From positions 52,384 through 116,383 of the forward strand of contig NW_019218225.1 of assembly GCF_002571385.2 (NCBI RefSeq): a stretch of DNA of 64,000 nt, given 5' to 3'. Origin of the DNA: Stylophora pistillata. Lineage: Eukaryota. The notes below the pieces were generated by a model that did no database searches, had not been told where the DNA came from, and saw nothing but the letters and a program-made list of their open reading frames with translations. This document shows, piece by piece, positions 1-64,000 of the stretch; within the stretch, counting starts at the first letter, position 1; each line of letters begins with the position of its first letter. The translations under genes were made by a program, and so were the position numbers.

Positions 1-67
1 TTCATTGTATCTCATTTATCACTTTCACGGGTTTATTACGAATCAACTTAACGGCCTGCTCCCAGTT

Positions 68-140
68 GGCTTGTTAGCTCAATTGGTAGAGCGCTGCACT
101 AGTATCGTAGAGGTCAGTGGTTCGAGTCCCGTACAGGCCT
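68..140 (+). repeat. tRNA-like head of an interspersed repeat (tRNA-derived, pseudo-tRNA)
   Basis: GGCTTGT...ACAGGCC acceptor-like stem, A-box TAGCTCAATTGG and B-box GGTTCGAGTCC. The anticodon stem is poorly paired. It is followed by the hairpin CAGGCCTGA..TCAGGTCTG and lies in an intron of the minus-strand gene. Confidence 0.65.
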
Positions 141-311
141 GATTCTTTTTTCAGGTCTGATTTTCGCTATTGCATAAATAGCGCTATCTACTGCGAGGAT
201 CGTACATCATACGTATTCTTCACATTATATCTACAACTCGCTCTTACGCATGCGCGCAATTTACGAGTTAAAAAGGATGAAGTAAAAAATGAAATGTTCA
301 TTTAAGCTTAC

Positions 312-2232
312 ATTTTTTCCAAACTCTCCTTTTCTTTCTTCATTTCATCTTTCAGGATAGCAATTCTGAAGAAAATAAGCAAAAGATATTTTCTCATGTT
401 GTTGACCACTTTTGAGGCCGTGCAGGCATGTACCAACAAAAAGAAATAAACTGAATTGTGCAAAAAAAAAAAAAAAAGAAAGAAACTGAATTTAGTGTCA
501 AGAGCCTGTTTTTCGTTGTTTGTTTTATCATTATCAAATAAAAGCACTTTGTCACGCAGCTGTTAAAATTATGCCAATCTCTGCATGATTTCTAATTTCA
601 GATCTAGTAATCCATCAATGCATTCTGTTTTTCTTTCCAAGTTGCGTGACGTCGCGGCTTCATATATAAAATCAAACTTGAGTTGGTTGAACGACGAAAG
701 ATACTTTTAAACGTAGCAGTAGCATTTTATAGCAACTTTTGCATCTTAAATTAACTTGCACGAGTTATCAAGATTATTCTGACTTGCATTTTAAATAGCA
801 TGCTTACCTTTCTTCTTTTTCCGCCAGTTGGTCCTTTAAATTAACCAAATCTCCATATTTTCTTTTCGCGAGAATGTCTTTCTCATATTCCCTATTAAAA
901 AAATTCTTCGCTCATTGATTCTACTTTTTTTTTCATTTGCTTTCAGACTCTTACCTGGTCACCACTTTCAACCTGTTTTGAATTAGATTTAATAACCGAC
1001 CTGGCAGATCTTTATTCTCATTTCGCCATACAGTGAATTACTCGTACAAATCTAACACAAAAACAGTACAAATAGCTACCAAGCACTAGAAAAGGTAATA
1101 ACATCAATCAACGTAACTATCAGAGCCTTTGTTCTTCCAAACTAATTCCTGACAAGCCTTACGGTCTGTTTCCACAACTCAAAACTAACTATACTTAGTT
1201 CAAACAGTCTGAGTAACTCACGTAAAACAGCTGGAAGAGCAATTGGGAGATCTCTACCGTAAAGGTTCAAAATAGCCAATTCGAGAAACATGCAGACTGT
1301 AACGTTTGCCAGCTTAGGGAGGCCTTGATTTCTAGTATTAAACGTGGACTGCAATTCAAGTTTTGATTTAAACTCATAAGTTATTCTTGGTTGTTCAAAT
1401 TTTATTCCGAAATTTTGCTATATTTTGGGTTTTCCGGATGCCTTTGAATGTCCATCGATGTTCTGGTTCCTCTGGCTCCTCCGATGAGTTCACAAGATGC
1501 CAGAAACTATTGTTTCTTTACCAGTTCTCCGATGACTGAGAGGAAAATTCCTATCTAAACAGTACCTGGGCCAAATTTTGAACCTAGGAAGACCCAATTT
1601 TAACATGATTACTCAGATTGAGCCGATCGCTGCCAGATGAGGCACTCGAGGCGATCCGGGCCATCATAATTATGGAAATTAAGCATAGGCACAAAGTAGA
1701 CCCCAATCGTACTCTTCTTTACCGTTGGAGACGTTAGTTTAAGTTGAGCTTGGTTTTTCGCAACGACAATCGGGGCGCTGATATGGAATCCTGTGAGGGG
1801 GCTGAAATAATCGTTAAATAGCCACCTATAGAAACTAACCTCAAACTCGACTAATTGACAGTATAAATTCTCAAACACAATATCCACAACCTCTGATGTT
1901 TTGATCACCGCAGGTTTTTGGAAACTGAATTATAGGTATCATTATTTGTCCATTGGGTTATTCTTAAATCGTGGTATCTGCAAATTTACAGTCAGAGCTT
2001 TAAAGATAAATGAGCATGAGAAACCCACATACCTGAATAAGTCAAAATTACCATTGTCATGAGGCTCCTTTGGCATATTTGTTTGCGCGGTTATTAACCT
2101 TTTGCACATTTCTGGTAACGCTGGCAAAACCTTTTGATGTTCATGGAGAACGCCAAAAAGAGACTGTAGAAATTTTAACTCACAGTCGCTCATCTCTCCT
2201 GAATCCTCAAACTCACTTTGTGTGGCTGACAT
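312..2232 (-). CDS. Coiled-coil protein, 5' part only (continues off the left edge); probable paralog of the MIEAP-like gene at 25842-32293
   Basis: Exons 2232-2033, 972-955, 891-808 and 365-312 all have GT-AG boundaries and phase-2 junctions. They join into one open frame: MSATQSEFEDSGEMSDCELKFLQSLFG...LPEMCKRL...DLFR-LKVVTR-EYEKDILAKRKYGDLVNLKDQLAEKEER-IAILKDEMKKEKESLEK. The gene is divergent from HSPA12 copy 1. Confidence 0.7.
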
Positions 2233-2813
2233 TTTCCGTATTTCACTGATGAAATAATCTTATTCGCACTCGTAAGTTGGTCATAAACCAAAGACAGACA
2301 ATTGTACACAACTGAAAGGCTCGTAATATTTGATTTATGATTCCGGGAAAAAGCGGAAATATGTCACGTGGTATGGTTTTGATTAGCAAAAGTAGGTCAA
2401 ATAAACAACCCGCGACCTTTCAGTTTCTGAGAAAATTATTTGCATAATTACTACTGGTCTGTCGATGATTAAGCAGAAATATTTCCACTCACCGAATTGT
2501 AACTTGCTAATCATTGGGAATTTTGATATTCACCAACATTGATTCACGATGACTAGACTCTGTAGCGGTTAAAGCACTCGATCACAACAGATGTTTGCCT
2601 AGTTGACAAAATTTATGAAGAGACATGACGTCATCTTTCCGAGAAAGAGTAAAAATACACGGCAAAGAGATTTGAACTTTCGGTTTCCGGGAATTAAGCA
2701 AAAGAAAGATTTCACCAAGCTGATGCCGCATTCTTTTCACTGATTTTGAGGTATTAGTCTAAATATACACATTTTTGAAGAAATCGAAACACGACTCACA
2801 ATCAGGATCTAGT
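2233..2813. promoter_or_regulatory. Putative bidirectional promoter A with STAT/GAS, ETS, IRF and CRE motifs
   Basis: GAS TTCN3GAA at 2341, 2425, 2637 and 2685. ETS-like GCGGAAAT plus TGTCACGTG at 2353-2370. CRE TGACGTCA at 2626. ISRE-like ACTTTCGGTTTC at 2676-2687 overlaps the last GAS. GAAATCGAAAC at 2780. Confidence 0.6.
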
Positions 2814-5800
2814 ATGGAACAAAGTTTTGATGGTAAGTTAGTGATATTTTAAATACCAGTGAAAAGCGAAGCTTGTTATCCATTTGAAAATCTCCATCAA
2901 TATCATTTCCTTTCATGCTAAGTCGATGTTATTCAGAGTGTTAAGTTTCTCATATGGCTGTAAATCGTTTTAAGTTCTTATTTAAGCTCCCAGAACCAAA
3001 ACTACCCAATCTTTCATTGTAACTAATAACAACACTTGCCGGAATTAAACAGGAGGTCTTCGCCACCGAAGGCTGAATTTTTTTGTTCTGCTTTTCTTTT
3101 AAGACATGCGGGAGGATGGCGATCTGTTTCTTTCTCAAAGCACGACATACATTGGAATAGTTGCAATCGACTTTGGCACAACCTTCAGTGGTTTTGCATT
3201 CGCCTTCAACTACAAAGAAGGCGAGAAAGGTATCCATATGAACAAAGAATGGGGAGCGGATCAAGGGTGTCCTACACTCAAGACACCAACCTGCCTTTTG
3301 CTTAATCCAGACAAGAGTTTCAATTCGTTTGGCTATGAAGCACAAGACAGGTTTGCTGAGTTAGAAGAAGAGGAAGCAAGGGAGTACTATTATTTTGAGA
3401 GGTTCAAGATGACTCTTCATCACAACGAGGTAAGTTTATCGACCTTTGGCTCCGAAATGATCATAGTCAATCATAACTACTGAACTATGACTAAATGTTT
3501 CAAGAAGTGAGCTTTTTTACAAGAGCAGGTAACCGTCAACAACAATAACATTGATACAATTTATTTCATCATTTTCGTGGTTCTTCCCACAACAGTGAAG
3601 CCAACTGATAGAGGCTTAAATGGACTTTGGTCAGCAAAGGAATAATAAAAGACAGTCTGTGACTACATGTGCCTTCTGTTGTATTACGGTTGTAGAATAT
3701 CGCAGTAAAAAAAGCAACGTGGTTGAAAATTTCTTTTGAATTGACATTCTTCCTCAAAGGACGTATTATTTTTGCTCAGGGAAAACACGTACGTTTGAAA
3801 GCATTTGACGACATAGCTTTTACGTTCAAATCGATAACGATATCGAAATGCAAAGATGAAACCCTGAAAAAATCATCGAACTATACTTGAAAAAAAAGAA
3901 AAATGAATCTGAAGAAATCTGATCAAATTCGTTCGACGATGAACTCAGGACGAGTCACGATGGTCCGCCATTTTGAAAGCCGCGAGGGGCTTGGGGAAAG
4001 TTTCTGGACTTACACAACATCTAAACATTAGTAGGTACAAAAAGAGAAATATTTACATATGAGAAAAAATAAGACTAAAAAGTAAACTGCAAGCACAATA
4101 TATGGTAAGAAAACTTAATTTAAAACCGTAAAACAAATTATTTAGTCCACTGAGTATAAACAAAGTAACAAGCAAGACGATAACAAAGAAATGATAATGC
4201 TAATTATCACATTAATATGAAAATAAGTGAAATGTTCGCAGCGCAAAGTAATCATACTCATAGGTTTGAGATAATTTCGGTTGTGGCTTCAAAGACACAT
4301 AGAGGATGACTCGTGGTTCTTTTTAAAGTTATTGATTGTCAGGCCGTTACGTATGAGCAGAGGTACATCGCAGTTCCAGATAGAGGGAAGCTTGATAAGG
4401 AATTTTAAATTGATACCTATGATAAGTTTTAAGTCTTCTTTCTCCTGGATATTTCTGTATAAAGTCATTCATTAATGTATTTTTTAGGCCGGTTGGTTTA
4501 TAACAGTTGTTCCTTACAAATTCTAAAATATCGATTGTTTTGGAACAGCAATTAAACTTCAACAGCACTCTGGAGGCCAGCAATGGGAGAAACATGAAGG
4601 CTCTGGAAATCTTTTCGCATTCAATACATTACCTCCACACAAGGGCTCTTGAAGTTATTAGAGAGAGGACTGGTGATGAACATTTTACATCCCGTGACAT
4701 TCAGTGGGTCTTGACAGTCCCGGCAATCTGGAAGCCAGCTGCGAAACAGTTTATGAGAGAAGCAGCTTATCAGGTAGGCAGTCCTCGAGGTATCTTACTC
4801 AGTTTTATTTTTAAAACAAAATATAATCTGAATAAAATAAAAATGCTTTCTCTTTGGCCATCGTAGCTTGATAAGAAATAGCACACAAACCGCAGTTACA
4901 AACATGACAGTAAAACGCATGTTGGAAAATAAGATTAGTAAACTTTACTTGACGTTTCGTATGTTTCGACAAACATCTTCAGAAGTGACAGTTAAAAATA
5001 CACGTGGCGACTGAGTTTAAATTTAAGATGAGTAACTAATTAACATAACAATGAACAAAAGAAAAAAAATTTTCATATACAAAGATGCAAACTAATACAG
5101 ATAAAGCTTATCACTGCTGACATTATCGTTTAGAGTAGCTGTAAGCTCTTGAATTAATAGTCTCTTTTATCTTGCAATGAATAAAATCTTGCAATGAATA
5201 AAATAACATGTGTTTTCCTTTTGTCATGATATAAGATCTCTTTTACATCATCAAAAATTCAAAACTCCAGTTGTGAAAATTTGCAACCATATACAATGAA
5301 TCATTTTTTCAAAGAAAATTTCTGTTACTTCATCTTGTAACAACCTTTCTCTTCTCCAATTTGCATAAATGAATATCTACAAAGTGTGGTCTCAATTTGA
5401 CGCTAAATATGCACAGATATTTTCCCCGGAGATTACCTGGTCCGATAATCGAACAGTTTTCCAAGAGCGAAGCTCCAGGAAAAGTGTAAGTTATGGGGTC
5501 CAAGGCCAAAGATCTGTGCAAATTTTCGCACCAGGCTTGCGTGTTAACTATCCTTTAAAGTACATATGACACGAAATTTTTTGTCTTGTTTCTTGTAGTT
5601 GGATATCTACATAAAACGTTTCGAAGCTTTAAAAGGGCTGGAAAATGTAAAAAGTATTTTTTTTGCTTTCAAAATACGCGCAATTTGCCTTCAAATTTGT
5701 CCCGGAGACTGGAACCTAGTTTATCGCCGTCTAAGTTATTCGTAACGTCACATTGTGTACCTTTGCCGCGAAGGTCTGTTGTCGCTAAGAGGATTCTGCA

Positions 5801-8667
5801 GTACTTCGTAGTAGATATATAGTGTATTGAAAGGCAAAGATGTCCAGTAATTCTAATGGTTCCTTTGAGTCCGACTCTTCTGAAAGTTCCATTGACTTCG
5901 AAGAATTCTGCGCACACAATGTGACGTCACGTTACGATATCATGTGCGATTTTGGCCGCGCGATGATCGGAACAAATTTGAAGGCAAATTGCGCGTATTT
6001 GGAAAGCGAAAAAAATGATTTTTAAATTATGCAGCGTTTCTAAGGCTTCGAAACGTTTTCTATAGATATCCAACTACAAGAAACAAGACAAAAAAATTTC
6101 GTGTCCTATGCACTTTAAATATTTTTTGACGAGCTGTGCGAAATGTTTACGAAGGGCTTCTTGTTACCGTAAAGGATGTTCACTTTCACTGTTCTCGAAA
6201 TTTTAGTGCAATTGGATACAAAAGTATAACAATAGCCGTTAAAATGTATGTCTATTTCTTTTTTATAGTTTTCAACTTTCAAAGTCTGAAGTAATGTTTG
6301 ATCTGAGGTGGCTCGTTCATCACCTTTGAGATGAAAAAAGAGAAGGCGCACATATATAGTTATATGTTTAATGTATTTTTCACCAGGCAGGTGTAGGCTC
6401 TCATTCTAACCCAGAGCAGGTAGTAATTGCCTTGGAGCCGGAGGCTGCTTCCGTTTACTGCAGAGAACGAAAGATGAGGGACTTTGTTTCAGAGAGTGGG
6501 AGCAACGAAGCGTCAGTGTCTGATACTATCGCCCACACTGATGTGAAGTACGTGGTTGTAGACATTGGAGGTGAATACCTAAACAATATGTAAGAAATAT
6601 ACAAAGGGAACAGGTTTAAAGAAAATATCGTCTGAAAATAATTTTAAACAACTGCGCAAGTTATCAATAGAAAACAGCTCACAAAATTGGTCTCAAGCAT
6701 CGGTTGACAAAAATTATATCCCTTGGAAAGCAGAATTTCCGCTATTGTTTATAATTAAGGACCATCACTGATTTGGGAATGAAGCTGAGTTTTCCCAAAG
6801 TTATGAAACACCGCGTAAAACGGCGTGATGAAAACGAAAGAAAAATTACCGCGGGAAATATTATAAACAATTATTGGATTCGGTTTTTGTGATATCCGGA
6901 ATAATCGGCTGGTAATATTAACCGAGACCTTTATTATTCCGGATATCACAAAAACCGAATCCAATAATTGTTTTATCATACATTGTTTTAAAGAAAATAA
7001 CGCTAAACGCATTATCGCAGCGAACGCAGTTTATTTTCGAACACTTAAAAGTGTACAACTGTGTGGTAAACAAATTTTCACTTAGGCCAACTCCTTTTTG
7101 TCGTGTGGCTCCTGGATATTTTTCTCTTTAAGGTATTCGTAGAACAGTTCCTTCGCCACTTTTGTCTATCTTTTAGTATTTTCCGAATCTTTATCTTCAA
7201 GTAATTTCTCAATTTCTCGCTGGGTCGATGAAGCGAATAGAGAAGCCATTCTTACTTCACTGTCCTTGAACTTGACATTGCTCCACCGGATATCATGCAT
7301 TGCGCGCACAACCTACAGATTATTCACTAATCTGTAGGTACAGATTAGTGAATAATCTGTAGGTTGCGCAGTTTCCCAGAACTAACTGTGGGCGTTTAGC
7401 CAATGAGAAGAAAGATGGTGACCACAATGTATAATAATTATTTTAATTTCATTGTTTTAGTTCGTTAGGTGGAGCTATCTCACTCTTCCCCTCACCACCA
7501 CCACCCCCCCCTCTCCTCCCTCTTTATGCATCCTTCAAGAATTTCCCCCTTGTTATCCTTACTAGTTTCTTATTAGTATTTATATTTCTAGGAGGAACCA
7601 TGGATGTCACAGTACATCAAATTCAAATGAACGGGACGATCAGAGAGCTTCACAAAGCAACCGGAGGTCCTCACGGTGGAGACAAAGTTAATGAACAATT
7701 CAGGGCCCTTTTGGAGTCGATTTTTAGTGAAAAATTTATTAAGAAATATTCCCAAAATAATCCCGTTGATTGGCTTTGTCTCATGAATGATTTCGAAGTA
7801 AAGAAACGTGGAAAACGAGCCTGTGAAGGAGGCACAACGAGAATTCGGTTGCCAGCAAGTTTTGTGAGTAAATTTTCCAGTGATAAAGGCTGGGATATTA
7901 ATTCAGTTATCGAACAACGTTACAGCTCGTCGGAAATCAAAGTTCAGCGGAACGAATTTCTCTGCCTTGACCCACAAATTATGAGACAACTATTCGAGCC
8001 CGTCCTCAATGGAATTATCACTCACCTCTCCAACCTGTTCGCAAGAGAGGAATTGTCTGAAGTTAAATTTGTCTTCCTTGTTGGTGGATTTGCTGATTCG
8101 CCGCTGCTCCAGGAGAGGGTCAAGAAGCATTTCTACAAAAGCTATCAAATTATGGTACCGCAGAACGCATCTCTTGCTGTTGTCCAAGGTGCGGTGATGT
8201 TTGGGCAAAAACCACACATATTTGAATCCAGAATAATGACTTCGACTTACGGCATCCGTATACACAGATTGTTCCTTGACGGGCTGCACCCTGAATCAAA
8301 GAAGGAGATCGTTAACGGAATCCCACGCTGTAAAGATGTCTTCTTCAAGTTTGTCAAAGTCAACGAAGTCGTCAAAGTTGGAGAAAGACGTAGATTCGCA
8401 GGCTTTGCTCCTTTGACAGGGACGGAAAAGCAAATCAAAATTGATTTCTATCAATCGGATCGAGCCGATGCGGAGTTTGTTACAGATTCCGGCGTGGAAA
8501 AGACACCTGGCAGAGGATTGGTGCTCGAGACGCCCGAAGCTTGGAAAACTAAAGACATCGAGATCAATTTGTATTTTGGTGGAACGGAAATGAAGGTCAC
8601 AGTGGTAAACCTCACGAGTAATAGACAATCAACAGTCTGCCTAGACTTTTTGGCAATCAATCAGTAA
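2814..8667 (+). CDS. HSPA12: Heat shock 70 kDa protein 12-like (atypical Hsp70), copy 1, ~609 aa
   Basis: Exons 2814-2832, 3104-3429, 4549-4773, 6387-6570 and 7592-8667 (GT-AG, phases 1,0,0,1). Motifs VAIDFGTTFSG, KTPTCLL, WVLTVPAIW, ALEPEAA, DIGGGTMD, LVGGFADS and YFGGTE. The protein ends in LDF-type residues with no EEVD. Confidence 0.93.
4900..5205 (-). mobile_element. Penelope-like element 3' remnant
   Basis: The minus strand encodes a frameshifted GIY-YIG C-terminus (HCKIKET..IQELTATLNDNVSSDKL). A hammerhead-like CTGAAGA...GAAACGTC lies at ~4950-4985. Confidence 0.55.
5559..6114. mobile_element. Non-autonomous DNA transposon, Kolobok-like
   Basis: TTAA flanks at 5555-5558 and 6115-6118, AG...CT termini, and ~140-bp imperfect TIRs. 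Located in intron 3 of HSPA12 copy 1. Confidence 0.8.
6864..7437. repeat. Hairpin-headed interspersed repeat
   Basis: Inverted repeat AAACAATTATTGGATTCGGTTTTTGTGATATCCGGAATAA at 6865-6903 versus 6933-6973. A second palindrome lies at 7308-7366, and a CCAAT-containing end follows. Confidence 0.6.
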
Positions 8668-9559
8668 TTGATGGATATCTTTGAGCATTTCAAAGTATTC
8701 CGAGAGTTAAAACTTACAAGGTTTTTTTTCTTTACTTCATGTTTATTCAGTTTAGTTTTGGCTGAGAATTTCGAAGTTGACCTCTGTAAAGAGATGTCTA
8801 AATCAAGTTGCCCAAATTGACAATTTACATTCTTCTTGCAAGTCTTGCAAGTTTGAAATTTATTGCATTTGGCACCCCCATAATTGGTGAGCGGATTTCT
8901 CTTCATCAGATGCAACCCATATTCGCCGAACTTACTTGACAAACTATGTCAAAACTTCTCCTAACTGCACTAAATTTAAAAGAAGTGTTTCAACAATTTA
9001 TATTCAAAAATGTTTTACAGACTCGGCCGGTGGTCTCCCTTTCAATTACTTATTCCCTTTTGTAGCTAATTTTTAAAGACTGACGCTGTCATCCTCTTTT
9101 CGAAGCAAAATGGAGTTCGAAGAGCGGCTACTATTCAAACGACAGCTTAAAGTAAATATACCCTGAAGAACTCCATGTTGATAATTTGGAGTTTGGTCGG
9201 CCGTCAACTTAGTGACAGAACCTCTAAAAACTGATTGCTAAATCACTTGGATCCAATACTAGTTTACATTATTTCGTGCGGGAGAGAATCCTGCTGTAAC
9301 AATGATATTGTAAAAGATATAGAAAATGAATGAAAATCATTGTTAACTCTTTCAAACATGGCTGAGGACTGCTAATAGAGAGGCAACGTTACATAACGTA
9401 CTTCAGACTCATATTTATATCCATTGTATGTTGTAGAAACGCTTCAAATACAATCTGAAGTTTGTAAACTCAGAGTAGGATAAGCTGAAGATAATTTCAT
9501 AAAGGTGCTATATGGCCTTTTGAAAAAGGAGAAAACGGTGGGGATCTTAAAATCAGAAG

Positions 9560-10150
9560 TCTTAAAGCCAGGGGTTCTTACAATCAGGGGTCTTACATTC
9601 AGGGGTTCATATCAGTGTGTTTTATATGGATTGATGTGCCCAGATGTTGATATTGATCGTTGCTCCTTACGTTCAGAGGTTTATATCAGTTTGTCTTACA
9701 CGAAGGGGCTGTGCCCAGATGTTGATATTATTCGCCGTTTCTTACAAACATGGGTTTTAATCAATGTGACTTACATGACGGGCTGTAGCCAGATGTTGCT
9801 ACAAATCTTAGTATCTTACGGTTAGGGGTCTGTGTTGATCGTAACTCTTTACATACAGTGCGTATTCTGTGCCCAGATGTTGATATTGAACTTAAAATGT
9901 CACATCCCTGTTAAACCTGTGCCCAGTTGTTTATTGCGATGGTAAAATGTTACATCTGGGGGTCTGCGCGCAGATGTTGATATCGATCGTCGATCGTGAA
10001 GGTCAGAACCGTACCTGACACCCAGGGGTTTTATATTTGTACCTCTATATTGTCGCTTTGTAACGATGATGATTTACATACGGGGGTTTTTCATAAAATG
10101 TCATGGTAGTTTTATATAAGGGTCTGTTCCCAGCTATTGATAATGATCCC
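9560..10150 (+). repeat. Degenerate minisatellite, core TGTGCCCAGATGTTGATAT
   Basis: The core recurs at about 9635, 9710, 9785, 9868, 9918, 9965 and 10124 with variable spacers. Confidence 0.7.
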
Positions 10151-10559
10151 GGTTATCTAAGCTTTGCCACCAAAGAGAAGGTGACAAATAGGACTACTAG
10201 GTTCACTAGAAAATAACAGACCATTATTTATTCAGCATCAGTTGACTAAGCTGGAGGTTTTTCTGTGAGCATCTTGAAGGAAGAAGTGAATGAAGAGTGA
10301 TAAAGTCGACTGTGTGTTATGGCGTTAAGACTTTCGTGACCTTTGATCACGCGCTCAACTACAAACCTTTTCCACTAATTATGAAACGCGCATCGCTTAC
10401 ACTCTGTAGATCTCTTTAATTACGAGAAACAGTTCTGACCATTCAGACTTCAATGTAAATTCAATTAATTCTATAATAAACAATATGAGGAGAGTACTTT
10501 TACAAGTCAGAAACCTATTTAAAGAATATTTAAGCTGCGAGTTGCAAGTTTTCTCTGCA

Positions 10560-10961
10560 TGAAACCGGAAGTTGGAAGTAATTCGAATAAGTTCTCATAC
10601 CTCTTAGAAACGTGCTTGCATGATGTGAAGTAAACAGCATACGGGAAACTTTCGTTACCAATCAATGAAGAGTGACGACTGTTATTTTCACTTGGGCTCA
10701 AATGCTTTTCTGAGAAATCGGGGAAACTTACGTCAACTTGACCCTAAACTGCATTAGCCAATAAGAGACGTTTTTCAATTTTAAGATCAAGGTTTCTCTT
10801 TCTGAGAAACAGCTCCCTGTCGTAGGGAAATTTCCTTTAGCAAGCTTAACACTTTCTGTTGAAAGGGATATTTTCAAAGATTTTCGTTCAGATTACGAAA
10901 GAGGCGACAAAAACGTTTTATACGCACAGCGACTTTGAGAACGAAGAGTGAAGCAACCTAG
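10560..10961 (+). promoter_or_regulatory. Putative promoter of HSPA12 copy 2 with ETS, GAS, ISRE and NF-kB motifs
   Basis: ACCGGAAGT at 10564. TTCTGAGAA at 10708 and 10800. GGTTTCTCTTTC at 10791-10802 overlaps the second GAS. TTACGTCA at 10728. GGGAAATTTCC at 10825-10835. Confidence 0.55.
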
Positions 10962-13900
10962 ATGGCATACAAAGGTAACGTTTTAGGTACGTAACAATGA
11001 AGATTTATGTTACTCATTCAGTTTGATCTCTCGCCTTTCCGCTTGTGTTCGAGGAGAGCCAAAATTCTTGGTCCTAAATCAAGTAAATAGAGTGCCTCAA
11101 CTCTAGTTATGATCTCAACAGTACAAAGAAACCGGCAATGGTCTTAATGTTTAAGACTAACTAAATTTCTTAGTTAACAATTATTCCCGAAGTGGAGGTG
11201 TATAGTGATGGATATTTACCGTGCCGCGAAGCGGCGAGGTAAATATCCACCACTTTCGCCGACACTGAGGTGAGTAATTGTTTTAGTATGTACCACACAG
11301 TGACCAAAAAATTTGTTTGTTTCCATCAACATTCCAAAATATGGCCAGAAATTAAATTTTCAACGTGCGATTTTGTCTCTTCGGCTACTCGGAAGTAAAG
11401 TACTTGCAAAGTACTTCCGAAGAGGCCAATCAGCACGTGGAAAAAAGCATTATTCACCCGTGTGGTATATTACAAATCACAAATCGACACTGGTTTACCG
11501 TTGTCCGTGCTTTGCCGTGGCCATCATCGAGGCCAACTTGTTGTAAACTCACGAGGCGCAGTCGTGTGAGTCCGCAACAAATTTTGACCATAGTGATGAC
11601 GAATATTGTTGTCAATAAGACTACAGACCACGCTACACCATTGTCGATTTGCTTTTTACCACAACGTTGACGTTAAAGTTCCGAAAAATTTCCGAGTCAT
11701 CCATGTTTGGAGCTGATAAAGGAATTGCGTGACACGCTGATTCGAGCAGCGTTGTCTGTACTATTGCCGACGACGGAAAATTGACCAATCAGACTGCGAC
11801 ATATCTGCCAGTTGTGGTAAAAATACTAATAAAGGATATGTTAGGAGAAACACAGAACACCTTAAAAGTCTTTTTCTAGCTCGTGCAACATTTTTAATGA
11901 AGAACTTCCTTTTGCGAAAGGAAGATACCAAATGAAATGGCGGGCAATAGAGGTGTTTGTGCAGTAAATGGTTTGAACCCGGGGGTAACATGTGAAGGTG
12001 TAGTCTGATCGTCCGGGTGAGTGTAGTCCTGAGAAGGACTGTTGTCGGTGGTAGTGACTGACGTTTCGACAACCTGTGCGGAAGTCATCATCAGAGTCAA
12101 GTGAATGATTGTTGTCAGTAGAATGTTCTTATTCCAGTTCGTGTGAAATGATCGGTTGGTTTTGCCGTGATGTTATTGGCTGTAAGACTCAAGTGACGTA
12201 AGTCGGTCGTGATTGGTCTGTTTCGATCTGTCGGTAAAGTTAGGTCGTTCTTTTTCGGTCGTTTGTGATGTTTATGTCGTGAATGAGTCGTTTGTATGGA
12301 GCGGGTAGTTGTTGACATCTGTTTAGGGGAGTCTGTTCTAAGTTAGTAAACCAGCTTTCCAGAGTCAGTCGTTGAAAATAGTCAGTGCTGTAGGTTAGGC
12401 ATTGCGCAGAGTCCCAGTCAATGTTGTGGTTGGTAAGTCGATGGTGTTCAGCAATGTGATTGCTGACATCACCTTTCCTCGTCGCCCGTCTGTGTTCAGT
12501 CAGTCTTGTTGTGAGGTTTCTGCCAGTCTCACCGATGTAGGAGGCTTGGCAGTCGGAACAATTGATCTTATAAATCGTTCCCTGTCTGTTCCTCGGTTCG
12601 TCTTTGTCTTTAACGTTGGTTAGTAACTGACGTAGTGTGGTGATGGGTTTGTGGGCGACGCCAATAACATCACGGCAAAACCAACCGATCATTTCACACG
12701 AACTGGAATAAGAACATTCTACTGACAACAATCATTCACTTGACTCTGATAATGACTTCCGCACAGGTTGTCGAAACGTCAGTCACTACCACCGACAACA
12801 GTCCTTCTCAGGACTACACTCACCCGGACGATCAGACTACACCTTCACAGAGGTGTTTGTGCGTCTAATCACTTTTCATGTTTCGGTTTACCTTCTCAGC
12901 GAGCTCATTTCATTACATGCTTGTTTCGTGAATTTCGTAATTATGGCGATCAACCAAGAAGCAACTGTGGATTGTGCAATGTAGATTTTAAGTAATGTGT
13001 ACCGCTAGGTTACTGACTTGGTTAAAAATTCAAGCGTCCGGGGTCATAATTTTTGCACATTTAAAGACAATCTCAAAAGAGTCTTTGGCAGTATTTAATG
13101 TATAGATATGCACTGAGTATCGTAATTCGATTAACTCGTAATTCGATGTTTCTTAAGCCTAAAGAGATATGTATTTTGTTTATCTATCACAGCACTTGAA
13201 GGCTCGCTTCTCTATTCTCCGAAGCGTTCGTATCTGGCAGTTGTTGCCATTGACTTCGGGACAACCTATAGTGGATTTGCCTTTTCATTTATCAAAGACC
13301 AAGGAAAGGACGCCATTTTCATGAATATGGACTGGGGTAATGAACAAGGCGCTCAAACAAGCAAAACACCAACATGCCTGCTACTCAAACCAGACTTGGA
13401 GTTTGACTCCTTTGGTTATGAAGCAATAGAGAAGTATTCCAGTCTTGGAGATGAGAGCGAAGAGAAAGAGTATCTATTTTTTAAACATTTCAAAATGGCC
13501 CTTCACAGTGACGAGGTCAGTGATTTAACTTCGTGTCAAACTATGTGAATCGCATAATTTGGAAGGCGAAATTTTCCAGAACACTCTGAACCTTTCGTCT
13601 TTGCGTCTGAAGCCTTTAAAGCTGATAAAACTAAGATGAACTGTATATGATTATTAGCATACATTTCTTCCTCTGCACCCAGTTTCTAAAGACTGTAGAT
13701 TGAAAGCCAAACCTGTTAGCCCACGTTTTGGGTAAGTTTTTCTTAAAAGATCACCACTCTCAAAGTGGGCAAATATTAATTCCAACCTCGATGCAGATCT
13801 TTCATTCAATTCACAGTTCCTATCTTGTCATCTTACATCTCAGATTACTTAAAACTGCGGATTATTTTTTAATTTTTGAATATTGCAATTGTTCTCCACG

Positions 13901-16900
13901 ATGATCATTAACACCTAACAATCAAGAACTTTAATATTTATTGTTGGATAGTTGTTTGTCATGATCTATAATTAACTCGAATGGCCGGCAAACATGTTGC
14001 ACAGACTAAGGTCTAATGCTATTTTATAAAAGACCTGTAGAAACGTGCTTTACTTGAATACTCATGCTTGTTTTCAGACTTTGAATAGCAGGACTGTCAT
14101 AAGGGCAGCCAATGGACGATCCGTCGAAGCCAAGACAGTGTTTGCACGTTCCATTAACTTCCTTAAAGATGAAGCTGTTAAAGTAATTCGTCAGAGAACC
14201 GGAGATAACCATTTCAACGCAGATGAAATCCAATGGGTCCTGACTGTACCTGCCATATGGACCCCGAGAGCAAAGCAGTTTATGCGGGAGGCAGCCTATG
14301 AGGTAATTTTCGATTCTTGCACGCCCATTTCTTTATAGGTCGTTCTGACCAAATGAGCCTGCCATCTGCATCCTTATAATTGCCGAAGAAAATATCCAAT
14401 ATATTATCTGATTTCATGAAGTTGGTCATGAATCATAATAATGATCCTCAATTCAAGGCATTCCTTCAAATTAATTGTTTTTATCCACTGAGTTAATAAC
14501 GAAAATTTGCCATCGTAAAGAGTTTTTAAGCTGATCTTCCGAGAGTTAGCCTTTAGTAAGCTGATAAATGCAAATTATTTTTTCTCGAAAAGTGAGAGGG
14601 CGGTATTCTACAAATCCTTCAACTTAATTGGTTCCGAGAGTGGGCTTCGTTATAAACTAAATGTTTTTGTTTTCCCGGCTGGGCAGGAATAATAAGTCGA
14701 TAAAGAACTTATCTAAAATTGAATTCGAAATGAGTTTTGTTACACCAAATGTGTTTGTTAGGGACCTTAAGCAGTCAGGGCAGCACCGCCGAGGAAGCCG
14801 TCGAATGAAAAATGTATTGATAATTTAGGAGCGTGTCCACGAGAAAACCAGGCAGGGACCGATAACCTCAAATCACCGATTTGGCTCAAACTTGGCGAAA
14901 ATGCTAAGTATTATGAGTTAACGAATGTGTGAAAATAACAGGTCAAAATATCTAATTCTCTGGGACTAAGGTCCCCCTGAGAAAGCCCCCATTTCCTGCA
15001 TTTTTTGCATAATTAATTAGCTAACTTTGCATTGCTGCTATGACAAACAGAAAATTCGTCTACAAATTCAATGAACTGGGTTGTGTTCTATATCTATCAG
15101 ACTTCACTGAAGAAAATTGAATTGTTTTAAATTTTTCATTTCATTTCTTCCCTTACCTCTCGTAAAGACGTTAGAAAAGACGACTTTTTCTAGTTTTGAC
15201 AAAGTCCAACATAAGGGTATTTTAAGGCCCAATATCTCCGATGACCAACTACTTCTGATCATTATTCCTATATGGGTAGTGAAAGCCATCACTGGACTTT
15301 CAAAATCAGAAATAAAATGTTGGGGCAATTGATTTCATAACCCGTCCTGACGTGAAATTTACATCTACCTTCCGCTTTTTTACTGGTCTGTATCATCAAA
15401 ATTCCGTAAACCACATCTTTGTTTCATTAACTTAAAATAACTTGTAATTTACGAGAAATTTCCCAGAGAGTATCGTTTAAACATGAACGAGGAGAGAATC
15501 TTTGAATAGCGCAAGCTGAGCCCTTTTTGAGAACTTTTTTTCGCAGCCATATTTGGATTATTCAATATGCAAGTGATTTCTATATACGTGTCAGGTTCTC
15601 AACCATTTTCTTTTTCCTTGCGCTGAGAGGAGACCAATATATCAACGGCTTATTTGTTTTTCGGTGAACCAGCAACTATTTCAAGCTTAACAAATAACAA
15701 GTCAAACATTTTGGTAGCCGTAAATCTTTGATACATTTTAAACTTTGTAGACTACAAACACAACACGCCAAATAAATGTCAAAGTTGATCACTGAACAAA
15801 ATTGTAGGCGCGATCTGATCAAAGATGGCGGATTGTCCTTTTGATTTACATCAGCTTTTAGGACATCAAATTATCTTTTCGCCACCAACACATATCATGT
15901 AAGTCGATAAGTATCACGCCGTAAAAGACCAATAATTTTTATCAGTCTTTCCGAGAGCTCTCCCCTTGTTCAATATTTCAACAGGGCAACGATGCAAATT
16001 GAATCTGGTGATTGTTGACATAATGGCTACTTATCTAACAAATGATATCAAGCCAAAACTTGAAACTGAGGCACCACAGACATGTATGTACTACCAAGTT
16101 TCTTCCTAGATTTCTTTTGTCAGAAAGTTCAACTACATGCGTCGTTGATGTTCATCATCAACTGCTGCGTCTTCTTAAGAATAATCCAAATATGGCTGCG
16201 AAAAAAAGTTCTCAAAAAGGGCTCAGCTTGCGCTATTCAAAGATTCTCTCCTCGTTCATGTTTAAACGATGACTCTCTGGGAAATTTCTCGTAAATTTCA
16301 AGTTAGTTTAAGTTAATAAAACAAATATGTGGTTCACGGAATTTTGATGATACAGACCAGTAAAAAGCAGAAGGTAGATGTAAATTTCACGTCAGGACGG
16401 GTTATGAAATCAATTGCCCCAACATTTTATTTCTGATTTTGAAAGTCCAGTGATGGCTTTCACTACCCATATAGGAATAATGATCAGAAGTAGTTGGTCA
16501 TCGGAGATATTGGGCCTTAAAATACCCTTATTTTGGACTTTGTCAAAACCAGAAAAAGTCGTCTTTACTTAAGTCTTTACGAGAGGCTAGGGAAGAAATG
16601 AAATGAAAAATTTAAAACAATTCAATTTTCTTCAGGGAAGTCTGATGCATATAGAACACAACCCAGTTCATTGAATTTGCAGAGGGATTTTCTGTTTGTC
16701 ACAGCAGCAATGCAAAGTTAGCTAATTGATTATGCAAAAAATGCAGAAAATGGAGGTTTTCCCAGGGGGACCCTATATCTCCCAGGGAATTAAATATTTT
16801 GACCTATTATTTTCAAAAATTTGTCAACTCAAGATACTTAGCAATTGTGCCAGGTTTGAGCCAAATCGGTGATTTGAGGTTTATCACCCCTGCCCGTTTC

Positions 16901-19900
16901 TGCCCAGTTTTTCTCGTGGACACGCTCTTAAGACAGAATTTCGCGTATGACGCCACACCTCAATTTTAGCATAGTACAGGTGAGCTGCGCTTACTTCCAA
17001 AAGGAAACTGGAATAATTTACTTGAACGATAAGTTCAGGGAAGAAGGAAAAGTCATGGTGATAGTTATTTAACTCTGGTTTACTCGACGAACCAGAGCTG
17101 TTGTTTTTTTCTGTTTGTTTCTTTCTTTAGAAGTGTACGCGTGCTTCTTTTTTTTTCTTACGCGCTGGTGTCAGATCAGTGCAGACACTAAGAAAAAAAA
17201 TGTTTCAAATTTCGCTCGAAAGTCTTTTCAGTCACCCTTAAAAAACGTTTTGATGAAGCCTCTATTTAATTTGCATTACCGCTGTTTCTCTACCATCAAC
17301 TCGGTCAGAAAATGTCCCGTATATGGAGGATCTTCCCGAAATTACAGCCCTAAATCATTTGGGTTCTTTTGGAAAGCATTTCGTCAAGTCTTAAGTCTTG
17401 AGAGCCGGCATCCAAGACCTCGGGCGCAGTTTTTCCCAATACGGACCTCCCGCCGGGTGAATAACATCCGTATTTATTTTAAGTTGAGGCCGCGGTGATT
17501 GTGGACTGGACGAATGGAACTTTGGACCGTTGGACTGTTTTCGGTCTGGTTTTTTGACCATTCTCTGAACCAGTTTTCCCCTTATAATACACCTTTAACT
17601 ACACGAATATCATCCGACGCTTCTTGTCGGAAGAGGTTAAGATATTGCACCTTTTTCCATGTTTATATCTTTTCTTTTGTTACTTTAAAAGGCTGGTGTT
17701 GGGAAACCAGAAAATGCTGATCAATTAATTATTGCTTTGGAACCAGAAGCAGCGGCAATTTTCTGCATGGAGAAAAATATGAGTGATTTTCTAGAAGAAT
17801 CTGGCTGCAGATCTGTTGATGGAGTGCTATCCAAAATCAACACACATTACATTGTTGCTGATATTGGAGGCGAGTTGAAGAATTAATCCTGTAAGAGTTT
17901 GACTTAGTTGCTAATAAAAAAATCGTTTGCCAAGTTCTGCCCGAAACCAAACGCTTAGCTTTTTAATTTCCCTTTAAAAGAGATGCATTTTGTTGAGATA
18001 AGATCATTTCTTTTCGAAACTCCAGCTCTCTCGATTTCTGAAAGCGAAAATACTTTTAACTTGACCGGCCTCGTGAAGATGTACAAACATGTAGCTCAAA
18101 ACGTTTATAGTGAGAAGGGTGATATTGTGTAATCTGGGCACGCATCAATAAAATTTGCGACCAAGGTCGCTAGACTCCATAAGACGTGAAAAAATATAAT
18201 GGCTTTCCGTACAATTCAAGGTCGCTCTTCTTGTGACAACAGAAAATCAAATTTCACACCATTTTTTATTTCAAAATAAATCTGTTAAGCTTATTTTGGA
18301 TTAGGTTCGTCTTGAGGGGAATCGAAGGATGACTTCTCAAATATCTTGTTTTGCTGTTGAAATCTATTACGTGGTCCTTAATGATCCTAAAGGGGGGTTA
18401 AATACGTACCCTTGATTAAAAAAAAGCTACACAGAGAGCTTTTAAAGTCACAAATACAAGTTGCACCTCTGTTCAACAACCCATTACTTCATCTGTTGGA
18501 AGAGCGGCGAAACAACATGAAATAGTATTAGCTTTGCCTTGCGATTCGTTTGGATCAACATATTATTTCTTAGGGAAAGTGATTCAACCGAGAACTATGT
18601 TAAGGAGAAAGAAAAATTGACTGCTTAGGGATAAAGATTCGATCACTCAGATTTTCATAGACCAGGTAATTACTCCTATTTTGAATACACAGGCCAAGCA
18701 ACAAGTGAAGTGAACAAAGGTGGTCTTTGTTTAGGTTGATTCTGATAGTTATTATCTTTGTTTCTCATGGCACCCAAAAAAATCTAAAATAGCAAGGTGC
18801 AAAGAATAAAAACAAAATCTTGAAATTATAAGGATTAAAAACCAAAATTTAAGAACCTTATGGTGGTGGTAGTAACAGTCGTAGTTTTACTTCTAATGGT
18901 AGTGAGAATAGAAGAGTAAAGAGAAGAAGGGGAGCAACTGTAAAAGATTTAAAAATAGGATTAATCATAATCATAGTTGATTCTTGCTTATTTTATTTTT
19001 CAGGAGGGACACTTGATGTAACAGTGCATGAGATTCAAGATGACGGTAGAATTAGGGAGATCTACAAAGTCACCGGAGGTCCTCACGGTGGAATGTATGT
19101 AAACCAGAAGTTTGAAAGTCTATTGGACGAGTTGTTTGGTACCCCAATGCTTCAAAGCTATAGAGAGCAATTTCCATCTGATTGGCTCTGCTTGATAAAT
19201 GAGTTCGAAGGGAAAAAACGAGGAAAACGTGTACTTGACAGCAGCTTGATGACAAATATTCGATTACCGAGAAGCTTCGTATCGCAGATTAAACGAAACA
19301 GAGGGACAGGAATCGACCGCTATGGAGAGAGAGAAGTCAAGATAAAAAGTAACGAATATCTTTCCCTAAGCTCTGGGATGATGAGGAAATTATTCACCCC
19401 TGTTGTGGACAAAATCAAGGAACATTTGAATAACCTGTTGCAAAAGCCAGAGCTATCAAAAGTACAAATAATGCTCCTTGTTGGCGGCTTTGCTGAGTCG
19501 GCATTCCTCCAAGAGGAAATAAGAAAGGAGTTTTCCGGAAGGAACAGAATCCTCGTCCCCCACCACGCCAGCATTGCAGTTGCCCAGGGCGCCGTAATCT
19601 TTGGCAAGAAGCCTACCACAATAACCGAGAGGGTTATGGGTACTACGTATGGCATTCGTTGCTTAGGTGACTTTGAATCGGGCGTGCATCCGGAAGAGAA
19701 GAAAACAATCAGAGACGGCATTTTTAAGTGCAGAGATTTATTTAGCTGCTTTGTTAAAGAAAATGAAGTTGTAGAACTTGGACAGCGAATCAAAAAAATC
19801 TATCACCCTTCTAAATCCACCTCAACAAGGGTCACCGTTGCCTTTCACGTGACGACTAATCCAAATACTCAGTTTACCACAGATCCTGAGGTAACTAAGA

Positions 19901-20061
19901 TTGGGAACATCAGTATTCAGACCCCTGACACCTGGAAAGGCAGAGACCGAGATATTGAAGTTTGCATGTATTTTGGTGGAACAGAAATAACTGCCACAGC
20001 CTGGGACGTATCCAGTGGGAATAATGCACAAACTAACCTGGACTTTTTCAGTCGATCATAG
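10962..20061 (+). CDS. HSPA12: Heat shock 70 kDa protein 12-like, copy 2, ~598 aa
   Basis: Exons 10962-10974, 13193-13515, 14078-14302, 17692-17869 and 19004-20061. Intron positions and phases match copy 1, and intron 4 has a GC donor. Motifs VAIDFGTTYSG, TVPAIW, LEPEAAA, DIGGGTLD and GGFAES. Confidence 0.92.
11177..11823. repeat. Composite hairpin-headed interspersed repeats
   Basis: Hairpin around TGGATATTTACC-GTGCCGCGAAGCGGCGA-GGTAAATATCCA (11209-11250). A second hairpin, ACTCACGA..TCGTGTGAGT (~11547-11570), follows. A degenerate copy of the first unit lies at ~51895-52190. Confidence 0.55.
11963..12848 (-). mobile_element. 5'-truncated Penelope-like element with GIY-YIG endonuclease fragment and inverted pseudo-LTRs
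   Basis: 14-bp TSD AGAGGTGTTTGTGC at 11949-11962 and 12849-12862. The ORF contains GTIYKINCSDCQASYIGETGRNLTTRLTEH...LESWF. A ~189-bp near-perfect inverted repeat spans 11992-12180 and 12660-12848. Confidence 0.92.
12052..12100 (-). ncRNA. Minimal type I hammerhead ribozyme in Penelope pseudo-LTR
   Basis: The minus strand reads TGACT-CTGATGA-TGACTTCCGCACAGGTTGTC-GAAAC-GTC-AGTCA. This gives an intact CUGANGA/GAAA core, stem I TGACT/AGTCA and a GUC cleavage triplet. Confidence 0.65.
14829..16927. mobile_element. Non-autonomous long-TIR DNA transposon, Sola3-like
   Basis: GAG...CTC termini, TTAG/TTAA flanks and ~730-bp highly similar TIRs (14829-~15562 versus ~16179-16927). Located in intron 3 of HSPA12 copy 2. 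Confidence 0.8.
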
Positions 20062-20294
20062 AGACTACTTATCGGTGAACTAAGACGTCTCTTGCAGAAC
20101 CACAAGAAGTTCGGGTTGAGCTGGGTAGTTTTAGCAAATTAAATTTTTCACAACTACAAACCTGAGAATATTGTGGCAGTAAGAAAAATTTTTATTAAAC
20201 ACCCCAAGTACTTTTTACGCATTGTGACATGTCATATAAAGAAATAATAGGAGTTAATCATATTTTCAGTTAAAAGGTTTAGGTTAAATTTGTT

Positions 20295-21350
20295 ATGAGA
20301 AAATTTAGTACACAGCCTGAACAGGAGACCAATGATAAGTGGCAGAAGTACAGTTTCAAGACTAAACCTGTATGTCATAGATATGGACGCCGTGGCCATA
20401 TTCGGTATTACTGCAAATGTAACCAAGCTAATGAAGGTCTCCACAGGGAGAGACAGGTCCTAAATTGTGCTACCCAACCAACTTACTGTCAATCAGAAAG
20501 AACTTCCACTAACGAAGAAGAAAATCAATCAGATACTAAGGAGACCGCACTACAACTCGAAAGTCAGGAAGCTACCACAAACAGCCCAAATTTATCACAG
20601 AGGACGAAGGCGACACGAACAAATGACCAGAGTAATGTCACACCGAGAAAACCAAACCAGAAGCCAAGAAAGGTGCGAATGTCAAATCAGTTAAGACATG
20701 TCCAGTTGCGTCTCGTAAATGAAATAGACAAGTACCCCAGCAACCTGACTACTACGGGTAAAATCTGTTTATTTAATGGTGGCCACTGGTGAACACGTTT
20801 CAGCTATAAAACAAGTTCTGGAGGAGATCTAAGGTGAAGTTCTTTGTTCCGCGGTTCAGACTGCGAATGACAACCCACAACTAAGAAGAATTATCTTGCC
20901 GCTACACCTATAGGAAAGTCAGTTCCCTCGTACAGAACCTTGCTTATGATGTCATTCTTGGTCGCAATTTCCTCCAATGCAACAGAGCCATTAGTTACCT
21001 CGATAACAACACTATTACTATTACAAAAACAGAAAATCCACAGAACCAAGAAAGTTCAACCTCAGTGCCTACAATGGGATCGTTTACACCTCGAGAAAAG
21101 AATGTTGAAGCAAGAGAACACGCCTTTACCAGTTAAGGTTCTGTGAAGCCATCTGAAAGAAATCTGTCTCCCTGTGATCCGAAGGACGAGAAAGTTGCGC
21201 TCCAGTCACTCTTTGATTTATTTTTCGTTGCTAGGTCCCTGTCCGCAACATTTCACACCGACGTAATTAGTAACTTCAAGTTCGTTATCCAAAAACCACT
21301 GACATCCTTCGTCCAGGTGTCACCAAAGAAGGTTTGGCACAAAGATGAAC
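20295..21350 (+). mobile_element. Degenerate Ty3/Gypsy gag-protease remnant
   Basis: Decayed zinc knuckle CHRYGRRGHIRYYC. Decayed aspartic protease motifs LMVATGEHVSAI (DTG-like, ~20773), VQTAN and YDVILGRNFL (~20945), found in shifting frames. Confidence 0.7.
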
Positions 21351-21577
21351 CCGTCTGATACGCCAGCCAAAATTGATTGTAGAACAGAAGTTGACGAAGG
21401 ATTTGATCAATACCGAGAAGAACCTCCAGGAGTAGAAGTACCTGAGTTTCATGATGTACCCAAGAAGACCATTTATCCTCAAAGCCTTGACTGACTTTTG
21501 ACACAAGCAGAGAGTACCACATAATTGATGACCAGGAAGTTAAACGGAATCAAGATGATTGCTAATGTGTTATTTAA

Positions 21578-22493
21578 AGGCCCATTTCCATCCGAGATCC
21601 TTTGCAGTCGTTTGTTTTTGTTTTGGAATCGCGCTATTCTTAAATGGCGAATTCTGATAGTCATTCACAAACACTATTAAAAAGAAAAATAAAGATTTGG
21701 TGAAGAACACAGTAAACAAATTTGCAGCTAAATATTTGAGACTGAAAAATCATAAATCGAGTCTGTGTATAAAACTTGTACAAAGCTTACTTGATGTTGA
21801 AGGAAATTGTTCGGTTTCAACACTAAATAAAATATAGACAAATAACCATTGGCCAATCAATCAATCAATACTTTATTTACCCTCGTAGCGTCAAGGAGCT
21901 CATAGAGCTCGTTCAAAATACGTACGTGCCTCTAAATCCAAAACGGATTTACGTTACGCATTTCAATTATAGAATAATGACTTGTACAAATGAGATCGCT
22001 TACATACATATCTCAGGATCTCAAGTAAAAATCAGTCAAATAATTATTCTCACCTCGAAAAAATCTCCCCGGAGTCTCTAGTTCCATCGTAGGAACAATG
22101 CAATAACATTTCTGCAAAAGCACTGTCTGTAGTGTTACCGAAACCCATGGTTGTTTTCCTTGCCCTCCATAAATCATACACAGACTCTCGAAGTCGAATA
22201 ACCTTTGCCGAGCCGGGCAGACTCGGCCTTCCTCTAGACCGCTTCTTCGGCGGCATCAACTTTTCAAATGACGTTTTTCACCGTCATACATGTAAGAATT
22301 AAAAACTATTTACTGATATGGATATGACGATAGTTTGTTGTTCGCACATGATTCAAGATGGAACTTTGAAAGCCCTAATTAGTAAGATGGAAGAAGATAT
22401 CAAAGCGATTCCGCAACTACGAGGAAAATAGCGTATTTTTCATATATGAAAAATGATCCGGGCGCGCAAGGCATCTCGGTTGGAAATGGGTCT
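21578..22493 (-). mobile_element. Internally deleted Kolobok-like DNA transposon
   Basis: TTAA flanks at 21574 and 22494. ~28-bp TIR AGGCCCATTTCCATCCGAGAT / ATCTCGGTTGGAAATGGGTCT. It contains an exon-like ORF (W..RK..MGF..TDSAFAEMLL) with a GT donor at ~22033. Confidence 0.75.
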
Positions 22494-22709
22494 TTAAAAT
22501 TCCTTCAAAACGTATGTTAGTTACTATTTAGGAAATAGAAGGTTATGCAAGGTGAGAAACAGGACATAAGCGCATTAAGAAGTAAATATTATTCAACCTG
22601 AAGAAGAATTTATCTGCTATAAGAATGCTAAATCATATTTGTCATTATGACCCTTACGGTTTCTCGAAGTTTTCCTCGACCAGTAGGTCTCGATTTAAGG
22701 TGGGAGGAA

Positions 22710-23795
22710 TGTTACGGGAAAATTTAGTGATTTTTCTGCGTGGTTGTTAAAGCATATTTATTCGTTGTTTTCGGGATTCTAGCCGTTTTCAATTCATGTG
22801 AGTTTCTTTCATTGTAATGTTTTAAAAATGTAGAAAAAGCCACAGTAATTTTTGAATAATCAACTGAACTTGTTTAGCTGCATCTCGCTACTTTTGTTGT
22901 TCAATTCTAGAGAAATTTTGTAAGTGTTAATGGTCTTTCTGGCCAAATTAGTTCTCATGGTAGTTGGCAGCTGAGTTTATACTCGTAACTTCAATTTCCT
23001 TTCATACGATCAAGCTTAACACCAACCTTCCTTTGATAAGCAGATAATTTCAATTGTATTCTTCATTTTATTTTATAAGCTGCTCTGTTGTAATTGCCAT
23101 GGGTATATTTTCAATATCCAAGCTGTGAATTCTCGTCTAAGTTTCCTATTTTTAATGACCTAAAGTTTATTGAATCTGCTCTTCCAATTTCGACGTATGA
23201 ATAGTTAGATACAAATCATTTGACTTCAAAGAGACCTTTTCCGTTCTTTTGTAATGTTACTCAAATATTGTCAATTCAGAGGACAATAGAACCTCACACC
23301 AGTTCAATATTTAAGTAAGTGCTTTGAAAATGTTTCTCGATTACAAAGTTGGGTACGCTAGAATTCATGCAAGTTGTTTGCCTGGTCTAGAATAAAAGTT
23401 ACTCTGGAACCAAAAGGTTGTCTCGTCCTTGACGTCTGTAAAAGCTCGCTTGAAGAGGTCGCCTATACCAGGGAGTCGTGAGGATCGGAGTTCCCGCTCT
23501 CGCTCCCGAGTCGTTTCTACGAAGCTAGTTCCCCAGTTATTGTTGTGCCTTCCGCGAGATTTCAGGTTGGGTACGAAACCTAGCTATCGTCACAAATTCC
23601 CGGAGCCACATCCAATTGCTTGTTCGTACCACTTGATATCATTCCCTCTACGACATAAGACTTGTGGAACAAGGCACGGTGGTCAGCAACAATCTTGAAA
23701 AGAGTGGCATAAGGTTCTCCCCACGAGAAAAATTCAAAATATTCAGTACCTAAAAGCAAAATAACCAACCGTTGACGAAACAATTTCTTGTAACT
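22710..23795 (+). mobile_element. Probable 3' LTR of the Gypsy remnant
   Basis: The polypurine tract AAGGTGGGAGGAA is immediately followed by TGTTACGGGAAAATT. The end AATTTCTTGTAAC is an imperfect inverse of that start. Confidence 0.5.
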
Positions 23796-23803
23796 ATGTC
23801 TAT

Positions 23804-24378
23804 TGTTACGGTATTTTCTCAACCACCAGAAAGAAACAACTCATACCAACTCAACTACTTTATTAACTGACAGAATAATCTTACTACGGAGCGATACCAA
23901 TACTAATATGATAACTATCTTCTTAACTTAGAGCCCTCTAAAAAACTATAACCTCAGTGTATTATTGCACAACTCACAGTTCTCTTCACTGAGAGATCCT
24001 TGTAACGTATCGATATCCACTTAAACTTTTTCCAACGGAACCCTACCACACGGCTGACGATTCCAATAACAGTAAATAACTCCAACAACTCTCTGTAGTC
24101 CGGCTCTGTAATAACACTAGCTCCTCTGGGCTCTTCACGACAACACTAACTCACTGAAAAAGGCCTAACTTTAACCGATCGCGACCCCTTGTATATGTTT
24201 TACAAAATGTTCTGGGGATTCGTAATGCAATTATTTTTAGTATCATTACATTACTGTTGCATCATAACAAAATATGCTGACTAAGGGTTCTAGAAAGTTC
24301 CATTAAGAGTTCTTAATGAGTCAGCATGACTAAGCGTTCTAGAAACTTCTTCAGTTCTATTTAAGTACTCCCGTAACA
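23804..24378 (-). mobile_element. Solo-LTR-like element
   Basis: TG...CA ends with the 8-bp inverted termini TGTTACGG/CCGTAACA. On the minus strand the order is enhancer motifs, a TATA-like sequence (~24195) and AATAAA (~23860). No TSD was found. Confidence 0.55.
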
Positions 24379-25841
24379 CAACGCTCTCTCACGCTGATTG
24401 CAGTACTCCAAAAACGACTAAGGAACAAACTTTGATTGTTTTCAAGAATATAATTTTTTGGACTGTAAGCTTTGCTATTCTGGATAAGAGAAGGAAGAAC
24501 AAGTACTAAAATCAGCACCCTTGTGAACAAATCAGCGTACTTTGGATTCTGGCTTGTTATTACACGAGAAATATGGTAAGAGCTCAGCGAAACATCTTAA
24601 AGATTACTTCGCTATATGGTTCGAGTTCTAACAATGCTAAACGTTGTAACTAGAGAGTGGCATATTGATAACCCAGGAGTCATAAGAATTTACCGTTCCG
24701 ACATGGGTAATGTGTTGTTTTTTTCCTTGCAAATAAACCACGTTCCGATGGCGATAAAATCCTAATACTGCACGAGAACCAAGTGAGAGATAATATCCAG
24801 CTCAGAATCCAGTGGCAATAATGTAAACCAGTTGAAAGAGCATAAAAGTTACATATTTCAGAGCCAATCTCAAAGGTGAATAAATCCCCATTTACACGAG
24901 GCAAGGATAAATATTGACAAAAATGATTTTTTTTTTGTTGCAAAGCAAGGATAAATTGTATCGGAAAACAGTTAAAGCCTAGCTTGCCTTGCCGATGTTT
25001 TAGTTTGCCTGGCCTTGTCATTTCTTTTTTCGTTTCGAGATCACGTCGGGACGTTGTTCTTTCTATTCTCAAGACTAGGCGAGGCAAGAACAGAAAGTGG
25101 CACCGTGTCCTTTCTCTAGCGTGTATAAACGGTTACACTGATCATGTACAATTTTTGTGATGATTGTACGCATGCCTTAGCATTGAGGCGCATGCTTGAA
25201 GGTGGTCAGCAGACTTTCAAAATGGTAACGAAAGTGTCTTCGTTCTTAGAAACGTGGACAAATGAACAGGCAAATAAATTCTTGGCCTAATGGTCCGAGG
25301 AAACGATATTAAGGCAGTTCCTATACTCATCCTCGGACAACCATTTTTTCTGCAGAGTAAATGGGGGTCCCATTTACAGGAGAATATCTTGCATTTTGAT
25401 ATCACTTAGGGTGCTTTGGACGAGAATACTATGTGTGTTATTTATGACAGTGACTTTCGTTCAGGTTTTTGAAATGTCAAGCGAAGTCACACGGCAATGG
25501 TCCTTTTGTTACATTTACCTGAACCGATGAGACTATGCTGTGTCATATTACCAAAAATAATGGTTGGTCTTGCCTGCCTCCCGCTTAAGTATGTTACCTC
25601 ATTGAACCACGACATGATCGAATTTTTGGGGTTTGAATTTAAATTTTTCAGGTCTAACTGAATGAAAGAGCACAAAGAATCAATACTTTTTATCAATAAC
25701 CTGAAGTAACTTCCACGTCGTAGACGATGGATGTGAAAAAACCCCTTTAAGAAAGAAAATGTGATTAAATTATTCCAAGTTTAATCTCGTCTCTTGTTAG
25801 GAATAACTTGAAATCAATCCGCTGTCTAAGCGTTCAGCACG

Positions 25842-28800
25842 TTATAGCAACAACACTTCCCCTTTCCTGATAACTTTTCCATCGCAGTCTAACAAAGTAG
25901 GCCACAAATAGCACTTGATTTTGCGTGACCCTGAGTACAGTGCTCGACGAGAAGGGCTCCTTTCTTCGGAGGGACTAAACGCTTGACTCACTTCGTGGAC
26001 TTTTGGGTCATAGTCAGTGGTCTTGTAGTCAATTCTCAGAGGAGGAACCTGTGTAATAGTACACCATGCAAACTGCGTGCAATATTTAATATAGCCATTC
26101 AGTCTATACAAGAGATCCAAGTCGAATTCAAGGAGAAAAGATCCCCTTTGCAACTGATGACGAGTCCATTTTTCAGAAATAGATCTTTTCACGTCCTGCA
26201 AATGAACGGAACGAACAAACATGATTATATTTTTGTGGGGAGCTTAAAGAGGTTTAAGAAGGGACTTACCGACAAGTTAATGACTACGAGAAAATCACTA
26301 GTTAATCACTACAAGAAAAAAATTAATGACCTAACTAAAATTAAACTAAAACGTTTATGGATGACAAAGCAAAATCAATCCAGAATTTCCACTTTTTAAA
26401 TATTCACTTTCGACGGTATTTGTTAAGACAGTAAACAATCATTAGTCTGTTTTCAACTTGTTTCTTAATTTGTTGTGAATTTGATATGATTTTATCAGTC
26501 ATAACAAATAACTGGAAAATTGCAAAGAAAAGGTAGAAGGGTATTCAGATACTGTTGAGCTTAAAGAACCAATTAAGAACAAATAAAGAGCATTGAATCT
26601 ACCTGAACAAGTGAATTCAAATCGTGTGTCTTCGCTCTTTCTTTGACGAGAATCATCAACTCATTGATCACATCCTGAGTGGCATGCACATCGCCTTTTG
26701 GATTGTTATACAGCGTGTTCCAAAGCTAGCCAATGAAATATGAATATCTGTCACCGATGTAAGTGTAAGTTTCCCTCCACCAATACAATTACTAGCGGAG
26801 GGCAAAAAAACTGCCCTTCAGTGGTTTGAAAACGCTTCCTGCTCGATATTGGCCAAGTTGCGATAGACGAAATATCCATCTTCTTTATTTCGTACGCAAG
26901 TGGAGTGCTTTCCACTCAAAGGGAATACAAACTCTAACCTCCTTCAGAACTAAGCACTACTTTATTCAAATAACCAGGATTTTCACGGTTATCATACTCC
27001 TCGGATGTTGGGAAGGGACACACGAAGGGTGTGTCAAGAATAGACCACATTGCCTCCACCATCTCTACTCCGAAGTTGTCGCAAACTTGTATGGAAGCCT
27101 CAAAATCCACTAAGTAAACAGACTTGGTTGTCCTATCGATCTAGGTTAAAAAAGCCCACTTCGATAAAAAAAAAAGCAACTTGAAATTCCTTTATAAGTC
27201 CATCACTACAAAAATTAATGACTAACAAACCGTACTTTGCTTTGGAACGATGTCGTATCTGACCCCAACGCAGGAGCCTCAGCGGCCAATGTTTCCATTA
27301 CACTGGATGTGAATTTGACGAAGGACTCTTTCACCCTGAGAACAACTTCAAAGGCTACCTAGATCCGGAGAGGAAGACATATTTATTAGAAACTTTCTGA
27401 ATACTGTTTCACGTTTTACTAAGTTTGGTGAGCAATGTTAAAGACAAAATTGGCATTTAGCAAGAATTTTCATTAAATGTGTTGTTAAACTTATTTAAAT
27501 GTAAAGAACATAAGTGGAAATAATATATTACTACAAGCTATTCAGCACAAAAATTATAATAAACAAAGTTGCGGTTGTGAATTTGACATGAAAGCAGATG
27601 TTCAGTTTATCGGTTATCTCCTGGTTAGCTATGTCAAATCCACGATCAAGAAAATACTTCTAACTATTTTAATAAAAGACTTTGATAGTAAATTTTATTT
27701 TAGCACGTTCAGCATCTCTTTCTTTAAGGTGACCTTAAGTGTAAACAACTTGTACTTTTCATCTTCCGTACTGAATTTATAATCAATTGACTCGTGTTAA
27801 CAACACGTAGTTTTTTCTGGGGGTGGTACTTGTGTAAGCCCCTTCTTCCTTGAATCCGCTGTTTATTCAGTTGTTATGTAACAAACTTCAAGGGCTACTC
27901 TCGTTTTAGTTATCTTTTTAAGTGCTATTCTGATCTACGCAATGGCTTCTTCATAATTTTAATATTGCCAATCTTGTTTTCGTTTTACCATAACTAAACT
28001 GGAAATGTAAGAAATTTAAGGTAGAAAATGATTTTGTAATTGCGTAAATGACTCGAAGGTACATACCTAGTATGCATGAGCTATTTCACGCAACTTAACG
28101 TGATTCGCTAGTTAAGATAGAAACGATGACGATGCATGAAAATTGGCAGCTTAGTAAGTGTCACCTTTATAACTTGGTGAACAAAAATTTTCACTCAGAG
28201 TTGAGCTAGTCCCGATAGTAGTAAATTGTATTAAGGTTACCGTGCACCTTCAGGGGTGTCTCGCGTGCAAGCGATGTAGCGCGTCCGGTTTAAACTGTAG
28301 ATATCTAAACTCTTATATCAAATTAAAGCTTATAGGATTGGCTATCAGACTATACAAAAAATTGTGAAAAAAATGAATTGTCGAAATTTTCACGACTTCT
28401 AAATGCGAGCGCCCAAATTACCTTTTGAACGTTACGTGTCAAAGCGAATTTTGTTTTTCGCTTATTTAATGTGTTCCTCCGTTTCCGGGGCCAAAGCGAT
28501 AATTAGCGATAACGTATTAAATTTCAGTGAAAAGTTACGGAACATTTTTCAAATAGGATTAAAAAAATGTGGAGTGATCGTACAAAAATCGCTCTTGAAA
28601 AAAAAGTATTTAGAAATAAAAAATTCGGAGACACTCTTTTGTTGTTTAAATGTAAAACTAGCTACTGTCAAAATTTGAGAGCAATCGAACAAATTCCGTT
28701 TGACTTGTTGCCCTTAAAAGGTGATTCGGGCGCTCGCATTTAGAAGTAGTGAAAACTTCGACAATTAATTTTTTTTAAACTTTTTGGTATGGTCAGTTCT

Positions 28801-31800
28801 ATAAGCTTTAATTTGATATAGGAGTTTAGATATCTACAGTTTAAACCGGACGCGCTACATCGCTTGCACGCGAGACACCCCTGAAGGTGCACGGTAACCT
28901 TAAAAGATCAAAGCAAGGAATAAAGAAGTATCAACTGTACAACAACTCTACAAGAGTGTCACATAATACCTCTAACTGCAACTCTAGGCTCACCGTGAAG
29001 AGTTTCTAAAGCTGAACTAGTTTCGAGCGCACGAAACGTCCGCTTCAGAAACGACTCTTTAATATGACCAATTTGCATCATCAAATCAGTTTATAAAAGC
29101 AAATTATCTTTTTATACTCCCACCAACACAGCACCACAGTTTCTTTAGAAACTCACACCGTTTATGCCAAGCTAAGCCTCGTTGATCCTTCACTCTATAC
29201 GCTTGAATTTTCACTCTTTGAATTAGATTTACACATAATTCAAGCACCCCGTGGGACACAGATGAAGGGCTGTACCTCGAATATGAAGCAGGCCGATCTA
29301 CAGCACTTTACATACTCCAGTGAGGTGTTGTTACTCCCCCTCCGACGTCCAGATTTGCTTGTCATGACGTCTATTGCATCAACACGTGTGCCGTCCTTAA
29401 AATCGATGACGTAATCGCTCTCCAGCTGAGACTGTCTGTTGGTACTCAACGTATTTTCAGTTCTTCTCTGATCAGACCTAACTCTTCTTTCCGAGACAGC
29501 TGCATGTCTATGAACGATAAGCAATATTTTTGAATGGGTGAATAAATTGCTCTAGCTTTAACAACAATCATTTTATTTTATTTTATTTTATTTTATTTAG
29601 CTTTGCCAACCGGCAGGGAAACCGCAACAGCTTGCGCCGATTACTGCGGGCCCAATAAACACACCCATCCCACCCCAGGGGAGGACATCCATCACACAGT
29701 AATCTCGAGTGTGGGAAATTAACGTCTCCTGCCCTTAACCCTGCAGGAGACGGGACCTCCATTTATTCGTCCCTATCCGAGAAGACTAGAATATCTAACC
29801 ATTTCTTGATGTTATAGAAAGGTAGCAAATTCTTCTCAATTATTTTAAGACCCTGAGTGTTGGTCCGGCTGGGGCTCGAACCCTCGACCTCCCGCACAAC
29901 AGTCCAGCGCTCTATCCATTGAGCTAACCGGGAGGCGGTCCAAATGCAGAATTGCAAAATCAAATGCAAAACAAAACAAATGACAACTTGGTCGTCTGGC
30001 TGATGGTTATTTGCTTTGAGGTTTCTTGGAACATCCTCTTTGAAGTAAAATATGATTTACCTTTTACAATGCTTTGATTACCTTTCACAGATTGCGCTTA
30101 TATTATCCGTCATTTACAAGTGGACCTTGTTTAATGGGATTCTTTGCTCGATTGAGACAATGACAAAATATTCAAGATAGCATAAACAGCTTTTACCAAT
30201 ACCTTTCTTTAAATCTGTCGAGCTCTCGGCGATATCCTTCGGAGACTTGTCTCGCTTTCATTATTTGTTGCTCATAATTAACCCTTTCATAAAAAATAAA
30301 CATGAAACAGTGTAAAACGTAACTTTTTAAAAAAACCAAGATCTATCCCGTCATTGCAAAACGCTCAATCGAGTTACCTTCTGTGGCAAAACCTTTCTTT
30401 CCCACCTTATGTACTTCTGTATTTCTTAAGCAACGCGAGAACAAAACAGTTGACGGCCACTCATGTAATGAAGCAGCACGCAGGCCTCACAAGCAACTTT
30501 GGAATCCAACAGGTGTTAGCGGCCTTAACCACAAACTTTATCTCCCTAACCTCCTCTTTTGTTTTTTATCCAATGAAGTCTGATACCCAACTACCACAGC
30601 TGGGTAAATCCTTTTTTCATAATTAAAGTAAACACTCACCTCTGAGAGTCTCTGGAATATCTGTGACTGACACTGCTTCTCTCCTGTAGAAGGTGCTCAT
30701 ATTCTTTCAATTTTTTCCTCAAATCCTGGTTCTCCTTTGAGCTACGAAATAGTGATCGTAAGGATTGCATGAGGCTAACAATATTATGTTAAAAAGAGTT
30801 TCCTGAAGAAAAATATCTAATTTCCGTTAAGTTTGCCGTCAAGTTTTCCGTCATTGGTAATCCTAAACGAAAAAAAGCAATGACCTATAAGGAAACGTCG
30901 GGTATTTTAAGCTTCGCGATAACTTCTTTATGTGTATATGTAACAGTAGAAAGCATAACTTAGTTTGAGAGTATTCTCGTTTCACATGTTGGTCACGGTA
31001 AATATACTGGTCTGTCTTCTTGTATTCTTAAATCTCTGAAACGAAGTCATTGCTAAATGGATGAAACTTCATTAGTCTTATAAGCATTAGCATAAGTTTC
31101 TAACAGCTACTATTTATTTTAAAATGATAACAATTTCAAGAGAAGAAAACAACAAACGATGAACACTCGAGATGCATTACCTTTGATTGAGGTTCTTATT
31201 CAACTCATTGTTGTTTTTCTGAAGAGTTTCCGTGTTAGCCTGAAGTTGCTGCTGAAATTTTTTCTGTTCTTCTAAAAACCTATTGCATTGGTAAACAACA
31301 GGGTTAACAATTAGCAGTAACTTAATATACTGAGCTGCATGCACGATCTCTGGTTGAACGGGTTTTGAATTTAGTGACATTATCAATGACATTGATAATG
31401 AAAACACTCTCCTAGATAGTGTGTGCATGTATTTTAAATTCATTTGTGTTTTACAATGCTTTTAAAATACCTTTCTTTGTATTTTCTACTGAGCTGTCGT
31501 TTCTCGGCTTCCAGTTGGTCTTTAAACCATTTCTCACTAATGGTTGCCTGGCTAGGCGAATTTACCCTGAGAAATAAAAGTAAGAATTTTCCATTTCATA
31601 ATCTAAAACTTACCAGGCATGTTGCGAGGATGTTGTATTCACAGCCCCAATTACAAGAACCTGATTTCAAACTCTTGAGTAATTTAATTGCCCCGTAAAC
31701 GCTGCTGTTTTCCTTTTTTTGCACATCTGGCCCCTGTTGTTCCAAGGTTGGATAACGCTTTCCACTGAACAAATCTCTAACCGTTGGATAGCGCAGTACG

Positions 31801-32293
31801 TTTTGTTGACAGTTATTCGCTGTTTAGTGACTCATCCGTTGGATAGCGTTATCCGCCCTTCAGGTACCTTCACTTAAATCCCAGCAAATGACAGGAAACG
31901 GTGGAATTTCGTTTGTTTGCTTACGGAGTCTACTCGTGCAAGATCAACGTTGTTCAGTCGAAAGTGTCCTGTGTTTTATCACGGTTCTATCCAAGTTATG
32001 AGTATAAGTAAAAAATTGCTTCCAATTCAGACCCTGCATCGGCCAAAGGGAGGTATAAGACGATAAACAGAGGGTATTTATTATACTGTTTACCTTGAAC
32101 GCGACGCTTCATTCGCTTCCTTCTTTAGTCTCTCGTTCTCACTTTGGAGTCGTCTGAGCTCCTCAGGAAGCTTTATTAAATTCTGGATGAACTCTTGGTT
32201 GGTAGCGAGTGGTTCCACTTCATTCGTGAACTCCGGTGATTCTCTCTGAGTTCCATACCATGCACTTGTCGGCCATCTGCTCCGTCCGGCCAT
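25842..32293 (-). CDS. Coiled-coil plus MIEAP/SPATA18-like domain protein, ~469 aa, with GrpE-like C-terminus
   Basis: Exons 32293-32094, 31566-31471, 31279-31181, 30741-30640, 30283-30203, 29507-29276, 27358-27236, 26725-26603 and 26195-25842. All are GT-AG and sum to a 1410-nt open frame. MIEAP-type motifs are ENTLSTNRQSQLESDY...RVDA, YIKYCTQFAWCTITQVPPL, YDPKVH, YLWPTL and GKVIRKGEV. Confidence 0.85.
28235..28899. mobile_element. Non-autonomous DNA transposon (MITE), Kolobok-like
   Basis: TTAA TSD at 28231 and 28900, GG...CC termini, and TIRs of ~180 bp whose outer ~78 bp are perfect. Confidence 0.85.
29010..29160 (+). repeat. Hammerhead/Penelope-related short repeat family, degenerate copy
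   Basis: Ends in CCCACC.AC.CAGCACCACAGTTTCTTTAGAAACT, shared with 41287-41330 and 58884-58925. Confidence 0.6.
29571..29940 (-). mobile_element. tRNA-derived SINE
   Basis: The minus strand begins GACCGCCTCCCGGTTAGCTCAATGG...GGTTCGAGCCCC (A and B boxes), continues through a body, and ends in a (TAAAA)n tail at 29571-29598. Confidence 0.75.
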
Positions 32294-32735
32294 GTTATCA
32301 TTCCAGGAGTACAAATTTAACGAGATGTTCCTAGAAAAAAGTTGCTTCCGCTCTTGCTATTTCCTTTCGCGGAAAACCGGAAGTTGTCACGCTTGTAAAT
32401 GACACAATCTCTAAGTTTTTATTCAAGTTTGCCTTGTTGAAAGGTCGAGTTCAGTGAGCATGAAAATGAAGTTTGTGAGAAAAAACTACAAAGAGAGAGA
32501 GAAAGAAAAAACTTTAAAATGTAAACAATCAAACTATGTTCACCAATATCTCAATTGGATAACCCCCTATTGTTTAGAAAAACACGATTCCTCTTTTGAC
32601 CCTCTATAGGTCAGTTTGATTTCCGGGAAATTTCCCCTCGATTTTGACGAAATAACATTGAATTGGTGCGATCGCACACAATTTGCTTTCGCGTTCAAAG
32701 TAGAAGTCTTTATTCAAGGGAGATATCGGAACGCC
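32294..32735. promoter_or_regulatory. Putative bidirectional promoter B with STAT/GAS, ETS and NF-kB motifs
   Basis: TTCCTAGAA at 32328. TTCGCGGAA at 32366, then ACCGGAAGT at 32376 and TGTCACG at 32385. TTCCGGGAA at 32621 overlaps the perfect palindrome GGGAAATTTCCC at 32625-32636. Confidence 0.62.
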
Positions 32736-35700
32736 ATGGCCTTATCTCTGACAGGTAACTTAAACTTCAGTATTCACTGACCGTTTGGTCAGTTTGGGGT
32801 TTTGGTGACATAGCAACAAGACATAACTCACTGTGCTTATACTTAATTGGATGCAACGACTGATGTCCACTCGCGATGGTTCAGAATATACAAAATAATG
32901 TTCTTAAGACCATTGGTTATAAAGCCACTGATCTCGCAATAATTACTGACAGTGATCGACGAAAACTATCGATTGATTGTAAAGCTGACATGCATTACGA
33001 TACGTAGGCGAACTTATTCTCGCCTTGCAATTTTGTCACAAGCTCGGTGTCAACAGTCACAGCATTCAGCTACTTTCGCTTTGTTATAGATACGGCTGTA
33101 GAAGAAAACAGCCTCTAAAGCAGATTTAAAAAACCAATTGCGAGATTATGTACTTACCTACCTTTGATAAAAAAAAAAGGTAGTCTTAATCAATCATATT
33201 TAATTTCCGTCGGGCAAGTTTGCGGCCGTGTTATCATCAAACAATTTGTAACATAATAACGATCAGATCTGAAAGTGCGCATGCCCAATGCAGGTTCCAG
33301 TGGTACTTGCCTAATATCTTGATTTCCTAAGTCTCATCTCAAGCTACAAAGAACTAAGCTTTATAATCATTTATAATTTGCATCTTATCTTCTCTGTGTT
33401 TTTGTGAAAAGACAGACCGAAAAATTAGGATGCAATATACTTTCTTTTGCTTGATTTTGGGTTCAGAGACTTTTGTGCGTTTCGCTAACGACCAGCCGTG
33501 CATGTCATAAAATATTTTATAAATGGTAATGTTACAAAAAAAAAAGGCAAGAGCCTTGGTACAAAAGAGGACTCAGCACAAGCCAAATAAAAGGATAACG
33601 AGAGATTTCAGGCCGGGCTAAATCATAAAACGAAGCACTTATCCAAAAATATAAAGTCATACTGAGATTATAGATATACTTTTTTTAAGAGATTTACATA
33701 CATACGTTTATTGTTACTCCCAACTTCGGCTTTTCGGTTACAACTGATGTCTTACTACAATATTTATGATTCGTATAAGTTAAAAAGGAGAGATTTACAA
33801 GCATCTGAAGCGTCATCTTTACATATTTCACTGAAGAACTCCAAATTATTTATGAAGGAGAGTGATAATAGAAAACAAATCGGTGATGGAATAAGGTGTA
33901 CAAGCATCCCAAATTCCAATGCGTCCTACTCACAATGCGGACTCGGATAATCGCTTACTAACCAGTAATTAATTCTGAACTGGGAAGGTAGCAGGTCTAA
34001 AATTGCTTTCCGATAGGGGATATGGAAAGTACATGGTAGTCGGCGACACTTGTATGCCTAGGAAAAAACGTCCGTCAATTTTTTTAATCTATTTAGATTA
34101 TATGCGGAATAGAGTAGCCTATACTCAAACTCCAAAGCAGGGTAATGAAATATTGACTTAATTTGTCATGAGATCATTCTGTTTTGAACTTGTTGCAAAC
34201 ATTCCCAGCAATTTGTGAGACAAAGACATCTGAATCCGATAATCTGAGAGTTTTAGCGACGTTTTTCCATCATTTATCAATTTAAAAGAGGAATCTAGAA
34301 AAGGATCAATAATACTTTAATACTTTGTTAGATTTCCTATTGAAGCTTTCAGAATTTAATTAAAATATAAGAAAATATATGAAAAGAATAAAAAGTTAAA
34401 GTCGTATTATAATGCATAGGATGATTATATTTAAAAACTTAATTAGTGCTGCTAAAAATATTCCTTAAAACTAGTTTAAAACTTAGAAAAGAGTCATTAC
34501 ATCTAACGCTCACGGGCAGATTGTTCCACACTGTAAGTGCTCTACACCGGAAATTGCGCTGACCTGCAGATAAGCAGTAGTTCGGATAACAACAAAATCT
34601 GACTGAGTAAAGAAGGAAAGCTCATATGGCATCTTGTCATATCCTCTGTTCAAGCAAAAGGGGACTTTTCCGTGTTCAGACAGTTTCATCTAAACATTTA
34701 AGAATCTGAGTTGAAAGAATTCGAGACAATTATACAAACCTGAGAACTCAACTGTGTCACCATACCCCCATATAAACACATCTCACGACCAATGAGAGCG
34801 GAGAGCATAGTGTTGAATGGGAATTGACAAAAAGTGATGATAGTGGTTGCCTATAGCTTAGACTAACTTTACCAACCTCCTCTTAAACCAAACCGCTAGA
34901 GACAGTAATCTCTCAGTTTAATTAAAGGGTTTTTTTTAAAAAGAACAATTTGATCCCAGTTACTTAGACCCTTAGAATTTATTTGAGGAATCTTATTTTT
35001 TATTTCAATTTTTTTCAAACAGATATTGGCCACTCACTCCTACATCTTGAAAAGTCCTTCCTTGCTACGGTGGCAATAGACTTTGGCACAACCTACAGCG
35101 GGTTTGCCTTCTCATTCAACAAAGACGATGGTGAAGATGCGATTTTTATGAACAGAGACTGGGAAAATGAACAGGGGCACCGAACTAGTAAGACCCCTAC
35201 ATGTCTGCTTCTTAAACCAGATTTGTCATTTGACTCGTTTGGTTACAAAGCTGAAGAAAAGTACGCAAATCTGAATAACCTATCTGAGGAAAAGGAATAC
35301 ATGTTTTTTCGGCATTTTAAAATGCTTCTACACAATGATGAGGTAGGAGTCATATGATTCGTATAGATTATACGAATCATATATGTTTAATCATTTCATT
35401 TCATCTACGATCCTTGATTTGTTTTCCTGTTCTTTTTCATTACTAATGTCATTATCTCCATTGTTATGATTGTCATCGTCGTCATTATCATCGCCAGCGT
35501 CATCGTTAGTATCGTCATCATTGTTATTTTTATGAGGAAAATTCAAGGAGTTGATTAGGGCACATCCCATGCTCTGGGCCTTGCACCCTCTGTCCAATCC
35601 AATTAAATGCTTCTCGTCGAGTCTCAGCAGACAAAGCCACCGCAGGAGTTATAAGTTTTCGAGCATCACCGAATGGTTTAATTAGTTTTTAAATCCTGTT

Positions 35701-38193
35701 GTGGTTTTCATTACAGCCCAGATAAATAACAGGATGACCTGTAGAAATAAGGATCATCATAATCATCATTATCAAGTTGTTTACCTCCATCTTTACCAAT
35801 ATCATTAGTTTGTTTTAACATTTGCGCCTCTTTGAGAGTTTTACAGCATGGAACATTGCGCATTTAATTTGAAAATAACAAAGCCCCATAGATATAATTT
35901 ACCAAAACCAATATTTGAAAAAATATTGGAAACACAACATTTAAAAAAATAGGTTGAGGGGTCAAGAGAGTTAACTTGTTTGACCGAAAAATTCTGGCGG
36001 AGTTCTGTAACAATAGTCGAGTAATCAATACAGCTGCATTTAGCATGAGGCATTTCAAAGAAGTTTAGACTCGACTTAGTGATATATTTTATGGATAAAT
36101 GTAAATGAACGCACTCGCGCTATTTTTTTTATCTTACGTTGTCTCCCTTTGTCAAATTAGAGCCTGAATCTTAACACCAAGATAGCTGCTGCAAACGGAA
36201 AACTCTTTCATGCGAAACAAGTGTTTGCTCATTCTATCCGGTTTCTGAAAGAACAAGCGCTCAACATCATTCGGCAAGAGACAAGAGATGATGGATATAA
36301 AATGGGGGATATCCAGTGGGTTCTGACCGTACCAGCCATATGGACTCCGAGGGCGAAGCAGTTTATGCGTCAAGCAGCCTATGAAGTGAGCAATATAATG
36401 AGATTTCATATCTGTTTTCTTGGCGAGTGAAGAATTGGGTACGAATTTTCGATTGTGTTGAATTTGTCCGGCTGTCATCATTTCAAGGACGAATGATTAG
36501 TCTGTGTCACTTACTTTTTTATAGGCTGGCCTTGGGTCATCTGAAAATCCAGAGCAGTTGATAATCGCTTTAGAACCTGAAGCTGCGGCACTGTTCTGCA
36601 CAGAAAAATACCTGGAGAGGATGGGGGTTGTGTCGTTTGAAGGGCAGCTCTCCCAGCCCAATGTACACTATATGGTTGTCGACATTGGAGGTGAGACTTT
36701 CTCTGAACAAGGATTTTTATATTCTGCGTCATAATTAATATTCCTGAGAAACCTTTTTAAATTAATTGTTTCGTCGAGTTAAAGAAATGCAGAAGTACTT
36801 CTAAGAGCTAAGAACATCAATGGGTGGAATAACTTACAAGAAGTAGCCCCTTGGCTAGATAAATATTCCCAGCGACACTGCCTCTTCGCAAAAAAAGAAA
36901 TACTTTTATACTGAGCAAGGAGTAGTTTCACAAACGAGCCATCAGTTTCACCTTGAAAGATTATCTGAACTGCAGGGAAACGGGACTTTGCGTCTTAAAG
37001 TCGACAAGATTATAATTACAAGAAAAGTGAAATCTGCTCATGGTTGTGGCATCAAATTTTACTATATCTCTTTTAAGGTAATAAATCCTATTCAATAAAG
37101 ATTTAGATGTATTCCGTAAAACTCTTAACTCCTTTTAGGTGGTACTCTTGATGTGACAGCGCATGAAAAACAAATTGATGGTACCATCAAGGAGATCTAC
37201 AAAGTAACGGGTGGACCTTATGGGGGCGTGAAGGTGAATGAGCAGTTTAAGAGCCTTTTGGACCAAATATTTGGTCAGCAGAAAATGTATGATTATCGCC
37301 AACAATTCCCTTCTGATTGGCTAAAGCTCATGAGCGATTTTGAAATAAAGAAGCGCGGAGTCCGGGTCGTTCAGCAGAAAGAGACAAGAATCCGCCTGCC
37401 ACGCAGTTTTGTCTCCTGGGTCAATGACGCTGTTACAGTGGCTCTAAAACGCTATGCAAATGGTGAAATCAGAATCCTCAACAATGAGTACCTTTGCTTG
37501 AGTTCTAGAGTTATGGTGAGGCAGTTTCAGCCAGTGTTGGAAGCCATGAAGGATCACTTAAGGTTGCTCCTCACCGAGCCACGGCTTTCGAAAGTCTCTG
37601 TGATGCTACTAGTTGGAGGATTCGCGAATTCTCTGATCCTGCAGGATGAAATCACGACAGAGTTTTCCAGAAGGTGTAGTGTAGTCATTCCTAATGATAC
37701 CAGTGCGGCTGTTGTCCAAGGTGCTGTCTTATTTGGCAAGAATCCAGGCAGAATAATCCAGAGAGTCGTCTGCAAGACGTACGGAGCAGACTGCTGCCGA
37801 GAGTTTGTCCGCGACGTTCACCCAGATGGAAAGAAGTTTGTCGCAAATGGCGTGGAGATGTGTAGTGATTTGCTCAACTGCTTTGTCAAGGAAAATGAAG
37901 TCGTTAGACTTGGACAACAAGTAAAAAGTATCTATCGACCATTGTATCCAGACGAAAAGCTGGTCAAATACTCCTTCTACGCTGCAGACAACCCCAATGC
38001 CCTTCTCGTCACCGAAGCTGGAGTAAAAAGGATTGGAAGCGTTGTGGTTGAGTCTCCTGAGACGTGGAGAGGTTTGGAGAGAGAACTGGAAGTCAGTCTG
38101 TATTTTGGAGGAACAGAAATAACCGCAACAGCTCGAGACATTTCTAGTGGCAACACGGCGCAAACTACTCTAGACTTTTTTCACACCAAGTAA
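32736..38193 (+). CDS. HSPA12: Heat shock 70 kDa protein 12-like, copy 3, ~594 aa
   Basis: Exons 32736-32754 (Kozak GCCATGG), 35023-35342, 36161-36385, 36525-36690 and 37139-38193. Intron positions and motifs match copies 1 and 2. Confidence 0.92.
34400..34590 (-). mobile_element. LINE (L2/CR1-like) 3' remnant
   Basis: The minus strand encodes AGQRNFRCRALTVWNNLP, the typical LINE ORF2 C-terminal WNxLP motif. Confidence 0.55.
35440..35530. repeat. Degenerate (TCA/TCG/TTA)n trinucleotide repeat
   Basis: Run of tcattatc/tcatcgtcgtca triplets in intron 2 of copy 3. Confidence 0.6.
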
Positions 38194-38897
38194 TGGTTAG
38201 ACGGAACGTGTGGAACATTATTCTTACGTTAGATGTCTTGTGTCATATAACCATGAAATTAAAGGGAAAAATATGATCTAGAAAGCATAAAAACTTTGTG
38301 CAGCCTTAAACCTAGAAATAATAGACCGTTGTATGGCAAATATCGTAAAATGGAAGAAAATAAAGTCAGTTATGGATTTGCACGAAAAAAATAAAAATAA
38401 AAGTGGAATGGAGTATCAAAGAATGAATAGTAAATTTATTCATAAACTGAATATATTCTAAAAATACTGAAACAACTTATTTATAGGCTCCGTCTTAAGA
38501 CTAATAGTTTATCCTTCCTAGAAATGTCAGGTCTTCCTCTTCTCGGGTGAGTGACTGATGAAAACTGCCGGGAGACTAGAGTGAATTTAGACATCGCAAA
38601 TTTTGCAATGCCTTACATGATCAAAATAACGCGGTCGGAAAAGAAAAATTTGCTGATCGCACCAGACATTTTGTGTGATTCAATGGCCACTACTTATACC
38701 TACGTCTACAAAGATATCCTGCTTTGGTGCCTTCGAAAAAGATAATTGTAAGAAAAAGTTTCAAATTATGTTTAGTCGTTTCTATTCACATCTTACTGAA
38801 CAAAAAAGTCATTAATTCTTCTGGACAAAACTTGACACCGACAACTGACAATCACAGCATGCACAATGAGGTAGATATTCTGTACAGCAAATCTATT

Positions 38898-41800
38898 TTA
38901 TGTGGAACTGTCAGAATGTTTATTTAGCCAGGTTTCTACTTTATTTGTTGGAGACTGTTCAATCGCAGGAGGATACCAGGTGATGGCCGGGAGGGCCTGA
39001 GTTGAGGGTCCTCGTTTACGGCAGTAAATATTTGTCTTGTGAATTTTCCTCTCTGCCGTCTGCGAAGAAAGGAAATATTTGTCAGTGAATAGGCATTTCT
39101 TCATTTATCTTTCTCTGACGATATTACACGGGAGATCTGTTCTGTTATTCATGCGCGTGACAGCACACCGGTGATTATCAAAATGGGAGCTCAAGCAGTA
39201 TAAAACCTATGAGACTTTGTGACATTTTCACTAATCAACTGCAACTATTGTATTTATCATTGTTACTCGTGGAAGAAAGGAGAATAAACGAGGAACTTCT
39301 AAGTTTTACTGCAAAAATCTCATCATCTAAGAGGCTATGTACAGCAGGAGTTTATGGCGTGACTTATACGTCTATAAAGCCTGAATTATCTTCATTTGGA
39401 TGTCATGAATGCTAAGAGACAAACAGATATGTGCTAAGGGGGATACAAGAAAGAGAGCAAGGGAATGTAACCCATGATAATAAGACAACATGGCTTGAGA
39501 ATGGAAAGCAGGACAGTAATTCGGAGAAGTCGAATTTCCCTCCATCAAGGCTTAACACTGAAAAACCTATACAAATTACACAAAGAGAACTAGTGGACAG
39601 TTATCAAGTACACTGTACATACTTTGATTCGGGAAGATAGATCGTGGCACTCTCTAACAGTTTCATCTATCTCGCGTTGCAGTTTTATGAAACGTTTCTT
39701 TTCCTTCTTTTGTTCTTGGACAATTCTTTGGTCATCCAGTTCGAATTTCGTTTGTAATTCCTAAGTAAAAGCCGAACAATGAAATAACAAGATATTTCTC
39801 ACGTGTATAATTGAATAATTTAAAGGTTATAGCTGAAGATGTTCAAGTAGAATCTGTACATAGCACACATGCGCGGTCTGTTACCAATTACATTCCTCTC
39901 ACCTTCAGCCTTTCATCCTTCAGTTCCAGTTCCCTGTCGGCTTTTTCTATCTTCTGCTCCAATTCTTTTATGCTTGGGAGTTTTGAGTCAAGTTGTAGGA
40001 GATTCTCATATCTTTTGCTTTCGTTCTCAAGCCATACAACTTTTTTTGTTTTCTTTCTATTGTTAGAGGAAAGCATTTAGTTAGTGTTTTCCTTATTCAA
40101 AATACCTTATTCTCTGATAAATAAATATTACAACAAATTTCTTTTTTTTCTCTCTGAAAATTAAATTGTCTCCCTTGTTTAATAAATTGTGATCATATGA
40201 TTTTTTGTGAGGTTACCATAGCAAACTACTCGTCTTCTCAGAAAAGCCATCAATGTACGATTTAGGAGCCTTTGATTCATAAGCGTTTGTATCCACTTGT
40301 TATCATCAATTGGCAATCAGCATATCAAAATTCAAACCAGCAGATGAATAACGCCAAAGATCGTTACAAGTGCACAGCTACTGGAGAAACTAAAGGAAAA
40401 AAAGCCTAAAAGGTTTAGTCATCGAACGGTACCTGCACCCGTGTACTCAAATATCACTTTGGATCTGTTTCCAACTGAGTTGCGAAGCCACACGTTTGAC
40501 CGAGGCAAATTTTTGAGTTCTTCGTTTTCCGTTAATAAATATAATTCATTTTATCATCAAAACTTTAAGGTGACTCTGAACCTACTCTACAGATGTCTAA
40601 ACTTTGCAGAGAGGTAAATGTTGATAAGCTTACTGCAAAGTAAGTAAGTAAGTAAAGTAATTAATTTTCTATGCTGGGAAAAAGTCCGGAATGGAAATTG
40701 TAGTTATGAAAATCCGTTGAACAATGGGTGATTTTAAAACTCATTTAGCTCCAAATATGCCCAGAAAAATAGCATTGGAGATGATACCTACCAATCCCCT
40801 AAGTGAGCGTTTGATTTCACATTAATAATTGCCCATATCTTTAATAAATGTTGGCTATGTGGTATTCTAAATAATATTTGATAGCCAAAAAGTTTTGAGT
40901 AAAGGTCGCCAAGCAGTGTTGTGGGGTACTAATCAAAATCAATAAACGCAGAAGAAGAATTCAGAATTCCATCAGAGTTATAAGAGTATGTTTTAGTTAA
41001 ACGATCTTATTGAGTTCACAATTTTTAATAGTGAGATTCCCTTTAAGTAGAGGTATACCTCTTACAGAAGTGTACTTTTATGTCTTGCTCTGCTATATTC
41101 ATGAAACAATTCGACTCCATGTGCGCATTAATGCCGTGGTATGCGCAGTAGACGCCATGATCACTAAAATCACTAAAATCACTAAAATTTCTGTCCTTGG
41201 TTTTAGCCTAAACTGTTTTATACTAAATAATTTGATTTTTTGGGTTTTATGAACTCAGTTCATAAAACCAAATTACCTTGTTATTCCCCCAACCGACGTA
41301 GCACCACAGTTTCTTCATAAACTTACCCCCTCTATGTTTTATGGTGGGGCCTCGATATGACATTGAGGCCAAAGCCTCACTGTAAGTATTTTACTGCTCA
41401 CCTAACACTAGCGTCAGCATCAACACGATGCTCCTCGCTGAATCTCACATCTTTACGAAATCCCTTCAGGGACAGATTTGCCATATCTACAAAGTCATGT
41501 CTATCGTGAATTTCCCTGTTTTGAGATCGTTGAAGTCGTTTCAGTGCCCTGTTCTCGTGACGCAGGTTGTCCACTGTTTCACTCAGGTTTTTGGCTTCAA
41601 ACTCCATGCTCTTCGCTTTGTGTTGCGTTCTCACTGCGATTTCATAAAGCAGTCGATCCATTGCTGTTTGGTGCACGGTTTTCTTTTTCCTTTGTGTTAA
41701 TAATCTAGAGACGCCTTTTTGCGTTGACTTTGCTCTTCCACCTTAAAAAAGAGTTTTGAAAAATCAAATCAATGAAACCATACATATTTCTTTTCTGAAG

Positions 41801-44223
41801 GAATCTGCTTCACCTCTGTGGGTGGATATAGGAATTGTATTTATTATTTATTTCCTTTGACCTGATAAAGCAGAAAAAAATTTCTTTTCTTTCAACTTAA
41901 ATCAGGATTTAATGCATGAAGCCAAGAAATCTTCAAACTTGACCTTCTGGAACTAGTCGGCCACTCAGCCCTTGCGCACTGATTTTGTCCGGCGAAAAAC
42001 ATCAAGGAATCGAGGAAAATAAGGATTTATGTCGAGTTTTTTGCGGAAACTGAATTCGGGAATGCTTGGCATGTTTTATCTTTAATTTAGAGGGAAGAAG
42101 TGTTTAAACTTACAATATATTTCGAATACGTAACTGGGAAAATTTTGTTTATTGCTTAATTACGATTATAAATGATGATTCTAAGAAAACTATCAACTCC
42201 CATAATTTTTTCGGTCAGGTTTCTGAATTCATCTCGTAATATTAACTTCTTACTAACCGAGTGTGAAGGCCCAACTGGCAAACATGGGCCCGAAGGTTGT
42301 GGCAGTGCGAACCGAGCGTAGCGGGGATCTGTAGGAAAACGACCAGGTATTTCCCAGTACGGCTCGAGCAAGCGAGGTTAGTAAGTAGTAAATGATATGG
42401 CACTCGGACCAAACTTGTTTATTTTTAATTTTCCCGCTCTTACGACCAAAAGTATACGGCTTAGAACCAATGAAAATGCTCGGATTTAGCTCAAGACTAC
42501 CTTGTCATATAATAAAGTGTAATATATTTAGCGTGCGCGCAGATGACCAAACTGATAAAATATTAATAAGGTAAGAAATGGAAACAAAACCAAAACAAGA
42601 GAGTTTACTTTGTGGATTAAGAGGAAAGGAAAACAGATTTTATTCAATTTTGTATTTTCTTTATTAGACATCTCGCTCGGCGTTTTCTTCGATATCGAGT
42701 TGTTACTCCAAATAAGAATGAAAACGATATCAAAACTTGTAGCGATTTTCCTTTTCATATCTAGACTCTAACATATCAGTTACCATGGAATCAAAATACC
42801 GGCATTATACCGCAAAAAGAGATATCTTTGACACATTTTTCTCGTGGAATTAAAAGTTTCTCGATTACTTCCTCGGCAAATTCGATTCAAATTGAAAATA
42901 CTCTTTATCAAAATTTTTGAAATTGTATTAAATTCGACAGACAAACCCTAAGTGATGTCTTTATTCAAACCGAACAAACCAATTTTACCTCAACTTAAGA
43001 CGAAGCATGGCTTATAAAATTGTCCTACCTTGTACAATCTGCCTCAATCGATGACTACAATTCTCTGAAAGGAACACTTTTTTTTTTCCACCATCGTTTT
43101 GACTGGAAGAAACATGTCTCCCTTTTACTGAATATTAGGAAGGTAATTAGAATAATTGAACCCGCGCTCTGATTAAACTCGGTTGTAGTTGGTTAAATAT
43201 TAAGCAAGAGATTTCAAAAACAAAATCATTGAAACAATGCGATTTTCAATGTTTGAAATAATCTTTCTCTGTTGCATGTTAAATAATTAAAAACAAAACT
43301 CAATAAGAATAACAAGCGCGTTACAATGACTTATCGCGGGGAGTTTCTTTCTCTATGTCATTTACACATTTTTCCATAACCCAAAATAACTTTTTTCGAA
43401 CAACTTTCATAAAAACTATCTGAATTTAAGGAAAATAATATCCTATCAAGACCATTATGACTTTTTGATTGAAAATACTTTATTTTTAAGTCTGATTTTA
43501 TCAAACTTTTTTTGTTTTCATGAAATCCTCCAGCTGCTTCTAGAGAATAGCAGAAATTCAAAGTAATATTCTATGCTTCAATTGTAACATAAACAATTCA
43601 GTTCCATATCAACAGCTGCTTTACTGAAGGGATAATTTTAAAGACTTTTCTAGTGCGCTAACAAAAGTGTTTCGAAATACACTGTGAAAAAAAAACTTAA
43701 AAGATATAAGGCGGGATACTTGCAACAATTTGGCTCTGTCGAATCATCTTAGAGTAACAAAGTAGTTTGAATTAATGATCCTCGAAAAAATTTAAACGGT
43801 TTGGATTATATAATCTATATATAGAGTAACAAAGTAGTTTGAGTGATCCTCAAAAAAAATTTAAACGGTTCGGATTATATAATCTATATATAGATTTCAG
43901 CAACGAAATGATTAATACTTGACCGTGGACTGGCGCCTTTTAAATGAATCTCACGAGGACATATTCAAAATTCGAGCCACAGGTACGCATTTGATTTGCA
44001 CAAAAAATGCTATTTTCATAGCAGAGATACCTGAACAGTGTTAAGAAAATAATTAAGAGTTAACAGGAAACATTAAGAAGTTTCCTCCGAAAAAAATTTT
44101 TTAAAGGCTACAGGATTTACCCTTCGTTGTTGGTCGTGAATCATACGTGTCCAGCGTGGTTGCACGTTGGTGTTTTTCGCTCTCGTCGGAAGAACTGCTA
44201 AGCGAGCTAATGTCGCTGTACAT
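38898..44223 (-). CDS. Lebercilin (LCA5/LCA5L)-like coiled-coil protein; 5' end uncertain
   Basis: Exons 44223(ATG, tentative)-44121, 41741-41402, 40056-39903, 39760-39623 and 39059-38898 join in frame. Lebercilin-like motifs are ENRALKRLQRSQNREI and ERKIHKTNIY. Confidence 0.7.
42240..42515. repeat. Hairpin-headed interspersed repeat
   Basis: CTTACTAACC...GGTTAGTAAG inverted ends enclose a GC-rich hairpin, followed by a CCAAT motif and a TATAATAAA end. A related copy lies at ~17330-17590. Confidence 0.5.
43750..43894 (+). repeat. Tandem duplication, ~70-bp unit x2
   Basis: TAGAGTAACAAAGTAGTTTGA...GGATTATATAATCTATATA occurs twice with few differences. Confidence 0.85.
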
Positions 44224-47200
44224 TTCTTCTACAACTTCCAAAAAAGACGTCTTTCATATATCGTTACGTCGGCAGATTGCAGTCACGGTAATAGAGCGCT
44301 GCACTGTTCTACATTCATGTGCATATATCGTCGTTATCAGAGGTAGGCCGGTGATGGTTCTTCTAAAGAGATGTTCTACTGTTCGAGAGAGTTGTTTGGA
44401 GGTATCGTTATTCCGTATGTAAGCAGCAGGGCTCCTTTGATTGGCTGGCGTAGAAAGTTTTTTTTACTACTCCTGCTGTTAAAATAACCACTTAATAGCT
44501 CATACATAAACGATTTGCTCGCAGCCTCCATCAATTTTAATTGCTTATTTAAGTAACTGTATCTTAGGTTTTCACTGATTTAAGTTACCGTCTACTTTTT
44601 CATGTTCTTGTGCAGCAAAAAAATCTTGACGTTGCAGCTGACTTTGTCATAGGGCATTTGCACTTTTTCCTGTCATTTCCCATCATTTTTTGAAAATGAT
44701 CGTGGATAATCATATATATTCGATACCCCGGCACTAATTCAAAATTTACACTAATCAAGTATTGAGGGTTTGTGACGAAGATCAACAACATTTAAAAAAA
44801 AAAAAAAAGACGGTTTAGGCGAAGAAGTAACCAAGACAATGACTTCTTTTTAAAAAAAAAAAAAAGAAGGTAAAGACCAACGATGTAATCTGACTCTAAA
44901 AAGTACCATAAGTTTAGATGAACTACTATTAACAAACCTGGTTTCTTGTTTGGTAAGCCCATAGTTAGGTCCCCTCTACTAAATATGGTAAGCCACAAGT
45001 TTGTTTATCTACTAAGGTGAAAGTAGACTTTTACTGCTGAATTTTTCAGTTGAGGAGGTTGTAGATCTGTTTTTTCCATCACTGCTTGGGCTTTTGTCTG
45101 GGTGGCAATAATAAACTGAACACTCTGTGTCAGAGGGCTGATTCAGCATGTTCGAACAGTTTGTAAACTGGCCTAAAAAAGATAATATCAGAAAGACATA
45201 AAATAGGGAAGTCCAATAGCAAATTTGCACGATATGTTGTCGAGGGGTTGCCTTATAGGATATGGTTTGTTCGAATTTTTTGATCAGGAAAATAAAGTTC
45301 TCTGATCTAGGTGAGGATCTACCTTATTGCTACTTTAAGACGAAAACATTATTTCTTTTTCGTATCAATCAGTTATTTCCTGTCTTAAACGTAAGATCAC
45401 AGCTCACTCAACATCCTAAATGGAGATAAAATTTGAGATTTCCTATCCAAGCGAGAATCGAAGATAAGCATCCACGCCGTTCTCACACGGGAGGTGCTTC
45501 TTCTCTTAGCATAAATCAAGTGGGCAAAAATGCATTTTCTCCGACAAAGTTACCCACGACAACGGACTATGGTCCAATCAGACGCCCGCCAGGTTATTCT
45601 GATAATTGGGCCTCTTTAACACCTCTCTGAAATTAAAATAAAAAAGAAAGGAAAAAATGCGGAAGCGAATGGAAATCAAACGCAACGTCAGGTTAAGTTA
45701 CTTACCCTCTTCTTCCTTCAAGGAGGGCTCCGAAGTAATATTAGCTGATGCTCCAACACTTTCGATTTCGCAGTCACCTTCACTGTGAAAATTATTTTCA
45801 GAAGCTTCCTTTTCTGAAACGCAACGGGCATCATTGTTTAGTCTGATTAATCCCGTTTCATTGGAACCTCTTCTGGCAATGGTGCTTATTTGTTTGCGAT
45901 CTGAGCCATTATCCTGGATTGATAGCTACCGAGCGTCCTATGGAATCCTGGGATTAGCAACATCGTATCTGTACAGTATGGAGAAGTCAGAAAGATAATG
46001 ACCGAGCTCTAACTTTTAGCATTCTCCTAACTGAACTCTGCCTGAACGCAGTTGTACAACTAATGACTTTCTCTCGTTAATTCTAAAATCCTTTACGACA
46101 ATTCCAATAAATGAAATAAAAGGTTAACTCTGATAATGGAGACTTCTACAAATCGTGTTCAGATGTAAACTCAGTTTCTCTGACCTTAGTGAGTATTCAT
46201 TTTTTGAGTACTATTTGTCAAATGTCCCATAATTCTTTAAGAGTATCTCGATTCTTGCTCTATTTACACCAACAAAACACTGATGTCAACTCAAACCTTT
46301 CAAATGAATGAAAATCATAAACAGAGAGCTGAAAGACTTAGTTTTCCATAGAATTCCACCAATCGCTAACTTGTATTTTCAATGTGTTCAATTTGAAGTA
46401 GAAAACTGGCGTCAGTTTGAGCAACTCCTATGAATAAAACAAATTTAAACCGTGTTTAACAAAATAACTTTAAAAAAAGTTAAAGTTTTGGTGTAAATGG
46501 GGTATAAGTAGACATCTGGTGTACACTTACATAATATACAACTGAATGCATGTTTATATGTAGAACCGGCTCAATAGATTATAAACTCGTAGCCCTTAAG
46601 AAATTGTTACGCTACAAATCTTTGCAATTTGAATTTTCTGTACAGTACTTTTGATCTCCAGCAATCCAGAAAGCGGTATTTTAGAAATATTTGAGATACA
46701 ACTTTTAAAGAGTGCCCTCTTCCCTTGTGAAATTATGTTTTAAAAAACAGAAAGTTCGCTGTCGAATGAATTACACTTTACCTTGCTAATCTTGTTACAC
46801 TCAGTGTTGTTTCAATTTCTTAGGGAATATTTCACATGTTTTAGAGTATTTTGAAAACATCTTCGATTTTTCATGTTTCTGAAACTCAGTAGTACTACAC
46901 GATTACAACTGTTGTCAACCGAAGATCTTAACACTGATAACGTTCCTTGTCAAATCTTGTTTGTTTCGTTATCCTTTCTGAGAAAATCCTTTTGTCCACT
47001 AAACGTTTCTGAACAAATATTTACATCAAACGTTTATGAATAAATGTTCACCATCTTCTTATTTTAACCTATTGGAATAACTTACCAATTTCCATAATTA
47101 GATCTCTCTATATTTTTATCACAAGCTGAAGTATGAGTTCCTTCGAATCGACCAAATCAGGTTAAAAATATTTTGGTTTGAATAATTATTGGTCAGGTGA

Positions 47201-47659
47201 ATTTTCATTTTGTTGTAATTTAATCACTAATTGCGGAAGGTGGTAATTACTTGATAATCTTTGGAAACAACTGAAAGTCTGACATATTCTTTTGTTTCAA
47301 TTTCGATTCAGAATTTGATTTAAAAAAAGCGACCACCTGAGGCAATTTGAGCGCGTTTGATGGCTTGAAGGATCCCAGGGCGGAAACCAAACTCAGAACG
47401 GTTGCCGGTCAGTGTGGGGGAAAATTAGGTTAAATAGATAGAGAATGTAGTGGAGAATTTTACAAAGATGAACAAAGTTCATCAATTACGCAATATGTTT
47501 ATTTCTATTTTTCTCAAGTCAAGCTAGAAGTGGAATAAATATTAAAGAAGTCCTGCGGTAAACCCGAGTGTTCTGAATGGTTCTTGCTTCGTTCGAATTT
47601 TGCCAGAAGGACTTTTTCCGTGGAAACGGTCATAAGAGTAGTTTACAAAAAACCATTTC

Positions 47660-48130
47660 AGAATAAAAACTAGCGATAAAAAACGTCACTTAGGACTGTC
47701 CATGTTTCTCTTTCATGTGATTACCGATTAAAGGCGATCCTTCGTGTTCCTCAACGAGCTGATAGAGGTGTCAGCACTGTACCCGACATAGTTTGCATCG
47801 CACATCGCGTTGCTGCTTAATAATAAGCGGCCTCTTTTCTTTTGGTTTGATCTCGTGTCTAATCTTCCGGCTTGTATAGAAAGAGCGAATATCAATTCCA
47901 ATTTTGCGGCTTAGTTTCTCAAGTTGCCTTCGCACTGAATTGGCCGATGTCTGATCAGTTGAATGGTAACACTATTCTGACAGTAGCCTCATTTACGTTA
48001 CATGCTGGTGTGGAAACTGGATCGCCAGAAACTTTCTTGCTGAAAAAAATACTGATAGTCGATTTCAGCAGTTGGACAGGGTACTGGACTGTGTAGAAAT
48101 GGTACGGCATTTCCAGTGGAAGTTTTTTAA
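47660..48130 (-). mobile_element. Degenerate Penelope-like element (RT-to-GIY-YIG linker and endonuclease)
   Basis: Frameshifted minus-strand peptides VRIVLPF, TSANSVRRQL..LSRKIGIDI..YTSRKI..EIKPKEK, CDANYVGY and IGNHMKEKH. Confidence 0.7.
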
Positions 48131-48763
48131 GCAATATTATAGGCAATTATATTAAAACCCATCCATTAATTTTCGCGCGATTCAGTATTAGCTACTTTAC
48201 GTCACATGGTGCAAATTCACCGGACAGTTATCACGCAATAACCCCCGTTTACGTCCGTATATTTCCACATATTATTTACGGCGAAGAGAAACAAAGGCAG
48301 TGGAAAGAAAATTGAGCTTTAGTGTTTCATTTCTCCATCTTTGTACTTTACGTGGAAGAAAAACAAACTTCTGTTATTAGAGAACAAGAAAACTAAACTA
48401 ACCAGAAAAGGATGCAACTTTTTGGAGCCGACATTATTGCTAGTGCAGCGTAAGAATTGACAAAATATTAAATTTCGTAATCTTTTCACAAATCCTTTTA
48501 TCAGCATTGCGCTTTTTTTCTAAACAGCTCCGGCATGTGTTCATTAAATTAGACAGCGTCTATAAGAAATTAGACATGATTTAATTTTGTCTGTAGGTAC
48601 CAAATCGAATGCTGAGCTTAAAGATTTTAGACTGTGCTGGAAAAAATGAAAGTCACAAAGCCATTACGGAGATACTCAATACTGTAAAGATTACAAAAAG
48701 GTTTGCATGTGCCAACGAAGAACGCGAAGGGCATTTTGGAAATTTGAGTTAGCGTATGTGCAT

Positions 48764-48861
48764 TAGTCTCCCTTGCAGCCCTTTCCGGCGTCGTCACGCA
48801 AGCGAAAACTCCCCCACAGTCGCTTGCGTGACGACGCCGGAAAGGGCTGCAAGGGAGACTT
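48764..48861. mobile_element. Short palindromic MITE (hAT- or Academ-like)
   Basis: ~41-bp perfect inverted arms starting TAGTCTCCCTTGCAGCC. Flanked by the direct repeat ATGTGCAT at 48756-48763 and 48862-48869 (9 bp if the adjacent T is included). Confidence 0.8.
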
Positions 48862-49698
48862 ATGTGCATGGGTGGGGGAAAATTTTAGTTTTGAGCGGTT
48901 TGAAACGTGGAGGGCGGGGCCCGTTCTCCACGTTTCAAACCGCTCCGTCGCCTGTGCACGAGGGAAGCCCCTACAGCATTCAGACCCATGACTGATCAGA
49001 CATCGCTTGGTTCGGTGCATCAAAAGAGCCAACACGATGAGCGAATAAACCCAAAGACCCAATCTGCTGTTCGCAGTTGGCATATCACACTGTAAAGGAC
49101 AAAGGTTCACGCTGCTGAGATCTTCGTCAAGCAGAAACTAGTGATTATTGGGGAGTCCTGTAGACCTTTTACAGATAGTGATAAGATTTTTTACACAAAC
49201 TAAATATTGACGATTTTATTTAGTGTACAAAAAAAGATAAAAAATTAGCATAATTTATTTTGTCTGGTCCACACATTTTTTCCATCCTTAAGTTAGGTGA
49301 TGTGACAAAATTTGATAGAGGGACTCAAACTAAGTTAAAGCATTTGAAGGAACGCTCACACATCTCCAACTCATTTCCTCCATAGTAATGACGCGAAATG
49401 ACAACAAACTCATTGTTTTTCCGAGTTAAAATTCCTACCCAGGTAAGCTATTTAGGAATTCATTTGGATATATCAACAAAGTTGAAATGGTAAATTAGCC
49501 ACCGTAATGATTACAAAAGCTGACGTTTCGAGCGTTAGCCCTTCGTCGGAGGCCAACGAGGGGCTTGGACTCTAGTCACGCAAGTGCTTCTTTTCCCATC
49601 GATCAGTTGTCACGATTCTGTCACGGGATTGCCATTCGCTTCTTTCCGTTGTGCTGTAAACATATGTTTGCAGGGTTGTTTCTCAGTAATTGGTGATA

Positions 49699-52600
49699 AT
49701 GGCGACTCAGCTGAAGGTTTGTGATTTTAAACGTTAAATAAGTGCTAGGCTGTATTCTGATTTATCACGAATAGTGGCACATTGGTTCCTAACGGAAGCC
49801 GTTTCGTTACCAAACAAAGCACCCCTGATTTTCCTTGATAATGCATGGTCGTCGAAGAAGGTGCAGTGATTCATTTAAAATTTTTTTCCTGTTGTACATT
49901 AGGATAACATTGTTCAGGATGAATTACAAAATGATTTAAAAGAAGCTATATTTTCTTTTCATACTATCAGCCATCCCTGGGATATCATCAGGGGGGATAT
50001 CATCAGGGGGGTCGAGAGGTTGGGGTGGTGGGGAGGGAGGAAGGTTAGAATATGAAAATTCCCCGCCGGAAAAACTTAATGATGTATACCATCCCACTAG
50101 ATGAAAAGGGTTTGACTTCCATTTAATAAAATTCTTAGCTCTGTTGGCTACAACAGCTAGGATAGCTGTACATTGTTGGAGGAATACTGGCTGAAGTGAT
50201 TACGGAACAATCTATAAATCTGTGGGTGGGTGACAGCTTCTGAGACTAACCAACCTGTTATGTTAGATATGGGTAAAGTGTGGTCCACATTTAGATCAAA
50301 TCTGCTTTTTCTAGACAGAATACATACGCTATTACACATTAGACTTACTATGGAAACTCTGATTGGTCCAGAGTGTACAGTGGATAAACAATAGCATGTG
50401 ACACAATGACCCAATATCTGAAGCCAATATTAGGTTATCATTTTTGGTTCAAAGTCAGCCTAGTTTCCAAAGTCCTTGTCCATGAAGTGTCCCAAACTTT
50501 TGTGAACTGACAGAGAGGTTTCTTCTTTTCCAGATTGTTTAAAATATGTATAATAAAACAATTTTTGAAATATCAAACCTCATGTCCACATTATCTGCCT
50601 TGGGCTTTGGCAAATAACTCAGACCTTAGTATTGATAATTCATGGTATCCTGCGCAACCTCATCCAATATTTGCATATCACAGGTATAGTCATGGGTCAA
50701 TCCTTGTTTTTCGGTCAATGGTAAATGAGTAGTTGGTCATTAATTTTGATGGTCCAAAGAGAGGCAGTATTAGACTGACACATGAGCAATACTCCACCAT
50801 TGTCAGTTGAATGTCAATCAGCTGACCATCGTCACCTATCTATGGACCATCAACCAACCATCAACTTTTAATCAGTGGACTATTTGCTGACTGTACACTG
50901 GCTATGAAGCTCTATAGTGTTCTGGGGGAGTCTTGTGAGACCCTTATTGGAATATTCATGTGAAACTTGGAACCCTTATACCAAATGTAACATTGACAAA
51001 TTAGAGGCTGTTCAGTGAACAGCTACCAGATGGATCACTAGGTCTGATGATGATTATGGTACTAGACTATCTAAATTGAAATTGTTGCGATTATCTGATA
51101 GGAGGTTCATTAGGGATGTTACGTTTTTGTTCGATGTAATTAATGGCCATTATGACATAGATATTTCCAATAAGCTCATATTTTGTAAGGACAGAATCAT
51201 GGCTTATAATTTGAGCAAAAATGATACACACACGACCTTGTCCCAAATTTTAGCAGAACTAACGACCGGTCTCAAATATAGTTTTTTTTTAACCGTATCT
51301 TTGGTGAATGGAATAGCTTACCTAATCACATTAGAGAATCAGATAGTATTGAAACTTTTAGAAAGAATGTTTTAAGTTTTATTAAGGATAAGGATAATTA
51401 GGGCATCTATTTTTATATTATAGTTTTGCTATATTAAATTTTTTTAATTAGATCAAGGGGGCAGTATCCCTTGTATGGTGCGTCAGCGCTTTTGGTTGTC
51501 TTCTCCACAATTTTCCCTTTTATGGCTTTTATTAACCTTAATTGTAATTAATACTAATTGTTTGTGTATTCTTGTGGAGCGAATTTGTAATAAATAAATA
51601 AATAAAAAAGAAAGGAATGGAAATACCATTGAAAATAATTTCCTATTTAGTTCATCATTTGATACCAATTGTACCTTTATTGATGGACTCAAGTATGTTT
51701 TATTAGACTAAGTATTGAGTCTGCCATGCATTAAAGTAAGTTTTGAAAACATTTGAAGTAAAATTTATGTAAACCAGGGGATATTGTTTTTACTATTCTA
51801 CCAGGTCAATAGTAAAGTTCTCACTGGAGACGTAACTGATCAAGCAAGCTGGATTAAAAAGGTACATGTAAGGTACAAATAAATCATTGTGTTATAATAT
51901 ATCTAAAGCTATTTACCAAAGTGGTGGGTAGTCATGGATATTTACTTGTAAATATTCAGTATACATCTACCACTAGATCTAGACCCAGACACTGAAGTAA
52001 ATGGTTGTTTTAGTATATACTTAAACATTTAGATAATGTAGCACAAAAAGATGATTTTAACTCTTTTATACCTACAACAACTACAATATTTTCCAGCACA
52101 AATCTCATGCAAGTTGCTTCGAGCTGAATAGCATAGGGTAGAAGTCATTCAGAGTGTGTCTTCATTGCCATCCACTGTATTAGTTTATACCTGTATTATG
52201 AAATGAATGTTAATGGTACTTTATTGTTATTAGAAGTGTCTGAGAAGTAGTAATAAGTAAGTAAGTAAGTAAACTTTATTTGATAAGTAGGTTGAGATTG
52301 TTTGGCAGCCGAAGGGCTGATGTGGACCTACTATGCACAATCAAAATTTGACAAACAAAAGATATTAACAAAAGAATAAAAGCTATGTACAGGGAGAAAT
52401 CAATATATATACAAAAAAACTGAGATTTATATATGCAAAAAAACTGAGATTTATAAGAGCCTAATTGAAATAATGATATAATAATAGAAATTAAAATGCT
52501 TAAAAGTATTCTTTCTTACTTACTCACTTACTTACTTACTTACTTACTTTACTTACTTACTGGTTTTAACTAAATTTTTTCACCCAAATTATTTCGTTTC

Positions 52601-55600
52601 CTTTTTTTCCTTTTGTTTGTCCTCAGATTGGGGCAAGGGCACACATGAGGGCCATTGGATTCAAGGCAGGTTGAAATTTTTAAAGGCTTCAAACTTAAGT
52701 GCCATATGATTAGTTTTTTCCTGGTTCAAGAACCAAAATTCTATCGAAGATTATACTTTTAAAATTAAGACAAAAAAAAAAACAATAAAACTAGAATTTT
52801 GTGGTTCAGGTGTTGGCTGCCCTTGATCATGAACATTTGTGTGATGATTGACTTCATAAACACAGTTAAACTTCTTGGAGTGAATTTTTTTCTAATTCTT
52901 ACCCTTTTGAAATATTTCAATTTTCAGTTTACCTCTATTGGAGCTATAAATTTGTCACTCATACTCCAGAGATGGGAGTATGAATCCTAAATATATATTG
53001 TGAGTTGTATATTTTTGGTCAAAATGTCATCCAAAATGTTTTTGTAAGGGAGACAAGACAGAATAATAATTCCTTTAGGTACTACCTTAAGACTATATTA
53101 ATTCAATGTACCTGGATACTGATAAAAGTTAAATCTCTTGATATGTGTGGACAATCTGAAGGGGTTCTAGAGAAGGGTGCTCTGCTTACTTACGTGTTTT
53201 CCAAGGGGGAGAGGGAAGGGACATATGCTTTATAATAGATAAAAAAGTTTTGGGAAAGTATCATTCATGTATTTATTGTTATGGTTGACCATAATCTACT
53301 CATGACTGCTTAATCACTTAGGATGAAGATTTTGTAAAACCCCTAATAACAGTGGCTTGTCCTTACATCAATGTAATACCATGCAACTTTCACTTCAGGT
53401 TAGTGAATAATACACAGGCTGTCCTAAATTATAGCTGCAAGAACTCCATGGCTCACTCAGACTTGATATAATAACAAGATGGGAAATAAGATGCTTAAGT
53501 TGTAAACCAATAAGAGTAAATCAATATGTAATGAACAGTAAATATATTCAAATATTCTTCTAAGACTAATGATATTTAATTGAAATGTGATCTTTAAAGG
53601 GAGCTTGCAGATCATGTGATAGAAGCTGTGGAAGAAGAAGGAGGTAAACCAAATTTGTCTTGCAAATGTGTCATTTAGGATTTTTTTAACCCTTTAACTC
53701 CCATGATTGATCAAGACATAATTTCTCCTAACAATATCAATACAATTTAGACTGGCAAGTGATGAGAATATACTTAGAAAAAATATCATTTAGGGGATTA
53801 CTAACTGATGCAATACCAAATTCTCCAACTAACATGGGAAGAGTTGTATGGTAGGCAGTAAGGAGAATTACTAATAAGATCTTAGAAATGAAAGGGTTGA
53901 TTTGTGACTGTTTGGAAGAGGAAACAGAGATGACACTCAAATTATTTAACAGAGCAAATAATGGACTTGGGTCTAAGCTGGTGTTTGAGGGTGAAATGAA
54001 AACATTTACACCTGACAATTGGTTGCACACCAAGAAATAAAAACAGATGCTGCCTGTATGCATACAATTATCAGTGACACTCAACAATTGCTTTGTAAGT
54101 TGTAATCATTTTTGAGTCAGAATAGACATGCTCAGATTGTTCTCCTGAAATAAAAAATTTCTTAAGATCATCTTCCCTATGCCTTGAATTAAGAAGTTCC
54201 CCTTCTAGGAAAAATCTATTCAACTGTCATTGTCTATTACCTCATTTCAAAATGTGTATGTGACCAACATTTCTTTAAGCAATATGATCTGTGCTCATGA
54301 TCATTATGATATCAATTAATGACTTAATAAAATTCCTGCAAATCCATATTATATTGGTAGCCATAGGACTATAGTCTTTGATTTTAGTCCTTATAAACCC
54401 TTTAACTCTCAGAAGTGAAAAACATGTAACTTCTCACTATGATATCCACACATTATCCAGCAAACAGTTAATGAAAATACTCAGACTTATTAGGTAGAAG
54501 TTGTTATCCTGATCTAACACCAAATTCTTGTCATTCCTTTACAAGGAAATGTGTAAGAGCCAGAGAAAAGAGTTAACAATTAGATTTAGGGAGTAATAGG
54601 GTTAAAGTAGGGTTATATTCATAATCAATGAAAACCATTTCAAAACAGTTAAATAGTCATTCGTATTCTCTTTATTGTACCTTAATGGCCTTTGTTTTTA
54701 TAATTTTGACCAGGAAAAGCTGTCTTATGCTGAACACCTGTCATAAGTGATGCTATGACTATGGTAAAAAATCTGCTGTGAATGGCTGATTATAGATGTA
54801 TAACTGCCAAAAAAGGCGGTTTCAATGCGCACTTTAACTTTTATTTATTTAGTACATTATACAGTCGATTGCGGTTGCTTAAAAGAAAATAATTACTAGT
54901 TATTGCAAAATACAAGTATAAGGAATAGAAATGTAAACAACTGAGGAAAAGCAATCAGACAAAGAAAAGCACTTACAAGCGTTGTTTTATTTTGTGGACA
55001 TGAAGGATGGAGAACTAAGAGTTGATCACTGTAAAATAATTGACATTGACCTTAAGGACTCTGACACTCTAGTGCTGAATTTTACCAAAAAGCTTATACA
55101 AAATGAAATTAAACAAAGCAAAATTATACAAAAAAATCTAACAGAATTAATACATCAACATGAGTGAAAGAATGCAAAAAACAATAAGAAAAATGCATGT
55201 GCTAAACACAAAAATGCATCTAGGAACATAAATGGGAATGCCGCACTAACAAGATGATTAAATGTGTTGGAGTAATAAGCCTTTTAAATGATTGGCCTTA
55301 ATTAATCTTTTAAAAGTAGGTTGTCTACAGTGATCAGTAGAAGATGAGACTGTCATGTGGAGACAAAATCTGTTGGTGCCAGAGTTGTCTTGGAACAAAT
55401 ATTTTAGATTGGAGCTTGGTGTCAGAGTTTCAGAGATTAGGCTTGATAGTCTATGAGTTGAGAGATCTTCTGGGTTTGAGCCCTGACATGCTCGTTTTGT
55501 TGTGTTTTTGGACAAAACCAGCTAGGAATGTCAATAGATGCCAGCAGACTGACAGGCAAATGTGACAAAAATCTGAAGGGTACACTCCCACAAGATTTCA

Positions 55601-58600
55601 TCCATTAGGCAATACTCCCGATAACCTTTTGCTACAGAAACTAAGAGAAGCTCTAGTGTGTGGGTAGCTTGCTCAAGAGCATTCCTTTTTTACATATATG
55701 AGCACCTCAGGGTGGGGTGAGAGAAGGTCCATATACAGCTGGTGTATTTGCAAGGACCTTGTGATCAGAAAACATTGGTAATAGTTAATACTTATAGACA
55801 CCTAACTGTGAGTCAAATGAATTCATTTCCCAGGGAACAAGTGGTATGAAGTATTCTTTAATATCAAGGGACTGGATTACTGATTGTATTGAAATAACCC
55901 ATGCTGGATACACTGGGGTAAGAATTAAAGGAAGCTGTAAGTCTACAGATGAAACTGATAAACAAAATAGTCAGTTTCACAATGCACTTGTTGTCATACA
56001 TGAGTATATGTTATATGCCTTTCTTGAGATTATTAATTACACCAACTTTCAAGGCATGCATAGGACTAAAAATGGCCTGGTGGCCCTCTCTGCAATCTCA
56101 TTGTGATCACCACAACTTATTAAAAGAAGACGAGTGTTTCATCTGAAAATCAACATATTTAAATGGTTGCTGCATTGATTTTTATTTAATTTCATCTGCT
56201 TACCCTTTCTAGGATGGCATGATCTGTCTTGCTGGCTGCGACAAGACGATTCCTGGGGTAACCATGGCTTTACCCAGGCTTGATGCAGTAAGTAGGAATG
56301 GTTATGTTAAATTGACTTATGGGTGAAAGGCCTTAGACAGCTACATTTATTTCAGAAATCAGGAAAATGCACTTAAAAACATTTCATTTCCTTTGTCAAC
56401 CTGCAAGTATAACCAGTTTAGACTTAAACGTGATGCTTTATCAAAAATATCTCTGATTGAGACTGGTTAAGGCTAATTAAGTCACTGTAAGATTTTTTAA
56501 AAGCTGTGAAAATGGCTTGAATTATTTTTTCAACCAACAGTGTGGTATTGTTATTTATGGAGGAACAATGCTTCCTGGATGTGGAAAGAAATATACAAAT
56601 CTAAGTGCTGGGAGTCCTTTTGAGGTAAAATATAATTGCATGCATATGAGATGCACGTGGCAGACCTAGTAAGATATTGAAATTAGCCACATGTTTGTTA
56701 GCCACGTTCTCCTACTTCTCACTGTAGCTTAAAGCTCTTTTGACTGAGGTTACTACTTGGATGGGTGACCACACATAATTTCCCGTGTTGTTGCATTTCT
56801 AGTGTACTGATTGGTGCACTCAACTCCAGCTATCAGCTCCTATTTCAAGTCACCTTTTATGGAAATGCAATGCACCAACTATTGCAGAGCTCAGCATCTA
56901 ATATGCAATGCGCACTCATGGAATAATTCGTAAAATAAATATTCAGTGCTGTAGCGAGTTAAATTAATTTTGTTTTTGAATGATTAGAGTATTAATCTAA
57001 ATCTGTGCTTTTGTTTTTTTCTTTTCAGGCACTTGGCTCCTATAGCACAGGCTTGATGGACATTGAAGATTTGAAGGATATGGAGTGTCACGCAATACCT
57101 GGTGCTGGAACCTGTGGTACTGCATTATGTTTGTGATGGCAAATTTAATAATATTTCCATTGACTCCTTTTCCTTCTTGACGACGGGCAAGTCTTGGAGA
57201 CCGCTGTTAGAGCTTTTTGTTCCTGTTCTATCAAAGTGAAGCTATGAAACTTTCGTTTTAGGCCGTCTCTTCGTTTGCAGAGTAGAATAATCTTTCAAAA
57301 GTAACCGCTTCAATTTTGACAACTAGCTTCTACATTGACCTTTTTCTGAGATCATTTTTTAAGTTTCTTTTTCCTGTTTGACTTTGGTATTACCTCTTCA
57401 GTGCTATTGAGCTGTAATTTTCGACTTTGCTTTCGATTTTTTCACAACCTAAATTCGTCAGAAGCTTCCGTGTTTTGGAATTTTATTTTTTAGGCGGTAT
57501 GTTCACAGCCAACACCATGTCATCTATAGTAGAAACTCTTGGCCTGTCATTACCAGGTTTGTGATGATTCAGATTGGTAACTGAACTGAGTGGAGTTCAA
57601 TTTGGTCTAAATTCATACGCGTGATTTCAAAATCAAACGAGCGCCCAGTGCAATTTTGATTTGAAATCACAACTATGATTTTAGACCAAAATTACAGGAC
57701 ACGAAGTTCAATTACTACTTCGTTACATTTATTTTGAAATCTCAAATTCAGTCGCTCGATACAAGTTTTCTTAGTCTGTACAAATACTTTACTGATCCTG
57801 TATGTTGAGCTGATTCGTAAAAAGTTGCAAAAGTTACCTCCCATTTTCCAGCAATCTGATTGATTTCTTTAACAAGCTTGAAAATTGATTGGTTTTTGTG
57901 TCTGAGTGAAGCTCTCTCGTTGGCTGGGAAAAAGATGCGGTTTAGAGACTTAAAATGGTGCGATTTGGGAATAAATCACGCCTGTGTGAGCCAACTAGAT
58001 TGCTAAGATTACAAATGATTTTAAAATGGATGTAAGAAAGTTATCATTCAAATAACAAAACAACTTGACTTGCTGAGCGAAATTACATTCCTAAACGAGT
58101 TGATTTGATCTCAGAAATTCTCATCCAGGGTAGGAGCCTTTCTTGTCACTGAACAATGTTGCACTCCAGCTGTGATTTTAGACAGAGAGAACTCAATTTG
58201 TGTTTAACTTGAAAGGAGTTAGCAAACATCAATAAAACCGCGAAGAAGAAAAAGTAATCTTCCAAGATCAGGAGTTTTGCCACTGACTCACTTTAGACAT
58301 ATCTTAAGAAGAGTGTTTTTCACTCCATGTTTACTTCGGTTTGTAATTTAAACTTTACCAGTGATATAGTACAGACTAGGTATTTATTTGCATATTTCTT
58401 CCCGTCATTTTGCAGGTAGTGCTTCTGGTGTTGCCGTAGATGGTGAAAACAAGGTTAGTTTCTCAAACTGTAAGTGCGACAGAAAATGTGCGTGGCTTCG
58501 GTTGTAAACGTTTATAATAAACTGAATTAGTCTATTCATCTCTTTATACTGAAATAGATGCATCACTAATTCTGATCTTGTTTTTCTCTGCCGGTTAGAG

Positions 58601-58881
58601 CAGCTTTACGTCATTTGACCGTGATTTCCAACAGACAAATATATGATTTTGGTTTTATCAACTTAGTTGATTATGTAAATTGGCCACCGTAGAGAGTTTA
58701 ATAGCTGACGTTTCGAGCGTCAGCTCTTCGCTCTGACGAAGAGCGAACGTTCTGACGTTTCTAGCGTCAGCCCTTCTCTCCGCCAACGAAAAGCTAACGC
58801 TCGAAACGTCAGCTTTGAAACTCTTTACGCTGGCCAATTTACATTGTCAACCAAGTTGATAAATCCAAAATTACCTTGTTA

Positions 58882-58924
<43 letters not shown>

Positions 58925-61900
58925 TCCTATAGACTAATAGATAGACAGACCCAGAGGCGCAGAACTTACTCTCTTACTGTCTTCTGTTTTCTCAGGTTAT
59001 AGCAGCAAAGAAGAGGGAAGTTAAAGAGGCGGTGAAAGCGTTGTTTTCGATGATGAAATCAGGAAAAACTGCAAAAAATATTTTGAGTAGGAAGGTGATC
59101 TTTGTCATTGTGCTTTGTCCATCTCCCGACCCTTTGATAACGACGAAGTAGTGCTTTGTTTTATCAGAGTGACCATGTCTTTCCGATTTAATTTTGAGCA
59201 CTAAATCTCTTTATGGCACTAAGATCTATTCTGGCATGAAGCTATGTTAGGTCTTACAAATACTGGGTAGTACTTCTACTTCACTTTTAAGGAGTTTTAA
59301 ATTCTTGGTTTGCTAAAAGGGTAATTCGCCTGATACAGCTGCCTCTTGAGATATATGAAATAAGCTAAGGCACTTTCGGATAACAATGGCCAGTTACCCA
59401 GGCAAAAATTGTTGTGCTTATCTTTCGGATTTTGTAACTTGAATCAGTTAAAATCAGAGGAAAACATTACCAATACACCTAAAATAGGTTTAGGGACTGG
59501 TACAAAATCGTGATCATTTATTTGACATCATCGTGAAATCGCTGACAGTTAATACGCTTAATACCCTCGCGCCTTAATCAATGATTAAACCACAGCAAAA
59601 ATGTTTTGAAAACGTACTTCATTGTGAGATAGGCCGTGATGTTTTTCCAAAGCGTATGGTCTCGTTTAATCTGTTTCGTTTTGATTCTCATTTGTTTCAG
59701 GCTTTCGAAAATGCTGTAACAGTCATGTACGCATTAGGTGGATCAACTAATGCAGTTCTTCATTTGCTAGCTCTCGCCCATGAGTAAGTTTTCTTTCCTT
59801 TATTACAAAGGTGTTTTTTAATGGCTTGGAGGAATGGGACATATCATTCATTACACCTTGATGCCAATGTCGCCTCATGGACAATGCTAGCGCCATGTCC
59901 ACAGGAGATGCCTTAAATTTTTCTTTTGAGTTCAAAGTCTTCCTATTTAAACTACTTTTCACATGGGAAATTCGGCTTGCAGCAACAAATCAAGTCTTTT
60001 GTGTCGCAAAACTTGCTTGTTTAGTGGGACTATGTGCAAAAGACTGATACGTTAAGCGGGCTCCAAAAAATAAGATTTCACAGAGTAGTAATAGCTGAGT
60101 TCTAGTTCTTTCAACGACTTCGTAGGACTGCAGCTTCTTACTCATTCAAAGTGGGATTTGATGACATCTTCTATGATCGGAGGACAAGTGAAGTAAAGGG
60201 TGTTTGTCACTGATTTGTATCAAAAGTGAAATGGTAAGGCGAAAAGTGGTGACGGTGGTGCCTCAAGAGTTGGAAAACTGAACTTATTCTTAATTTAGGC
60301 GTGTTTAAGATTGATTTCAAGGAGACACATTGCTTCAGCAGTGCTGAGTTTTGTCGACAAGGCTAACCCACAGATGTACTTTTCCGTGAATTAAACCTCT
60401 CTAACTCGCAAGTTGCAAACATTTGCTGAAGACTGTTTAAGTTTGTTTTTCTCTCTAACATTCAGATCTGAAGTAGAATTTTGCATTGAAGATTTCAATA
60501 CGATTGGAGGAAAGGTTCCACTGATAGCAAATGTTAAACCACATGGCAAGGTAGGTATAGTCCACCTCCACCTTTCGGCTAAAATGTTTGGTACCTACAG
60601 CCGAAAAACCAAAAAGTACACATTAGCCAAAAAAAACATTGGATTTTTGTTTGAGATTTAATTGATTTGTATTTTTTCGTTGTCATTGTTTTAACTAGTA
60701 TCAAATGGCTGATTTGGACAAGATTGGAGGTCTACCGGTAAGTAAAGATTTGGAATTTTGTTAAGCAGTGTTTCTTCACCAAATACAGTAAATTATTGTG
60801 TTTAGAAAAAACCAGGAAAGATTTATTACTCGACGTTTCGGGGTCATCATCGGGGTCGAGTAATAAATCTTTCCTGGTTTTTTCTATGCCTTTGCTTTAG
60901 CAAATCCCTGCTGATCAAATTATTGTGTTTCGTGAAGAAATTCAGTTGATTGAGCTACAGAATACCGAATCAAGTTTCGCGCCCTACCTGTCCTTTGAAT
61001 ACCAAAGAGAACGAAGCCTTTATCTGGTTATCTTGACCAAACAAGCTTCGTCAATTAAAGAATTATCATATAGCCATCGGTAGAACACGGGCTACACCAA
61101 AATTAGCGATAACTCAGCTGTCGTCAATTGCTTGACCTGTGTGCCATCGTGTGCCATCGCTCATAGTTCAGTAGTCAATGACAGGCTAACACTCAGATAT
61201 TTCATACGTTGTTGGGATGAATACAACGTTTTTTCATTAAAGAGCTCAGCTATGCCTGTAGCTTCCTATCTTTATGTGCCTACCTGTGTTCAGTACAAAC
61301 GAAATCTCTCTACTGAAAATTAAACTTAAAAAGAGAAAACTGGAGAGAGAAGAAAACAACCGAAAAGCTCCTCTCGCAGACATGGTACTGGGCACAATCT
61401 TCGATAAGATACCCTAAATTTATCCATGATCTATGAATGACAATAAATTATTATGATAATTATGTTATTTTCCTTTCCATTTTCCTGTTATCATTTTAGG
61501 GCATGCGTAGTACTGTGTGTGTGTACCAAGGTTATGATAGGGACGGAGGAAGGAAAACTATAAAAAATTAGTTCTGTAGTTTAGATTTCAGTGGAATTAA
61601 TTTAAAAAAATGCAAAACAAATTGTTGCCGAAGATTAAACCTTACACTGCTAGTTTACGGTGCATTCCCTTATGAAACTATTTTAAAAAATTGAAGCGTA
61701 TTTGCCATGACAGATCTGTTACTTAAGGGAAAAACCCGGCGATCGTCACAGTAAGAGATAATCCAAACCATCTTTGCTGCAGATAGTATTGAAGGAATTA
61801 CTGAATAATGGTTTTCTGCATGGAGATCAAATCACAGTTAGTGGGAAAACAATGGCTGAGAATCTTGCTGATGTACCACAACTTTCTGAAATAGGACAAC

Positions 61901-63789
61901 AGGTACATGGCGCTGTTATGTTTATTTCGCAAATCGAAGATCCAGCTCTTGTAAGCTGACTATGCATCAGTGGATTTATAAGTTGTTTAATTTAAAAAGA
62001 ATATTATTTGCTTCATACAACAACATTTTCTACTTAGCACGTATAATGCCCTGGTAAGATTTATTATTGAAATCCAATTGAAATGCTTACCACAATGTTT
62101 AATTTCCACTACGTGCGTAGAACCTTCCTCGCCTGTGTCAGGCGGAAGGTTGAGGCAAATAATGGATCTGCGGTATACTGGCAAATCACGAGATCATTGA
62201 TATTTTGCGATATCCGAGTTTGATAGGTGTTTTTCAAACTCAAATAGCAAGTCTCACTCACGGAAGCGATCTGCCTTTTTCGACGTAATGCACAGAATAC
62301 AATTTGCTGAAAACATAATTGGACGGTACTACGCATGAACAAACCATTAACTTTAGTATTGTGCAAGTCACGTGGTGGACTTTTGATCGTTGAAGACGAA
62401 GAGAAAAGTGCATTAAATGTTGCTGAGAAAAATTTGCTTTTTGAACGCACTTCAGTGACGAATTCAACATCTGGCTCAGCCAGCCACGGTGTCTATGCCT
62501 TTTCAAATTGATCTTAACTTGTCTATTTGTTAATATTGCGGGTTGGTTTGTTGACTCGTCAATTAGTTTATTCGCTGTTTAGCTTTCATTCTATATCTCT
62601 CAATAGTGTTTCTACTACAGGAACAACTGTTTTGTTGTTGTTGTTGATTTGATTTTCTCGTTTTCTTTTTTTTTTGTTTTGTTTACTTTTATAAGCCTAC
62701 ATCTTCCTATTCGTTCATATCTTGTAGGAGATAGTATTTCCAATTTCATCTCCAGTGGCAGCGGCTGGCAGACACATCTTGATTCTAAAGGTGATGTAAC
62801 CAATACTGACTTTGGTTTCTCCTCATATGATTGTTTAAAGAGACACAATTTACTACTAGTTCGTTAGTTTACCGAGCTACGAACCGCCGCCTGGACAAAA
62901 TTCCGTATAAATTCAAGCTCCTCCCCAGGACGCTTGCTCGGCCAGGGACCTCTCTCTCGAAAAGTCCTAGTAACTGTCCCAAAGCTATATTAAGAAATCG
63001 GAAGTCATCAAATCCATAGTAGTGCAGGTCTGAGCACAAAAACGAGCCCATTCTGCTTCCCCTTCTGGTCTTTCGATTGTTCGTTTACTGACGAAGGTTC
63101 AACAAAGCAATATGGATACTAAGTGTTCATTTCAACTTTAGAGTCTTAGGTATGTTTCTACTTTATAGTCATAGCTATGTTTTGAGAAGACACATGCAAG
63201 TGATGGCGACTTGCCTGCACAACCACTGTATCTATAGCAATTTATGAAATGAAAAAGAGAAAAATTTGAAATTTATCAGGATTATGATCTATTTTGCAGG
63301 GGAATCTAGCCCCTGAGAGCGCTGTACTCAAATTAAGTGGAAAGGATATAGCAGGAGTATTTCGTGGTCCGGTGAGTGATGCAGAGATCATGGTATACGG
63401 AGGCGTTGTAACCAGACATATTTCTGTTTTGCCAGACAGCTGGCGACCTCCCCTTTTCTAGCGTATAATCCAAATCGCTGGAAAACTAGAAGCAAAAAAC
63501 TTACATGTTTTTGTGGTTGCTTTTGATCTTTTTTACTTTTGGATGGCTTGTATTTATTGGTGAAAGCAGCACGACATGTAAAATGGATTCCAATCCCTCA
63601 CATATATCTAATTACTGAATGGCCTTTGTGGTGACGGCTGTAGTACTCCGAGTCTGGAGACATTTCCCTTTCGCTCTCTTTCTTGATTTCATCGATTACA
63701 TTCATCTATTATTTTTTTTCTTTCTTTGTAAACAGGCAGTAGTGTTTGATGGAGAGGAGCAAGCATTTCAAAGTGTTATGAAGGGAAAA
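49699..63789 (+). CDS. ilvD: Dihydroxy-acid dehydratase (IlvD/ILV3/Edd family), partial (runs off the right edge), with an in-frame TGA at 54731
   Basis: Exons 49699-49716 (tentative), 51805-51861, 52627-52665, 53322-53398, 53600-53643, 54714-54763, 55834-55917, 56213-56287, 56541-56624, 57029-57116, 57494-57556, 58416-58453, 58996-59094, 59701-59783, 60466-60550, 60699-60737, 61783-61902, 62728-62790, 63300-63371 and 63736-63789. Motifs [46 protein letters not shown] and [11 protein letters not shown]. Confidence 0.9.
50930..51606 (+). mobile_element. CR1/L2-like LINE 3' fragment
   Basis: Decayed [13 protein letters not shown]...Y..RL..LKL..L..RR..RD..FLF and ..EWNSLP, followed by a (TAAA)n tail at 51588-51605. 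Confidence 0.8.
53687..53899. mobile_element. piggyBac-like MITE
   Basis: TTAA-CCCTTTAACTC start and ..AAAGGG-TTGA end. A related copy lies at 54396-54605. Confidence 0.6.
54396..54605. mobile_element. piggyBac-like MITE
   Basis: AACCCTTTAACTCTC start and GGGAGTAATAGGGTTAA end. Confidence 0.55.
56700..56800 (+). repeat. 5S rRNA-derived repeat (SINE3-like head), degenerate
   Basis: GGTTACTACTTGGATGGGTGACC...CCCGTGTTGTTGCATTT resembles the 5S C-box and 3' end. Confidence 0.45.
57577..58035. repeat. Hairpin-headed interspersed repeat
   Basis: Inverted repeat GTGATTTCAAAATCAAA / TTTGATTTGAAATCAC, with nested arms spanning 57577-57715. Confidence 0.55.
58654..58926. repeat. Foldback repeat with hammerhead-like cores (Penelope-related)
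   Basis: Inverted arms ...GCTGACGTTTCGAGCG / CGCTCGAAACGTCAGC... and a CTGACGAAG core, with the family tail CAGCACCACAGTTTCTTTAGAAACT. Partial copies lie at ~14480-14555 and ~49470-49560. Confidence 0.7.
60804..60916. mobile_element. 113-bp Penelope-type micro-insertion (hairpin)
   Basis: 14-bp TSD AAATTATTGTGTTT at 60790-60803 and 60917-60930. ~31-bp perfect inverted arms enclose a decayed hammerhead core. Confidence 0.75.
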
Positions 63790-64000
63790 GTAAGTCCAAT
63801 GTCAGTGACTGCATCCAACAGATCTGTAAAGGAGCTCTTTATTGAGTATCGTAAAACCAGAACCAAACTAATCACAGATCAGATTAAAGGTTGGCATCGC
63901 AATTATATAAGGTTTGCTTATAATATGTCGAGGGAGTTGTGCAATCTTGTATTACTTTCGACATTCACCAAGCAATAAAAAGAAACCTCGAGGCTTGCTA

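Follow-up and report, generated by a model that had tools for sequence, protein, structure and literature searches.

What signal drives a pair of divergent coral genes, one of them named as a heat shock protein, when the 581 bp between their start codons are dense in STAT- and IRF-type motifs? The question is raised by a stretch of 64,000 nucleotides from the 398-Mb genome of Stylophora pistillata (G000:C441:52384-116383, hereafter the window), where the + strand encodes three HSPA12-like genes and the - strand two divergent ones. An initial annotation had described the intergenic region as a bidirectional promoter rich in STAT/IRF sites rather than heat-shock elements, and had concluded that these "heat shock" genes are induced by innate immune signals. 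The main features of the window are as follows:

311..2318, - strand: divergent partner gene A (LOC111340223), coding exons 2033-2232, 808-891 and ~311-365, running on left of the window; coiled coil, likely the 5' half of a long MIEAP-domain gene
2233..2813: bidirectional promoter A with both 5' UTRs, between the ATGs at 2232 (-) and 2814 (+)
within ~2319-2716: probable untranscribed core of promoter A
2814..8667, + strand: HSPA12-like gene A, 609 aa, actin-fold ATPase motifs, splice joints in RNA contigs; exons 2814-2832, 3104-3429, 4549-4773, 6387-6570 and 7592-8667
10562..10835: promoter B, with an ETS site, two strict GAS, a CRE-like and an NF-kB-type site
10962..20061, + strand: HSPA12-like gene B (P0113)
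25842..32293, - strand: MIEAP-domain gene C (P0122, 469 aa; LOC111340218)
32294..32735: bidirectional promoter C, with GAS, GAS-ETS and a fused GAS/NF-kB-type site
32736..38193, + strand: HSPA12-like gene C, first exon inferred from the sequence

No divergent partner gene was seen at promoter B. The model of HSPA12-like gene A, starting at the ATG at 2814, is identical to database protein P0166 from residue 8. Several mobile-element remnants lie in the window: a 750-bp inverted repeat of 92% identity (14825-15563 and 16179-16931) within an intron of gene B, probably a non-autonomous DNA transposon; a fragment of a GIY-YIG (Penelope-like) element between 190-bp inverted repeats in intron 1 of the same gene (11991-12849); and a highly transcribed tRNA-derived SINE-like repeat at 25-216, with tandem copies at G000:C408:116680-117900.

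Both genes flanking promoter A are transcribed. RNA contigs from runs X1 and X10 contain spliced forms of each, the + gene being covered through five exons and the splice path of the - gene leading from 2032 to 890 and on to 365, and the proposed bidirectional organisation is borne out: two divergent transcribed genes with 5' ends less than 1 kb apart. For the minus gene the contigs end at 2318 and for the plus gene at 2717, positions that both lie some 25 bases away from a GAS composite, although contig ends do not fix start sites. In a sample of raw RNA reads from runs X22 and X23 (roughly 2 in 100 reads per run), coverage of both genes was close to nil, a result compatible with low expression and with a divergent genotype. 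Introns 1 and 2 of HSPA12-like gene A (2833-3103 and 3430-4548) are covered by contigs alongside the spliced form in the RNA runs, reflecting intron retention or pre-mRNA.

GAS palindromes were scored in a loose form, TTCN3GAA, and a strict form, TTCYNRGAA. Promoter A has four, at 2341, 2425, 2637 and 2685, and all four are strict. The loose pattern is expected 0.40 times, and only 14 of 20,000 dinucleotide shuffles contain four or more, so that the initial claim of a count far above chance holds. The ISRE-like pattern GAAANNGAAA[CG] occurs at 2417, 2677 and 2780 (three or more in 5 of 20,000 shuffles). In the fused sites ISRE and GAS overlap, TTTC being common to both. The sites are arranged as follows:

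2341..2358: GAS (TTCCGGGAA) with an ETS-like site, adjoining the 5' end of the minus gene
2417..2433: fused ISRE/GAS 1
2626..2645: composite of a CRE (TGACGTCA, at 2626) and a GAS with a fixed 3-base gap
2677..2693: fused ISRE/GAS 2, adjoining the 5' end of the plus gene
2780..2790, + strand: ISRE-like GAAATCGAAAC, not conserved

The last of these probably lies in the 5' UTR, since RNA contigs extend to 2717 on the plus side. An E-box (CACGTG, 2364-2370) directly follows the GAS-ETS site inside a block conserved in metagenome locus L310. The fused ISRE/GAS at 2676-2693 and the CRE at 2626 read as the initial annotation had written them, but a second fused site (2417-2433), the GAS-ETS site and the CRE-GAS spacing had been overlooked.

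Promoter A contains no three-unit HSE (inverted nGAAn), as first noted, even with one mismatch allowed, which rules out a heat-shock-element reading; the same test detects perfect HSE arrays upstream of two of six canonical hsp70 loci. No NF-kB-type site was found in promoter A either.

The motif density was also set against 40 arbitrary 10-kb stretches (375,754 non-N bases) and stands out from them. Loose GAS occur there at 0.26 per 581 bp; since four are reached in 20 of 17,205 sliding windows, from two of the 40 stretches, the loose count by itself is uncommon but not without parallel. Strict GAS never exceed two in any background window, against four in promoter A, and the GAS-ETS and CRE-GAS composites have no occurrence in the 375,754 bases.

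Conservation singles out the same sites. The two paralogous promoters on contig C408 give no blastn alignment to promoter A, but the 14-mers that match at 12 or more positions all fall on the GAS-ETS, CRE-GAS and ISRE/GAS sites, one A-rich patch excepted; across the three A-type promoters compared, the GAS half-sites are kept and the spacer alone changes. A metagenome scan yielded 16 loci, seven of them close relatives (76-87% protein identity) and nine distant (36-43%). Four close A-type loci with just 0.3-1.4 kb of upstream sequence were left out of the promoter comparison. All three loci with at least 3 kb upstream carry the first exon of the partner head-to-head (33-38% identity), and their five non-coding blastn blocks, of 83-93% identity, all lie on motif sites, the chance of doing so being 0.28-0.36 for each of the three distinct blocks. 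The CRE-GAS composite is kept in both C408 A-type paralogues and in all three long metagenome loci, and the GAS-ETS site in the C408 paralogues and in L306, L309 and L310. Fused ISRE/GAS 1 is kept in L310; fused ISRE/GAS 2 is whole in C408:266115 and L306, reduced to its ISRE-like half in L309 and L310, and lost from the paralogue at C408:116 kb. The 2780 site has no counterpart in the C408 paralogues or the metagenome loci. The nine distant loci have one strict GAS between them and no partner. In these comparisons the motif sites are almost the only non-coding sequence kept in paralogues and in contigs that probably come from other corals.

Two features of the paralogous loci may be added. 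On C408, an A-type promoter is cut off from its HSPA12 exon by a tandem SINE-like array and a stray duplicated HSPA12 exon. Two otherwise diverged C-type promoters share an identical element (at 32621-32635 of the window and at G000:C408:74426) in which a GAS overlaps an NF-kB-type site.

The strict GAS is also characteristic of HSPA12 genes elsewhere in the genome. When the 3.5 kb upstream of 15 HSPA12 genes outside the window (50.8 kb) were compared with 381.7 kb of surrounding DNA, it was enriched 3.4-fold (25 against 55 sites; p 3e-6, a value that, like the others of this test, overstates the case since paralogous promoters are not independent samples), and ETS sites were enriched 5.8-fold. 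The enrichment depends on the 3-base spacer: GAS controls with 2- or 4-base spacers gave 1.0-fold and reversed patterns were likewise not enriched. Outside the window, ISRE, kB and CRE sites showed no significant enrichment upstream of HSPA12 genes (p 0.09, 0.17 and 0.83), and neither did HSE. At least one strict GAS is present in 16 of the 18 HSPA12 upstream regions examined, and of ten GAS-rich clusters identified in 442.6 kb, nine are situated immediately upstream of an HSPA12 gene, with three of these nine coming from the window in which the rule was drawn up. None of the six canonical hsp70 upstream regions has a strict GAS.

Among other gene families, upstream regions of IRF genes contain strict GAS in three and ISRE in two of five cases, and GBP-like loci show a weak GAS enrichment (6 against 2.4 expected) with no ISRE. 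The exact fused motif has 15 matches in the whole genome, against four for its reversed control: three in HSPA12 promoters, four in ORFs of Pao-type retroelements and eight elsewhere, of which three are at immune-type genes: one of apextrin-CUB type, one PARP14/DTX3L-like, and one for a GTPase whose matches are sub-threshold. This list gives mixed support to an immune reading. The PARP14/DTX3L-like gene (L055:4500-9900), with RRM, NID, KH, macro, RING and Deltex domains, has its fused ISRE/GAS and two further GAS between two duplicated exons. At the IRF locus L270, a CRE and a GAS abut in that order 211-194 bases upstream of the IRF domain, an arrangement resembling the composite of promoter A, and at L269 the GAS and ISRE core are the same as in the site at 2677-2693. 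The genome has five IRF matches; two exon-limited searches returned no STAT gene, a type of search that is uninformative on absence.

What, then, are the two genes that share promoter A? The product of HSPA12-like gene A has the ATPase motifs of the actin/Hsp70 fold and no match to the canonical substrate-binding domain. Its alignment with the Pfam HSP70 profile (E 3.9e-12) is confined to residues 154-450 of the protein and 128-380 of the profile, and it matches DnaK over 239-449. On the other side of promoter C, the divergent partner P0122 has a C-terminal MIEAP domain (PF16026) above the Pfam cut-off, a score attained by 64 of 114 homologues taken at E up to 1. Partner gene A is annotated as a 178-aa orphan, but the end of this model reads into a splice donor, and RNA contigs from four of four runs splice onward into a further exon. 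A search of the readable assembly did not locate the exon that follows its sixth coding exon, and no junction to a MIEAP exon was seen in the RNA contigs. Partner gene A is nonetheless likely to belong to the MIEAP family, because its N-terminus resembles that of the full-length 520-aa MIEAP protein P0188 (23% identity, E 3e-5), MIEAP exons lie further on along the same strand, and a C408 paralogue has the same long layout.

The association of the two families extends across the genome. With all counts to be read as lower bounds, the same seven of 5,513 contigs hold 18 of the 19 HSPA12 matches and 16 of the 18 matches to MIEAP genes, and for 12 to 13 of the 19 HSPA12 matches the nearest upstream match is a divergent MIEAP gene (12 clear pairs, and one among truncated duplicates). 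In the 12 pairs, which were assigned by position, HSPA12 and MIEAP identities co-vary (rho 0.86, Mantel p 1e-4), down to 18% for MIEAP and 39% for HSPA12. A divergent partner is missing at gene B and at several further HSPA12 copies. A literature search covering few subscription journals found no published account of the HSPA12-MIEAP pairing or of promoter A, nor any description of a partner gene or STAT/IRF promoter for HSPA12.

Two other pairs deserve mention. At G000:C274:338326-345428 (L061, L076, L095 and L114), an HSPA12 gene stands head-to-head with the MIEAP gene that scores highest in the genome (110.7 bits), with 5.76 kb between them and no strict GAS; the pair may be ancestral and non-immune, the nearest counterpart of vertebrate SPATA18 and HSPA12A/B. 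Between G000:C441:27449-35050, to the left of the window, and C408:107857-114689, the 3' MIEAP exons are 80-89% identical in DNA, introns included, and the neighbouring HSPA12 genes 72-77%. Since the MIEAP exons are the closer of the two, gene conversion or a swapping of partner halves between the contigs is suggested.

The MIEAP domain itself offers a possible link between the two proteins. Its resemblance to GrpE was noticed by eye ahead of any fold test. For a predicted model of the homologue P0175 (pLDDT 91.8), GrpE chains took ranks 1-3 of 48,161 (Z 7.7, 7.3 and 7.1), the next unrelated chain having Z 5.9; the top GrpE aligned end to end over 144 residues with an rmsd of 4.6, and in Foldseek the first row was GrpEL1 (E 0.15). 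With a model of the window's own last, C-terminal MIEAP exon (pLDDT 84.8), GrpE occupied rows 1-9 in Foldseek (E 0.78-1.7) and ranks 1, 2, 4 and 8 in VIA. The top structural matches were 1dkg, 9bls, 4ani and 3a6m. All these scores are middling (Z 5.4-7.7, Foldseek E 0.15-1.7), and relative to GrpE the MIEAP model has a large helical insertion.

Profile comparison points in the same direction. HHalign of MIEAP against 31 GrpE sequences aligned 52 columns of the head with scores of 31-33 and a probability of 37-55%, compared with at most 22 in 60 column shuffles. GrpE H154, R183 and V190 align with H (53 of 55 sequences), R/K (45 of 54) and V (52 of 54) in MIEAP; R183 of GrpE contacts DnaK. The invariant G177 of GrpE is replaced in MIEAP and the position of R186 is variable. 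Pfam GrpE (PF01025) is absent from the 25 families listed for 114 MIEAP members and was not obtained for P0122 or P0188. Sequence searches of solved structures with MIEAP gave no significant match, a viral structure library none with E up to 0.001, and the ESM Atlas yielded nothing beyond MIEAP or unnamed clusters. A MIEAP-GrpE relationship was not found in the literature searched, the one co-mention of both words concerning megamitochondria. As none of these scores is better than middling and no match to Pfam GrpE is attained, MIEAP is predicted from its modelled fold to work like GrpE rather than to be a member of that family.

The observed motifs with their conservation and enrichment, the two spliced genes and the genome-wide pairing and co-divergence can be accommodated in one account, which appears reasonably probable: promoter A would switch on, during innate immune activation and through STAT/IRF/ETS/CREB-type motifs without any HSE, both an HSPA12-type ATPase and a likely MIEAP protein acting as its predicted GrpE-like, dedicated nucleotide-exchange or targeting partner. 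Immune signalling would activate STAT, IRF, ETS and CREB/AP-1 factors, and coral STAT dimers may bind the GAS palindromes together with the IRF, ETS and CREB/AP-1 factors. Composites beside both 5' ends would cause ATPase and partner to be made together, and the symmetry of the sites could ensure matched amounts. If partner gene A does encode a C-terminal MIEAP domain, the beta-head of that domain might open the nucleotide cleft of HSPA12 as GrpE does for DnaK, while the variable coiled coil could select the target.

The immune reading of promoter A given by the initial annotation is probable on sequence grounds. Motif conservation, a GAS enrichment upstream of HSPA12 genes that is specific to the 3-base spacer, and the lack of such sites at canonical hsp70 genes speak for it; its description of both flanking genes as heat shock genes needs correction, since only one is Hsp70-like and the other is likely a MIEAP gene. 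Published data from cnidarians are partly concordant. In Acropora, an HSP12/ORP150-related gene is reported among those most strongly induced by MDP and poly I:C, within an hour, and according to PMC13319465 homologues of IRF2, FOS, ELF1, STAT5A and ELK1 are up-regulated in poly(I:C)-activated immune cells of Nematostella. PMC8713801 attributes a single STAT gene to Nematostella and no identifiable interferons to cnidarians; its supplement contains no HSPA12 or MIEAP names. The supplement of PMC8476169 has at least one HSPA12 row (log2 fold change -2.88, direction ambiguous), which is given no weight here, and that of PMC12530282, searched by gene name and accession, has no match for these genes.

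How do other explanations fare? That the motif cluster is a product of chance or of repeats in an AT-rich genome is hardly credible. Windows with four loose GAS do exist in two of the 40 background stretches, and the fused motif recurs in a retroelement family, but neither accounts for the strict-site count, the spacer-specific enrichment or the conservation against an unalignable background; moreover, self-comparison of the window reveals no repeat within 2233-2813. Enrichment and conservation appear already to have largely refuted such an origin. It is also rather improbable that functional sites respond here to a general programme of stress, wounding or cell type, with heat acting indirectly, instead of to pathogen sensing. 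On this view the sites would be bound by STAT in a developmental or stress role, or by a different protein recognising TTC-N3-GAA, for example a BCL6-like repressor. ISRE half-sites fused to GAS and conserved, together with NF-kB-type sites in promoters B and C, argue for pathogen sensing, as does the response of the Acropora gene to two microbial mimics. Promoter A itself has no NF-kB-type site, though NF-kB is the factor named as active in the cGAMP response in a section heading of PMC8713801, and in that source the cGAMP response of Nematostella is not blunted by knockdown of STAT or of single IRFs. Furthermore, PMC12530282 reports that heat stress activates antiviral genes in Stylophora and Nematostella, and immune genes in the former, so that the contrast between immune and heat induction is not a clean one.

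A third alternative accepts an immune-type promoter but takes HSPA12 and MIEAP as merely co-regulated neighbours, with MIEAP not acting on HSPA12 and its likeness to GrpE either a relic or a helix-plus-beta arrangement of a common sort. This seems unlikely, yet several results fit it: Z values stay under 8 and the Foldseek values are non-significant, MIEAP has its large helical insertion, tandem duplication of the unit would account for co-divergence without binding, and gene B and several other HSPA12 copies lack a divergent partner. Against this, the only family that the fold searches brought up is the known cofactor of the superfamily to which the neighbouring gene belongs, residues of the GrpE head are kept in MIEAP, and the pairing has lasted to 18% (MIEAP) and 39% (HSPA12) identity on seven contigs. 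A dedicated, predicted GrpE-like partner, probably induced together with the ATPase, is the reading retained here. A bolder extension is put forward tentatively, and with more doubt than belief: MIEAP-domain proteins may be an unrecognised, non-mitochondrial branch of GrpE and dedicated cofactors of HSPA12, an ancient two-gene module amplified in corals to give an effector family governed by a pre-interferon STAT/IRF code.

Since the Nematostella knockdowns were negative, STAT and IRF are no more than candidate drivers of the antiviral programme of animals without interferons, and promoter A provides a compact, conserved and mutable test object with two natural outputs. Where coral bleaching and disease transcriptomes contain matches to "heat shock 70 kDa protein 12A", these are likely signs of immune activation and not of heat-shock-factor activity. 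Through the pairing, the orphan HSPA12 chaperones gain a first candidate cofactor and the MIEAP domain a first candidate for a biochemical role. Were MIEAP indeed a GrpE branch and an HSPA12 cofactor, human SPATA18 and HSPA12A/B would have a shared mechanism; and a pre-interferon STAT/IRF code, if real, would provide a motif grammar with which cnidarian STAT targets could be looked for directly.

Several known systems invite comparison. GAS and ISRE composites also occur in the promoters of vertebrate interferon-stimulated genes, among them those of the head-to-head pairs TAP1/PSMB9 and PARP9/DTX3L. Promoter A resembles them in its palindromic TTC-N3-GAA and GAAANNGAAA sites near both 5' ends and in serving two genes, probably linked in function, from one bidirectional promoter; it differs in the overlap of ISRE and GAS and in the fixed spacing of its GAS-ETS and CRE-GAS sites. 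The gene pair recalls DnaK-GrpE and the mitochondrial HSPA9-GrpEL1 (Pfam PF00012 and PF01025), in that the gene for an Hsp70-fold ATPase is linked to that of a protein predicted to consist of a long helix, a helical bundle and a small beta head. However, HSPA12 matches HSP70 in the nucleotide-binding part only, MIEAP falls short of Pfam GrpE and has a helical insertion and long variable coiled coils, and the HSPA12-MIEAP genes are divergent, multi-copy and under an immune-type promoter. The coral ATPase genes are like HSPA12A/B in their ATPase motifs, their length of about 600 aa and their source names ("heat shock 70 kDa protein 12A-like"), but unlike that family they number at least 19 copies in Stylophora pistillata. 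Finally, MIEAP-domain gene C of the window resembles MIEAP / SPATA18 (PF16026), described as a mitochondrial quality-control protein, in its C-terminal domain, which scores above the Pfam cut-off.

What the first reader, a model, noticed from the sequence alone, without database searches (positions are those of the whole stretch)
25842..26195. MIEAP-like C-terminus resembles the GrpE beta-head: possible dedicated nucleotide-exchange factor for HSPA12
Seen in sequence: the last exon encodes ...DYDPKVHEVSQ...KIKCYLWPTLLDCDGKVIRKGEVLLL*. Established: the GrpE head has the pattern FDPxxHEA...VxxVxxxGYxLxGRVLRPAxVxV at the extreme C-terminus, after a long N-terminal coiled coil and a helical bundle, and GrpE dimers bind the Hsp70 ATPase domain. 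This protein has the same order of coiled coil, helical region and beta-head, and it shares a promoter with an Hsp70-family ATPase. Inference from by-eye motif comparison only: MIEAP-type domains may be GrpE-derived regulators of HSPA12, forming a eukaryotic dnaK-grpE-like module.
Basis: inference. Interest (0 to 1): 0.82.

Follow-up and report, generated by a model that had tools for sequence, protein, structure and literature searches.

The report
MIEAP tail folds like GrpE
The last exon of a coral coiled-coil gene encodes the end of a MIEAP domain whose predicted fold matches the bacterial/mitochondrial Hsp70 nucleotide-exchange factor GrpE better than anything else in the PDB. The gene sits head-to-head with an orphan HSPA12-type Hsp70 in corals, a sea anemone and amphioxus, which points to an unrecognised co-chaperone pair that has not been shown biochemically.

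Summary
Window 25842-26195 (minus strand) is the spliced, transcribed last exon of Stylophora pistillata LOC111340218 (469 aa). It encodes the C-terminal part of a MIEAP domain (PF16026).

The start codon of this gene lies 442 bp from the divergent start codon of an HSPA12A-like Hsp70 ATPase.

Sequence searches do not place the exon in GrpE:
- Pfam and PDB sequence searches give no GrpE hit.
- hhalign gives probability 3-7% and P about 0.005-0.013.

Structure does link it to GrpE:
- A template-free AlphaFold2 model of the exon (pLDDT 85) has GrpE as the top 10 Foldseek hits.
- In an independent all-against-48,161-chain search, the top 4 hits are GrpE.
- The sequence and structural alignments agree in register: YDPKVHEV matches FDPxxHEA, and GKVIRKGEV matches GRTLRPALV.

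The MIEAP-HSPA12 adjacency recurs in at least 10 co-diverged pairs in this genome (Mantel r 0.92). It also occurs in Oculina, Porites, Nematostella and two Branchiostoma species. It was not seen in Ptychodera, Aplysia or the salmon louse.

No paper found links MIEAP to GrpE or HSPA12. Binding and exchange activity are untested. The scan's earlier notes on this cassette are all on this same window.

The parts
25842..26195 (-). Last coding exon (exon 9, stop codon 25842-25844) of the MIEAP-like gene LOC111340218 (product P0399). It encodes residues 353-469, which form the GrpE-like C-terminal module.
   Evidence: ORF and sequence. Pfam MIEAP at E 1e-9. RNA splice joint 26194>26602. Mapping of P0399.
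25845..26051 (-). Beta head (exon residues 49-117), with predicted strands at 54-56, 67-69, 92-98, 100-102, 108-110 and 112-116. This is the part that superposes on the GrpE beta-wing.
26052..26195 (-). Two helices (exon residues 2-17 and 26-48) that precede the beta head. [quoted passage not shown]
25989..26012 (-). YDPKVHEV loop (exon residues 62-69), aligned with the GrpE FDPxxHEA motif. In human GrpEL1 the D171, P172, Y173 and A177 positions of this motif contact mortalin.
   Evidence: hhalign alignments. GrpEL1 contacts are taken from PMC11685456. The equivalence is by alignment only.
25845..25883 (-). DGKVIRKGEVLLL terminal hairpin (exon residues 105-117), aligned with GrpE HGRTLRPALVGVV. 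K107 falls on E. coli GrpE R183.
   Evidence: hhalign Viterbi alignment. Coral GrpE to 1DKG numbering. The structural range 117<->193 is consistent with the same register.
26603..32293 (-). Upstream coding exons 1-8 of the same gene. Approximate positions: 32093-32293 (ATG at 32293), 31461-31568, 31201-31281, 30639-30758, 30199-30288, 29274-29509, 27237-27355 and 26603-26725. They encode the N-terminal coiled coil and the helical part of the MIEAP domain.
   Evidence: tblastn of P0399. RNA joints 26725>27236 and 27355>29273. Architecture from the P0121 model. Exon ends not covered by RNA joints are approximate.
32294..32735 (.). A 442-bp divergent intergenic region between the two start codons, presumed to be a bidirectional promoter.
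   Evidence: ATG positions at 32293 (minus) and 32736 (plus). Transcription start sites were not mapped.
32736..38193 (+). Cognate HSPA12A-like Hsp70 ATPase gene (product P0271, 594 aa). Coding exons: 32736-32754, about 35023-35342, about 36098-36385, 36525-36704 and 37138-38193.
   Evidence: P0271 is 100% identical to the window and named HSPA12A-like in Stylophora pistillata. Pfam HSP70 at E 1.2e-8 over residues 54-445. Mapping. Its sequence retains the AIDFGTT, DIGGGT and LVGGF ATPase motifs.

Best explanation
The exon encodes the C-terminal module of a GrpE-like cofactor. The 469-aa protein has three parts: an N-terminal coiled coil that probably dimerises it, a helical bundle, and a small beta head.

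The last helices and the beta head adopt the fold of the short-helical and beta-wing domains of GrpE. The gene is transcribed divergently from a 442-bp region shared with an HSPA12-type Hsp70 ATPase.

My inference is as follows. The two products are made together. The beta head and adjacent helices dock on the nucleotide-binding domain of the neighbouring HSPA12. There they regulate its nucleotide cycle, most likely by opening the cleft and speeding ADP release, as GrpE does for DnaK and mortalin.

Shown here:
- the gene model and its transcription;
- membership of the MIEAP family;
- the fold resemblance to GrpE;
- the compact divergent arrangement;
- co-duplication and long-term retention of the pair.

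Inferred only: dimerisation, binding to HSPA12, and exchange activity.
For: Fold:
- The exon model (no templates, alignment of MIEAP homologues only, pLDDT 85) has GrpE from Thermus, human, E. coli and Mycobacterium as Foldseek ranks 1-10 of 350,542 chains.
- The full-length paralogue model (pLDDT 83, beta head 96-98) again has GrpEL1 as the first Foldseek hit.

Sequence register:
- The hhalign Viterbi path aligns exon residues 54-114 with the GrpE beta domain, in the same register as the structural ranges.
- Its score was reached by 1 of 200 shuffled profiles.

Linkage:
- The two ATGs are 442 bp apart.
- At least 10 MIEAP-HSPA12 pairs lie on six contigs of this genome, including the canonical long-form MIEAP.
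- Pairwise identities of the partners are correlated: Mantel r 0.92, permutation p 5e-5.
- The head-to-head arrangement is also found in Oculina, Porites (by annotation), Nematostella and Branchiostoma floridae. In B. lanceolatum the two genes are adjacent in tandem.

Context:
- HSPA12 keeps its ATPase motifs.
- A 2026 review calls HSPA12 function unknown.
- A 2025 review places GrpE-like factors only in bacteria, mitochondria and chloroplasts.
Against: - No sequence method places the exon in the GrpE family. Pfam GrpE gives no match at E up to 10 for 16 paralogues. The GrpE model finds only the canonical mitochondrial gene in this genome. PDB sequence and profile searches give nothing.
- A profile search of 1.84 billion proteins gave only 815 hits, far too few to include GrpE.
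- hhalign probability is 3-7%.
- The beta head is small, and the helical bundle is much larger than in GrpE (five helices against two).
- The residues that are invariant in MIEAP (W44, PP51-52, WP98-99) are not the GrpE signature. The D and P of the YDP loop are conserved in only some paralogues.
- Linkage can be explained by co-regulation and co-duplication without any contact between the proteins.
- The adjacency was absent within 10 kb for the MIEAP genes examined in Ptychodera, Aplysia and Lepeophtheirus.
- Vertebrate Mieap is described as a condensate-forming, lipid-binding protein with no chaperone link.
Confidence: 0.45

Rival explanations
1. The GrpE-like shape is real, but the protein works as vertebrate Mieap/SPATA18 is described to work. 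It would be a coiled-coil scaffold that forms condensates and uses its structured C-terminal region to bind lipids or other partners. On this reading the HSPA12 neighbour is only co-regulated, or acts in the same stress or immune pathway, and does not touch the beta head.
For: The exon is a bona fide MIEAP domain. The Mieap paper assigns lipid binding to the C-terminal structured region and never mentions Hsp70. Several MIEAP genes in other phyla have no HSPA12 neighbour. Divergent promoters often pair genes for co-expression only.
Against: It leaves two things unexplained. The best and only beta-domain match in the PDB is an Hsp70 cofactor. The pair with an Hsp70-family ATPase has also been kept from cnidarians to cephalochordates and through at least 10 co-diverging duplications.
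Confidence: 0.25
2. The protein does bind its HSPA12 neighbour through the GrpE-like module, but not as an exchange factor. It could act as an inhibitor or lock, a targeting adaptor or a client-delivery subunit. This would make a two-component stress or immune cassette in which HSPA12 is the ATP-driven part.
For: The fold and linkage evidence is the same as for the main reading. HSPA12 lacks the alpha-helical lid, so part of the GrpE mechanism (face-S contact with the lid) cannot apply. The helical bundle is much larger than in GrpE. Many paralogous, fast-diverging pairs resemble families under diversifying pressure.
Against: There is no positive evidence for any of these alternative activities. 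The aligned positions include the loop and the basic residue that GrpE uses on the nucleotide-binding domain.
Confidence: 0.15
3. The resemblance is coincidental or a modelling artefact. On this reading a small six-stranded head after helices is a convergent arrangement, and the adjacency is an inherited accident of tandem duplication.
Against: Every GrpE entry ranks at the top in two independent aligners and for two independently built models, with a clear gap to unrelated chains. The sequence and structure registers agree. The beta head has pLDDT 95-98. Adjacency in Nematostella and Branchiostoma cannot come from duplications within coral genomes.
Confidence: 0.1

Closest known systems
GrpE / GrpEL1 nucleotide-exchange factors (Pfam PF01025; PDB 1DKG, 3A6M, 4ANI, 8GB3, 9BLS)
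   Same: The domain order matches: a long helix or coiled coil, then short helices, then a C-terminal beta head at the very end of the protein. The predicted fold of the last roughly 115 residues, and of roughly 300 residues in the full model, matches GrpE best in the PDB. The motif register matches: Y/F-D-P-x-x-H-E, and G-K/R-x-I/L-R-x-x-x-V. The gene sits next to an Hsp70-family ATPase, like bacterial grpE-dnaK.
   Different: There is no significant sequence or profile match. The helical region is about twice as large, with five helices. The invariant residues differ (W, PP, WP). The protein is made from a nuclear gene and has no obvious relation to organelles, whereas GrpE-like factors are described only in bacteria, mitochondria and chloroplasts. 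The coral has a separate canonical GrpE. The partner is the lid-less HSPA12 rather than a DnaK-type Hsp70.
Mieap / SPATA18 and the MIEAP domain family (Pfam PF16026)
   Same: The exon is a member. All 16 coral paralogues match PF16026. A profile of the exon finds 815 MIEAP-type proteins across Metazoa. The protein shares the coiled-coil N-terminus and the structured C-terminus.
   Different: It belongs to a short, coral-expanded subfamily (about 350-520 aa) that lacks the long N-terminal region of the canonical long form. Vertebrate Mieap is described in terms of condensates and cardiolipin metabolism. In the papers searched, no fold assignment and no Hsp70 link had been made.
Eukaryotic cytosolic Hsp70 exchange factors (BAG domain, HspBP1/Sil1, Hsp110/Grp170)
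   Same: The proposed job is the same: opening the Hsp70 nucleotide-binding domain to release ADP (mechanisms summarised).
   Different: The folds are unrelated (three-helix bundle, armadillo repeats, Hsp70-like). None appeared among the structural matches. None is known to serve HSPA12.
Bacterial grpE-dnaK(-dnaJ) operon
   Same: A GrpE-fold gene is kept next to and co-expressed with an Hsp70-family ATPase gene, and the pair is inherited as a unit.
   Different: These are eukaryotic, intron-containing genes in divergent (occasionally tandem) orientation, not an operon. No J-domain gene was seen in the cassette. The unit is multiplied into at least 10 diverged pairs per genome.

Membership tests
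MIEAP domain family (PF16026) | Match to the Pfam MIEAP profile above the gathering score | tested here: met
   The exon scores 39.1 bits against a cut-off of 27, E 1e-9, profile positions 123-194. All 16 paralogous exons match. P0121 matches.
MIEAP domain family (PF16026) | Coiled-coil N-terminal half followed by a structured C-terminal half | tested here: met
   The AF2 model of P0121 has long helices at 27-202, then a helical bundle and a beta head. This fits the description of Mieap in PMC10845071.
GrpE family (PF01025) | Significant sequence or profile match to GrpE | tested here: not met
   No GrpE hit at E up to 10 for 16 paralogues. The GrpE profile finds only the canonical gene in this genome. 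PDB sequence and profile searches are empty. hhalign probability is 3-7%, P 0.005-0.013.
GrpE family (PF01025) | C-terminal beta-wing fold | tested here: met
GrpE family (PF01025) | Stalk helix, short alpha-helical domain and beta-wing in that order (architecture as given in PMC12987570) | tested here: inconclusive
GrpE family (PF01025) | Homodimer through the stalk, binding one Hsp70 | not testable with these tools
   A long predicted coiled coil is present, but the oligomeric state was not tested.
GrpE family (PF01025) | Binds the Hsp70 nucleotide-binding domain and accelerates ADP release | not testable with these tools
   This needs biochemistry. The only in-silico attempt gave no verdict (see Tried and rejected).
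HSPA12 subfamily of Hsp70 (the neighbouring gene) | Hsp70/actin-fold ATPase domain with intact phosphate-binding motifs, plus a source name of HSPA12A-like | tested here: met
   P0271 is 100% identical to the window and named 'heat shock 70 kDa protein 12A-like'. Pfam HSP70 at E 1.2e-8 over residues 54-445. AIDFGTT, DIGGGT and LVGGF motifs are visible in the sequence.

The most novel reading that the evidence does not exclude
The MIEAP domain as a whole, including the p53-inducible tumour suppressor Mieap/SPATA18, is a very divergent, non-organellar homologue of GrpE. Its ancestral partner is the orphan HSPA12 class of Hsp70 ATPases. The head-to-head cassettes in cnidarians and amphioxus would then be surviving 'grpE-dnaK-like' units. 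On this reading HSPA12 has a dedicated exchange factor, and Mieap biology should be reread as Hsp70 co-chaperone biology.
Probability: 0.3. Interest if true: 0.9.

Novelty: new variant of a known kind. Interest (0 to 1): 0.8.

Why it matters
HSPA12 proteins are conserved and massively expanded in bivalves and corals. They are still described as functionally unknown, with no cofactors. GrpE-type exchange factors are thought to be confined to bacteria and organelles.

A GrpE-fold protein genetically coupled to HSPA12 from cnidarians to cephalochordates would do three things:
- give HSPA12 its first candidate cofactor;
- give the MIEAP domain its first fold and mechanism hypothesis;
- turn two open questions (what HSPA12 does, and what the structured C-terminus of Mieap/SPATA18 does) into simple binding and nucleotide-release experiments.

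It would also explain why these genes duplicate as pairs in stress-exposed sessile animals.

Tried and rejected
(1) Complex prediction of the full HSPA12 neighbour (P0271) with the exon product as partner gave no verdict. The median score was 0.32 against a mark of 0.34.

(2) Sequence routes to GrpE all fell below significance:
- phmmer and a 16-sequence profile against PDB sequences;
- Pfam at E up to 10;
- BLASTP against the coral's own GrpE, E 0.3;
- hhalign, probability 3-7%.

(3) The ESM Atlas feature search, with MIEAP excluded, returned plant GIL1/IRKI C-terminal domains at 0.79-0.81. That is below the level at which such hits mean anything, and GrpE was not returned.

(4) I looked for domain fusions of MIEAP with Hsp70 among the long hits (P0245, P0156, P0199, P0241, P0198, P0170). 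None was found, only MIEAP repeats.

(5) Some synteny look-ups gave nothing usable. P0200 (Montipora), P0193 (Ptychodera long form) and P0211 (Limulus) are not on record. The scorpion gene is too long to fetch.

(6) Look-ups showing no HSPA12 within 10 kb: Ptychodera P0250, Aplysia P0268 and Lepeophtheirus P0232. In the Porites locus, the HSP70 neighbour is supported by annotation only. tblastn found no coding exon inside the 9 kb fetched.

(7) Literature searches for any MIEAP-GrpE or MIEAP-HSPA12 link found only co-mentions in gene lists. A search for the role of E. coli GrpE R183 found nothing usable, so that point rests on my memory of Harrison 1997 and Gelinas 2003.

For whole-protein work I used the database proteins P0399, P0121 and P0271 as returned, and searched the window exon by reference.
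Full report
**What is at the coordinates.** The window is Stylophora pistillata contig C441:52384-116383. On the minus strand, 25842-26195 is an open frame ending in the quoted peptide and a stop codon.

It is the ninth and last coding exon of LOC111340218. The 469-aa RefSeq product (P0399) maps onto exons running from 32293 down to 25845. RNA contigs and raw RNA-seq reads support three minus-strand introns with GT..AG ends. One of these is the intron that ends at the exon's acceptor, seen as the joint 26194>26602. Expression is low in the four runs laid.

The exon matches Pfam MIEAP (PF16026) at E 1e-9, covering the last third of that profile.

**The neighbour.** The plus-strand gene starting at 32736 encodes P0271. 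This is a 594-aa 'heat shock 70 kDa protein 12A-like' protein, 100% identical to the window. It has a Pfam HSP70 match over residues 54-445 and visible AIDFGTT, DIGGGT and LVGGF ATPase motifs.

Its first coding exon is a 19-nt micro-exon (ATG at 32736, followed by a GT donor). The MIEAP gene's ATG is at 32293, so the two start codons are 442 bp apart in divergent orientation.

**Does the sequence resemble GrpE?** The coral has its own canonical mitochondrial GrpE (contig C43), whose C-terminus shows the recalled pattern.

Sequence methods do not join the two families:
- There is no GrpE hit for any of 16 paralogous exons at E up to 10.
- Nothing was found in PDB sequences with the exon or with a profile.
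- A profile search of 1.84 billion representatives gave 815 hits, all of the 150 listed being terminal MIEAP-type matches. That is far too few to include the ubiquitous GrpE.

Profile-profile comparison of 111 MIEAP C-termini with 21 GrpE sequences gives probability 3-7% and P 0.013 or 0.005. I-x-Y-x(4)-F-x(4)-H pairs with the FDPxxHEA loop. In the Viterbi path the alignment continues through CYLWP/VGYKL to GKVIRKGEV/GRTLRPALV. Only 1 of 200 column-shuffled GrpE profiles reached the real score.

Taken alone, this is marginal.

**Does the fold resemble GrpE?** Here the answer is yes.

AlphaFold2 was run without templates, using an alignment made only of MIEAP homologues. It gives the exon product two helices followed by six short strands, with mean pLDDT 85.

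- Foldseek against 350,542 PDB chains returns GrpE from Thermus, human mitochondria, E. coli and Mycobacterium as ranks 1-10. The E-values are weak (0.3-2).
- In the second-look list, seven GrpE entries score 4.6-5.7 and the next chain scores 2.2.

A full-length model of the 85%-identical paralogue P0121 (pLDDT 83, beta head 96-98) shows a coiled coil at 27-202, a five-helix bundle at 216-397 and the beta head at 404-466.

- Its best Foldseek hit is again GrpEL1.

**Registers agree.** I aligned the coral GrpE to the 1DKG sequence and combined this with the hhalign path. This puts exon K107 on E. coli R183. The structural range, model 49-117 against chain 135-193, implies the same offset.

The YDPKVHEV loop falls on human GrpEL1 F170-A177. 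In that protein, P172 and A177 touch lobe IB of mortalin, and D171 and Y173 touch its lid.

That R183 is a DnaK-contact hot spot is my recollection of Harrison 1997 and Gelinas 2003. I did not verify it here.

The D and P of the loop are conserved in only some paralogues. The family's invariant residues (W44, P51-P52, W98-P99, L101) are not GrpE signatures.

**Linkage with HSPA12.** The genome holds at least 19 MIEAP last-exon matches and at least 30 HSPA12 matches. At least nine pairs lie head-to-head within 6-26 kb on contigs C441, C408, C117, C1951, C499, C274 and C488. One further pair, on C408, is in tandem.

The canonical long-form MIEAP gene on C274 is also paired. It is the best Pfam match and has the long N-terminal region shared with Nematostella and arthropod proteins. 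Its start lies about 2.8 kb from the first coding exon of an HSPA12 gene.

Across ten pairs, the matrix of identities among MIEAP exons mirrors that among their HSPA12 neighbours (Mantel r 0.92, permutation p 5e-5). Identities go down to 20-30% for MIEAP and 30-35% for HSPA12. This shows that the pairs duplicated as units and stayed together over deep divergence. It does not by itself show contact between the proteins.

Outside this genome:
- Oculina patagonica has the orthologous pair 485 bp apart by annotation.
- Porites lobata has a pair by annotation.
- Nematostella vectensis has its long-form MIEAP head-to-head with an HSPA12-like gene about 2 kb away.
- Branchiostoma floridae has a short-form MIEAP head-to-head with an HSPA12-like gene about 1.2 kb away.
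- B. lanceolatum has a MIEAP gene followed 3.6 kb downstream by an HSPA12-like gene.

The MIEAP genes examined in Ptychodera, Aplysia and the salmon louse have no such neighbour within 10 kb. The linkage is therefore ancient and recurrent but not universal.

**What it most likely is.** The protein is a MIEAP-family member whose C-terminal half has GrpE-like architecture. It is co-expressed with, and probably acts on, its neighbouring HSPA12 ATPase.

The exchange-factor mechanism is inferred from the fold, the conserved loop and basic residue, and the gene pairing. Nothing here demonstrates binding or activity. HSPA12 lacks the helical lid, so at most the part of the GrpE mechanism that acts on the nucleotide-binding domain could apply.

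I put the probabilities as follows:
- about 0.45 on a GrpE-like regulator of the HSPA12 nucleotide cycle;
- about 0.15 on binding with a different role;
- about 0.25 on a Mieap-type scaffold with mere co-regulation;
- about 0.1 on coincidence or artefact.

**Membership.** The protein is a member of the MIEAP family. It cannot be filed as a member of the GrpE family, because the sequence criterion was tested and not met. It has the GrpE fold and order of parts by prediction. Whether it descends from GrpE remains open.

**Novelty.** None of the papers searched connects MIEAP/SPATA18 with GrpE or with HSPA12. A 2024 study of Mieap describes the C-terminal half only as a hydrophobic structured region. 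A 2025 review restricts GrpE-like factors to bacteria, mitochondria and chloroplasts. A 2026 review calls HSPA12 function unknown.

The earlier notes of this scan on the cassette and its promoter are all on this same window. I confirmed the cassette and the 442-bp interval myself.

**Limits.**
- All structures are predictions.
- Exon ends not covered by RNA joints are approximate.
- The synteny sample outside corals is small: three positives in two phyla and three negatives.
- The library of papers is partial.
Database proteins were used instead.

Noticed in passing
window 29640-30033: This repeat lies inside an intron of the MIEAP-like gene. It has enormous RNA depth on both strands (summed contig depth about 60,000-100,000; 160-560 raw reads per strand) and many variant letters and loose ends. 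It looks like a highly abundant, transcribed interspersed repeat, possibly tRNA-derived.
   Followed up: no
window 3118-8649 and 13174-20049 (plus strand): Two further HSPA12-like genes lie in the window, 43-69% identical to P0271 exon by exon. I could not identify that gene as MIEAP-like by tblastn.
   Followed up: partly
window 23583-23750 (minus): An older annotation of the same locus (P0404, 538 aa, no MIEAP hit) ends in a different terminal exon here, matched at 100% identity. This is either an alternative 3' end or a mis-joined model. The RNA joints I saw support the RefSeq last exon.
   Followed up: no
G000:C274:338326-342295 (minus) and 345135-358623 (plus): The canonical long-form MIEAP gene of this coral (about 49% identical to Nematostella LOC5508369 in the N-terminal region) is itself head-to-head with a divergent HSPA12-like gene. 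That HSPA12 gene has an intron of about 11 kb before its last exon.
   Followed up: yes
G000:C441:13444-14394; C666:100502-101496; C408:92311-92652: Decayed copies are present. These are HSPA12 matches with 14 and 5-7 in-frame stops, and a MIEAP last-exon match with one TAG. The cassette family therefore also leaves pseudogenes.
   Followed up: no
proteins P0156 (1017 aa), P0199 (1108 aa), P0245 (3267 aa): Some database proteins carry 3-7 tandem copies of the MIEAP C-terminal module. P0245 has seven matched stretches but no Pfam hit at E 0.001. Their origin and meaning are unknown.
   Followed up: partly
P0399 residues 353-469 (window 25845-26195): With MIEAP clusters excluded, the nearest named clusters by language-model features were plant GIL1/IRKI C-terminal domains (PF24994), with scores of 0.79-0.81. 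This is too weak to interpret, but could be checked for a shared fold.
   Followed up: no
window 39800-41700 (minus): Coiled-coil-like open frames downstream of the HSPA12 gene suggest another minus-strand coiled-coil gene. I did not examine it.
   Followed up: no

Follow-up and report, generated by a model that had tools for sequence, protein, structure and literature searches.

The 64,000-nucleotide stretch of the Stylophora pistillata genome that was analysed (the window) contains a short intergenic region, spacer B (32294..32735), whose coordinates are the exact gap between the start codon of a Mieap-domain gene (ATG at 32293, minus strand) and that of an HSPA12-like gene (ATG at 32736, plus strand). 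The two genes lie head-to-head less than about 1 kb apart, both are spliced, and their stranded reads run in opposite directions. The Mieap-domain gene (Mieap-B, P0001, LOC111340218; 25842..32293, minus strand) has nine coding exons with spliced RNA and encodes a protein of 469 amino acids with an N-terminal coiled coil and a predicted GrpE-like domain (about residues 160-469). Its last exon matches PF16026 (E 3.8e-10; 40.5 bits against a cut-off of 27), and 61 of 81 aligned Mieap relatives match this family at E<=1. Mieap introns carry interspersed repeats (29586-30056 and 28230-28930, with another at 1-240 of the window), RNA depth is very high at 29443-30296, and a tRNA-like SINE-type unit lies near position 60-140, with tandem arrays at C441:43616-44407 and C408:116700-117900. 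The HSPA12-like gene (HSPA12-B, P0007, XP_022802754.1; 32736..38193, plus strand) begins with a micro-exon and encodes 594 amino acids with Hsp70-type ATPase motifs. It has a partial PF00012 match, and its nearest named relatives are HSPA12 proteins (label HSPA12A-like); by its sequence it is an HSPA12-like Hsp70 and a predicted ATPase.

A second cassette flanks spacer A (2233..2813). Its HSPA12-like gene A (2814..8667, plus strand) is 44% identical to gene B in the last exon, and the first exon of its partner (P0127; 2032..2232, minus strand) is annotated as belonging to a 178-amino-acid coiled-coil protein. A Mieap body lies about 11 kb past the last exon of partner A, outside the window, with no other first exon between, and we infer that partner A is a Mieap gene; in cassette A, as in another cassette of the genome, c5, the first exon would be linked to the Mieap body across long introns. 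A further HSPA12-like gene, the middle gene (10700..20061, plus strand; ATG at 10962), has GAS elements at 10708 and 10800 and GGGAAATTTCC at 10825 in its promoter, and a search for its Mieap partner found none. Its intron 1 holds a GIY-YIG ORF on the minus strand (12243-12731; E 3e-4, below the cut-off) that is flanked by repeated sequence and is presumably a remnant of a Penelope-like retroelement.

Spacer B has motifs on both sides. The labels GAS, ETS, CRE and kB used here are taken from vertebrate consensus sequences, and the factors that they name are putative readers of these sites. On the partner side, TTCGCGGAAAACCGGAAGTTGTCACG (32366..32391, plus strand) consists of a GAS-like element (TTCGCGGAA, 32366-74), an ETS core (CCGGAAGT, 32377-84) and TGTCACG (32385-91), and at least one partner transcript includes it in its 5' UTR. 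The GAS-like element deviates from TTCYNRGAA, the form used by most copies. A second GAS (TTCCTAGAA, 32328..32336), absent from the list in the sequence-only reading, is located near the partner ATG. On the HSPA12 side, a GAS identified by string match (TTCCGGGAA, 32621..32629) overlaps a kB-like 12-bp palindrome (GGGAAATTTCCC, 32625..32636), as had been claimed, and the palindrome ends one base short of the furthest 5' HSPA12-B contig end (32637).

Spacer A has GAS-ETS-TGTCACG in the same order at 2341-2368 (TTCCGGGAAAAAGCGGAAATATGTCACG), then a CRE-like element with a GAS (2626-2645) and a GAS at 2685-2693. String checks confirmed both partner-side modules at the positions given in the sequence-only reading, and the spacing it had described was also found: the module lies 73-98 nt from the partner ATG in B and 109-136 nt in A, and the HSPA12-side GAS, put at about 110-130 bp, lies 115 nt and 129 nt before the HSPA12 ATG, respectively. 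Copies of TTCCGGGAA in the window are at 32621 and 2685, and the sole further copy is at 2341. The remainder of the two spacers cannot be aligned (global-score z -0.6 and -1.3), again as had been stated. In a second-order Markov simulation of 12 Mb, GAS-ETS was expected 0.002 times per 450-bp spacer and GGGAAATTTCCC 4e-5 times per spacer, while GAS-ETS-TGTCACG had zero occurrences; the motifs of spacer B are far above chance expectation.

The palindrome had been described as a perfect NF-kB site and as an addition of promoter B. It is a true 12-bp palindrome, and it is missing from A, where no kB-like site was found in the 300 nt scanned before either ATG. The canonical NF-kB site is a 10-bp sequence, GGGRNWYYCC, and a search of spacer B with this consensus gave no match; 1 of 32 HSPA12 promoters (1 of 27 in the hold-out set) has one. 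The word perfect is therefore an overstatement, since the site differs from the canonical 10-bp form. In published array data (PMC5700166), where the full 12-mer is not among the probes, the 10-mer GAAATTTCCC within the palindrome has z 8.6/8.1 for Nematostella and 5.8 for Aiptasia NF-kB, GGAAATTTCC has 1.7/2.2 and 0.4, and GGGAATTCCC has 12.7/11.4 and 12.0. The palindrome is a predicted medium-strength site for cnidarian NF-kB. Genome-wide, the 12-mer family occurs 278 times against 58 for the reversed control (4.8-fold). The palindrome is an HSPA12-side feature of the family that is also present at partnerless paralogs. Elsewhere in the genome a GGGAATTTTCCC site (G000:C125:516227) lies about 2.9 kb upstream of a Rel-domain exon (C125:513287, minus strand), a possible candidate for NF-kB autoregulation.

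In order to judge conservation fairly, upstream and downstream sequence was compared in a motif-blind count across all 80 metagenome loci found by exon-2 alignment, 42 of which have at least 1 kb upstream and which, from gene structure and divergence, appear to come from other corals; controls were flat. GGGAAATTTCCC was found 9 times upstream and 0 times downstream of these HSPA12 relatives, GGGAAWTTTCCC 20 and 0 times, GAS-ETS 20 and 1 times, and TTCYNRGAA (GAS) 76 and 8 times (control 14 and 11). The signal was restricted to 63 loci (L048-L110), and the same count gave no motif enrichment in the 17 outgroup loci (L111-L127). The TTCN3GAA core is kept near starts, as in a STAT (GAS) element. 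Among hold-out promoters, with background rates from 3264 tiles, GAS-ETS lay within 250 nt of the Mieap ATG in 7 of 15, always in the orientation of B (background 0.6%), a GAS preceded 21 of 27 HSPA12 ATGs (background 4.8%) and the exact 12-mer GGGAAATTTCCC preceded 10 of 27 (background 0.4%); p-values from this set are inflated because start positions (32 for HSPA12, 19 for Mieap) were assigned by eye, several of the metagenome loci had been chosen for motif matches, and relatives are not independent. In paralog c1 (C408:74426) a 20-mer over the GAS and kB sites is identical although the spacer is otherwise unalignable, and a separate clade often has a GAS with a CRE-like element instead. Since the motifs recur at similar distance and orientation where spacers do not align to B, the sites are almost certainly under selection. 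TGTCACG, which the sequence-only reading had included in the module, was rejected as a family-wide third element: of 15 hold-out partner promoters, none had it and one had the looser GAS-ETS-TGTCA.

Several related loci have rearranged promoters. The region G000:C408:285822-288680 is a tandem duplicated promoter with copies c6 and c6b. In c6 the Mieap exon and the GAS are retained, the kB site is broken and HSPA12 exon 1 has a GC donor; in c6b the kB site survives, the overlapping GAS has been lost and the Mieap exon, which resembles the Pocillopora protein P0006, contains a stop. Locus L094 combines a promoter and exon 1 of the middle-gene type with an exon 2 that groups in another clade, either by chimeric assembly or by exon shuffling. 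At G000:C408:116350-116540 an internal HSPA12 exon fragment occupies the place expected for exon 1 of cassette c3, a local rearrangement.

The HSPA12-B contigs, which come from two runs, begin inside the spacer at 32637, directly past the palindrome, and at 32686, and RNA coverage is absent at 32508-32631 in 4 of 4 runs. A single Mieap-B contig from one run extends from exon 1 through the partner-side module to 32487 and is joined, by a 20-nt loose end, to sequence near 33161; in the window sequence the 33158 region reads as a pyrimidine-tract acceptor and a GTAAGT donor. This contig points to a 5'-UTR intron in one Mieap-B isoform (32486..33157, minus strand; GT..AG with a pyrimidine tract, joint 32487-33161), spanning the HSPA12-side motifs and HSPA12 exon 1, and to an upstream non-coding exon whose 3' end (33158..33180, minus strand) lies inside HSPA12-B intron 1 and differs from the window by one letter. 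Three reads from the paralog c6 also cover the module. Depth was low throughout, with two runs for the HSPA12 start region and one for the upstream Mieap exon, and contigs cannot define transcription starts. The sequence-only reading had named starts outside the spacer as evidence against it; the HSPA12 contigs agree with a start within, and the Mieap-B contig, which splices to position 33158 or further, does not. Because one Mieap transcript starts outside the spacer, in HSPA12 intron 1, the partner-side module can be transcribed and the region is not a simple two-start promoter. Two accessions exist for the same Mieap-B protein, which leaves room for a second, proximal start.

The head-to-head arrangement recurs. 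Both families are expanded in corals, and of the 19 HSPA12 loci identified by exon-2 matches in the S. pistillata genome, 11 are preceded by Mieap exons that lie on the opposite strand; both first exons could be placed in eight of these cassettes, with ATGs 341-869 bp apart. The other eight loci are solo, tandem, adjacent to broken Mieap exons, or partnerless in the DNA examined. Mieap matches were found at 9 of the 80 metagenome loci (two identical), always upstream and on the minus strand. Across 10 head-to-head cassettes the similarities of HSPA12 and Mieap co-vary (Mantel rho 0.69, p 0.0002), and together with the recurrence of the motifs in paralogs and metagenome loci this upholds the earlier suggestion that the sites are under selection and that the cassettes share an origin. 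In the trees of both families B, c6 and c1 cluster together, as do C1951 and C117, but the two trees disagree within A, c3 and c5. An exon-2 tree, a quick one of 99 columns, served for grouping only. HSP60 and HSP10 form a known head-to-head pair with a bidirectional promoter, and the coral cassettes resemble it in their divergent ATGs, in joining a chaperone to a predicted co-chaperone, and in an ETS motif. They differ in that a Mieap isoform starts beyond HSPA12 exon 1, so that the 5' ends overlap, and in that each side of the coral spacer has its own module.

In a model and fold search, the alignment with the predicted Mieap domain covers 141 of 151 GrpE residues. Foldseek against PDB gave no match at E<=0.001, GrpE was absent among the best 25 of 62 Pfam families for 81 Mieap members, and it was not among the matches of a PDB sequence search at E<=10. 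A single-sequence fold of P0130 had a pLDDT of 42.5 and was not used. Resemblance to the Mieap-like domain (TM 0.70-0.74) extends to the plant GIL1/IRKI C-terminal domain (PF24994) and to clusters from fungi and actinobacteria, and by these structural matches the fold family may be wide. In a complex model of binding to an Hsp70 ATPase domain, with a single partner chain and no alignments, the Mieap domain gave a score of 0.49 against 0.02, in a weak band where passes are often wrong. In bacteria, HSPA12-like and Mieap-like genes form a two-gene arrangement in 5 of 5 loci from GTDB MAGs (L188-L192), and this adjacency suggests that the two families act as one chaperone unit. With default filters, the profile of coral Mieap did not detect the bacterial partners, and PADLOC gave matches that were weak or to coiled coils only. 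In L188 the pair is followed by a dynamin-family GTPase (E 3e-9), and in L188 and L190 it is preceded by a related gene of 670-680 amino acids of no assigned family.

The Mieap domain may bind the ATPase domain of HSPA12 and would then free its ADP, much as GrpE does with DnaK, and we lean slightly towards a physical HSPA12-Mieap partnership. The pair may work like an Hsp70-GrpE unit, yet by sequence the Mieap domain is no GrpE family member. As in DnaK-GrpE and mortalin-GrpEL1 (PDB 1dkg, 4ani, 9bls), an Hsp70-type ATPase adjoins a protein with a long helix and a small beta domain at its C terminus, and in the bacterial loci the genes are likewise linked. Unlike those systems, Mieap has no GrpE sequence match and has inserted helices and a longer coiled coil, while the coral Hsp70 is of the HSPA12 type, with many paralogous pairs, immune-type promoter motifs and an exchange activity that is only predicted. 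The family labels (HSPA12A-like, and PF16026 above its cut-off) connect the coral genes to HSPA12A/B and SPATA18 (Mieap) of vertebrates. Vertebrates have few such genes, which are not linked, and their Mieap has been described in mitochondrial quality control, acting on membranes or mitochondria. A literature search that covered mainly openly available papers found none linking HSPA12 with Mieap or describing Mieap as GrpE-like; databases of protein folds may nevertheless list Mieap beside GrpE already.

Beyond the cassettes, the GAS-ETS pattern, which was tuned on them, has 68 genome matches against 39 in the control; the ratio is not clean, since about 17 of the control matches seem to belong to a single repeat family. 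Of 61 matches outside the cassettes, 47 have C or T at the free fourth base (p 4e-5). We scanned 8 kb around 42 of these 47, taken in contig order (40 loci), together with 20 non-redundant control loci, with at most five ORFs per locus and 246 in total. Nine GAS-ETS loci had RING-TRIM (two with PARP matches), Mab-21, RdRP or HEPN domains and the controls had none, while TRIM-NHL, TRAF and SRCR were each found once in control loci (p 0.02 to 0.37). An ATG-ORF test around the genome-wide matches gave no overall enrichment over control, and a wider regulon at TRIM, cGLR and RdRP loci is suggestive only. Five RING-B-box TRIM starts (L137, L138, L143, L144, L166), mutual paralogs, lie 39-57 nt from GAS-ETS in the Mieap orientation; L144 and L166 have PARP matches, and L138 is a TRIM by sequence likeness. 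At L157:2799-5131 GAS-ETS lies between divergent ORFs, one with a JAB-domain match (PF14464), a candidate head-to-head pair, and at L141 (G000:C126:89269 and 90597) two GAS-ETS matches are near GIY-YIG ORFs (PF19239). The genome contains a STAT-linker match; a search for STAT through PF02864 had no match and was uninformative.

Taken together, we favour, with rather more confidence than doubt, an account in which the spacer is a conserved regulatory region of the HSPA12-like/Mieap pair, through whose GAS, ETS and kB-like sites STAT, an ETS factor and NF-kB probably induce, in immunity, both an atypical Hsp70 and the partner predicted to be GrpE-like. In this scheme STAT and NF-kB, switched on by immune signals, would increase transcription of the two genes through GAS and ETS near Mieap and through GAS and kB near HSPA12, after which the Mieap domain would influence the ATPase cycle of HSPA12 in the way that GrpE influences that of DnaK. 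The favoured Hsp70/GrpE-like unit would be ancient, and its co-induction by these factors is likely. Control of the pair by immune factors of some kind is quite probable, and the motifs would predict both the particular factors that bind and the joint induction of the two genes. That the motifs are instead neutral leftovers of duplication or gene conversion, or RNA-level elements of the Mieap 5' UTR, we regard as very improbable. The spacers of B, c6 and c6b are plainly homologous (alignment z 5.9-30), the module is transcribed in some Mieap RNA, and of the two overlapping sites kB has been lost in c6 and GAS in c6b; but the motifs persist across samples and beside unalignable flanks, the same GAS on the HSPA12 side lies outside spliced-RNA coverage, the 12-mer is enriched genome-wide, and the motif-blind upstream/downstream count has already largely refuted this explanation.

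It is also unlikely, to a lesser degree, that the motifs are functional and immune-type while the genes are mere co-regulated neighbours, with a GrpE-like fold that does not act on HSPA12 and serves, for example, membranes or mitochondria. The weak band of the complex score, the same GAS and kB grammar at solo HSPA12 paralogs and a neuronal SPATA18-named marker in Oculina would agree with this, whereas the adjacency of the pair in all five bacterial loci, which lack these promoters, and the co-divergence of the families in coral would not, and a GrpE-like fold beside an Hsp70 would be an unlikely coincidence. Somewhat less likely again is a chaperone unit whose motifs are read by other factors or signals, such as heat, wounding or symbiosis, a protein other than STAT at TTCN3GAA, an ETS motif acting as a core-promoter element, or an NFAT-like reading of GGAAA. 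The factor names come from vertebrate consensus, and the kB site is sub-optimal and located at the apparent start region; STAT knockdown in Nematostella had no effect on cGAMP genes, and NF-kB also rises with heat in S. pistillata (PMC13042239). On the other side stand the pyrimidine bias at the fourth base, the TRIM, cGLR and RdRP neighbours, the enrichment of STAT, ETS and NF-kB motifs at Nematostella poly(I:C) genes (PMC8476169) and the induction of an HSP12-type gene by PAMPs in Acropora. The coral promoters share with those Nematostella genes the same motif classes near starts, and the coral composite is also found at TRIM, cGLR and RdRP loci, but here GAS-ETS is a fixed composite, a 12-bp kB form replaces the canonical 10-mer, and the comparison is of motifs alone.

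We know of no agreed biochemical partner for either HSPA12 or Mieap in humans. The linkage from bacteria to coral and the predicted GrpE-like fold raise a direct and cheap question, whether Mieap acts in nucleotide exchange on HSPA12. The most encompassing proposal, which we put forward only tentatively, is that Mieap/SPATA18 domains are divergent GrpE-like exchange factors for HSPA12-type Hsp70s, operonic in bacteria and head-to-head in corals, where TRIM, cGLR and RdRP genes would belong with them to one STAT-ETS/NF-kB immune regulon. For a reef coral, the promoter grammar points at the sequence level to candidate targets of STAT and NF-kB, and with only 68 matches genome-wide and cGAMP RNA-seq existing for S. 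pistillata, the GAS-ETS set is a short, checkable list. If the partnership is true, each of the two orphan families would gain the partner it has lacked, and this may extend to HSPA12A/B and SPATA18 in humans.
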